A stretch of 32,112 nucleotides of DNA from Clostridiales bacterium (lineage in GTDB: Bacteria; Bacillota; Clostridia; Lachnospirales; JAITVM01), in the NCBI GenBank assembly GCA_031285815.1, contig JAITVM010000075.1, forward strand, positions 1 through 32,112, written 5' to 3'. The position numbers were made by a program, and so were the translations under genes. Below, one piece after another: positions 1 to 32,112 of this stretch; within the stretch, counting starts at the first letter, position 1; each line of letters opens with the position of its first letter. A model generated the notes under the pieces. It was not told where the DNA came from and did not search any database. It worked only from the letters and a program-made list of their open reading frames with translations.

Positions 1-138
1 CTTTGTAAGCCTGAAAGGCTTAGGTTGTAGAATCTTTTCCATTTTGTACTTGGGGAAGTATAAATATATAAAAAAATAGTCACGTACCAAGCCCGGAGGG
101 TATAACCAACTTGAAAGGCAGGCTCATCTCAAATAACA
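1..138. repeat. Copy A of a 138-bp direct repeat (copy B at 278-415). It starts at the window edge, so it may be truncated.
   Basis: 1-138 and 278-415 align base for base with about 5 mismatches. Both contain the hairpin taagcc-tgaaa-ggctta and the string gtcacgtaccaagcccggagggtataaccaacttgaa. Confidence 0.85.
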
Positions 139-190
139 ACTTATCCCGGAGGGCAGGCCCATCTCAAATAACAACTTATCCCGGAGGGCG
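117..190. repeat. 35-bp tandem repeat, 2 full copies plus a partial one
   Basis: ggcagg(c/t)(t/c)catctcaaataacaacttatcccggag starts at 117 and again at 152 (period 35). A third unit starts at 187 and diverges into a hairpin plus T8 run (about 186-228). Confidence 0.8.
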
Positions 191-277
191 GGGTGTAAAA
201 ACCTCACCTTCCCTTATATTTTTTTTAAAAAAAGGATGCATCCAAAAGTTCCGAAATTGGCTCCTATAATATTGTAT

Positions 278-415
278 CTTTGTAAGCCTGAAAGGCTTAG
301 GTTGTAGAATCTTTTCTATTTTGTACTTGGGGAAGTATAAATCTATAAAAAAATAGTCACGTACCAAGCCCGGAGGGTATAACCAACTTGAAGGGCAGGT
401 CTATCTCAAATAACA
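278..415. repeat. Copy B of the 138-bp direct repeat
   Basis: Near-identical to 1-138. It is followed by degenerate cccgg/ccggg-containing modules up to about 470, abutting the stop of the 475-1092 gene. Confidence 0.85.
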
Positions 416-474
416 GGGCCATCCCGGGGGGCAGGCTCATCTTGAAGGTTCAGCCCATCCGGGATGGCAGTGCC

Positions 475-1092
475 TTATATATAAAGGTTCCAATAGGATT
501 CAAATGTCAACCTTTGAGAATTGTAGATTGTTGACTTGGTACTTGAATTTACAGAGAATTTACCAGCCCCGAAATCTATCCCTAACCCGGTACTATTGTC
601 TTGGTCAGCCATGGCTGTTAAATACCCCCTGCAAGATATAATTAATTTTGTAGGGCTAGCCAGGAAAGCTATTACGGTTGGCTCCCACTTATGCGGGCTC
701 TCACCTATAAACCCTGAACCACTGTTAAGTACTTCTGTAAATTGGCGGAAGCTCCCTCTATTCCATAAGCCAACATAAGCCCAAGTTTTTATTTTTGACC
801 CATCATCGGCTATGGTAGTGATACTGTAATATTTATAAGCAGCAGATGCTCCGCCCCATAAATCAGGCTCTAGCTGGTTTAAAATTTCTTCAGCTTCCTC
901 ATAAGAAACCCTATCGGTTGACATGATGCTTTCTATTACTTCGTTTCTACTAACAAATTTTTCATCATCAGATGATTCTGACATTTCTGTTAACTGATAA
1001 TTGGTTGTTTCCGCAAAAACATAGGGGTTAAAAGAACAGAATACAAATATTAGTGACATTATCGGCGCCATAAATATTTTTGATTTAAACAT
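475..1092 (-). CDS. Secreted hypothetical protein (205 aa) with N-terminal signal peptide
   Basis: Basic N-terminus MFKSK, hydrophobic core MAPIMSLIFVFCSF, and VFA-E cleavage-like site. SD GAGGTGG (rc of 1101-1107) lies 8 nt before the ATG. No family recognised. Confidence 0.7.
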   Translation of the reverse strand: MFKSKIFMAPIMSLIFVFCSFNPYVFAETTNYQLTEMSESSDDEKFVSRNEVIESIMSTDRVSYEEAEEILNQLEPDLWGGASAAYKYYSITTIADDGSKIKTWAYVGLWNRGSFRQFTEVLNSGSGFIGESPHKWEPTVIAFLASPTKLIISCRGYLTAMADQDNSTGLGIDFGAGKFSVNSSTKSTIYNSQRLTFESYWNLYI

Positions 1093-1122
1093 AAATTAGA
1101 CCACCTCATAACAAAATAATTT

Positions 1123-1151
1123 TTACTTCATATAATACCTACAATTATAAT
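1123..1151 (+). promoter_or_regulatory. Candidate sigma-A promoter of the two-component operon
   Basis: TTACTT (1123-1128), 17-nt spacer, TATAAT (1146-1151). Confidence 0.35.
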
Positions 1152-1222
1152 CTATTAGTGCTACAGAAAAAACACATTTTTTGCATAAAATTATTAAAAA
1201 GCGCTTTTTGAAAAGAGGGGTT

Positions 1223-1906
1223 ATGATGTTTAAAATCTTAATTGCTGACGATAACCGCCAAATCGTTTCTATACTGAAGGAATATGCGAAAAAGGAAGGC
1301 TTCTTGGTCTATTGTGCATATGATGGAAGCGAAGCGCTGAAAAAATCGTTATCTATTTCGTTTGATATGATTTTGCTGGATGTGATGATGCCAATAAAAG
1401 ATGGGTTTGAAGTTTGCCGGGAGATACGAAAAAATAGCAGCGTACCAATTATTATGATTACAGCGCGTGGGGAAGATTTTGAACGCATAATGGGGCTTGA
1501 TAATGGTGCGGATGATTATATAGTAAAACCTTTTTCGCCGGCGGAGGTTATGGCCCGGGTCCGGGCGGTACTCCGGAGGATTTCTTTTGATGATAGCCAG
1601 CAACAAATATTTTCTATTGGCAATTTAATTCTTAACTTAGACGAATATATTACAAAGGTCGGCAGCGTAAAAATTGAGCTTACTAAAAAAGAGACTGAAA
1701 TATTATGGATGCTTGCAACTAATAAAAATAAAGTGTTTTCCCGGGATAGCCTTTTAAATAGCTTATGGGGCTATGATTACTATGGCGACACACGCACAGT
1801 CGATTCCCATATTAAGCGCCTGCGTGCAAAGCTGGATACTGTGCCACATGATGAATGGGAAATCAAAACAATCCGGGGTATTGGTTATAAATTCGAAGCG
1901 GGGTGA
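1223..1906 (+). CDS. OmpR/PhoB-family response regulator
   Basis: Receiver domain (ILIADD, LLDVMMP, KPF) plus winged-helix output (TRTVDSHIKRLRAKL). Start moved to the ATG at 1223 because SD AGAGGGG sits just upstream; the ORF-track TTG at 1181 lies in the promoter/leader. Confidence 0.93.
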   Translation: MMFKILIADDNRQIVSILKEYAKKEGFLVYCAYDGSEALKKSLSISFDMILLDVMMPIKDGFEVCREIRKNSSVPIIMITARGEDFERIMGLDNGADDYIVKPFSPAEVMARVRAVLRRISFDDSQQQIFSIGNLILNLDEYITKVGSVKIELTKKETEILWMLATNKNKVFSRDSLLNSLWGYDYYGDTRTVDSHIKRLRAKLDTVPHDEWEIKTIRGIGYKFEAG

Positions 1907-3375
1907 CAAGCTTGAAGAATAAGATTTTATATCGGCTTATATTTTATTTTGTTACTTCGTTTATCGTGTTTGCAGCTGTGATTGGCATAATTTTCACGGT
2001 ATTGTTTTCAACCTACAATATGGATGGCCACAAAAATGAATTGGAACGCCGGGCCAGAAGCATTGCGGAAACTTTGTCCGGCTATTTTGAACCCAGAAAG
2101 CAGGGCGGAAGCAATATGGGGCACGGCAATGGTATGGGTGGTTATGGTGCATACCTACGTTTTATTGAAGGTATTGCTATGAGCGATATTTGGATTGTGG
2201 ATAACAGCTTAGAGCAAATTACATTCGGGCATGGGCAGTCCAATATAAATTTAAAAGATTTGCCAGAAGGCGCAGACCAAACCGTAATGCGTGCTTTTGC
2301 CGGCGAAACATCGGTCAGCGAAAATTTTAGTGTATTTTTAGAGACGCCTACAATTACAGCCGCAACACCAATTACCCTCAGTGATGGCACTGTTGCAGGC
2401 GCTGTCCTTTTGCATTCACAGGTGTCAGATGTTTATAAAGTTACTTCCGGCGGGATTGTAACCTTAATTATCAGTATGGCGGCTGCAGTTTTTATTTCAG
2501 TTTATGTCGCCTTCCTTTTATCATCACATTTCACAAAACCTTTGGCTAAAATGAAAGCCGCCGCTTTAAAGGTTGGCAAAGGGGATTATTCTGTATCAAC
2601 CGGCGTAAAGCAATCTGATGAAATTGGTGAATTGGCTTTGGTAATAGATAATATGGCCAAGAAGCTTGCATTATCGTCAGAAGAAAGTGTGAAGCTTGAA
2701 AACCTCCGGCGTGATTTTATCGCAAATATTTCTCATGAATTACGGACGCCCGTTACAGTAATACGGGGTTCATTGGAAGCTCTATGCGATGGGGTAGTTA
2801 CTGATTCAAAAAAAGTTACTGAATATCATCAGCAAATGTTTTCAGAAAGCCTCTACCTTGAACGTTTGGTTTCTGATTTGCTTGACCTTGCCCGGCTGCA
2901 AAACCCAGATTTTAAAATAGAGGCTCAGGATGTTGACTTTAAAAGCATCATTGAAGATGTAATACGCAGTATGAAAAGGATTGCAGATTCTAAAAATATT
3001 GTATTGGAATTCGCATGTGCCGGTGAAATTTTTATTATCAATGGGGATTATGCCCGGTTACGCCAAATGCTAATTGTTATTTTGGATAACGCCGTTAAAT
3101 TTTCCCCGGAAGGCGAAAGTGTATATATTACCCTAGTCAAAACTGAAACTGAAGTGAAACTTGCAATCCGTGACAAAGGCTGTGGGGTGCCTCCGGAGGA
3201 TGTCCCGCATATTTTTGACAGGTTTTACAAACAACGCTCTGAGAAAAATAAAACCGGTACGGGCCTTGGCCTTGCAATTGCAAAACAAATTGCAGATAGG
3301 CATGGCGCTATAATTGAAGTGGTAAGCGGTAAAGGGAAAGGGTCAGCTTTTGTGGTGACTTTTAAATATTTATAG
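1903..3375 (+). CDS. Sensor histidine kinase (2 TM, extracytoplasmic domain, HAMP, HisKA, HATPase_c)
   Basis: H-box SHELRTP, N-box LDNAVKFSP, G-boxes DKGCGV and GTGLGLAIAK. GTGA start/stop overlap with the regulator. Gly/His/Met-rich stretch GGSNMGHGNGMGGYGAY at the start of the outer domain. Confidence 0.93.
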   Translation: MTSLKNKILYRLIFYFVTSFIVFAAVIGIIFTVLFSTYNMDGHKNELERRARSIAETLSGYFEPRKQGGSNMGHGNGMGGYGAYLRFIEGIAMSDIWIVDNSLEQITFGHGQSNINLKDLPEGADQTVMRAFAGETSVSENFSVFLETPTITAATPITLSDGTVAGAVLLHSQVSDVYKVTSGGIVTLIISMAAAVFISVYVAFLLSSHFTKPLAKMKAAALKVGKGDYSVSTGVKQSDEIGELALVIDNMAKKLALSSEESVKLENLRRDFIANISHELRTPVTVIRGSLEALCDGVVTDSKKVTEYHQQMFSESLYLERLVSDLLDLARLQNPDFKIEAQDVDFKSIIEDVIRSMKRIADSKNIVLEFACAGEIFIINGDYARLRQMLIVILDNAVKFSPEGESVYITLVKTETEVKLAIRDKGCGVPPEDVPHIFDRFYKQRSEKNKTGTGLGLAIAKQIADRHGAIIEVVSGKGKGSAFVVTFKYL

Positions 3376-3391
3376 CAGCCACTTTAATAGA

Positions 3392-3437
3392 ACACAAAAA
3401 ACACATTTTTGACACATTTAGGATTTACAATAATAAT
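3392..3437 (+). promoter_or_regulatory. Promoter of the small secreted protein gene, with three ACACA direct repeats (candidate response-regulator box)
   Basis: ACACA at 3392, 3401 and 3412 (9- and 11-bp spacing). TTGACA at 3409-3414, then a 16-17 nt spacer and TAATAAT. The 15-mer AAAAAACACATTTTT (3396-3410) recurs at 1167-1181, upstream of the regulator gene. Confidence 0.5.
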
Positions 3438-3480
3438 TACAGGGTAGTTGCCCTGAATATTTAATAGGAGTTGTTCTATT

Positions 3481-3834
3481 ATGAAAAAGAAAATTATTGC
3501 AGCAGCCGGAGCAGTAATCTTATGTTTAAGCTTTGCAACAACAGCAATTGCAGCCCCGCTTCGTAACGGTTCATGTGGAGGCACTGGCGTATGCGGCCTC
3601 GGAATCGGAGGCGGTGCTGGCCTTATGCTAGACGCAAACGGAAACTTCCTTGACAGAGAGGCTTTTGAAGATAAATTAGATGCGTTAATCAAAGCAGGTG
3701 TTATCAACGAGGTTGACAGGGGAGCTTACATCGCACAATATGAATGGTGTGCTATTTACGGTATTGGGTCAACAGGTGGAACCCCGGTTGGTGGCGGATG
3801 TGGCGCCGGCCGCGGGGCTGGCTGGAACCGTTAA
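3481..3834 (+). CDS. Small secreted Gly/Cys-rich protein (117 aa), function unknown
   Basis: Signal peptide MKKKIIAAAGAVILCLSFATTAIA-AP. Mature ends are Gly/Cys-rich (SCGGTGVCGLGIGGGAG and GGGCGAGRGAGWNR) around a helical core (REAFEDKLDALIKAGVINEVDRGAYIAQYEW). Has its own promoter and a strong terminator. Confidence 0.8.
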   Translation: MKKKIIAAAGAVILCLSFATTAIAAPLRNGSCGGTGVCGLGIGGGAGLMLDANGNFLDREAFEDKLDALIKAGVINEVDRGAYIAQYEWCAIYGIGSTGGTPVGGGCGAGRGAGWNR

Positions 3835-3850
3835 GTAGATTATATATAAG

Positions 3851-3875
3851 GGGAGTGGGTTTCCACTCCCTTTTT
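3851..3875 (+). terminator. Rho-independent terminator
   Basis: gggagtgg-gttt-ccactccc followed by TTTTT. Confidence 0.85.
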
Positions 3876-3942
3876 GCCTGCAATTTTTTAGTTTTTTAGA
3901 GAAAGCCGATAACACAAAATATTTTTGATTTAATGATAACCT

Positions 3943-5031
3943 TCATTTTACCTTCGGCCGGATTTCCTCCAATAATATCCGCCTGAACTCCTCTTTATTT
4001 TCGAAAAACGGCATATGCCCAACGCCGGGTACAGAATAAATTTGTTTATCTGGCGCGGATATCCCGTCAAAAAATTCTTTTGCCACTATATAAGGGCTGA
4101 TATAGTCATTTCCCCCCATTATGTAGTATACCGGAACCTTATAATCAACCCCGTAATCCTTTATGTCAGCTTCCTCTATCAAAAACTGTAAAAGGCCGCC
4201 CTGGTATCTAATCATCTTCAATTGGTTGAATATACCCGAATGTTTTAGTTCATTGAATGAATAATATGGGGTTGCTAAGATATTAATTATATCTCGGAAA
4301 CCTACATTGATTGAAAGCCCATATTTACTTTGGTATGTCCTAACTGTTATCAAACCGTTTATGCTATTTGAATCATATTTTGTTAATGGGTATGGTTGTA
4401 TTGATTCCAATGCCTTAATGTCTTTTTCATTTCCCGAAGCCTTTGCTGCTTCAAGTACTTTTTCATAGCCAACACGCTCACCATCAGCCATATTAATGAC
4501 CTGTGCTACCCCAATATATGCGCTGTAATCATCTGGAAAGGATTGTACTGCCATAGCCCCTAATACTGACCCCCAGCTATGCCCCATAATAATAATTTTA
4601 TCTTTGTTAAGTTTTTGCTTCACATATTCTGTAACCTCGTGAGCGTCTTTTAATACACGTTCCACATCAATTGTTTTTAAAACAGCTTCAGGGCTGTTTG
4701 CTGTATAAGTTTTGCCTACATTACGTTGATCCCAATTTACAATAGTAAAATCATTTTCCCAATCATACTGGTATAGGTGCAAATACTGGATCATCGAATT
4801 ACCAGGGCCGCCATGTATAAATAGGATAACCGGGTTTTCTATGTTTTGCCCACGAAAATATAACGACTGTTGTATGCCTCCGATACCTACCATTTCCATT
4901 TGGTCGATACCTGGGGCTTTGATTTTATGGTTTGCCCGCATGATTGCAGGGGCTATCAGCCGCAAACCGGCTAACACCAATAAAATAATTAAAATTAATG
5001 AGCAAAATATTATGATAAATATTTTCAGCAC
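3943..5031 (-). CDS. Membrane-anchored alpha/beta hydrolase (prolyl aminopeptidase-like)
   Basis: N-terminal TM helix, HGGPG oxyanion motif, GHSWGS nucleophile elbow, C-terminal GVGHMP histidine. Confidence 0.85.
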   Translation of the reverse strand: MLKIFIIIFCSLILIILLVLAGLRLIAPAIMRANHKIKAPGIDQMEMVGIGGIQQSLYFRGQNIENPVILFIHGGPGNSMIQYLHLYQYDWENDFTIVNWDQRNVGKTYTANSPEAVLKTIDVERVLKDAHEVTEYVKQKLNKDKIIIMGHSWGSVLGAMAVQSFPDDYSAYIGVAQVINMADGERVGYEKVLEAAKASGNEKDIKALESIQPYPLTKYDSNSINGLITVRTYQSKYGLSINVGFRDIINILATPYYSFNELKHSGIFNQLKMIRYQGGLLQFLIEEADIKDYGVDYKVPVYYIMGGNDYISPYIVAKEFFDGISAPDKQIYSVPGVGHMPFFENKEEFRRILLEEIRPKVK

Positions 5032-5069
5032 CCTCTTTTTTATATTTTTTTATTTTTGTACAGAGAAAT

Positions 5070-5201
5070 TTAGAAAAGGCTAGACCGGTATTTTATATAG
5101 GTTTCGTTGTTATCATTCCCCAATGAGAGTTTTACACTGTTGTCCGGCTTAAGTAAAAGAATAGTTTTGTATATATCCCCACCAGAATCTACTTTGAGCA
5201 T
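5070..5201 (-). CDS. Possible 43-aa small ORF just upstream of the hydrolase gene
   Basis: Hand translation gives MLKVDSGGDIYKTILLLKPDNSVKLSLGNDNNETYIKYRSSLF. AGAGGG lies 9 nt before the ATG. The ORF ends 38 nt before the hydrolase start. It is below the ORF-track cutoff and has no homology support. Confidence 0.2.
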   Translation of the reverse strand: MLKVDSGGDIYKTILLLKPDNSVKLSLGNDNNETYIKYRSSLF

Positions 5202-5390
5202 ATTATATACCCTCTGTTTTCCAGTTTCAATAAATCTATGGATAACAAAACCAGATTTTTTGATTCAGGTAACAATAGCCATTTTTATATTTAATAAAAA
5301 GCCGGGTAATTACGATAAATTTAATATAACTTATTATTCTTAGTTATGAATTAGTTTTAAATTTAATTAAGATAGTGGGGTATTTAAATA

Positions 5391-6103
5391 ATGTCGAAAC
5401 TAGAGGAGTTTCAATTTAATTATATCAAAAAGTTACGTTTTGCTATTCCATCTTCAATTATAATCCATTATATTGTCTGTTTTGCTTTAGGGAATATTAT
5501 TGGAGAAAGCTATTTGCCAATAACGCATGCTTCTGATTTGTATAAATGGGTTTATCCATATCTAGGTGGTTCAAGTGTGGCAATAGGTTTTGTGATTTTT
5601 TTTATTGTTCGATTTTAATAATAAAAAATACAAATTTTATGACTATCCCAGACCTAAAATACGTAATCACCACCATAATGTTTTTTACTTTTGGTTTTTA
5701 CATATTTAAATCTTTTGTTAATTTTACGATTGAAGAAGATTTGGTAAAATGTATTTATATAGCAAAAGATTATATGGATATTAATGATCCAAATAATCTC
5801 TTCGTGCCGGAAAAACAATATAACAAAGCTATGAAAATAATAAATATGTCTTTTTTCATTTATTCTATTTATTACAATTTTATTTTCATGATATTCCCTT
5901 TTATAAAAAATGAAAGTTTTATTACGGATGGCGAACAGAACAGTGTAAATAAATATAAAGAGTTTGATGATATATATTTTCCTGATGAAAAAGCAGATAT
6001 TGAAGAAGATTTTGAGGAAGAAGAAAATGCAATTCCTTTCGATGAAATGTATCCTCAAGAATTCCATAACGATAATTTGAACGATGTAGTTAATAGGATT
6101 TAG
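5391..6103 (+). pseudogene. Frameshifted paralogue of the 6125-6850 membrane-protein gene (split into ORFs 5391-5618 and 5546-6103)
   Basis: Frame 1 ends ...VAIGFVIFFIVRF*. Frame 2 continues FFYCSILIIKNTNFMTIPDLKYVI, aligning with FVIFCYCFILRSKNENFKAFLDIKYIV of the neighbour. The switch maps to the T8 run at 5596-5603; T9 would restore one 237-aa ORF. Confidence 0.75.
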
Positions 6104-6124
6104 TTAAGATAGTGGGGTGCCTAA

Positions 6125-6850
6125 ATGGTTCCAAGGTCTAAAGCTTTTGAAATTAGTTATATGAAGAAGGTTGCTTTAGCAAGTTCGATTTCAGTTGCCA
6201 TTAATAATGTTTTTCGTATTATTTTAAATGACATTATAGGAAGGCAGTATCTATTATCGCATGACAGAATGATGTTGAGAAGAAATGGTTATGCAGAGTT
6301 AACTATAGGAAATATTTTAATATTCTTTGTTATTTTTTGTTACTGTTTTATTTTAAGGAGTAAGAACGAAAATTTTAAAGCCTTCCTTGATATAAAATAT
6401 ATTGTTACATCTATAATATTTTTTGTTTTTGCTTTTTATATATTTAACGCTATGTTAAATTATTCATTTACCAAATATATAATGAGATATATTATTTCTG
6501 CTAAAGGGCATTTGATTATAGATAACTCAAATATTAATTTTGTGCCAGAACTTCAATTCAATAAAGCTATTAACTTAATGAAATTTTTTTATTTTTTTTA
6601 TTTTGCTTACTACAATTTATTTTTTATGATATTTCCTTCATTTACTAAAGAAAGTTTTATTATGGATGATGAGTTGGATAATTTGGACAAACCCGAAGAA
6701 TACAATAGTACATATTATGATTATGAAAATTTAGATGAAGAAAATAACTCATATGAAAAAGAGAATTTATATGAAGAGGAAGAAAAGGCGCCACGTTTTG
6801 ATGAAATGCATCCACCAACATTTAAGCCTGATAAAAAAGATGGTTTTTAA
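6125..6850 (+). CDS. Hypothetical multi-pass membrane protein with acidic C-terminal tail (241 aa)
   Basis: About 4 hydrophobic segments and a D/E/Y/N-rich tail. Shares the upstream string ttaagatagtggggt and the C-terminal motif P-x-FDEM-x-P with the upstream paralogue. Confidence 0.7.
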   Translation: MVPRSKAFEISYMKKVALASSISVAINNVFRIILNDIIGRQYLLSHDRMMLRRNGYAELTIGNILIFFVIFCYCFILRSKNENFKAFLDIKYIVTSIIFFVFAFYIFNAMLNYSFTKYIMRYIISAKGHLIIDNSNINFVPELQFNKAINLMKFFYFFYFAYYNLFFMIFPSFTKESFIMDDELDNLDKPEEYNSTYYDYENLDEENNSYEKENLYEEEEKAPRFDEMHPPTFKPDKKDGF

Positions 6851-6930
6851 CAACTATTTATTTAAAATTAATTCATAACAAAAGGGGCTATCTCGCATAT
6901 CAAGACAGCCCCAGGTAACAATTTTAAATT

Positions 6931-8370
6931 CTATTCTGGCGAATAAAGTTTTTCTACCGAACCTTCCCAATCATTCCGGAAATCATCCCAATCTAAACTA
7001 TACTGTTCCAAATACCCCTGTATATCTTCTTTGCTAAAATAGAACCCAGAATTATATGCGGATTTATCTAATTCGTTGCCGCTTGGTGTATCGCGGAAAG
7101 AAAATTTAACATATTCCAAATTTTCGATAAGCGAAAATAATATAGCTGTGTTCTTTGGCGCAAGGGTAATATCATTTGAGTATTCTTGTACGCCATCATT
7201 TTCATAATAAAGCGTAAGCGTATTTAATGTATTTGTATTTAGTGAATTTATAAAGTTATCGCCAATAGAGAAAAAACGCTGCTTCTGGTATTCATTTAAT
7301 ATAGGCAGTGAATTTATGATTTTACCTACAATAGAATTATTACCAACATAAGGGGTGGGTTCTAATGATAAAATTGATTCTGGCGCTGGCCCGGCATACC
7401 CTTCATTTATATTTCTAAACTTGCTGGGGCGGTTTGTAGCAAAACCTACACTTAAAAGTATAACTAAAATAGACCCAACTATTATCGTAATATTTTTTGG
7501 TTTTTTAAATTTCATAATATTCTTAACCCTTTCTTTAATACATCCCCCATCAAAAGCCAGAGGGCCGCCACTAATTATATTTTTGCTGGTGGCTAAATTT
7601 AACAGTAGCATAGAATAATTCTTTTTTATTTCGCCGCCCATTTCTATTAACACGCGCTCATCGCAAGACATTTCCATATCCCTGTTCATGAGTACAAACG
7701 CCAGCCATACAAACGGGTTAAACCAATGCAGGCATAATATAAAATAAATAATAAGTTTGACAATATGGTCATGCCGGCGCAAATGTGCCTGTTCATGTAA
7801 AATGATATACTCATGCCCATCGCCTGGTAGCCCGGCCGGGATATAAATTTTGGGTTTAATTATGCCCAATAAAAATGGGGACCGGATACAATTAGATTCA
7901 TAAATATTATTTTTAACAGGCTTTGACAGCTTCAATTTATGCTTGATAATTAAGTATGATGCAATAGCATAGATAGATAACAAAACAGTACCCAATACCC
8001 AAATAAGGGAGCCAATAAAAATCCAAATTTGCAAAGGGTTAGCACTTGCGTATGGGGTAGCCGCAGGGAGTATAGGGCCCACAGAATCATTAATAAATTT
8101 AATTCCGCTGTCTATATGGGGTGATGCCTGAAAAGCTATATCAGATGGTATTATTGACGCATTAAATGGCAGCAGGCTAAAAATACTTTCTAAACTAAAC
8201 GGGATAATTAACCGGGCCCAGGCTATTGACCAAAGCATATAAGAAATAATTTTTGGCTGCCCTTTTAAAAATTTACGGATAAAACAAATTGCTAAAATAA
8301 TAAATGAGCCGGTAAAACTCATATTTAATACAGCCAAAAATATATTACCCATTGGAAACGCCCCCGTCAT
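6931..8370 (-). CDS. BlaR1/MecR1-like M56 metallopeptidase signal transducer with a non-PBP C-terminal sensor domain
   Basis: Multi-TM N-terminal half with HEQAH zinc motif (aa 192-196). The C-terminal domain of about 170 aa (YVGNNSIVGKIINSLP...LEYVKFSF) lacks SxxK/PBP motifs. An alternative start at 8352 reduces the overlap with blaI-like. Confidence 0.85.
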   Translation of the reverse strand: MTGAFPMGNIFLAVLNMSFTGSFIILAICFIRKFLKGQPKIISYMLWSIAWARLIIPFSLESIFSLLPFNASIIPSDIAFQASPHIDSGIKFINDSVGPILPAATPYASANPLQIWIFIGSLIWVLGTVLLSIYAIASYLIIKHKLKLSKPVKNNIYESNCIRSPFLLGIIKPKIYIPAGLPGDGHEYIILHEQAHLRRHDHIVKLIIYFILCLHWFNPFVWLAFVLMNRDMEMSCDERVLIEMGGEIKKNYSMLLLNLATSKNIISGGPLAFDGGCIKERVKNIMKFKKPKNITIIVGSILVILLSVGFATNRPSKFRNINEGYAGPAPESILSLEPTPYVGNNSIVGKIINSLPILNEYQKQRFFSIGDNFINSLNTNTLNTLTLYYENDGVQEYSNDITLAPKNTAILFSLIENLEYVKFSFRDTPSGNELDKSAYNSGFYFSKEDIQGYLEQYSLDWDDFRNDWEGSVEKLYSPE

Positions 8371-8722
8371 GGCCTTCGATAATTTGCCTTAATTCTTCAG
8401 CCTGGCTTTGGGACAATTTTTTATTTCCTATAAATGACGCAAGGAATAAAGGCAAGGACCCGCCAAATGTATCTTCAACAAAGCTCCGGCTTTGGCCTGC
8501 AAAATATTCTTCACGCATCATAATGGCGGAGACAATAGAATTATTATTTTGGATAACCCCCTTGTTACATACCCTTTTTAAAATAGTGTATGTGGTAGTG
8601 CGTTTCCAGCCGAGAAGCTTTTCTGCCGCCTTTATAAGCTCCGCAGAAGTTACTGGCCCATCCGCCCAAATAATATCCGCAAGCTTTAATTCCGATTTAG
8701 ATAGTTTTTGAATTTCTGGCAT
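8345..8722 (-). CDS. BlaI/MecI/CopY-family transcriptional repressor
   Basis: 125 aa. Winged-helix N-terminus (SELKLADIIWADGPVTSAELIK...WKRTTTYTILKRVCNKG). SD AAGGAGGTG. Overlaps the M56 gene. Confidence 0.9.
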   Translation of the reverse strand: MPEIQKLSKSELKLADIIWADGPVTSAELIKAAEKLLGWKRTTTYTILKRVCNKGVIQNNNSIVSAIMMREEYFAGQSRSFVEDTFGGSLPLFLASFIGNKKLSQSQAEELRQIIEGHDGGVSNG

Positions 8723-8771
8723 TTATGACTTGCCACCTCCTTGATAAGATTATAGATTTAAAAATAATTTT

Positions 8772-8825
8772 GTTTACATCATGTAGACTAATTATCAGTC
8801 TATACTATGTAGACGCAAAAGTCAA
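8772..8825 (-). promoter_or_regulatory. Promoter of the blaI-like operon with two TACA/TGTA-type operators
   Basis: On the minus strand: TTGACT (8825-8820), 17-nt spacer, TAGACT (8802-8797). Operators are gtttacatcatgtagac (8772-8788) and gtctatactatgtagac (8798-8814); the second overlaps the spacer and -10. Confidence 0.6.
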
Positions 8826-8929
8826 GTTTTTTATAATGGGGTTAAAACCGCAAAAAATTAAATGGGGGGAGGTTTTGAATTATATAGGCAGACGGTTTCT
8901 GGGTATACAGGATTCCAAAATGGGTTTTT

Positions 8930-8992
8930 ATATGCCTAAATTCCATAGATGGTTTGTGTTAACAAACAAATTATTATGGCATTTAGGCATAT
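8930..8992. repeat. Nested inverted repeat (12-bp outer stem, 6-bp inner stem)
   Basis: atatgcctaaat (8930-8941) pairs with atttaggcatat (8981-8992). The inner hairpin is gtttgt-gtta-acaaac. It lies 22 nt downstream of the stop of the 9015-9770 gene, and there is no clean T-run on either strand. Confidence 0.6.
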
Positions 8993-9014
8993 TTGGTTAA
9001 ACTCTAAGCATGGG

Positions 9015-9770
9015 CTATTTTAAACGGTTATTTGCTTTTATAAGTTCGCTTAGCGAAACATCAGGGTTACGCCAACGCTTGCCGCTTTTTTCGTTTTTTA
9101 AATGTATTGCATTCTTGGGGCATAAATGCACACACGCTAAACAAGCTTCGCAATGGCCTCCAAAATGCACTTTGCCTTTTACTTCAATATTTTTTGCAGG
9201 GCATACTTTTTCGCAGGTTCCGCATTTAGTGCAACCCGAATTGACGATATAGCCCTTAGCCCCTTCTAATGCGGAGGTAAAAACTTTTAATATGGAAGCC
9301 AATGCCCTCATTAATATAGATGCTTTTGCCTGTAATTTTATCCTATTTTTTATATCAGCGGCTATTTTCGCTGTTTTTTCCTCTACCCGCTTTTTAGGCA
9401 TTTTTTGTATTTCTGCTTCTATCTCAAAAACTGGCAGGTAATTATCCAGCATAAGCAGGCTGTTGGCATAATCAAAGCGGTACCCGCGCTTTTGGGCTAA
9501 TTTTTGTACGTTGTACATACAAGCCCCGTCCATATTCCCATAAGTGCCAATAGCAAAGGTGTAATCAGCTTCTAAAGTTATTTTATTCAAAAAACCGCTG
9601 ACCATTTTGGGGGGCGCAGTACTGTAAATAGGGAAAACTAGCCCAATCACATCATCTTTATACTGTGTTTTGGAATCATTTATTACTTGTGGGATAGAAA
9701 TTAGGTTGCCGCCAAATTGTTTGGCCACAGCCAGAGAATTGCCCGTTGCAGAAAAAAAGAATATTGTCAT
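9015..9770 (-). CDS. EFR1-type flavodoxin-like protein fused to a 2x[4Fe-4S] ferredoxin domain
   Basis: N-terminus MTIFFFSATGNSLAVAKQ. C-terminus has CTKCGTCEKVCP and CEACLACVHLCP. Start set at the ATG at 9770 (SD AAAGGGG) rather than the ORF-track 9791. Confidence 0.85.
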   Translation of the reverse strand: MTIFFFSATGNSLAVAKQFGGNLISIPQVINDSKTQYKDDVIGLVFPIYSTAPPKMVSGFLNKITLEADYTFAIGTYGNMDGACMYNVQKLAQKRGYRFDYANSLLMLDNYLPVFEIEAEIQKMPKKRVEEKTAKIAADIKNRIKLQAKASILMRALASILKVFTSALEGAKGYIVNSGCTKCGTCEKVCPAKNIEVKGKVHFGGHCEACLACVHLCPKNAIHLKNEKSGKRWRNPDVSLSELIKANNRLK

Positions 9771-10037
9771 AGAATTAACCCCTTTAGGCAAGTGCCTTAT
9801 ATTATTTTTTGAATAATTTTGGTTTTAATTGTGGTGGCGGTTTTTCAATTTGCATGACAGCACTGGGGTGCTGTATTAAAACATGCTGGATTTTTATTGA
9901 ATTTTTATTTCACTGGCTATAACGAAGGTACATCAAGCCTTTTTAACTAAATTGCTATACTTATATTATAATATCGTTCAATCTATTAGCATAGTATCCA
10001 AATTTTCCTTGTACTAAAATTCGGGCTATTTTAGTAC

Positions 10038-10065
10038 AAAAAAAGCTGGAATTAGCACGCCAGCT
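10038..10065 (-). terminator. Rho-independent terminator of the DeoR gene
   Basis: On the minus strand: agctgg-cgtgctaatt-ccagct followed by T7, immediately after the stop. A second perfect 12-bp hairpin (10009-10039) follows. Confidence 0.8.
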
Positions 10066-10066
10066 T

Positions 10067-10831
10067 TTACTTTGGGAAAAGGCATTTAATATTATTTTTT
10101 TCAAAATAATCAAGCCAAGCTTCCCCAGGGTGTTTATCGGTAACGATAATATCTATTGCTTTAATATTTTCGATAACCGAAAACGCCTTAATATTAAATT
10201 TTGAAGAATCTACGGCAAGTACCGCGCATTGTGAGGATTGTATCATAGCCTCTTTGCAGAGGGCAAATTCTTCCCTTGCGTCTGTCGGGCCTATTTCCAT
10301 ATCCAGCCCCTTGCATGAAATAATAGCTTTTTCAGCATAGAACCTATTAATATCAGTTACCGCCTTTTGCCCGGTCAGCGCTAAATATCCTTCATTCAGG
10401 TTTCCGCCTGTTGAAACAATATCCCAGCCTGATACATCTGACAATTCTATAAGTACCTCTATAGAATTTGTTATAACGGTTAAGCATTGCTTTTTCTTTA
10501 TTGCTTTAGCGATAAAAACAGAAGTCGTGCTTGCATCTAAAAAAATATGTTCGCCGTTTTCAATAAGCCCGCATATTATTTCAGCGATTTTTTGCTTCCC
10601 GGATACGTTCCTTTTCTTCCTAACATTAAAAGGCAGTTCAATATTGGCGGCTTCATTTAATATTGCGCCGCCATAACTTTTTATAACTAAACCGCTGTTA
10701 TGGAGTTTTTCTAAATCCCGGCGGATTGTTTCTTCTGTAACATTATAAATAAGGCTTAATTCGCCTACAGTTACTTTTTTTTGTTCCTGCAGCTTCATTA
10801 AAATTGAATTTCTTCTTTCCAGAGCCAGCAT
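10067..10831 (-). CDS. DeoR-family transcriptional regulator (HTH plus DeoR C-terminal sugar-phosphate sensor domain)
   Basis: N-terminus RRNSILMKLQEQKKVTVGELSLIYNVTEETIRRDLEKL. C-terminal domain with LDASTT and TNS motifs. Confidence 0.9.
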   Translation of the reverse strand: MLALERRNSILMKLQEQKKVTVGELSLIYNVTEETIRRDLEKLHNSGLVIKSYGGAILNEAANIELPFNVRKKRNVSGKQKIAEIICGLIENGEHIFLDASTTSVFIAKAIKKKQCLTVITNSIEVLIELSDVSGWDIVSTGGNLNEGYLALTGQKAVTDINRFYAEKAIISCKGLDMEIGPTDAREEFALCKEAMIQSSQCAVLAVDSSKFNIKAFSVIENIKAIDIIVTDKHPGEAWLDYFEKNNIKCLFPK

Positions 10832-10907
10832 ATTTTATAACTGCTTACTAAAATATATAATGGTACGGCTATATTATTCTAGCTTGCAGTAACCCACCCC
10901 TTTTTTA

Positions 10908-11447
10908 CTATAATAAAACCCGTTTTAATTTTTCATCTGGATGCGCGATTACGCACGAATCCAAATACATACCGGTTTGGGCATCTTTTGCTTTTTCAAT
11001 GGCAGCTGTAACGGCGGCGACCTCGCCGGTTATAACCATAAAAGATTTGCCGCACATACCTTTAGCAACACGTATTTCTATTAAATCTACAATGGCTGTC
11101 TTTGCAGCCGTATCAGCCGCAACAATGATTGACGTGGCGTCATATGTTTCTAATATGCCTACAGCAGAAACTTCTTCTATATCAGCTGTGCCGTAAATGG
11201 CCGGCATAATGCTTTCATGGGGGTTGCCCAGGACAAAAGAATTTATCAATTGTTCGCCAAATTGTTTGGCTACATCGGCCGCCGCATTAACCTCGCTTAA
11301 GCCGCCGGTAATAATAGCGATATACTTTCCCGGGCAAACGGTTTGGGCTTCTACGATTTCGATATTTGCCGCTTTTACCATAGCATCTAAAGCCATAATG
11401 CCAGTAGCCACAGTTTTATATTCTACCATACCAATAGCCTTGCTCAT
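10908..11447 (-). CDS. pduT: BMC-T tandem-domain shell protein, PduT-like
   Basis: Two fused BMC domains in 179 aa. Cys38 in TVCPGKY sits at the position of the PduT [4Fe-4S] ligand. ATGA overlap with the upstream gene. Confidence 0.88.
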   Translation of the reverse strand: MSKAIGMVEYKTVATGIMALDAMVKAANIEIVEAQTVCPGKYIAIITGGLSEVNAAADVAKQFGEQLINSFVLGNPHESIMPAIYGTADIEEVSAVGILETYDATSIIVAADTAAKTAIVDLIEIRVAKGMCGKSFMVITGEVAAVTAAIEKAKDAQTGMYLDSCVIAHPDEKLKRVLL

Positions 11448-12787
11448 TTAACCCCACCCCTTTTGCCGCTTCTTTTTATTTCTATAAAATTATCGTTAAC
11501 GCATGTTACTTCCCCATCAATAGAAGCATGTAGTGCTACACTTAAACCTTCCGCAGGCTTCGCTACCATTTGGCCCGTTTTAACATAATCCCCGGCCGAA
11601 ACTATTGGTATTGGTATTGCCCCAATATGTTGCCTTAATAATATTTTTACGTTATTTGTATCGAGTACGCCATCAGCAAAATAGGCATTGCCAGAATATT
11701 TTGAAAGGCCAAGCCTGCCCTCCAGCCTTTTTTCCGGTACTTTCCTGTATGCCCGCCAAGGTTTCACGCCAGGGTGTGCAATATTTTTTGGCATGGGTGC
11801 CCCGGCTTTTTTTAAACCGTCTTTATATGCCGCAATCAGTGAGCACGGCGAAAGGCCTTGTGGGCAAGCATACATTTCACATACCCCACAGGAGCTGCAG
11901 AAAAATGTATTTAAAAACACATTCCTATCACGAAAATCTTGATTAGAAGCCGAGCGCATAAAAAGATGCGGCTCTATCGGATGGCCTAGCGCATGCCTTG
12001 GGCAGAGCCCCGTACACATTTGGCACTGGCAGCAGGCCGAAGCGGCCCTTTTTAAATCAATAGAGAGGTTGCGTTTTTTAGACCGTATTAAATAATGGCT
12101 ATCCGGTAGTACAAGGATAGCATTTGTAGTTTTAGTAATTGGGGCTTGCCCCGGTTTAATTTCGCCCATCATAGGCCCGCCAACTAAATAAGTATAATTG
12201 CCTTTTACGCCGGCAGAAGAAGCTACATCACCTATAGCCATGCCAATCGGGGCACGTGTAGTCCTGGGGCCCCCTACTTCGCCAACAATGGTCACAAGCT
12301 TATCAATAACAGGCTTTTGTTTCTGTACACATTGATAAACGTTATATACCGTCTCCACATTTAAAACAATAATATTTTTTTCGATAGGTATGCCGCCTGG
12401 GGATATAACTATGCCCAGGGCTTCATAAATTAATATAATTTCATCGCCAACAGGGTAAACATTATCAAGCAAATGCAAACGTATGTTTGGAAATGCGCCA
12501 ATATATTGGCCTATTGCGCTGATTGCTTTATCGTAGCCTTTTTTTATCCCTATAACAATTTCTGGCGCTTCAATAATTTCTGCTATTAATGAAAGCGACT
12601 GCAAAATTTCATGGGCCTCTTTTTCTAATAATTGTTTATGTAACGATAGTAATGGCTCACATTCGGCGCAGTTCAATATTAAATATTTAACGCCTTTAGC
12701 TAATTTTGCATATGTGGGGAACCCTGCGCCGCCTGCCCCAACTACGCCGCCATCCTGCAGCAGATTTTTTAGGTTGCCTATATCCAT
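11444..12787 (-). CDS. pduS: PduS-like / RnfC-NuoF-like flavin and Fe-S oxidoreductase
   Basis: GAGGAGFPT motif. Two 4Fe-4S motifs (CQCQMCTGLCP, CSSCGVCEMYACP). 447 aa. Confidence 0.88.
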   Translation of the reverse strand: MDIGNLKNLLQDGGVVGAGGAGFPTYAKLAKGVKYLILNCAECEPLLSLHKQLLEKEAHEILQSLSLIAEIIEAPEIVIGIKKGYDKAISAIGQYIGAFPNIRLHLLDNVYPVGDEIILIYEALGIVISPGGIPIEKNIIVLNVETVYNVYQCVQKQKPVIDKLVTIVGEVGGPRTTRAPIGMAIGDVASSAGVKGNYTYLVGGPMMGEIKPGQAPITKTTNAILVLPDSHYLIRSKKRNLSIDLKRAASACCQCQMCTGLCPRHALGHPIEPHLFMRSASNQDFRDRNVFLNTFFCSSCGVCEMYACPQGLSPCSLIAAYKDGLKKAGAPMPKNIAHPGVKPWRAYRKVPEKRLEGRLGLSKYSGNAYFADGVLDTNNVKILLRQHIGAIPIPIVSAGDYVKTGQMVAKPAEGLSVALHASIDGEVTCVNDNFIEIKRSGKRGGVK

Positions 12788-12793
12788 AATTTT

Positions 12794-13045
12794 TTACCCC
12801 AAGCTACTTGGTTCATCAACAATACCCACAATAGCAGCATCTACAGGCGCATCGGCTAGGTTCCCGGCTTTTCTTGCAGCACTGCCAATAACCACTAAGA
12901 CATAGTCGCCTATCCCGGCGCCAATATTATCAACAGCAACTATTTTGCTTTTATCAAGAAGTTCAACAATAGTAAATTTACTGCCTACCAATTTTTCATT
13001 TTTTCTTGTAGATACTACGCTACCTTTAACTTTGCCTAGCAACAT
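12794..13045 (-). CDS. BMC-P pentameric vertex protein (EutN/PduN/CcmL family)
   Basis: 83 aa: MLLGKVKGSVVSTRKNEKLVGSKF...VAVDNIGAGIGDYVLV. Confidence 0.9.
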   Translation of the reverse strand: MLLGKVKGSVVSTRKNEKLVGSKFTIVELLDKSKIVAVDNIGAGIGDYVLVVIGSAARKAGNLADAPVDAAIVGIVDEPSSLG

Positions 13046-13074
13046 ATTTGCGGGCCCCCTTTTGTTAGTTTGTT

Positions 13075-13725
13075 TTAGCTTTTAAAGAACAGGGCTACTT
13101 TATCCCCGGTTTTAGCCCGGCAGGCATTAGCTTCATCTGTATCTATATGCATTTCTAAAGTAAAGCTTTCGTCTACCCTTATTTTCACATCATTAAATAT
13201 AAGGCCCTTTTCATAGTCTGCATGGACTGAGACAAAATCGCCATCCTTAAGCCCGGCCGCTAATGCATCGGCGGGTGGCATATGTATATGCCTTTTCGCT
13301 ACTATCATACCTTCTTCTAAATAAATAGCCCCTTTGGGCCCAATTATTGTAACCGGGGCGGAGCCTTTAATATCCCCGGATTCGCGGAGCGGTGCATTGA
13401 CACCTAGCTTAACGGCGTCTGTATCAGATATTTCTACCTGGGTAAAATTTCGGGTAGGCCCTAATACGCGGATATTTTCGATTGCGCGTAATTTTAGACC
13501 AACAATTGTTACTTTCTCGTTTGCGGCGAATTGGCCGCCCATTAATGTTTTTGCCTTTGTCAGGCTATAGCCCGGCCCAAATAGAATTTCAACATGCTCT
13601 TGTTTTAAGTGTACATGCCTGGCAGAAACACCAATAGGGGCCATTAGGCTTTTACGGCCCCCCTGCTTTTCACGTATAGCTTTTACTACTAAATCAGCAA
13701 TCTCATTAATATCTATTTTATCCAT
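13075..13725 (-). CDS. pduL: PduL-type phosphotransacylase with N-terminal encapsulation-peptide-like helix
   Basis: GVSARHVHL and RHIHM repeat motifs typical of PduL. N-terminal helix INEIADLVVKAIREKQ followed by a linker. Confidence 0.9.
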   Translation of the reverse strand: MDKIDINEIADLVVKAIREKQGGRKSLMAPIGVSARHVHLKQEHVEILFGPGYSLTKAKTLMGGQFAANEKVTIVGLKLRAIENIRVLGPTRNFTQVEISDTDAVKLGVNAPLRESGDIKGSAPVTIIGPKGAIYLEEGMIVAKRHIHMPPADALAAGLKDGDFVSVHADYEKGLIFNDVKIRVDESFTLEMHIDTDEANACRAKTGDKVALFFKS

Positions 13726-13808
13726 ACTTACACCCGGTTTCTTTTTAATTATAAAAAAATTAAGGGCAGTACGCCCGCGCTAGCAATGGGCACGGGCGTT
13801 TCAATTTC

Positions 13809-14204
13809 TTATTCTGTTGGAAGTATAGCCTCTACATCAGAGTGAGGGCGTGGTATTACATGGGTAGCAACCAATTCGCCAAAACGCTGTGCACTATTTG
13901 CACCAGCTTCAACAGCTGATTTAACTGCGCCAACATCACCGCGCACCATAACTGTTACTAAACCTGAACCTATCCTTTCGGTCCCAATTAAAACTACATT
14001 GGCAGCTTTGCACATAGCGTCGGCAGCCTCTACGGCGGCTACAAGGCCCCTTGTTTCAATCATACCAAGTGCTTCTTTAGACATTTGCTTTTCCCCCTTC
14101 TTTGCTTTTTGTTTTGATGCAACTTTTTTAGCGCCTGCTTTAAGTGCAGCGCTTTGATCTATTTCCGCCACACTTTCATTGGCTGTGTTATCATCTTCTA
14201 TCAA
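13809..14204 (-). CDS. BMC-H shell protein (PduA-like). Start is ambiguous: long form from TTG 14204, short 91-aa form from ATG 14084.
   Basis: The core [24 protein letters not shown]... closely parallels the 14518-14793 paralogue. The 40-aa Ala/Lys-rich extension is encoded upstream in frame. Both candidate starts have a GGGGG-type SD. Confidence 0.88.
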
Positions 14205-14506
14205 AATTTTATGCCCCCTTGCTTTGTGAATTTTCGGGCACTCTCGTTTACTAAATAAACAATTTCTTCATGGGGGCTTGCCAAGACGCCGCTGGCAACC
14301 GGTTTTTTTATCCCATTGGATTTTACCGCCTCGATTGCCGAACTAACATCTGACACACTTCCCTGGATTACTATTGTTACTAAACGCCCGCCAAGCTTCT
14401 TTTCCCAGGTAACGAAACCCACGCTGGAAGCTTTGCACATAATGTCAATTGCATCTAAAGCTGCAACTATGCCCGTGATTTCGATAAACCCGTAAGCGTT
14501 ACCCAT
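14201..14506 (-). CDS. Divergent BMC-H shell protein (101 aa)
   Basis: The BMC fold signature reads [24 protein letters not shown]...[20 protein letters not shown]. Confidence 0.85.
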
Positions 14507-14517
14507 GTTGGGCCCCC

Positions 14518-14793
14518 TTAAGCTTTAGGCAGGATTTTTTCTACATCTGCATGGGGCCTTGGGATAACATGGACCGCAACTAATTCCCCTAAACGCTTGG
14601 CCGCCTCGGCACCGCTTTCAACAGCGGCTTTAACTGCGCCAACATCACCGCGTACCATAACTGTTACCAACCCTGAACCTATTTTTTCTGTACCGATTAA
14701 AGATACCTCTGCAGATTTAGTCATTGCATCAGCCGCTTCGATTGCAGCTGTAAGCCCCCTTGTTTCAACTAACCCTAATGCTTCTTTAGACAT
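14518..14793 (-). CDS. BMC-H shell protein, PduA/PduJ-like (91 aa)
   Basis: The BMC-H signature reads [58 protein letters not shown]. Confidence 0.93.
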
Positions 14794-14824
14794 GTTGTTT
14801 CCTCCTCAAATATTCTATATAGTT

Positions 14825-15139
14825 TCAATTCTTATCAAATGCATCTATTATTAACATTTTTTCTGTATCTTTAGTTGGGTTCGGGATTATATGGCTCTGG
14901 ACTATGCCGGTTATACCTTTTGCGGTGTTAATGCCTGCTTCCATAGCCGCTTCAACATCTGAAATGCCGCCCCTAAATTTAATGGTCACAAGGAGCGGGA
15001 CCTCCAGCTCATCCGCATTGGCAGGTTTGTTTTTATCAAATTTTTCAAGGCGTACCCGTCCGGCTTTGGCCCCTGCATCTGCCGCCATAAAGGCGCAAAC
15101 CAATCCGTATACTTCTAAAATGCCTACTGCCTCGCCCAT
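14825..15139 (-). CDS. Divergent BMC-H shell protein with an internal insertion (104 aa)
   Basis: BMC-like GILEVYGLVCAFMAADAGAKAG...TIKFRGGISDVEAAMEAG, with the insert EKFDKNKPANADELEVP. Confidence 0.8.
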   Translation of the reverse strand: MGEAVGILEVYGLVCAFMAADAGAKAGRVRLEKFDKNKPANADELEVPLLVTIKFRGGISDVEAAMEAGINTAKGITGIVQSHIIPNPTKDTEKMLIIDAFDKN

Positions 15140-15176
15140 AATAGGTGGCCCCTTTCAAATTGTAAAAAATTTAGCC

Positions 15177-16364
15177 TTAATTATTTATTATAGCTATCTT
15201 TAAGCCTTTCATCGATAAATTCATCTGATGGGCCTCGTTAATTTTATCCAGTGGGTATGTATGGGTAATTAATTTATCCAAAGGCAGCCCAATTTTTTTT
15301 GCGCTTACAAGGAAATCAAATGTTGTTGCATAATCCCTTAATGTATACACCCAAGACCCGACTGTTGTTATTTCTTTAGCACAGATATCAAAATGTGGGT
15401 TTATTGACGCATCGCCACCATTTATAAAAAACCCAAGCTCACAGAGCCCGCCGCCGTTGCGGATAAATTTATAAATATTTGAGTGCGCCATTGGCGACCC
15501 TGTGCATTGGAATGCAAAATCTGCCAAGCTGCCGCCAAATTTTTCTTTAACAGCGTTTGTTAGGGCTTCTATACCGGAATGGGATTTGAAATTGACAACA
15601 TCCGTAGCCCCTAATTCTTTAGCAAACCCTAGCCTATTTTCTTCACCGTCGATAGCTACAATATTGGCAATGCCCATTGTTTTAAGTATAGCTATGCAAA
15701 TCAAGCCGATAGGGCCACAGCCTTGGACGGCAACCCTGCTGTTAAACCGGAGTATGCCCGTAGATTTTGCGCGCTCTACAGCATGGATTAGGACCGCACA
15801 GGGCTCTATTAATATCCGTGAATAAAGGTCTAGGTGGCTAACGTTAAATATAGTAGAGCCGCCCCTAATAACTATATAATCTGCAAACCATCCGTTTAAA
15901 TGCTTGTCGTCGTCAGGCAGCAAACCATAGACATCTGCCCCGCCGACATTTTGCTTATTTAGGTCAAACATAGTTATATCTGGGTTATCTTTAAATATCA
16001 TACAAGAGACAACCTTATCGCCAACGTGTAAATCTTTGCCTGCGCTGTCTTTCTTAACGCCCTTGCCCATTTTAATTATTTCGCCGGTGCCTTCATGGCC
16101 CAATACAACAGGTATTAAATTAAATGGGTCATTCTTATACTCATGAGCATCAGTCCCGCAAACCCCGCAGCCTTCGACTTTAACTAAAATATCGCCATCG
16201 CCTAATTCAGGGATAGGGTATTCTTTAATATCATAATGCTCTAATTTTGTTAACATGGCTACCCTGGAAACATTTTTTGCGCCACTGTTTTCAAAATTTT
16301 CGCCTTTGCCTGCTAATTGGGCAAGGACCTGCTTAACGATTTCATCAATACGTGCGTCATTCAT
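15177..16364 (-). CDS. Zinc-dependent (MDR-family) alcohol dehydrogenase with N-terminal encapsulation-peptide-like extension
   Basis: GCGVCGTDAHE and GHEGTGEI zinc motifs; GCGPIGL Rossmann motif. The N-terminal helix IDEIVKQVLAQLAG plus a linker of about 15 aa precede the catalytic domain. Confidence 0.88.
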   Translation of the reverse strand: MNDARIDEIVKQVLAQLAGKGENFENSGAKNVSRVAMLTKLEHYDIKEYPIPELGDGDILVKVEGCGVCGTDAHEYKNDPFNLIPVVLGHEGTGEIIKMGKGVKKDSAGKDLHVGDKVVSCMIFKDNPDITMFDLNKQNVGGADVYGLLPDDDKHLNGWFADYIVIRGGSTIFNVSHLDLYSRILIEPCAVLIHAVERAKSTGILRFNSRVAVQGCGPIGLICIAILKTMGIANIVAIDGEENRLGFAKELGATDVVNFKSHSGIEALTNAVKEKFGGSLADFAFQCTGSPMAHSNIYKFIRNGGGLCELGFFINGGDASINPHFDICAKEITTVGSWVYTLRDYATTFDFLVSAKKIGLPLDKLITHTYPLDKINEAHQMNLSMKGLKIAIINN

Positions 16365-16391
16365 ATCATATACGGCCTCCTGTCTATATAT

Positions 16392-17783
16392 TTAACGGAT
16401 GCAAAAGCTATCCGCCATGACACATTGCCTACGTTTTGTAAAGGTGCTTGCCTTTGTTAAGCCTTCGCCTGTCCTGCTGGCTATTGTGAAGGTACAAAAG
16501 CCTTCGCCGCCGAAACCTATTGCCGCATATGATGGCGCGTTTTTTACAAGTATCGCTGTGTCAATTTCTTTTGCGTATCTGGTAATATTGTCAATGTTTT
16601 TTGAATGTATATGTGCTGAGTGGCGGTTCCCATGTTCTAACCAGATTGCTTTTTCTAAAGCATCTTCAAAATCTTCCGCCCTGACAAGGCCCAAAATAGG
16701 CATCATTAATTCTTCGGATATAAGCGGGTGCCCTTTTTCCCCTTCAAATATAATACAACGGGCCCCCTCCGGCGCACTGGCCCCAATCATATCAAGAAGT
16801 GCTATAGCACTGCGCCCCACACAAGCGCGGTTTAATGTGCCATTCTTCATCACAAGGGAGGATAGCGCTTTTATTTCTTCGTTTGAAGCTAAATAGCAGC
16901 CCTGCTCTGTTACCATATAATGAATTAATTCATCAATGGCACTGCTTACCACAACTACTTCTTTTTCTGCAATGCAAGGCAGGTTGTTATCAAATGTGCA
17001 GCCGTTTACAATATCGCCTGCGGCTTTCCTTAAATCCGCTGTTTTATCTACCAGTGCGGGGGGGTTGCCTGCGCCTGCGCCTATCCCGCGTTTGCCTGAA
17101 GATAGTACGGCTGTTACTACACCGGGGCCGCCTGTTGCGGATATTAACGGGATATCTGGGTGGTTGAGCATTATATTGCTTGATTCTAAACTTGGGTTTT
17201 TAACAGAGCATACAATATTATCCGGCCCGCCGGCTTCCCGGGATGCTTTGTTAATCATCCGGATAGCAAAAGCAGAGGTTTCCGCGGCAGCCGGGTGGGT
17301 GTTAAATACAACAGTATTCCCGCCGGCTATCATACCGATCGAATTGCAGATAACTGTTTCGCTGGGGTTTGTGCATGGCGTTATCGAGCCGATTACGCCA
17401 AAGGGCCCCATTTCTGTTAATGTAAGGCCTCGGTCCCCAGACCAAGCTATTGTTGTAATGTCCTCGGTGCCGGGGGTTTTTTCCGCAACTAATTTATGTT
17501 TTAGTATTTTATGCCCAATATTGCCCATGCCTGTTTCTTCAACAGCCATTTGTGCAAGGGTTCCCGCGTTTTCTATAGTAAGTTTACGTATATTTGAAAT
17601 AATTTTTTCACGCTGGTCCATTGAAAGCCGCTTAACTATAGCTTGTGCTTTTTTTGCTGATTCGATTGCGTCATTCATATCTGAAAAAATACCTGGGCTT
17701 CCGTTTGTGTTTTGTTGAGGCCCCGGTGCTTGTAAATTTTTTAAAACATTGGCAACTATGCCACGAATTAATTCTTCATCCAA
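16392..17783 (-). CDS. pduP: CoA-acylating aldehyde dehydrogenase (PduP/EutE-like) with N-terminal encapsulation peptide
   Basis: 463 aa with catalytic Cys in NNLPCIAEKE. N-terminal helix EELIRGIVANVLKNLQ followed by a P/G/Q-rich linker. TTG start with SD GAGGGGG; 16-nt overlap with the upstream gene. Confidence 0.9.
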   Translation of the reverse strand: MDEELIRGIVANVLKNLQAPGPQQNTNGSPGIFSDMNDAIESAKKAQAIVKRLSMDQREKIISNIRKLTIENAGTLAQMAVEETGMGNIGHKILKHKLVAEKTPGTEDITTIAWSGDRGLTLTEMGPFGVIGSITPCTNPSETVICNSIGMIAGGNTVVFNTHPAAAETSAFAIRMINKASREAGGPDNIVCSVKNPSLESSNIMLNHPDIPLISATGGPGVVTAVLSSGKRGIGAGAGNPPALVDKTADLRKAAGDIVNGCTFDNNLPCIAEKEVVVVSSAIDELIHYMVTEQGCYLASNEEIKALSSLVMKNGTLNRACVGRSAIALLDMIGASAPEGARCIIFEGEKGHPLISEELMMPILGLVRAEDFEDALEKAIWLEHGNRHSAHIHSKNIDNITRYAKEIDTAILVKNAPSYAAIGFGGEGFCTFTIASRTGEGLTKASTFTKRRQCVMADSFCIR

Positions 17784-18253
17784 GAAAGTACCCCCTCAAT
17801 TATTGAGCTGCCATACACCGCCAAAGCCGTATCCTCTTCAACTGTGCCGCCGCTTACCCCAATGGCGCCGATTATTGTGCCATTTACTATAAGTGGCTCG
17901 CCGCCGCCAAATATTACAACCTTGCCGTTATTTGTATGCTGGATGCCATAAAGCGGCCCGCCTGGCTGGCTTAATTCACCTAATTTTTTTGTCGGCATTT
18001 TAAAACCGGCGGACGTAAAAGTTTTGTTGAGTGCTATATCAAAGCTGCCTATATAAGAGCCGTCCATACAATGTATTGCTACAGGCCTGGCTGAAGCATC
18101 TGAAACGGCTATGGCCACTGAAACCCCCATACGCGTAGCTTCTGATTCTACTTTTTCTATTAAGGCAGCAGCAAGCTTTAAAGTCATTTTATTTCTCAAA
18201 ACTTCGCGTACGGCTGAATCTATAATTTTATTTATATGGTTATCTTCAATCAT
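17768..18253 (-). CDS. DUF336 / GlcG / PduO-C-terminal-like (haem-binding family) protein with N-terminal encapsulation-peptide-like helix
   Basis: The core reads LAAALIEKVESEATRMGVSVAIAVSDASARPVA...GGGEPLIVNGTIIGAIGVSGGTVEEDTALA. The N-terminal helix is INKIIDSAVREVLRNK. Confidence 0.8.
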   Translation of the reverse strand: MIEDNHINKIIDSAVREVLRNKMTLKLAAALIEKVESEATRMGVSVAIAVSDASARPVAIHCMDGSYIGSFDIALNKTFTSAGFKMPTKKLGELSQPGGPLYGIQHTNNGKVVIFGGGEPLIVNGTIIGAIGVSGGTVEEDTALAVYGSSIIEGVLSWMKN

Positions 18254-18267
18254 AAGCAGCCGGCCAA

Positions 18268-19065
18268 TTATAATTTCATCTGTTCGAGGACTTTTTTAGT
18301 TACAGACTCGACAATATATGAAAGGTCATCCCCTTCTTTTGGTTCTGTAGCTTTATTTCCGCAATTATGGCAGTTAAGACCTGTTTTGTTTAGGCACATA
18401 TCAGCAGGGTGCTTTCCGCTTATGCCCATTTTGCGCCTTATTTCATAAAGCTTTTCTACAGTTGCTTTATCAAACTCTTTTGGCCCGCCAAGCATTTTTG
18501 ATTTGTATAGCAATTCTGCATAAAATTCAACAGATTCCATTTTATAATACGCTGATAACAGGTCGCCGCCCCAAGTAAGTGCCCCATGGCTTTCTAAAAG
18601 GACAGCGTCATAATAAGGGAGGTATTTTTCTATATTGTCCGGTATCTCCATAGTTGATGGCGTACCATATTCGGCGATAGGCACACAGCCAAGGGTAATA
18701 ACGGCTTCCGGCATTATAGGCTGTGTAAGCGGTATGCCTGCTATTGCGAAGCTGGTTGCGAAGGAAGGGTGGGCATGTACTACTGCGTTAACATCCGGCC
18801 TTTTTTCGTATACCCTCATGTGCATTTTTATTTCAGAAGAAGGCTTGTAGCCTTTGTTTGCTTGTATAACATTGCCTTTTGCGTCAACCTTGCAAATATA
18901 CTCTGGTGTCATGAAGCCCTTAGAAACACCGGTTGGCGTACACAAAAATTCGTTGCTGCTTATTTTTACGGAGAAATTGCCGTCGTTGGCGGCAACCATG
19001 TTTCGGGCATAAATCCTTTTGCCTATTTCACACATCATTTTTTTTATTTCGTATTCGTTTTGCAT
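18268..19065 (-). CDS. Class II aldolase (fuculose-/rhamnulose-1-phosphate aldolase-like) with Cys-rich linker and C-terminal encapsulation-peptide-like helix
   Basis: Aldolase_II core (GNFSVK, HAHP, ESHGALTWG). The C-terminal extension CLNKTGLNCHNCGN is followed by LSYIVESVTKKVLEQM. Confidence 0.88.
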   Translation of the reverse strand: MQNEYEIKKMMCEIGKRIYARNMVAANDGNFSVKISSNEFLCTPTGVSKGFMTPEYICKVDAKGNVIQANKGYKPSSEIKMHMRVYEKRPDVNAVVHAHPSFATSFAIAGIPLTQPIMPEAVITLGCVPIAEYGTPSTMEIPDNIEKYLPYYDAVLLESHGALTWGGDLLSAYYKMESVEFYAELLYKSKMLGGPKEFDKATVEKLYEIRRKMGISGKHPADMCLNKTGLNCHNCGNKATEPKEGDDLSYIVESVTKKVLEQMKL

Positions 19066-19086
19066 TCTGGTTTTCCCCTTCTTTTA

Positions 19087-19443
19087 TTAAGTATTTGAAA
19101 TGGGGCATACTGAAAACCCCAATTTTTCGCTTAAATAATCTAATATAGCAAGCGTCGCCGCTTCAACTTCTGAAACTGAGCCTGTTATAAAAAGTGACCC
19201 GCTTTGCATGTCAGCAAAGCCGACGCGCACCCCAGAAGCTTTTATTGCGATATCCGCCATGATTATAGATGTTTCTGCCGGGCATATTGTCATTACCCCA
19301 ATTGCCCCGCCTTCTGCCGGTTCAAAGCCTAATATCTCAAACAGGGATTTGTCAGGGTTTGCGATTATATGTGCTAAGGTGATCTGCCTTCCCGGCACAG
19401 ATTCCTGTATTATCCTCTGCTTAAAATTATTTTCCCCATTCAT
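19087..19443 (-). CDS. pduU: Circularly permuted BMC shell protein (PduU/EutS-like)
   Basis: 118 aa: RIIQESVPGRQITLAHIIANPD...GAIGVMTICPAETSIIMADIAIKASGV...ITGSVSEVEAA. Confidence 0.88.
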   Translation of the reverse strand: MNGENNFKQRIIQESVPGRQITLAHIIANPDKSLFEILGFEPAEGGAIGVMTICPAETSIIMADIAIKASGVRVGFADMQSGSLFITGSVSEVEAATLAILDYLSEKLGFSVCPISNT

Positions 19444-19446
19444 AAG

Positions 19447-20244
19447 TTAACCACCTATCTGGCACAAAAGGCCAAATTCTTCTTCAACCAGCGTTTTAAG
19501 GCCTAACATATATTCGTTTGTTGGGGGTATGGCCCCCTCCATTTCATAGGCCCGCCCCAGCCCCTTATACTTATCCTGGCCAAGCCTATGGTAAGGCAGT
19601 AAATATATTTTTTTCACATTAGGGAGTAGGGCCGCAAATTTTGCTATCTCCATAATTTCTTCTTTGGTACTGTTAAAACCGGGTATAACCGGTACCCTGA
19701 TAAAAAGGCCAAACTTATTGTTTTTTGATGACTCTGCTATTTTTCTTGCGTTCTCAAGTATCAGCTGGTTACCCATTCCGGTAAATTCTTTGTGTTTGCC
19801 CCCATCTATATGTTTAATATCCAATAAGTATTGGTCCAAATATGGAAGTATTTCTTCAATCGTTTCGAATGGGGCCCCACCCATACTCTCTATAGCCGTG
19901 GTTAAGCCCAAAGATTTTGCACCTTTAAGCAGCGCCAAAGAAAATTCGGGCTGGCAGAGGCTTTCGCCCCCGGATAATGTTAGCCCGCCGCCAGAGCGCC
20001 TGTAATAAGCCCGGTCCTTAGCAACAACTTCTATGGCCTCCCTGGCGGTTATATCCCTTCCGATAATTTCGCGGCTTCCATTAACGGACATAGTTTCAAT
20101 ATCAAAATTTTGCGACTCCGGGTTACAACACCATTTACAGCGGAGCATACAGCCTTTTAAAAATACAATTGTCCGGATGCCGGCCCCGTCATGTATTGAA
20201 AACCGCTGTATGTCAAATATCCGCCCCTTTGTTTCAAGATACAT
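19447..20244 (-). CDS. Glycyl-radical enzyme activating enzyme (radical SAM), short PflA-like form
   Basis: CMLRCKWC gives the CX3CX2C motif; GGE motif in TLSGGESL. It is 265 aa, with no additional Cys cluster between the SAM cluster and the GGE motif. Confidence 0.92.
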   Translation of the reverse strand: MYLETKGRIFDIQRFSIHDGAGIRTIVFLKGCMLRCKWCCNPESQNFDIETMSVNGSREIIGRDITAREAIEVVAKDRAYYRRSGGGLTLSGGESLCQPEFSLALLKGAKSLGLTTAIESMGGAPFETIEEILPYLDQYLLDIKHIDGGKHKEFTGMGNQLILENARKIAESSKNNKFGLFIRVPVIPGFNSTKEEIMEIAKFAALLPNVKKIYLLPYHRLGQDKYKGLGRAYEMEGAIPPTNEYMLGLKTLVEEEFGLLCQIGG

Positions 20245-20300
20245 AAAACACCCCTAGCATAATATAAATAAACCTGGCTAATCCGGTTTAGGCTTAAAGA

Positions 20301-22820
20301 TTATATACCTTGTTCTGTCCGGCTAATAATGTCATCCTGCAAGGGCCTGGATAAGGTTGTAAACAATGCACTGTAGCCGGCAACACGTACAATCAGATGT
20401 TTATAATTTTCCGGATGTTGCTGGGCGTCCAGCAATGTGGCCCTATCAACTACATTAAATTGCAGATGGCTGCCCTTTTGGTCAAAATATGACCGGATAA
20501 AAGCCACAAAATTATTTAGGCCTTCCTCGCCGGTTAAAGCGCTTGGATGAAATTTCATGTTAAACAAGGTACCGTTTGAAGCTATCCCGTGGTCCAGGCG
20601 GGCTACGGAATTAGCAGAGGCTGTTGGGCCGTTAACATCTTTTCCTGCAGAGGGTGAAACCCCATCTGCAATTGGTGTGCCGGCCAAGCGGCCGTCTGGC
20701 GTCGCGCCTGTTTGGGCCCCTAATGGCACATTAGCCGAAACTGGGTACAAGCCGGCTTGAAAAATACCGCCCCTAGGGTTTTTATAATGCTCCAAAGGTT
20801 TTGTGTAGGTGTAGGCGGCATCCCTTGCTAAAAAATCTACATCTGCTATATCATTCCCATACTTAGGGAGTTCATCAATCCATGTCAATAATGTTTCATA
20901 TTTTTCATTTATTTCTTTTAACCCGCCTGAATTAATAATACTGGCTACGAGCCCTGAAATATTTTTTTCAGAAAACTCTTGCCCTGAATTTTTAACCGTA
21001 TGGGCAACTTCAGCAATTATGGCAGGTATTGCCTGGCCGTATAAATCTTTGCCGTAATTAAGCCCTAAAGCCTGTTTAAATTCTGCCAGGGTGATTTTTT
21101 TATCCTCATATACCAATTTTTTTATTGCATACAAGGAATCCGCCACATTGGCTACCCCAAAGCCCTGAGGCCCTGAAAAGTTATAAAGGGCGCCGCCTTC
21201 TTGTACACTTTTGCCCCTTTTAATGCAATCATTAACCATAGAAGACAAGAATGGCAGCGGGCACCTATCGCAATGTGCGGTATCTATAGAGTTAATGGCA
21301 TTTACTAATAACGAAATATTATAAGACATCTGGCTCTTATAAGCATTATAAAATTTTTCGAATGTATCAAATGATTCTACCCCACCGGTTTCAATGCTTA
21401 TTAGCTCGCCCTTATCGGAGCCGTTAGAAAAAACTAACTCTAAAGGCCGGCACATATTAAAGAACGCAGCGTCATGCCACCCGTCAGTTTTTCCGGCTTT
21501 TTGCGGCTCAACACAGCCGATGATATTATAGGTACGGGCATCCTTAAGTGTTAAGCCCCTATTCATAAGGGACGGGATAATAACCTCGTCATTATAATAA
21601 GCTGGCAAACCAATGCCTGTCCTTGTTAGCTCAGCCGCTTTTACTAGCAGCTCATGGGGGGAGCCATTCCAAACGCGGACTGATAATGACGGCTGAGGCA
21701 AAAATACATGTATAGAGGCTTCAATACACATAAATGATAAATCATTTGTAACGTCAAGCCCATCTTCGTCTTGCCCGCCGACAATTAAATTTTGAAACAA
21801 GCTATAGCCCGCAAAACCCTCAGCACTGGCCGCATCGCGGCATTTATTAAGGTCGTTTAATTTTATCCAGATACAATCAATTAATTCTTGTGCAAACTCT
21901 TTCGTAATAGCCCCTTTATCTATGTCTGATTTGTAATAAGGGTACATATATTGGTCAAAGCGGCCTGGTGAAATTGAATGGCCGCTGGATTCTAGCTGTA
22001 TAAGTTGATGGGTAAACCAAAAACATTGGCATGCCCCGTAAAAATTTGTTACACCATTAGCCAGTGAATTTTTACAAACCTCAGAAATTTTTATTAGCTC
22101 TGCTTCCCTAGGCGTGCCTTTGTAGCTACCTGCCATTTCCGCGGCTAATTCAGAATAGCGCAAAGCATAGTTAATAGCCGATTCGCAGGATATAATAACG
22201 CTTTTTAAAAAAGAATGCCTTTTGGCATAATCCATATCACCAACATTAAGTACTGCGATTTCTTTTTGGGCTTCTTCAATTATGCCGTTAAAACCTATTT
22301 CCAATATTTTTTCGTATTCTACAGTTATATGGCCAATGCCGTTATAATAATAATTTCCTGGTGTAAAAATATTATGCGCCATTGCCTTCTTTGCTTCTGG
22401 CGACATATATGCTTCTGCCAGTTCGCTGGTTGTTTTGCCCTTCCAATAGGTGTTTGCTGATTTTAAATCCAGCTTTGTTTGGCCAGAAATATAAAAAGGG
22501 TCGGCTTTCCTGTGCTCTACGGTATCAAACTCTTCCTCGAGCCATTCAAATGAATACTCGGGGTAGGTTTGGCACCCCCTAGGCGCAATGGTTGAGCTTC
22601 CGACTATCAATTCACCATCACGGATAATAATAGGTATATTAGATAAAATATGAGAGAAGGCTTCTGCCCTCCTAATTATTAAAGGCTGCCCTTCTGTCTT
22701 TTTATAAGATTCAGTGATAAGCAGCGCCCTTGCCGGTTCTATTTCCGGCATATTTTTATACAAATCTTCGGTTAGCCTAGTAACCCTTTCCGGCTTCTCA
22801 ATAGAATATTTTTTTTCCAT
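20301..22820 (-). CDS. Glycyl radical enzyme of the diol-dehydratase type (predicted B12-independent 1,2-propanediol dehydratase)
   Basis: 839 aa. Glycyl radical motif RVAGYS (Gly815), thiyl loop GCVEP (Cys436, Glu438), His164 in GIGH, and Asp450. Confidence 0.9.
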   Translation of the reverse strand: MEKKYSIEKPERVTRLTEDLYKNMPEIEPARALLITESYKKTEGQPLIIRRAEAFSHILSNIPIIIRDGELIVGSSTIAPRGCQTYPEYSFEWLEEEFDTVEHRKADPFYISGQTKLDLKSANTYWKGKTTSELAEAYMSPEAKKAMAHNIFTPGNYYYNGIGHITVEYEKILEIGFNGIIEEAQKEIAVLNVGDMDYAKRHSFLKSVIISCESAINYALRYSELAAEMAGSYKGTPREAELIKISEVCKNSLANGVTNFYGACQCFWFTHQLIQLESSGHSISPGRFDQYMYPYYKSDIDKGAITKEFAQELIDCIWIKLNDLNKCRDAASAEGFAGYSLFQNLIVGGQDEDGLDVTNDLSFMCIEASIHVFLPQPSLSVRVWNGSPHELLVKAAELTRTGIGLPAYYNDEVIIPSLMNRGLTLKDARTYNIIGCVEPQKAGKTDGWHDAAFFNMCRPLELVFSNGSDKGELISIETGGVESFDTFEKFYNAYKSQMSYNISLLVNAINSIDTAHCDRCPLPFLSSMVNDCIKRGKSVQEGGALYNFSGPQGFGVANVADSLYAIKKLVYEDKKITLAEFKQALGLNYGKDLYGQAIPAIIAEVAHTVKNSGQEFSEKNISGLVASIINSGGLKEINEKYETLLTWIDELPKYGNDIADVDFLARDAAYTYTKPLEHYKNPRGGIFQAGLYPVSANVPLGAQTGATPDGRLAGTPIADGVSPSAGKDVNGPTASANSVARLDHGIASNGTLFNMKFHPSALTGEEGLNNFVAFIRSYFDQKGSHLQFNVVDRATLLDAQQHPENYKHLIVRVAGYSALFTTLSRPLQDDIISRTEQGI

Positions 22821-22871
22821 AACCCGCCTGGCTTTCTAATATAAATTAACAATATGGATACTATTTTTCGT

Positions 22872-22889
22872 AAAAACAACACAATACAA
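22872..22889. promoter_or_regulatory. Downstream arm of an 18-bp perfect inverted repeat (candidate operator, in the 5' UTR of the BMC operon)
   Basis: aaaaacaacacaatacaa is the exact reverse complement of 22954-22971. Confidence 0.6.
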
Positions 22890-22913
22890 CAACAATGATA
22901 TTATTCAATATCA

Positions 22914-22942
22914 ATTATATACTTGTTTTTGTTTGTTGTCAA
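22914..22942 (-). promoter_or_regulatory. Consensus sigma-A promoter of the BMC operon
   Basis: On the minus strand: TTGACA (22942-22937), exactly 17 nt, TATAAT (22919-22914). It lies about 95 nt upstream of the GRE ATG. Confidence 0.8.
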
Positions 22943-22953
22943 TTGGAACAACT

Positions 22954-22971
22954 TTGTATTGTGTTGTTTTT
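22954..22971. promoter_or_regulatory. Upstream arm of the 18-bp perfect inverted repeat (candidate operator, 11 nt upstream of the -35)
   Basis: ttgtattgtgttgttttt is the exact reverse complement of 22872-22889. Confidence 0.6.
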
Positions 22972-23123
22972 GTTGGTTTTGGTATGGAGATTTTTGGATG
23001 GGCTTGAGGTTTTATTTAAATAAAAAAAGTGCAACCTTTGGGTTATGAATGCGTATACTTATTGAACAAGGCGTATCAGAAAATTAACCGCATAACTAAT
23101 ATAATTTTGAAAGGGTTGAAACC

Positions 23124-23594
23124 TTGAAAACATTAATAATTTACGCATCAAAATATGGTGCGACAGCGGAAATAGCAAAACGTATTGGGGATAAAATAAA
23201 TGGGTCTTCCCTATATGACATTAAGGGGGGCAATTGCCCGCCTTTAGATGGGTTTGATAACATAATCATTGGCAGCCCGCTTTATGTTGGCAATGTACGT
23301 AAGGAGATAAAAGAATTTATAGCTAAAAACGAAAGTATCTTAAAAGGGAAAAAATTTGCTTTATTTTTAAGCGGATGTGAACCCAATAAGGGGGCGGAGT
23401 ATTTTAAAAATAATTTCCCTGAAGGGGTTTTACAGGCAGCTAAAGCTGCGGTTTTTGTTGGCGGGTTATATGACCCTAAAAAATCAGGGTTTTTAGATAA
23501 GCTTCTGCTTAAAATAGCAGCTAAGAAATCGGATTATTTTGAAAATATTGATGGCTCAAAGATTGACAAATTAGTTGAAGCAATGGGTTCGTGA
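23124..23594 (+). CDS. Flavodoxin-domain protein (156 aa)
   Basis: N-terminus MKTLIIYASKYGATAEIAKRIG, followed by IIGSPLYVG. TTG start with AAAGGG 8 nt upstream. Divergent from the BMC operon. Confidence 0.8.
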   Translation: MKTLIIYASKYGATAEIAKRIGDKINGSSLYDIKGGNCPPLDGFDNIIIGSPLYVGNVRKEIKEFIAKNESILKGKKFALFLSGCEPNKGAEYFKNNFPEGVLQAAKAAVFVGGLYDPKKSGFLDKLLLKIAAKKSDYFENIDGSKIDKLVEAMGS

Positions 23595-23627
23595 GAAAAA
23601 GCCAGCAATTTTTACAGAGGTGGCAAG

Positions 23628-24443
23628 GTGTTTAAAATTGGCGAGTTTTCTAAATTAACACAAGTTTCGGTAAGGATGTTAAGGTATTATGATGAAATTG
23701 GGCTGGTTAAACCAGCAGCGGTAGATAATTTTACAAATTATAGGCTGTATTCAGCCAGCCAAATTACTGTATTAGGCAAGATTAAATTCTTGCGGGATTT
23801 AGGTTTTAATACAAGTGAAATTTCGGCAGCGTTAACTGAATGGGGAAGCTCAAATATTACGGGCATACTTAATAAAAAGCAAACTGAAATCCAACAAGCT
23901 ATAAAAGTGGAACAGGATAAGCTTGCTAAAATAGAATTGGCAAAGAAGGATATATTGAACGGCCAAATAAATATAAACTATAATGTCTCTATAAAACCAA
24001 CCCCCAGTTATAATGTGATTTCGTTAAGGAAAGTTATGCCGGATTATTTTACTGAAGGCTTGTTATGGGAAGAGCTGTCTAGCTTTGTCCATATCAATAA
24101 AATAGATGTAACGAATAATAATTTTGCCATATATCATGATTTGGATTATAGGGAAAAAGATGTAGATATTGAAATATGCGCTGAAGTATTACAAATGGGT
24201 GAAGGTAAAGGGGGGTTTGCTTACCGGGCAACCGAACCACAATTAAACATGGCATATACTATGGTATATGGCCCATTTGAAAATATTTCTGGGGCATTTT
24301 ATTCGTTTGCTAATTGGCTAAGTGGGCATAGCCAATATAAAATGTCAGGGCCGAATAGGCAAATTGTACACCGTGGCCCATGGAATGAAAATAACCCTTT
24401 CAATTATTTAACTGAAATACAAATCCCCCTGGAGAAAATATAA
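23628..24443 (+). CDS. MerR-family regulator with GyrI-like (BmrR-type) effector-binding domain
   Basis: N-terminal HTH FKIGEFSKLTQVSVRMLRYYDEIGL, a coiled-coil linker, and a C-terminal domain of about 150 aa. GTG start with SD AGAGGTGG. Confidence 0.85.
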   Translation: MFKIGEFSKLTQVSVRMLRYYDEIGLVKPAAVDNFTNYRLYSASQITVLGKIKFLRDLGFNTSEISAALTEWGSSNITGILNKKQTEIQQAIKVEQDKLAKIELAKKDILNGQININYNVSIKPTPSYNVISLRKVMPDYFTEGLLWEELSSFVHINKIDVTNNNFAIYHDLDYREKDVDIEICAEVLQMGEGKGGFAYRATEPQLNMAYTMVYGPFENISGAFYSFANWLSGHSQYKMSGPNRQIVHRGPWNENNPFNYLTEIQIPLEKI

Positions 24444-24550
24444 TTTATATTAAGCCCTGTATACCACGGTTTTATAGAAGGCGCTTTTTTGCTGTGGCTT
24501 AAGCCAGTTGGCATGAAGCGGGTTTCTCTGATAAGGGGGATGGGCAATAT

Positions 24551-24585
24551 GAAAACCACTCATCAAATGGGTGGTTTTCATTGTT
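24551..24585 (+). terminator. Hairpin plus T-rich tail downstream of the MerR gene
   Basis: gaaaaccac-(11 nt)-gtggttttc followed by attgtt. It is embedded in a 12-codon micro-ORF (24549-24587). Confidence 0.45.
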
Positions 24586-24645
24586 GACCCTCTCATTGTG
24601 GGAGGGTTTAAGATATATAATATAAAAACTAATTAGGAGGGTAAC

Positions 24646-25122
24646 ATGCAAAATTTTATTGTAAAGCCAATTGGGGTAGTTAAAAATAATGATAAGGGGG
24701 CGTTTATAGAAATTAATTCCGAATATGCCCCTGCACTTCAGGCATTAGAAGGTTTTAGCCACATTAATGTTATTTGGTGGTTTGATGATTTTGATAACAA
24801 AGAGGCAAGGGGTATTTTAGAAGTGCCACAGCCATACAAAAAATCCCCATTAGTAATGGGGGTATTTGCAACACGTTCGCCAATCCGGCCCAACCCAATT
24901 GCATTAACAGCTTCCCAGGTACTTAATATAGACTATAAAACAGGGGTTATAGAGGTTGCATATATTGATGCAAATGATGGCTCCCCGGTTTTAGATATTA
25001 AACCATATACCCCGAGCGTAGATAGGATAGAAATGCCAGGCGTACCGGATTTTTGTAGCCATTGGCCGAAAAGCCTTGAGACGTCTGAAGGGTTTGATTG
25101 GGAAAATGAATTCAACTTTTAG
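24646..25122 (+). CDS. trmO: TrmO/TsaA (YaeB, UPF0066) family SAM-dependent methyltransferase-like protein
   Basis: The signature runs PIGVVKNN...GFSHINVIWWFD...ATRSPIRPNPIALT...LDIKPY. SD AGGAGGG. Confidence 0.8.
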   Translation: MQNFIVKPIGVVKNNDKGAFIEINSEYAPALQALEGFSHINVIWWFDDFDNKEARGILEVPQPYKKSPLVMGVFATRSPIRPNPIALTASQVLNIDYKTGVIEVAYIDANDGSPVLDIKPYTPSVDRIEMPGVPDFCSHWPKSLETSEGFDWENEFNF

Positions 25123-25178
25123 AAATTATCTTACGGCCCGCGAAAGTAAAATTTGATTTTAGAAGCAATAGAGTTGAT

Positions 25179-25225
25179 AAACAGCATGGCAGTAGTTTAG
25201 GTTGCGCATGCTGTTTTTCTTTTTC
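25179..25225 (+). terminator. Rho-independent terminator
   Basis: aaacagcatg-(18 nt)-catgctgttt followed by ttctttttc. Confidence 0.75.
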
Positions 25226-25271
25226 AAATATGGCTAAAAAGGCAAAGAATTACTAAAATATCAAAAAAAGC

Positions 25272-25301
25272 TTGAATATATTAGGATCTAACAGCTATAA
25301 T
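25272..25301 (+). promoter_or_regulatory. Candidate sigma-A promoter of the 25362 gene
   Basis: TTGAAT, 18-nt spacer, TATAAT. Confidence 0.5.
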
Positions 25302-25361
25302 GTTTATATATATTTCAATAGTTTCAAATAATAGTTAACAGATAGAGCGAGGCTGGTTATA

Positions 25362-25829
25362 ATGGAAAAGTACATAAAAGCAGCTTTTGTTGGTAAGAAT
25401 TATATGAGTAAGCCTTACCACTGGGTTGTTGGCAAGGGAAGTAAGCATTTAGACGGTATAAAGGTAGGGGATTTAATACTCGTTGAAAGTACAAAAATAG
25501 GCACAGATATTGAGGTGCAGGCAAAAGTTAAGGTACTAGAAATTTTTGAAAGTGATGAACCCCCATATAAAGGCAAAATAAAAAGGGTTATTAAAAAAGT
25601 TTTTAATGTTAGAAAAAAAATTGCTAAGTATAAAGGCCAATGGGAGAGTGGAAAGGGTAGCCTGCCTAAAAAAATAATCCATAAAATTAATAGCAACCAG
25701 AAAGAATTAAATTTTAATAATGTACTGAATTTTGTGAGTGAATATTATTTTTATAAAGCGCTGGTAAAAGCAGTTGATATTGAACTGCCTGATAAAGAAA
25801 ATAAAGGCACTGTGATTTTTACGTTTTAA
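25362..25829 (+). CDS. Hypothetical Lys-rich protein (155 aa)
   Basis: Clean ORF with its own promoter. No family recognised. Confidence 0.55.
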   Translation: MEKYIKAAFVGKNYMSKPYHWVVGKGSKHLDGIKVGDLILVESTKIGTDIEVQAKVKVLEIFESDEPPYKGKIKRVIKKVFNVRKKIAKYKGQWESGKGSLPKKIIHKINSNQKELNFNNVLNFVSEYYFYKALVKAVDIELPDKENKGTVIFTF

Positions 25830-25859
25830 AGTTTATGCCTTGGCTAGGGGGTACTTTTT

Positions 25860-26420
25860 TTGGCGGGGGAATTGCTATTTGAATCACGTGGGGATTTTAG
25901 AAATTGGTTAAATATTAATTGCTTGTCCAGTGGCGGGGTTTGGCTGGTATTTGGAAAAAATGGCGGGCCAAAAACCTTAAAAGCTAGCGAGGCCCTTGAA
26001 GAAGCATTATGCTTTGGGTGGATTGATGGGCAAATGAAGGCCATTGGCGGGTTTACTTATCTAAAATACTTCTCCTTAAGGAGAAAAAATAGTAAATGGT
26101 CAGAAAAAAACAAAGCACTAGTGCAAAAGCTTGAATCCCAAGGGTTAATGACCAGCTACGGCTTTGCCAAAATAGATGAGGCAAAGAAAAATGGGCAATG
26201 GGATACCCCAAAGGAAGCCCCTATTTCAGAGGTGCAAATAGAAAGCTTAACAGGTTTGTTAAAGGGCCATGAGCCTGCGTATACAAATTTTTTAGCAATG
26301 CCCTTATCCGTAAAAAAGACATATACCAAAGCGTATTTTAGCGCTAAAACACAAGCCGGGCGCGATAGCCGTTTGAAATGGGCAATCGGCCGTTTAAATA
26401 ATAATTTAAAGCCAATGTGA
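25860..26420 (+). CDS. YdeI/OmpD-associated family protein
   Basis: Opens FESRGDFRNWLNIN...GVWLVFGKNGG...EALEEALCFGWIDGQ, and the C-terminal half contains PLSVKKTYTKAYFSAKTQAGR. TTG start with SD AGGGGG 8 nt upstream. Confidence 0.75.
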   Translation: MAGELLFESRGDFRNWLNINCLSSGGVWLVFGKNGGPKTLKASEALEEALCFGWIDGQMKAIGGFTYLKYFSLRRKNSKWSEKNKALVQKLESQGLMTSYGFAKIDEAKKNGQWDTPKEAPISEVQIESLTGLLKGHEPAYTNFLAMPLSVKKTYTKAYFSAKTQAGRDSRLKWAIGRLNNNLKPM

Positions 26421-26431
26421 CCATAAATATG

Positions 26432-26476
26432 AAAGCGGGTTACCTGATTTTTTTAAGGTACCCGCTTTTATATTTT
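26432..26476. terminator. Bidirectional terminator between convergent genes
   Basis: aaagcgggttacc-(12 nt)-ggtacccgcttt (12 bp with one bulge), followed by a T-rich tail. Confidence 0.75.
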
Positions 26477-26490
26477 TCAGGCTTTGTTTA

Positions 26491-29064
26491 TCAGAAGTCG
26501 CTTACCATAGACCGCAACAATTCGGCCTGGCTTGCCAATTCTTCAGAAGCCGCTGCCGTTTGATGGCTTGAATCGGAATTCTGCTGAGTGATATTAGCGA
26601 TTTGTGTAACGCCGCTCGTTATCTGATGTATGGATTCTGCCTGTTCGGAAGACGCCTGCGCTATCTCATCTATCAACTTGGAAAGGTTGTCAAAGTTTTC
26701 TACGATTTTATTAAGCGATTGGGCCGTGTTCGACGCAATAGCAGAACCGTTATCAACTTTAGCCATAGATTCCAGTATCAACTCATTTGTTTCTTGGGCT
26801 GCAATTTGTGACCGTGAAGCAAGTGTCCGGACCTCTTCGGCTACGACGGCAAAGCCTTTTCCGTGTACGCCTGCCCTCGCCGCTTCAACCGCCGCGTTAA
26901 GTGCCAGCAGGTTTGTTTGGAAGGCTATATCGTCAATCGTTTTGATAATACGCGATATATTATCAGAAGCTGATTTAATGCCATCCATTGCAAATAACAT
27001 CTGTGTCATCTGTTCGTTGCCGGTAACGGCGTCCTTCTTTGCGTTTACAGATAACTCGCTGGCATTTGCGGAATTTTGTGCCGTGATTTTGGTCTTATCA
27101 TTTATCACAGCTATACTTGTATTTAAATCTTCAACGGAATTAGATTGTTTAGCCGCGCCCTCAGCCAGGCTTAGGCTGCCATCTGCAATTTGCCTTGCGC
27201 CAGTTGTAACCTGGCCGCTGACCAGCTTTACGTCTGCCACAAGTTTATTTAGGTTTAATATAACACCCTCAAGGGAGGTTATATCTTGAACCAGTTCTAC
27301 AAACCCGGCGCTGTTGCCATCCCTATCATGAAGCCCTGCAATATCTACTTGGAAATGCATATCGCCTTGGCTGAATTTAGTCTGCTTAAAACCGCGTTTG
27401 TAACAAGCAACCCCACACTCGTCAGTACCGCAGATATCTGCGCCCCAGTTGCTGCAGTGTTTTCCTACAACATCAGCCCTCTTTAGGTTTAGCGCATTTT
27501 CTGTTGCTTTATTTATAAATGTCCAATTCATATTTATATCCGTAACAGACATAGGCAGTGGTATTGCATCAAGTATTGATTCGTACCAATAGGCCTGTTC
27601 AGCTATGGAATCTGTCAGGGCGTTTAATTCATTTAATAAGTTTGCCCAGCCGCCTTTATATTTGCCGGAATCGGCGCGGGTATCTAGTTCGCCACGTATC
27701 GCAGCCTCTGATAGCCAGGCTACCTCGCTATTTATATCCTTGAGGTTTTTCCTCAGTTCTTCTACGGCTGTGTTCATTACTGCCTTCTTGCCCTGAAGCT
27801 GCGGAAACGGCGTATTAAAATCGCCGGCACCAAAACCTTGCATAACGGCAATAAAATCAAATACGCTACTGTTGTTTTGACGTATCAGCTCGTTAATGCT
27901 GGCAGTGATATTTTTATAGCCGCCGTTGTAGCTGCTTTCATCTATTTGATAATCCAAGTCGCCTTCGACATTTATCTTACGCGACATAAGGCCAATGTCT
28001 TCCGCAAGGTGCCTAAAAACATCCAGGACCCGTGCCATGCTCTGAGATAACTGGCCGACCTCGTCACTGGAGTCTATTGCAACTTTAATATCTAAATCGC
28101 CGGCGGTAACCAAGGCTAGTTTTGTGTTAAGCTCTTCCATTGGTTTGGTTATACGTCTAATTATCAACATTACAACCACAGTCATAACTACGATTGCAGC
28201 TGCGGAAACAACTACAGAGCTAACAGCTAGTTTGTCAAGGTTTTCGTAGAATTCAGAATGTGGTACAACAGCGTAGATTTCTTTACCGTTGTCATTGCGT
28301 GTGTTGGCGTAGTATTCAGAGCCATTCAACATGACCCATATACCGCCGCCGGCCTGCCGGGAATTACCGGGAGCAAATTCTGTACCTATTTGTGAAGCAT
28401 CAGCAGAAGCTGTAACTATGCCATTTTCTACTATGAAACAGTAGCCCGAATTGCCAACCTTAGTTTCAGCAATCGTCTTCTGTATACTCATAGCCGCTTT
28501 CATAGCATCTATTATTCCAGCTTCTATCCCAACTTGCACAAGGCCGGGTGCGTCTGTCCGTGCAACACCGGTATATTGGAACATCAGGCCCGAGGCTGCA
28601 TTTGCCTGTGGTTCTTGTGCCAGCTCATATGATGGGTCGTCTAGGATTTGTAAAAACGGCATAGTCTGTTCCCCGCCATTAAAATCAAAGCCATAATAAC
28701 CCGGTATATTGCCCCATAGAAGCACGCCGTTCTCATCTACTACATGGACTTCCGTAACATTTAAAAGCCCGGCGAGCCTTATCATTTCTTCCTGTTCAAG
28801 CGCATCTGGGTTAAGGCGCACAATTTCGGCAAGCGCCCTAGAGAGCGAGAGGTTTTTTGCGTCAAGCTCGCCCATAACGAGGTTTATTATTTCGGTGGAT
28901 AGCTGTTCGGCTGTGATTACATTACTGATTGCCGCCCCCATCTCGGCGTCAATCATTTCATTAACGGTGTTTCTGGTGATTACATAGTTTATTGTAGAAA
29001 TAGCTGTGACGACAGCTGCAAGTATTATGATAACTGGCAGCAAGATTTTATTTCGCAACTTCAA
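26491..29064 (-). CDS. Methyl-accepting chemotaxis protein (dCache-like periplasmic domain, HAMP, HAMP-like repeats, Cys-rich PAS, MA signalling domain)
   Basis: TM1 aa 7-29; outer domain of about 250 aa; TM2 aa 281-302; HAMP ([10 protein letters not shown]...). PAS-like aa 493-600 with C537/C545/C550/C554. The C-terminal part has [23 protein letters not shown] start with SD AAGGGGG. Confidence 0.92.
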
Positions 29065-29367
29065 AATTAGGTGCCCCCTTATTATGTTGTTAATATATTC
29101 TTGCCTGTTTATTAAATTTGAAAACAGGTTGTCAAGAATTGTTTGAATATGCCCTGTAAGCAGGCGTAATCTTGATATTATGATAATACATCGGCAATAT
29201 TTATTTCTTTATAAAGGCATCCAGCACGGCTTGCTTTAGTAAGTATTGCATGCGTTTGAATGGGTTTATTGAAACAGGCAGATATGGGGCACAACTATAA
29301 TGCTGAATTAGTTAACAAAATTAATGAGATGCAATCTATATTGCATTGCAATCAAATATTTGAGCAA

Positions 29368-29405
29368 GCCGAAAAGCCCCACTCTAAAGAGCGGGGCTTT
29401 TCGGC
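29368..29405 (-). terminator. 13-bp perfect hairpin downstream of cstA
   Basis: gccgaaaagcccc-(12 nt)-ggggcttttcggc, about 60 nt after the cstA stop. The T-tail on the minus strand is only moderate. Confidence 0.55.
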
Positions 29406-29465
29406 AAGAAAATTATACCATTATCATTTTTTAAAACAAACGTGGGCTTTGAAACCGGGCGGTGC

Positions 29466-30884
29466 CTATTTTGTTAATGCGGGCTTGTTCTTTGCCACGA
29501 TTTTCGTTTGGAACAAAACCGCAACTAATACCGCAACTATAACCCCGGCAATAAGCCCGAAGTTATAAGGGAGCTTCAAGCCTTCCGGTGCTATAACGAT
29601 ATACGCTGTTACCATCAATGTCATAAAGATAGCAGGGATAAATGTAATCAAATATTGTTTCCCGTGCTTAACTAGATAACTGGAGATAGCCCAAAGTGCA
29701 ATAGTCGCCAGTGTCTGGTTTGACCACGCAAAATATTGCCATATGATGTTAAAGTCTACAAAACAGAGGACGACCCCTATTGCGAACAATGGCAGTGCCA
29801 AATAAAAACGGTTGGCGATAGGCTTTTGGTCAAGTTTAATCGCGTCGGCGATAGTAAGCCTTGCGCTTCTAAAAGCAGTGTCCCCAGAAGTTATTGGGCA
29901 AGCTACGACCCCTAGGACAGCGAGTATGCCGCCGGCGGCACCGAGCAAATCCCTTGAAATAGTGTTTACAATAACGGGGGCTGAACCTGCGTCAGCTATG
30001 CCTTGCGGGGAACCGAAGTGCGCCATTGTGGCAGTTGCCCATATAAGCGCGACGATCCCTTCAAGTATCATTGCGCCATAAAATACACGGCGCCCTTCCC
30101 TTTCACTTTGTACACAGCGCGCAATCATAGGTGACTGGGTTGCATGGAAGCCTGAAATTGCCCCGCATGCGATTGTTGTGAATAGGAACGGGAATATCAT
30201 TTTGCCGCTTGGGTGGACGTTTGCAAGCGAAAAGGACGGAAGCGCAAAAATTTCGCCGTTAACGAAAAGCATAATAGTTATCCCTACAGCCATAAACAAA
30301 AGGCATGCCCCAAAAAGCGGGTAAATTTTGCCGATAATAGCATCTATAGGCATAACAGTCGCCAGGATATAATAGATGATTATAATAGCCAGCACAACGA
30401 TATAAATTGTTTGGTTCCCTTCTTGGATTAGGTTTTGAATGATTTGTGCGGGGCTTGTTATGAATACAACGCCGACTAATAGGAGCAGAACGATGGAAAA
30501 CACCCGCATTATGTATAGAGGGGTTTTCCCCAAATATTTGCCGACTATTTCTGATATGGAGGCTCCGTCGTTGCGCAAGGATATCATGCCGGAAAAATAA
30601 TCGTGGACCGCGCCTGCGAATATACATCCGAACACTATCCATAGGTAGGACCAGTAGCCCCACTGTGACCCTGCTATTGCGCCAAAGATTGGGCCGGTAC
30701 CGGCGATATTAAGGAATTGGATCAGCGTTGCCCTTTTCCAACCCATGGGGACAAAATCAACGCCGTCGTTAATGCGGTTTGCGGGTGTCTGTTTGTCCTC
30801 TACGCCAAAAATTTTTTCAACAAATGCGCCGTAAACAATATAGCCTACAATAAGTGCTGCGATACTTAACAAGAAATAAATCAT
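29466..30884 (-). CDS. cstA: CstA-family carbon starvation protein (peptide/pyruvate transporter)
   Basis: 472 aa and polytopic. N-terminal signature GVDFVPMGWKRATLIQFLNIAGTGPIFGAIAG. Confidence 0.9.
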   Translation of the reverse strand: MIYFLLSIAALIVGYIVYGAFVEKIFGVEDKQTPANRINDGVDFVPMGWKRATLIQFLNIAGTGPIFGAIAGSQWGYWSYLWIVFGCIFAGAVHDYFSGMISLRNDGASISEIVGKYLGKTPLYIMRVFSIVLLLLVGVVFITSPAQIIQNLIQEGNQTIYIVVLAIIIIYYILATVMPIDAIIGKIYPLFGACLLFMAVGITIMLFVNGEIFALPSFSLANVHPSGKMIFPFLFTTIACGAISGFHATQSPMIARCVQSEREGRRVFYGAMILEGIVALIWATATMAHFGSPQGIADAGSAPVIVNTISRDLLGAAGGILAVLGVVACPITSGDTAFRSARLTIADAIKLDQKPIANRFYLALPLFAIGVVLCFVDFNIIWQYFAWSNQTLATIALWAISSYLVKHGKQYLITFIPAIFMTLMVTAYIVIAPEGLKLPYNFGLIAGVIVAVLVAVLFQTKIVAKNKPALTK

Positions 30885-31185
30885 AATTTTTCCTCCTTTA
30901 ATTTGATGGAACTATAATACCCATTATATTCACTAGATCAAAATAAACTAAAAATTCCGAGGCGCATTTTATTATAATAAATAACATTTAATGCCAACTT
31001 TCGCGCTAGTTAAGTATAACAGTATTAGCAAAATAATACAATATATTATTCAACATGTTGCTTATTTCTAAATCCAAGTTAAACTGCCGGATAATATTCG
31101 TTATTATTTTGTTGGCTGCCCCCTTCCCCCTAAAAATATTTTTATTTTGTATTTTTTTGGGCATTTTATCAACGGCTAAGGAGTT

Positions 31186-31225
31186 TCAAAAAAATAAAAG
31201 GGCTCATAATAATGTGGGCCCTTTT
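31186..31225 (-). terminator. Rho-independent terminator of the HTH gene
   Basis: On the minus strand: aaaagggc-(14 nt)-gccctttt followed by tattttttt. Confidence 0.7.
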
Positions 31226-31246
31226 ACATAACAAATTAAAATACAA

Positions 31247-31729
31247 TTACGGGTTTTGAAAATTTTTATTTCTTCTAAATAATTTTGAAAAAAACGGCAC
31301 TTTTTCAACAGAAGGCATAATCTCATTAGAAACAGTGGCCACATTTTCTTCTTTATTCTTATCGATTAACAGCATGGTCTGATGCTGCTTCTCTAACCCA
31401 AATACATTTATAAGGCTTTGAATAGTTTTTTCCTTCTCTTCTAATTGTTTGTCCTTTATTTCAAGCTGTTGCTTTAGAAGGATTAGCAATTCTACATCCG
31501 GGCCCTTATACTCCTCCTCATCTATAGCCTTTTTAACCTCGTCTTCAATATTTTTAAATGACTCTTCACTTTCTAAATTATAATAGTCAATAATAAAAAT
31601 TTTGCTCTCATCAGTTAAAAAAGTAGTGCCCTCTTTTTTTATAGTTGTTAAGTTGTTTTTTTTGACTAGGTTGTAAATAGATGTTTTACTCTTTCCCAAT
31701 TCATCGGATAGGTCTTTAATAGTGATCAT
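31247..31729 (-). CDS. Small HTH DNA-binding protein with coiled-coil C-terminal half (mobile-element-like)
   Basis: The HTH reads MITIKDLSDELGKSKTSIYNLVKKNNL. A charged coiled coil (LLILLKQQLEIKDKQLEEKEKTIQSL) follows. Start set at the ATG at 31729 (AAGGA 9 nt upstream) rather than the ORF-track TTG at 31738. Confidence 0.7.
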   Translation of the reverse strand: MITIKDLSDELGKSKTSIYNLVKKNNLTTIKKEGTTFLTDESKIFIIDYYNLESEESFKNIEDEVKKAIDEEEYKGPDVELLILLKQQLEIKDKQLEEKEKTIQSLINVFGLEKQHQTMLLIDKNKEENVATVSNEIMPSVEKVPFFSKLFRRNKNFQNP

Positions 31730-31886
31730 TTTTTTCAATCCTTTTAAATATTTTTAAATACCATTAATTTATTTTAATCTATTTACCACCATATTTTCAA
31801 TTGTTTTTATTATATTTTAACAATATTTATGCAATGCTTAAATTAGGTTTATTTTGCTTTTATAAATTGTACCCACAGTTTTGAAA

Positions 31887-32070
31887 GTTTGATTTGAATT
31901 AAACCTATAATAACTAAGTTTGAACTGAATTCAACATTATTAAATAATATTAAATTTATTTGATCTAAGATTAAACTATATTCAACTGCCCTGCCCCACT
32001 AAATATATAGAAGTTAATTGATTTTCATGCGTTTTATATTATAAATTAAAAGAAGTTGATTTCAATTAAA
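31887..32070. repeat. Iteron-like direct repeats (4 copies of about 18 bp)
   Basis: gtttgatttgaattaaac (31887), gtttgaactgaattcaac (31918), tttgatctaagattaaac (31959), gttgatttcaattaaa (32055). Loose consensus TTGAnnTnAATTnAAC. Confidence 0.55.
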
Positions 32071-32112
32071 ATATATAGCCTGTTAATAATAAGATGTTTT
32101 GCTGGATGAGAC

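Follow-up and report, generated by a model that had tools for sequence, protein, structure and literature searches.

A predicted GRM5-type glycyl-radical-enzyme microcompartment operon in an uncultured Clostridiales bacterium

We analyzed a window of 32,112 nt, which is an entire MAG contig present in NCBI and JGI. Judged by gene content and order, positions 10067–22971 of the minus strand very probably hold a GRM5-type glycyl-radical-enzyme (GRE) BMC operon of an uncultured, Lachnospiraceae-like Clostridiales bacterium. Clusters of the GRM5 class, which occur in hundreds of species genomes, encode a protein-shelled organelle that ferments fucose and rhamnose breakdown products to propionate and propanol. 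The locus is an intact, ordinary copy of this well-described gut-bacterial cluster; what is new is confined to details of the control region and of how the operon is arranged.

Gene content and shell proteins

The first-pass annotation described 15 co-directional, tightly spaced or overlapping genes with a DeoR regulator downstream. An ORF check recovered all 15, and the deoR gene, at the same coordinates, and Pfam and NCBIfam profiles backed the domain content of all 16 proteins. By their coordinates, neighbouring genes overlap by at most 16 nt and are at most 83 nt apart. The genes, from the operon head, are:

20301–22820 (–): glycyl-radical 1,2-propanediol dehydratase (GRE), predicted, 839 aa; PF02901 + PF01228
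19447–20244 (–): GRE-activating radical-SAM enzyme, 265 aa; Radical_SAM
19087–19443 (–): PduU/EutS-type circularly permuted BMC-H, 118 aa; BMC domain
18268–19065 (–): class II (fuculose/rhamnulose-1-phosphate type) aldolase, 265 aa; PF00596
17768–18253 (–): DUF336 (HbpS/GlcG/EfgA-like) protein, 161 aa; HbpS-like domain
16392–17783 (–): CoA-acylating (propion)aldehyde dehydrogenase, 463 aa; PF00171
15177–16364 (–): Zn-dependent medium-chain alcohol dehydrogenase (Zn-ADH), 395 aa; PF08240 + PF00107
14825–15139 (–): BMC-H, divergent, 104 aa; BMC domain
14518–14793 (–): BMC-H, PduA/EutM-like, 91 aa; BMC domain
14201–14506 (–): BMC-H, divergent, 101 aa; BMC domain
13809–14204 (–): BMC-H, PduA/EutM-like, two possible starts; BMC domain
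13075–13725 (–): PduL phosphate propanoyltransferase, 216 aa; PTAC domain
12794–13045 (–): BMC-P (EutN/CcmL) pentameric vertex protein, 83 aa; EutN_CcmL
11444–12787 (–): PduS-like flavin/Fe-S oxidoreductase, 447 aa; Complex1_51K + Fer4 + RnfC_N
10908–11447 (–): PduT-like tandem BMC-T, 179 aa; BMC x2
10067–10831 (–): DeoR-family transcription regulator, 254 aa; HTH_DeoR + DeoRC

This arrangement goes beyond chance: dozens of further genomes show it with each gene in place, and the order is shared by dozens of Lachnospiraceae. Every GRM5 hallmark in PMC6325248 and PMC4207490 that can be read from sequence was found in the locus, which supports the GRM5 reading. No isomerase, kinase or transporter for fucose or rhamnose was found in the 32-kb window, so the sugar specificity would be inherited from homologues. 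The earlier description of the locus as complete therefore holds for the organelle module only.

The shell set consists of four BMC-H, the PduU-like permuted BMC-H, the PduT-like BMC-T and one BMC-P. The PduU-like protein covers the EutS model end to end and matches structures of PduU and EutS (PDB 4axi, 3cgi). Similarly, the PduT-like protein matches PduT (3nwg, 3n79), and its Cys38 presumably corresponds to the residue that ligates the pore Fe-S cluster in PduT. The 91-aa BMC-H at 14518–14793 is the best-conserved gene of the locus, with identities to relatives mostly of 85–90% (76–90% among full-length matches). For the BMC-H at 13809–14204, a TTG that overlaps the preceding stop as TTGA would give a 131-aa form with a 40-aa Lys/Ala-rich N-terminal extension, and an ATG at 14084, with the strong Shine–Dalgarno GAAGGGGGA ahead of it, would give a 91-aa form. 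In Cphy_1182 of Clostridium phytofermentans, resemblance to PduA is limited to residues 73–161 (PMC3557285).

Signature enzyme, encapsulation and pathway

The GRE carries Cys436 and Glu438 (CXE motif) and the radical site Gly815. Alignment to the 1,2-propanediol dehydratase of Roseburia inulinivorans (PDB 5i2a) gave 66% identity over 832 ungapped columns, with C438, E440 and G817 conserved. An insertion of ∼60 aa (about residues 590–650) is typical of microcompartment-associated propanediol dehydratases and is lacking from glycerol dehydratase. Placement in the propanediol-dehydratase group, on which the first-pass annotation had staked its reading, agrees with the scores against solved relatives: 1291 bits for the R. 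inulinivorans enzyme, the best of them, versus 999 for glycerol dehydratase and about 500 for CutC. No cut-off was reached for the NCBIfam equivalogs of other GRE functions. Together, these matches support the prediction that the GRE is a 1,2-propanediol dehydratase.

It is extremely unlikely that the enzyme instead acts on glycerol, glycolaldehyde-derived ethylene glycol or a sulfonated diol, with the organelle handling a different aldehyde. Class II FucA-type aldolases do also split D-ribulose-1-P, yielding glycolaldehyde. Identity to the characterised enzyme is only 66%, and to any other database protein at most about 73%. Moreover, it is difficult to tell the function of a GRE eliminase from its sequence, and annotations of these enzymes can be imprecise owing to high mutual similarity, according to a 2026 review. 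Yet the margin over glycerol dehydratase is wide, the HpfG, HypD and CutC equivalog scores fall far below their cut-offs, the R. inulinivorans enzyme aligns without gaps, the microcompartment-specific insertion included, and the gene context is identical to that of experimentally studied loci. The activase, with a CX3CX2C motif, is a short form without the ferredoxin-like insertion, which is absent from GRM5 activases only (PMC6325248).

Amphipathic termini were found on five proteins. In the aldolase, a Cys-rich linker is followed by a predicted C-terminal amphipathic encapsulation peptide, DDLSYIVESVTKKVLEQMKL, at the end where such aldolases are described to carry one (PMC4594438). Predicted N-terminal encapsulation peptides are present in the aldehyde dehydrogenase (ELIRGIVANVLKNL, followed by a P/G/Q-rich linker) and in PduL (INEIADLVVKAIRE). 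The N-terminus of the Zn-ADH has an encapsulation-peptide-like helix (RIDEIVKQVLAQLA), and that of the DUF336 protein an amphipathic helix (INKIIDSAVREVLR). Alignments to relatives reach these termini in the aldolase, aldehyde dehydrogenase, Zn-ADH and PduL; for DUF336, the terminus is covered in about half of the loci.

The aldehyde dehydrogenase, whose gene starts at a TTG and shares its first 16 nt with the DUF336 gene, scored 639 bits against PRK15398 (cut-off 403). Its best solved relative (760 bits) is PDB 4c3s, which we take to be the GRM5 aldehyde dehydrogenase of C. phytofermentans. PduL scored 256 bits against NF011652 (cut-off 209). In the PduS-like protein, a GAGGAGFP nucleotide motif and two Cys-rich 4Fe-4S motifs are accompanied by an RnfC_N-type barrel at the C-terminus; the stop of its gene overlaps the pduT-like start.

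We consider it improbable that the locus encodes a plain 1,2-propanediol-utilisation organelle like GRM3/GRM4, supplied with free propanediol by other gut microbes, in which the aldolase is cytosolic or accessory and provides no entry step. Propanediol-only GRMs have the same core of GRE, aldehyde dehydrogenase, PduL and ADH, propanediol is a direct substrate of R. inulinivorans-type enzymes, and the lack of deoxyhexose genes in the window would fit. However, the aldolase has a conserved amphipathic C-terminal extension resembling published encapsulation peptides, its gene lies within the operon (21-nt gap), and the aldolase is the defining GRM5 marker. In some relatives (L009), rhamnulokinase and rhamnose isomerase genes adjoin the locus. 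The two uses are compatible, and a GRM5 organelle could take both free propanediol and deoxyhexose-derived substrate.

For the GRM5 reading, the pathway is inferred from characterised homologues. L-fuculose-1-P or L-rhamnulose-1-P would be made in the cytosol by enzymes encoded outside the window. The shell-targeted aldolase would cleave either one to DHAP and L-lactaldehyde, which the Zn-ADH would reduce with NADH to (S)-1,2-propanediol. The GRE, first activated by the short radical-SAM enzyme, would convert this diol to propionaldehyde. The acylating dehydrogenase would then form propionyl-CoA, regenerating NADH, and PduL would form propionyl-phosphate, recycling CoA, while a share of the propionaldehyde would be reduced to propanol. 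In the five-step pathway proposed earlier, propanol formation recycles cofactor. Because lactaldehyde reduction uses NADH and propionaldehyde oxidation yields it, the lumen should already be redox-balanced, and propanol formation would therefore not be required for internal cofactor recycling. The Zn-ADH, the sole ADH of the locus, is a candidate lactaldehyde reductase and/or propanol dehydrogenase; for GRM5, the former role is given in PMC6325248 and the latter in PMC3557285.

The amphipathic helices are predicted to direct the aldolase, DUF336 protein, aldehyde dehydrogenase, ADH and PduL to the lumen of a shell that would be built from the four BMC-H, the PduU-like protein, the PduT-like Fe-S BMC-T and the one BMC-P. 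PduS and PduT may serve as electron carriers, plausibly for re-activation of the GRE.

Relation to known systems

The window shares its order with Cphy_1174–Cphy_1187 of C. phytofermentans ISDg (GRM5; Petit et al. 2013, PMC3557285): GRE, activase, PduU-like, aldolase, aldehyde dehydrogenase, Zn-ADH and BMC-H, then PduL, EutN, PduS, PduT and a same-strand DeoR. In both, a PduA-like BMC-H is extended at the N-terminus (in the window, in its long form), and neither has pduV. The window has four BMC-H versus three in C. phytofermentans, and a DUF336 gene between aldolase and aldehyde dehydrogenase that C. phytofermentans lacks. Cphy_1174–1187 is induced 15–87-fold on fucose or rhamnose, and polyhedral bodies were seen (PMC3557285). 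Induction, polyhedral bodies, and propanol and propionate production are demonstrated for C. phytofermentans only.

The fucose-inducible locus of R. inulinivorans A2-194 (PDB 5i2a/5i2g) has the same enzyme and shell set as the window. Gene content, gene order and signature-enzyme identity all bear out the earlier assignment to the class described in these two species. Among the Roseburia-type relatives sampled, DUF336 is mostly present, as in the window. Yet their GRE and activase genes follow the DeoR gene, whereas ours stand at the operon head. In these relatives, the pduU-like gene is usually followed by one of ∼150 aa, which is a PduV/EutP homologue in the one scanned locus (L009); a pduV-like gene, common to most relatives, is absent from the window locus.

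GRM3/GRM4 loci (e.g. Rhodopseudomonas palustris BisB18) resemble the window in the insertion-bearing signature GRE, the DUF336 accessory gene and the core logic of aldehyde dehydrogenase, PduL and ADH. They lack the encapsulated aldolase and Zn-ADH, however; their activases have the ferredoxin-like insertion and many use GrpU, neither of which is in the window. PVM and PVM-like loci (Planctomycetes–Verrucomicrobia) also have a DeoR regulator, and their entry enzyme for fuculose/rhamnulose-P is a homologous class II aldolase that bears a C-terminal encapsulation peptide. Unlike the window, PVM organelles have no GRE, process lactaldehyde directly, operate aerobically and differ in shell composition, with more BMC-P. 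Pdu of Salmonella enterica, like the window, has PduU, PduT, PduS, PduL, PduP-like and PduN-like proteins and sequesters propionaldehyde, but its B12-dependent dehydratase (PduCDE), Fe-type ADH (PduQ), PocR and cobalamin recycling enzymes have no counterpart in the window.

Control region and hairpins

Five further features concern expression:

22954–22971 (–): candidate operator O1, upstream arm of an inverted repeat, AAAAACAACACAATACAA (operon strand); repeat search
22914–22942 (–): sigma-70-type promoter, TTGACA-17 nt-TATAAT, 12/12; consensus scan
22872–22889 (–): candidate operator O2, downstream arm, TTGTATTGTGTTGTTTTT (operon strand), within the predicted 5′ UTR; repeat search
13771–13799 (–): G+C-rich stem-loop, 10 bp, right after the last BMC-H gene; fold prediction, z = –3.55
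10037–10068 (–): intrinsic-terminator-like hairpin and U-run, from the deoR stop codon; locus end

A scan of 13.5 kb gave no other 12/12 match than this promoter, and the weaker matches were no commoner than in shuffles. The promoter predicts a 5′ UTR of about 87 nt. Matches of at least 11/12 with a 17-nt spacer occur in about 40 of the 55 regions examined upstream of related GRE genes. A second internal promoter, present in most relatives, is absent from the window copy, and the one consensus promoter would drive all 15 genes.

A perfect 18-nt inverted repeat flanks the promoter on both sides. The –35 hexamer lies 12 nt downstream of the end of O1. The O1 core, AAAACAACA, is offset upstream from the –35 start by 28 nt, in a helically phased offset class also seen in relatives. 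In scans of the 250 nt ahead of each of 56 related GRE genes, AAAAC[AC]ACA was counted 46 times; a second hotspot lies upstream of the aldolase gene, and the motif was nearly absent elsewhere in related loci. Offsets of these sites from –35 are phased at about 10.5 nt. The AAAAC[AC]ACA core is likely the DeoR operator, as predicted here, although the phased A-rich motif could in part be curved DNA or UP-element-like sequence rather than a protein site. The deoR gene follows the pduT-like gene at a distance of 76 nt and in the same direction, a position conserved in relatives, and no AAAAC[AC]ACA was found upstream of it. Its product had no orthologue among characterised DeoR members, with all NCBIfam equivalog scores under cut-off. 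The regulator would most likely repress the promoter through the two flanking AAAACAACA-containing arms and might be released by a phosphorylated deoxy-ketose, our guess at the effector.

Helix-phased A-tracts are a known trait of strong Gram-positive promoters. The exact 18-mer was found nowhere else in the window, and the long perfect repeat is not kept in relatives, among which 15–16/16 repeats of unrelated sequence occur only in L001, L025, L029 and L037. These observations would fit a small inserted element that carries the promoter and ends in the repeat, or cruciform or curved DNA, with regulation elsewhere and no operator pair. We think this unlikely, though: in dozens of relatives, the 9-mer at the core of each arm shows specific enrichment ahead of the GRE and aldolase genes, its offset class is common to the window and relatives, and the repeat architecture agrees with that predicted for DeoR-family sugar regulators. 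The outer edge of the repeat (22971) coincides with the end coordinate of the first-pass annotation.

The stem-loop at 13771–13799 is followed by a U-rich tract (13751–13763). A hairpin between the shell genes and pduL is conserved, and one at or below –18 kcal/mol was found in 35 of 56 relatives versus 2 of 56 shuffles. The stem-loop is a candidate partial terminator or mRNA stabiliser, and probably reduces expression from pduL to pduT.

Gene content and class of the locus

Sixteen successive open reading frames run along the minus strand from 22820 to 10067, overlapping by at most 16 nt and lying at most 83 nt apart. Pfam and NCBIfam assignments for these frames bear out the parts list, gene count and coordinates of the first-pass annotation, which had described a complete fifteen-gene microcompartment locus resembling the fucose/rhamnose glycyl-radical class (GRM5), with a DeoR regulator downstream.

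Genes of the locus, in order of transcription (coordinates, strand, product, assignment)
20301-22820, minus, glycyl-radical enzyme (GRE); PFL-like (PF02901) 776 bits, Gly_radical (PF01228) 126 bits
19447-20244, minus, radical-SAM activase; 265 aa, Radical_SAM
19087-19443, minus, PduU/EutS-type permuted BMC protein; BMC domain
18268-19065, minus, class II aldolase; PF00596, 171 bits
17768-18253, minus, DUF336/HbpS-like protein; PF03928
16392-17783, minus, acylating aldehyde dehydrogenase; PRK15398, 639 bits (cut-off 403)
15177-16364, minus, Zn-type medium-chain ADH; PF08240 and PF00107
14825-15139, 14518-14793, 14201-14506 and 13809-14204, minus, four single-domain BMC-H; BMC domain
13075-13725, minus, PduL; NF011652, 256 bits (cut-off 209)
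12794-13045, minus, EutN/CcmL pentamer protein; PF03319
11444-12787, minus, PduS-like flavin/Fe-S protein; Complex1_51K, Fer4_17, RnfC_N
10908-11447, minus, PduT-like tandem BMC protein; two BMC domains
10067-10831, minus, DeoR-family regulator; HTH_DeoR and DeoRC

The locus itself is thus confirmed, and its reading as GRM5 is supported by the features of that class that can be read from sequence. A GRE (PF02901 and PF01228) and its cognate radical-SAM activase lie beside the shell genes. The metabolosome core is present (acylating aldehyde dehydrogenase and PduL, with a shell of BMC-H, BMC-T and BMC-P), as is a PF00596 aldolase with a C-terminal amphipathic helix behind a Cys-rich linker; a C-terminal encapsulation peptide has been described on such aldolases (PMC4594438). 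The ADH is of the Zn type (PF00107 and PF08240) instead of the Fe-ADH of other metabolosomes, a defining trait of GRM5 (PMC6325248, PMC3557285). PduS and PduT homologues occur and GrpU does not, as judged by the entry names of PDB matches, and a DeoR-family regulator adjoins the locus, a position kept in relatives. These data support an intact, fairly compact member of the well-known and very widespread GRM5 class.

The GRE and activase scored above the cut-offs of TIGR01774 and TIGR02494 in the NCBIfam scan. Among solved structures, the best GRE match was the diol dehydratase of Roseburia inulinivorans (5i2a/5i2g, 1291 bits); residues 7–838 align to 5i2a ungapped, at 66% identity, and Cys436, Glu438 and Gly815 fall on the catalytic C438, E440 and G817. 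Glycerol dehydratase scored lower (999 bits), and its match was split into two pieces; it therefore lacks an insertion of about 60 residues (∼590–650), which has been described as specific to microcompartment-associated propanediol dehydratases (PMC6325248). CutC, HypD, IslA and HpfG-type enzymes gave far lower scores, and the GRE reached none of their NCBIfam equivalog cut-offs. Score ranking thus supports placement in the 1,2-propanediol dehydratase group rather than with CutC, HypD or IslA, and with the catalytic residues and insertion retained, the diol-dehydratase assignment made at first pass holds. A B12-dependent dehydratase variant was ruled out, the GRE form being clearly present. 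The activase is of the short form (265 aa) with a CX3CX2C motif. It has no match to Fer4 (PF00037), the family that defines the ferredoxin-like insertion of about 70 aa, and longer activase models, when aligned to it, leave out ∼40 profile positions past the CX3CX2C motif. GRM5 activases are alone among GRM activases in lacking this insertion (PMC6325248).

Proteins identical to the window GRE exist in NCBI and JGI, labelled 'glycyl radical protein' or 'formate C-acetyltransferase'. The next-best GREs share only ∼72% identity with it, so the lineage, not the system, is somewhat divergent. Three ENA metagenome proteins (P0002–P0004; 943–1001 aa, ∼70% identity) were considered as the closest GREs, or as fusions, and rejected. 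P0002 has an internal duplication in pairwise comparison, and repeated segments occur in the P0003 and P0004 sequences. These duplications, of ∼100–160 residues, are probably assembly artefacts; they raise the bit scores, which is why the three proteins outscore GREs that are truly closer.

The aldehyde dehydrogenase matched 4c3s, 5dbv and 5dru with 760 bits in the PDB search, entries that we take to be the GRM5 aldehyde dehydrogenase of Clostridium phytofermentans (PMC4762007). Its gene overlaps that of DUF336 and starts with TTG behind a GAGGGGG Shine–Dalgarno sequence. For the class II aldolase, the nearest structures are fuculose-phosphate aldolases.

The published GRM5 model is supported, by analogy, as fitting the window without modification. 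The aldolase would split fuculose-1-P or rhamnulose-1-P, and the lactaldehyde would be reduced to 1,2-propanediol, which the GRE would dehydrate to propionaldehyde. Oxidation would then yield propionyl-CoA, from which PduL would form propionyl-phosphate; some propanol would also be made. This much of the five-step pathway proposed at first pass stands. It had also cast propanol formation as the step that recycles cofactor. With a single ADH, and with lactaldehyde reduction using the NADH from propionaldehyde oxidation, the lumen would be redox-neutral without propanol, and we infer that propanol serves the redox balance of the whole cell instead. The Zn-ADH has been viewed as the lactaldehyde reductase (PMC6325248), or as the propanol dehydrogenase with PduS as propanediol oxidoreductase (PMC3557285); the sequence settles neither role. 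No fucose or rhamnose isomerase, kinase, mutarotase or transporter gene was found in the remaining 19 kb of the window.

Relatives of the locus and the control region

Species-representative genomes were scanned with the aldolase; of 600 candidate stretches, at least 578 could be confirmed. The best 80 of these, almost all from Lachnospiraceae and allied Clostridia (genera include Blautia, Eisenbergiella, Acetatifactor, Suipraeoptans, Robinsoniella and Roseburia), were compared with the window. In tblastn searches with all window proteins, relatives showed a common gene order at 45–90% identity, in two arrangements: GRE and activase either head the operon or follow the DeoR gene. The window is of the former type, like the C. 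phytofermentans locus Cphy_1174–1187 (PMC3557285) and unlike Roseburia-type loci, where the two genes come after deoR. Compared with C. phytofermentans, it has an additional BMC-H and a DUF336 gene. Only in C. phytofermentans and R. inulinivorans have fucose/rhamnose induction, polyhedral bodies, and formation of propionate and propanol been demonstrated; for the window, which comes from a MAG, substrate specificity, induction and organelle formation would be inherited from these homologues by analogy.

In most relatives, the pduU-like gene is followed by an additional gene of ∼150 aa, which in L009 is a PduV/EutP homologue, and then by a regulatory gap of 100–250 nt before the aldolase gene, where the window has only 21 nt. 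Most also have a second near-consensus promoter with 1–3 phased copies of AAAAC[AC]ACA just upstream of the aldolase (for example, L003 at 9409–10001, and the 203-nt gap of L013). With this second promoter, those loci comprise two regulated units, as opposed to the single promoter of the window. In several loci (L058 from Robinsoniella peoriensis, L074, L048, L055, L075, L009, L023 and L032), the aldolase-to-PduT block is present, and no GRE or activase was found within the ≤10 kb searched upstream of it. These loci may keep the dehydratase elsewhere in the genome, or may represent a GRE-less variant. Upstream of its block, L009 instead carries genes for rhamnulokinase and rhamnose isomerase, and its PduV/EutP gene precedes the aldolase.

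The 303-nt region upstream of the GRE gene contains a sigma-70 promoter at 22942..22914 that matches the consensus at 12 of 12 positions (TTGACA-17-TATAAT). Together with the HTH_DeoR and DeoRC domains at 10067–10831, it agrees with the promoter and downstream regulator noted at first pass. A perfect 18-nt inverted repeat, AAAAACAACACAATACAA / TTGTATTGTGTTGTTTTT, flanks the promoter on both sides (22954–22971 and 22872–22889): one arm stops 12 nt short of the –35 hexamer, on its upstream side, and the other lies inside the predicted 5' UTR. The 18-mer does not recur in the window. Nor is the repeat itself conserved in relatives; what is conserved is its 9-nt core and the phasing of that core.

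Among 55 related GRE upstream regions, AAAACAACA occurs in 23 and AAAACCACA in 18; in shuffled controls, no 9-mer reached more than about 6. When 56 loci were mapped whole, AAAAC[AC]ACA had 46 matches within 250 nt upstream of the GRE gene and formed another cluster immediately before the aldolase gene, with almost none elsewhere. Near-consensus promoters (≥11/12) were found in ∼40/55 GRE and 40/79 aldolase upstream regions of relatives. Copies of the motif in relatives, mostly oriented alike, are spaced one helical turn apart, about –17, –27, –38, –50, –60 and –70 from the –35 hexamer. Upstream of deoR, where copies would be a sign of autoregulation, the window has none, and relatives show no enrichment. 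On balance, this distribution favors the AAAAC[AC]ACA copies as operators of the co-located DeoR regulator, with some room for doubt. In the window, the two inverted copies straddle a promoter predicted to need no activator; repression by occlusion or looping would be the likely mode. We found no description of the motif in the microcompartment literature examined. Were the operator assignment correct, regulons for deoxyhexose fermentation could be predicted throughout gut Clostridia.

Compared with characterized DeoR-family members of the E. coli FucR and B. subtilis RhaR type, the regulator reached no equivalog cut-off in NCBIfam; its best scores were 165 bits for AgaR (cut-off 260), 150 for SrlR (350) and 103 for FucR (259). 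By these scores it is a DeoR-family protein and not an orthologue of FucR, AgaR, SrlR or GlpR. A terminator-like hairpin lies 3' of the deoR stop codon. No Rfam family rose above threshold in the whole window, and thus no riboswitch or leader was recognized in the 5' UTR.

Shell proteins, intra-operon hairpin and cargo helices

The permuted BMC protein matches the structures 4axi, PduU (3cgi) and EutS, with no entry named GrpU among its PDB matches. For the tandem BMC protein, the matches are 3nwg and PduT structures; its cysteine at position 38 is presumably equivalent to the pore Fe–S ligand of PduT. The PduS-like protein has the motif GAGGAGFP along with a pair of Cys-rich cluster motifs, and its nearest structures are RnfC subunits. 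Its RnfC_N-type barrel is C-terminal (residues 378–433 of the protein encoded at 11444–12787), and the matched RnfC structures align from their residue 122 onward to its N-terminal half; this suggests a domain order permuted relative to RnfC.

The fourth BMC-H gene (13809–14204) has two possible starts. A TTG overlapping the previous stop (TTGA) would add a 40-aa Lys/Ala-rich extension, and an ATG at 14084 stands behind a strong Shine–Dalgarno sequence. Many relatives keep open a low-complexity extension ('MAE.KK...KKEEKRM-QEALG') together with the same internal Shine–Dalgarno and ATG, placed immediately ahead of the BMC core, and for this reason the protein may be made as both a long and a short isoform. 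A Lys/Ala/Thr-rich extension of 40–70 aa on the last BMC-H was seen in the window and in L002, L004, L013, L015, L023, L029–L032, L041 and L046. In C. phytofermentans, Cphy_1182 is PduA-like only over residues 73–161 (PMC3557285).

The 83-nt gap between this gene and pduL holds a 10-bp G+C-rich hairpin (13771–13799) followed by a U-rich tract. The 87-nt stretch around it folds at –28.2 kcal/mol (z = –3.55), and a hairpin of –18 kcal/mol or lower occupies the same gap in 35/56 relatives versus 2/56 shuffled controls. The hairpin may be a partial terminator or a stabilizer that sets the shell-to-enzyme ratio. Such a role fits the drop in C. phytofermentans induction after the last BMC-H, from ∼74-fold at that gene to 49-, 37-, 32- and 26-fold downstream (PMC3557285). 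Neither this conserved hairpin nor the recurrent Lys/Ala-rich BMC-H extension was described in the literature examined.

Amphipathic helices, each set off by a low-complexity linker, were found at the N-termini of the aldehyde dehydrogenase (ELIRGIVANVLKNL), Zn-ADH (RIDEIVKQVLAQLA) and PduL (INEIADLVVKAIRE), ahead of their catalytic domains, and of DUF336 (INKIIDSAVREVLR); the aldolase has its helix, DDLSYIVESVTKKVLEQMKL, at the C-terminus behind the Cys-rich linker. Alignments to relatives by tblastn extend into the helix-bearing termini of the aldolase, aldehyde dehydrogenase, Zn-ADH and PduL in nearly all loci, and reach the DUF336 N-terminus in about half. The aldolase and aldehyde dehydrogenase helices agree with published descriptions of encapsulation peptides (PMC4594438 for the aldolase). 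In the window's system, we infer, the terminal helices would target cargo to the shell.

The best solved relative of the DUF336 protein is the formaldehyde sensor EfgA (6bws). If a 20-residue tag on the PDB chain is assumed, K77, S134 and D141 align with the inferred EfgA ligand positions K57, S114 and D121. A possible aldehyde link for microcompartment DUF336 proteins has been raised by Bazurto et al. (PMC8153426). A broader proposal, that the predicted shell-targeted DUF336 is a lumenal aldehyde sensor or buffer related to EfgA and that, alongside, the phased AAAAC[AC]ACA arrays form an undescribed GRM5 DeoR operator code, here as a promoter-looping inverted pair, seems to us a long shot. 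If true, the organelle would gain, through DUF336, an internal read-out of propionaldehyde or lactaldehyde, or protection from them.

For gut Lachnospiraceae, GRM5 organelles are a main route from host and dietary fucose and rhamnose to propionate and propanol, and one further copy adds little biology. Compact, with a single promoter, no pduV and predicted cargo-targeting helices that are all readable, this copy is well suited as a template for expression in other hosts or for organelle engineering. Comparison with ∼80 relatives yielded the candidate operator motif with its conserved near-consensus promoter, the shell–pduL hairpin and the recurrent BMC-H extension. The modest new leads are the consensus promoter and the candidate operator code of the DeoR regulator, a conserved intra-operon hairpin, an extended BMC-H isoform and a predicted shell-targeted DUF336.

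Flanks of the locus

Flanking genes encode a two-component system, an alpha/beta hydrolase, a BlaI/BlaR1 pair, flavodoxins, a MerR regulator, TrmO, a chemoreceptor and CstA. A plus-strand flavodoxin gene (23124–23594), followed by one for a MerR/GyrI-like regulator (23628–24443), is divergent from the GRE promoter, and a minus-strand flavodoxin–ferredoxin fusion (9015–9791) lies downstream of deoR. Both flavodoxin proteins were considered as electron donors to the activase; neither gene has a homologue beside any of the best 80 related loci, so we treat them as unrelated neighbors. The OmpR-type response regulator and HAMP histidine kinase (1181–3375), PAS/HAMP methyl-accepting chemotaxis protein (26491–29064) and CstA-like transporter (29466–30884) have no evident link to the microcompartment. 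Positions 5000–7000 are very A+T-rich (26–27% G+C versus ∼40% elsewhere) and include two open reading frames, 5546–6103 and 6125–6850, with no Pfam match. This stretch, which adjoins the BlaI/BlaR1-type repressor and sensor pair (8345–8722 and 6931–8370), may be foreign DNA.

Follow-up and report, generated by a model that had tools for sequence, protein, structure and literature searches.

A full-consensus promoter bracketed by an exact inverted repeat in an A+C-rich unit tract heads a GRM5-type microcompartment operon of a Clostridiales bacterium

With glycyl-radical microcompartments of the GRM5 type, gut and soil Clostridia produce propionate and propanol from fucose and rhamnose. The fucose/rhamnose locus type was described by Axen et al. 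2014 (PMC4207490), and Petit et al. 2013 (PMC3557285) examined it in C. phytofermentans; the DeoR gene is mentioned in both papers, neither of which reports an operator or a promoter. In the literature searched, we found no description of how the roughly 13-kb GRM5 operons are switched on, and no mention of a phased A+C-rich tract at GRM5 promoters. Loops that enclose a promoter are known from the E. coli gal repressosome (OE/OI), from lac O1-O3 (92 bp), and from the O1/O2/OE sites of E. coli DeoR. In these systems 2 operators, each of them palindromic, flank the promoter at a distance of integral helical turns and leave the -35 and -10 hexamers uncovered. Not every DeoR-family protein is a repressor, since E. 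coli FucR is an activator. Among DeoR-type repressors, SugR of Corynebacterium glutamicum binds a 21-bp A+C-rich non-palindromic motif (ACAAAC ... AACA) at sites located within and downstream of promoters and is released by fructose-1-P (PMC2222622). The predicted motifs of the DeoR-type RhaR regulators, which act locally on deoxy-hexose catabolism, are imperfect direct repeats with a 10–11 bp periodicity (Rodionova et al. 2013, PMC3870299). B. subtilis DeoR was dropped as a family precedent because a passage of PMC11229326 places it in the SorC family. Finally, in invertons (fimS and the switches of Bacteroides and C. difficile; PhaseFinder/DeepInverton, PMC11602134) inverted repeats flank a promoter located between divergent genes, and promoters that carry inverted repeats but are not invertons form a recognised class (PMC11602134).

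The DNA analyzed here is a stretch of 32,112 nt (the window), which is the whole contig of a 75%-complete MAG. The promoter under study heads a 12.75-kb, 15-gene operon on the minus strand that encodes a GRM5-type glycyl-radical microcompartment. The features that delimit this operon and its neighbors are the following:

20301-22820, minus strand: glycyl radical enzyme (GRE), diol-dehydratase-like, PFL2 family; first gene of the operon
10067-10831, minus strand: DeoR-family regulator (HTH_DeoR + DeoRC; PF08220 and PF00455); last gene of the operon
10038-10066, minus strand: terminator-like hairpin AAGCTGG...CCAGCTT followed by a T run, directly past the DeoR stop codon
23124-23594, plus strand: flavodoxin, next to the promoter
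23628-24443, plus strand: MerR/GyrI-like regulator, 650 bp from the inverted-repeat arms

In its 5' part the operon carries the genes for the GRE, its activase, a BMC shell protein, a class II aldolase, and a DUF336/HbpS-like protein; an aldehyde dehydrogenase, a Zn-type alcohol dehydrogenase, and 3 BMC genes come next, and PduL, a PduS-like protein, a tandem-BMC (PduT-like) protein, and the DeoR-family regulator make up the 3' part. The first gene matches the Pfam families PFL-like (4.4e-233) and Gly_radical and the NCBIfam model TIGR01774, and the regulator gene matches AgaR/SrlR/GlpR/DeoR/FucR-like NCBIfam models below their cut-offs. The hairpin, which resembles an intrinsic terminator, marks the operon end. 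All the genes by which the GRM5 locus is defined in PMC4207490 were found (GRE, activase, aldolase, DUF336, Zn-ADH, PduL, PduS-like, BMC, and DeoR), and the gene content, including AldDH, Zn-ADH, and DeoR, matches that of the GRM5 loci described there and in PMC3557285. The initial annotation had pointed to an adjacent DeoR regulator as the protein acting on the promoter. This was mistaken as regards position: the DeoR gene is the last of the operon, 12 kb downstream, and the neighboring regulator is the MerR/GyrI-like protein.

The promoter lies between the 2 arms of an inverted repeat in which 22872-22889 and 22954-22971 are complementary at 18 of 18 positions and stand 64 nt apart. Its parts, ordered from upstream to downstream with respect to the operon, are:

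22954-22971, minus strand: upstream arm, -47 to -64; gene-sense letters AAAAACAACACAATACAA
22942-22937, minus strand: -35 hexamer TTGACA, from the consensus promoter scan
22920-22936, minus strand: -35/-10 spacer of 17 nt, ACAAACAAAAACAAGTA, A+C-rich and, by inspection, with weak unit-like copies
22919-22914, minus strand: -10 hexamer TATAAT, from the consensus promoter scan
22872-22889, minus strand: downstream arm, about +18 to +36, in the 5' UTR; plus-strand letters AAAAACAACACAATACAA

This TTGACA-N17-TATAAT between the arms is the sole 12/12 promoter match within 20000-25000. The predicted transcription start, placed at the usual spacing of ~7 nt past the -10, is near 22906/22907, and the ATG of the first operon gene is at 22820. 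The upstream arm is separated from the -35 by a gap of 11 nt; the downstream arm, which is an exact inverted copy of it, ends 51 nt short of the ATG. The arm centers are 82 bp apart, which corresponds to 7.8 turns at 10.5 bp/turn. Thus, the perfect 18-bp arms around a minus-strand consensus promoter that had been reported earlier were confirmed (18/18 and TTGACA-N17-TATAAT), as was their geometry (11 nt to the -35, the downstream arm within the predicted transcript, and centers at 82 bp). The earlier statement that no intramolecular 5' UTR hairpin can form is correct for the predicted start, past which the downstream arm lies alone. The claim that both arms face the same side of the helix held in part, because 82 bp is indeed about 8 turns but 7.8 turns is not exact phasing.

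To judge how unusual this arrangement is, we counted its components in the 2.3-Mb genome. Six perfect inverted repeats of at least 18 nt with loops of 20–400 nt are present, 5 of which have loops of 20–24 nt; the promoter-flanking pair is the only perfect inverted repeat of at least 17 nt in the genome with a loop longer than 39 nt. No perfect inverted repeat of at least 17 nt occurred in 3 block-shuffled genomes. TTGACA-N17-TATAAT occurs 20 times against ~1.3 expected from composition, indicating that these promoters are a genuine but small class of strong promoters of which the present one is not the only member. Both the inverted repeat and the promoter are therefore beyond chance. The 126-bp element is present in a single copy in the assembly, and the arm has no second match with up to 2 mismatches in this 2.3-Mb, 75%-complete assembly. 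A MITE or other small mobile element was rejected because of this single copy.

Each arm is composed of 2 tandem units of ~10 bp, AAAACAACAC and AATACAA(CAA); 17 of its 18 positions are A or C and it is not self-complementary. On the gene-sense strand the upstream region reads CC-AAAACCAACA-AAAACAACAC-AATACAAAGT, that is, 3 units of ~10 bp of which the arm is formed by the best 2. As read from the sequence, the upstream site is made into 3 phased units by an extra, degenerate one, which stands 10 bp upstream of the arm's first unit:

22972-22982, minus strand: extra degenerate unit, CCAAAACCAAC

TRF detected a weak period-9 repeat at 22962-22981. The downstream region reads A-AAAACAACAC-AATACAACAA on the opposite strand, where the unit pattern extends to about 22892 (AATACAACAA, plus strand). 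Altogether, the unit tract spans from about -75 to about +46, and the arms are its best-matching parts. The strand skew between A+C and G+T reaches its peak in the 32-kb window exactly here (0.90, in 40-bp windows starting at 22953-22963). The A+C content upstream of the microcompartment promoter is 0.82 versus at most 0.58 upstream of the genome's other 19 consensus promoters, which lack the tract; the tract is thus not generic to strong promoters in this genome.

We then compared the locus with ~25 loci from gut and soil Clostridia (L033-L057, L069, L071-L073, and L087-L092). The closest relatives in the collections share no more than 73% GRE identity. The GRE is absent from the same-genus representative genome, nucleotide-level orthologues of the element were not found in 40 related genomes, exact-protein look-ups with the GRE and the flavodoxin returned zero matches, and a metagenome scan yielded 2 loci only. 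In relatives in which the GRE gene comes first, the promoters likewise match the consensus fully or nearly: TTGACA-17-TATAAT in L069/L091 and L071, TTGACA-18-TATAAT in L043/L047, and TTGACT-17-TATAAT or TTGACT-17-TAAAAT in L037/38, L072, L089, and L041. Relatives thus keep a strong promoter for this operon, as would be expected if it is controlled by repression, and this agrees with the earlier suggestion that so strong a promoter implies a need for repression. Each of these promoters lies within an A+C-rich tract of AAAAC(A/C)A(C/A)-type units, often with a clear unit in the -35/-10 spacer. In 11 of 16 GRE-first loci, the 40-bp window of maximum skew of the whole 5–9-kb locus is located 120–190 bp upstream of the GRE gene, and in 5 loci in which a hydrolase gene precedes the GRE gene it is located upstream of the hydrolase gene, which is the operon start. 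No such tract was seen in the equivalent region before the GRE gene in 6 loci with other GRE types from the same order. In L037, L071, L072, and L073, a second promoter, located before the aldolase gene, carries a tract of the same type. The spacing of AAAC words in 21 relatives' tracts peaks at 10–11 bp (14 and 11 observed versus 2 expected), with further peaks at 19–23 and 31–33 bp, which is helical phasing. In most relatives the units are upstream of the -35 in direct orientation; in L037b, L051, and L073b the start is flanked by unit tracts on either side, as in the window, except that their orientation is direct.

A periodic tract in this position could have another meaning. It could be a phased A-tract (curved DNA with an UP-like effect) or an activator array, the downstream arm then being an inverted duplicate of part of the tract that arose by accident or is neutral. 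Transcription from clostridial and Bacillus promoters is known to be stimulated by phased A-tracts upstream of them, the unit periodicity of 10–11 bp is of this kind, and the single orientation of most relatives' units, directly upstream of the -35, would suit an activator or an UP-like element as well. However, the core promoter is already a full consensus and the 19 other consensus promoters of the genome do without such a tract. In addition, units are found in the spacer or past the start in L041, L043, L033, L037b, L051, and L073b, where an UP element cannot act, and an 18/18 inverted copy at +18 to +36 would be left unexplained; shuffles produced none of at least 17 nt. We consider this explanation unlikely.

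Inverted pairs were also found in other lineages. L033 has a perfect inverted pair of 13 nt (~22 nt when imperfect) with centers 62 bp apart, the proximal arm of which overlaps the -35; L037/38 has a 14–15-nt palindrome centered on the -35; and L073 has a 9-nt inverted pair, 63 bp apart, that ends beside the -35. With the pair described here, the center distances are 20–21, 62–63, and 82 bp, all of them near whole helical turns. These pairs bear on the suggestion that the repeat is a recent local inverted duplication in low-complexity, CAA/TTG-rich DNA without a function of its own. The low complexity of the region is in keeping with it, as are the borderline order-specific conservation of the arm (see below) and the lack of a relative with more than 73% GRE identity in which within-lineage conservation could be seen. 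A duplication of this kind would nevertheless not account for the symmetry of the arms about a consensus promoter, with about 8 helical turns between them, for analogous inverted pairs at 20–21, 62, and 63 bp in 3 other lineages, or for the lack of inverted repeats of at least 17 nt in the shuffles, and we regard it as quite unlikely.

Two of these pairs also argue against site-specific inversion. According to this explanation, the 100-bp element would be an inverton in which 22890-22953 is flipped so that the promoter faces either the operon (minus) or flavodoxin-MerR (plus). The perfect inverted repeat does exactly enclose a whole promoter, and genes lie to either side of it; perfect identity of the arms is typical of recombination sites; and a small serine recombinase is encoded elsewhere in the genome (contig C98, 16165-16725), the sole one noticed. 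However, no recombinase is encoded nearby: the window ORFs of at least 100 aa that were scanned against Pfam, a set from which the ORF at 31247-31738 was left out, include none. The inner segment of 64 bp is shorter than in characterised invertons, as fimS is 314 bp and the C. difficile and Bacteroides switches are about 150–200 bp. Moreover, the arms lack an internal dyad to which a recombinase dimer could bind, the unit type of the arms forms direct tandem arrays at orthologous promoters, the inverted pairs of L033 and L073 do not enclose the promoter, and the genome contains no second element of this kind. An inverton is thus very improbable. Slighter still is the chance of its specific form, an ultra-short inverton whose 64-bp core is flipped by a recombinase encoded elsewhere and which phase-varies the operon against flavodoxin-MerR; if true, it would be smaller than any known inverton, and control of a bacterial microcompartment by an inverton would be reported for the first time. 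The locus shares with invertons the inverted repeats that flank a promoter between divergent genes, and differs from them in its 64-bp core, in having no recombinase among the scanned ORFs of the window, and in arm units that are shared with the direct-repeat arrays of relatives.

To what extent the letters of the arm themselves are conserved was analyzed by permutation. Against locally shuffled upstream regions, the sum of best matches was 189 versus 175 ± 3. Against composition-matched permutations of the arm, P was 0.16 in the regions upstream of the GRE gene; in whole loci it was 0.05 for the number of loci with at least 15/18, 0.04 for the 17/18 best match, and 0.10 for the sum. The closest matches to the arm lie at the second promoters, in the intergenic regions between the activase (AE) and aldolase genes, with 17/18 in L072, 16/18 in L073, and 15/18 in L037. 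De novo EM motif searches (multi-site and one-site-per-sequence) picked up nothing other than A/C composition or the -35 box, with likelihoods no better than those of shuffled controls. As judged from these comparisons, order-specific conservation of the 18-mer is borderline. The EM and permutation results indicate that what is firmly conserved is the phased A+C-rich tract rather than a sharp motif, and the sequence comparison firmly supports that a helically phased tract of A+C-rich units is conserved at, and specific to, GRM5 promoters. At orthologous promoters the type of tract is shared, whereas the exact 18-mer is conserved only marginally better than its composition-matched permutations (P 0.04–0.16).

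The candidate binding proteins were compared in the same way. A DeoR orthologue (35–58% identity) is encoded directly after the PduS/PduT genes in 10 of the 10 relatives' genomes tested. Its recognition helix, V-[TS]-E-E-T-I-R-R-D-L-x-K-L, is near-invariant, which adds little because this signature is family-wide. The arms fit the architecture of DeoR-family sites in being non-palindromic, A+C-rich, and made of tandem units of ~10 bp. They resemble the SugR operators of C. glutamicum in these characters (~21 bp, ACAAAC/AACA-like cores), in the presence of 2 sites within and downstream of the promoter, and in the domains of the putative repressor (HTH_DeoR + DeoRC), and SugR is freed by a sugar-1-phosphate; they differ in organism, regulon (PTS genes for SugR), and exact sequence, and the SugR sites do not form an exact inverted pair around the promoter (PMC2222622). 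With the RhaR regulons the locus shares a local DeoR-type regulator, deoxy-hexose catabolism, and 10–11 bp repeats; RhaR regulons differ in belonging to Bacillales, Thermotogales, Rhizobiales, and Chloroflexales and in comprising rha genes, not microcompartments, their motifs are lineage-specific, and no GRM5 operator is given in PMC3870299. On these grounds the most probable arm-binding factor is predicted to be the DeoR-family protein encoded by the last gene of the same GRM5 operon. The earlier reading of the arms as DeoR operators therefore stands in the DeoR-like character of the sites, with tracts at the orthologous promoters and DeoR in all 10 genomes tested, but not in the adjacency of the gene.

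Another protein could bind the arms, such as the adjacent MerR/GyrI-type regulator, a second DeoR-type (FucR-like) regulator encoded on contig C98, or a global regulator. The MerR-family gene is indeed only 650 bp off, on the opposite strand, a second DeoR-type gene stands beside fucU-fucK-fucI, and no direct link leads from the motif to one protein. However, neither the flavodoxin nor the MerR gene is present in the flanks of the relatives' loci, so that the neighboring MerR is not a conserved partner of the tract, which is present beside the relatives' GRE genes; the adjacent MerR-type regulator was rejected as the binder for this reason. MerR-type sites, in addition, are dyads inside spacers of 19–20 bp, and the spacer here is 17 bp. 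Contig C98 encodes fucU, an FGGY sugar kinase (putative fucK), and fucI, with the second DeoR-type regulator alongside; its fuc intergenic repeats are TTGAACA-N4-TTGAACA, and this intergenic region contains no arm-like site and no A+C tract. These different repeats indicate that the tract is not a general "fucose box", and they suggest that 2 distinct DeoR-type circuits serve the pathway. The strict motif AAAAC[AC]ACA[CT]AA has 7 further copies in the genome, which are isolated and most of which, among those read, lie inside ORFs; this argues against a global regulon. Binding of the arms by a protein other than the operon's DeoR is improbable.

We thus hold it to be moderately probable, from the sequence, that the arms are paired operators of the operon's DeoR, which would repress the promoter by bridging or looping. 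In the mechanism that we propose, the upstream operator would abut the upstream edge of the RNA polymerase footprint, and the downstream operator, inverted, would sit in the early transcribed region. The 82 bp between the arms, about 8 turns, would allow a DeoR oligomer (a dimer of dimers or larger) to bind both and bridge them. The sigma-A consensus promoter would then be enclosed in a tight loop or wrapped complex, so that a constitutively strong promoter is held off, possibly with extra weak contacts of the repressor in the -35/-10 spacer. Release would be brought about by a sugar phosphate derived from fucose or rhamnose, candidates being fuculose-1-P and rhamnulose-1-P, which are the substrates expected for the class II aldolase of the operon. 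Since the regulator gene closes the operon, it would be under negative control by its own product; no arm-like site was found upstream of the DeoR gene itself. As in the gal, lac, and E. coli DeoR loops, 2 operators would flank the promoter at about integral helical turns with the -35 and -10 uncovered, the bridging of the arms being predicted; in contrast to the individually palindromic operators of those systems, the arms are asymmetric and it is the pair that is inverted. The putative loop of 82 bp is at the short end of known loops.

In all likelihood the element pairs a repressor with its operators in a familiar way. The design would be that of an ordinary repressor and operator and would involve no new principle; it would place a known type of switch at GRM5 promoters, whose cis-regulatory signature was not found in the literature searched. 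If the units are the DeoR operator, they would provide a testable model in which a bridging repressor keeps a consensus promoter off until a deoxy-sugar phosphate releases it. They would also allow GRM5 promoters to be recognized in metagenomes by their sequence, and would yield, for use in anaerobes, a small sugar-inducible promoter cassette with tight repression.

Some minor observations complete the analysis. A perfect 18/18 match between the arms exceeds the usual needs of operators, which is a counter-point to the operator reading; others are the lack of a similar site before the DeoR gene and at the fuc operon of C98, the inexact phasing at 7.8 turns, the mostly direct orientation of the relatives' units upstream of the -35, and the weak order-specific conservation of the 18-mer. 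A hand-built PWM was too A-rich for specificity and ranked the promoter second among site clusters. A lead on contig C183, where a TTTGTATATTGTG-like inverted repeat precedes a kinase operon, was not retained, since the kinase is a xylulokinase with a LacI-type neighbor. A known RNA family or leader hairpin was rejected, as Rfam gave sub-threshold chance matches alone (mir-392, E = 0.13). The fold z-score of the element was -2.8, a value that is due to the inverted repeat itself.

At the promoter of the glycyl-radical microcompartment (GRM5) operon, an AT-rich 18-bp palindrome, TGATATT-ATTC-AATATCA (window 22896-22913), is placed exactly between the -10 element and the downstream arm of the inverted repeat. 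It spans the predicted transcription start and, when the region is folded as RNA, accounts for the small inner hairpin. The palindrome could be an additional protein site, or mere chance.

In four GRM5 loci of related Clostridia, a second, near-consensus promoter lies between the activase and aldolase genes, set within the same A+C-rich unit tract as is found at GRM5 promoters:

L071, 6810-6960: activase-aldolase intergenic region with second promoter
L072, 6790-6930: the same region
L073, 6650-6830: the same region
L037, 6700-6860: the same region

The best matches to the window's arm fall in these second-promoter tracts, that of L072 being identical at 17 of 18 positions. This gap is missing from the window, where activase and aldolase are separated by a BMC gene that lies 21 bp from the latter. 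The metagenomic homologues of the glycyl radical enzyme in L071-L073 (n = 3) are 943-1001 amino acids long, 100-160 residues above the 839 of the window's enzyme. In tblastn, mid-protein segments of these proteins were overlapping or duplicated, which suggests that the extra length arose within the protein, through insertion or duplication, rather than by extension of the N-terminus.

Beside the window's promoter lies a gene for a MerR and GyrI-like regulator (23628-24443). Its product weakly matches the NCBIfam model 'choline utilization transcriptional activator' (55 bits versus a cut-off of 450), a regulator type that neighbours choline-type glycyl radical enzyme microcompartments. The gene is not kept beside the GRM5 loci of the relatives.

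Elsewhere in the same genome (contigs C98 and C183), the following features were found:

C98, 1614-6436 region (part in the retrieved stretch L086), minus strand: operon of a fucU-like gene, an FGGY kinase gene and fucI
C98, 5636-6436: second DeoR-family regulator, divergent from that operon
C98, 16165-16725, near the contig end: small serine recombinase of resolvase/invertase type, 186 amino acids
C183, 1513-5400: xylulokinase-DUF-fucose-isomerase-like operon, with a LacI-type regulator downstream

The intergenic region between the fuc operon and its DeoR gene carries direct repeats, TTGAACA-N4-TTGAACA, and lacks the A+C-rich tract. The 75%-complete genome yielded no RhaA. The promoter in front of the xylulokinase operon is likewise a full-consensus TTGACA-N17-TATAAT; approximately 150 bp upstream of this promoter stands an inverted repeat of 9 bp, ATTTGTATA/TATACAAAT. 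The serine recombinase was the sole recombinase met in the analysis, and is encoded on a different contig from the inverted-repeat promoter.
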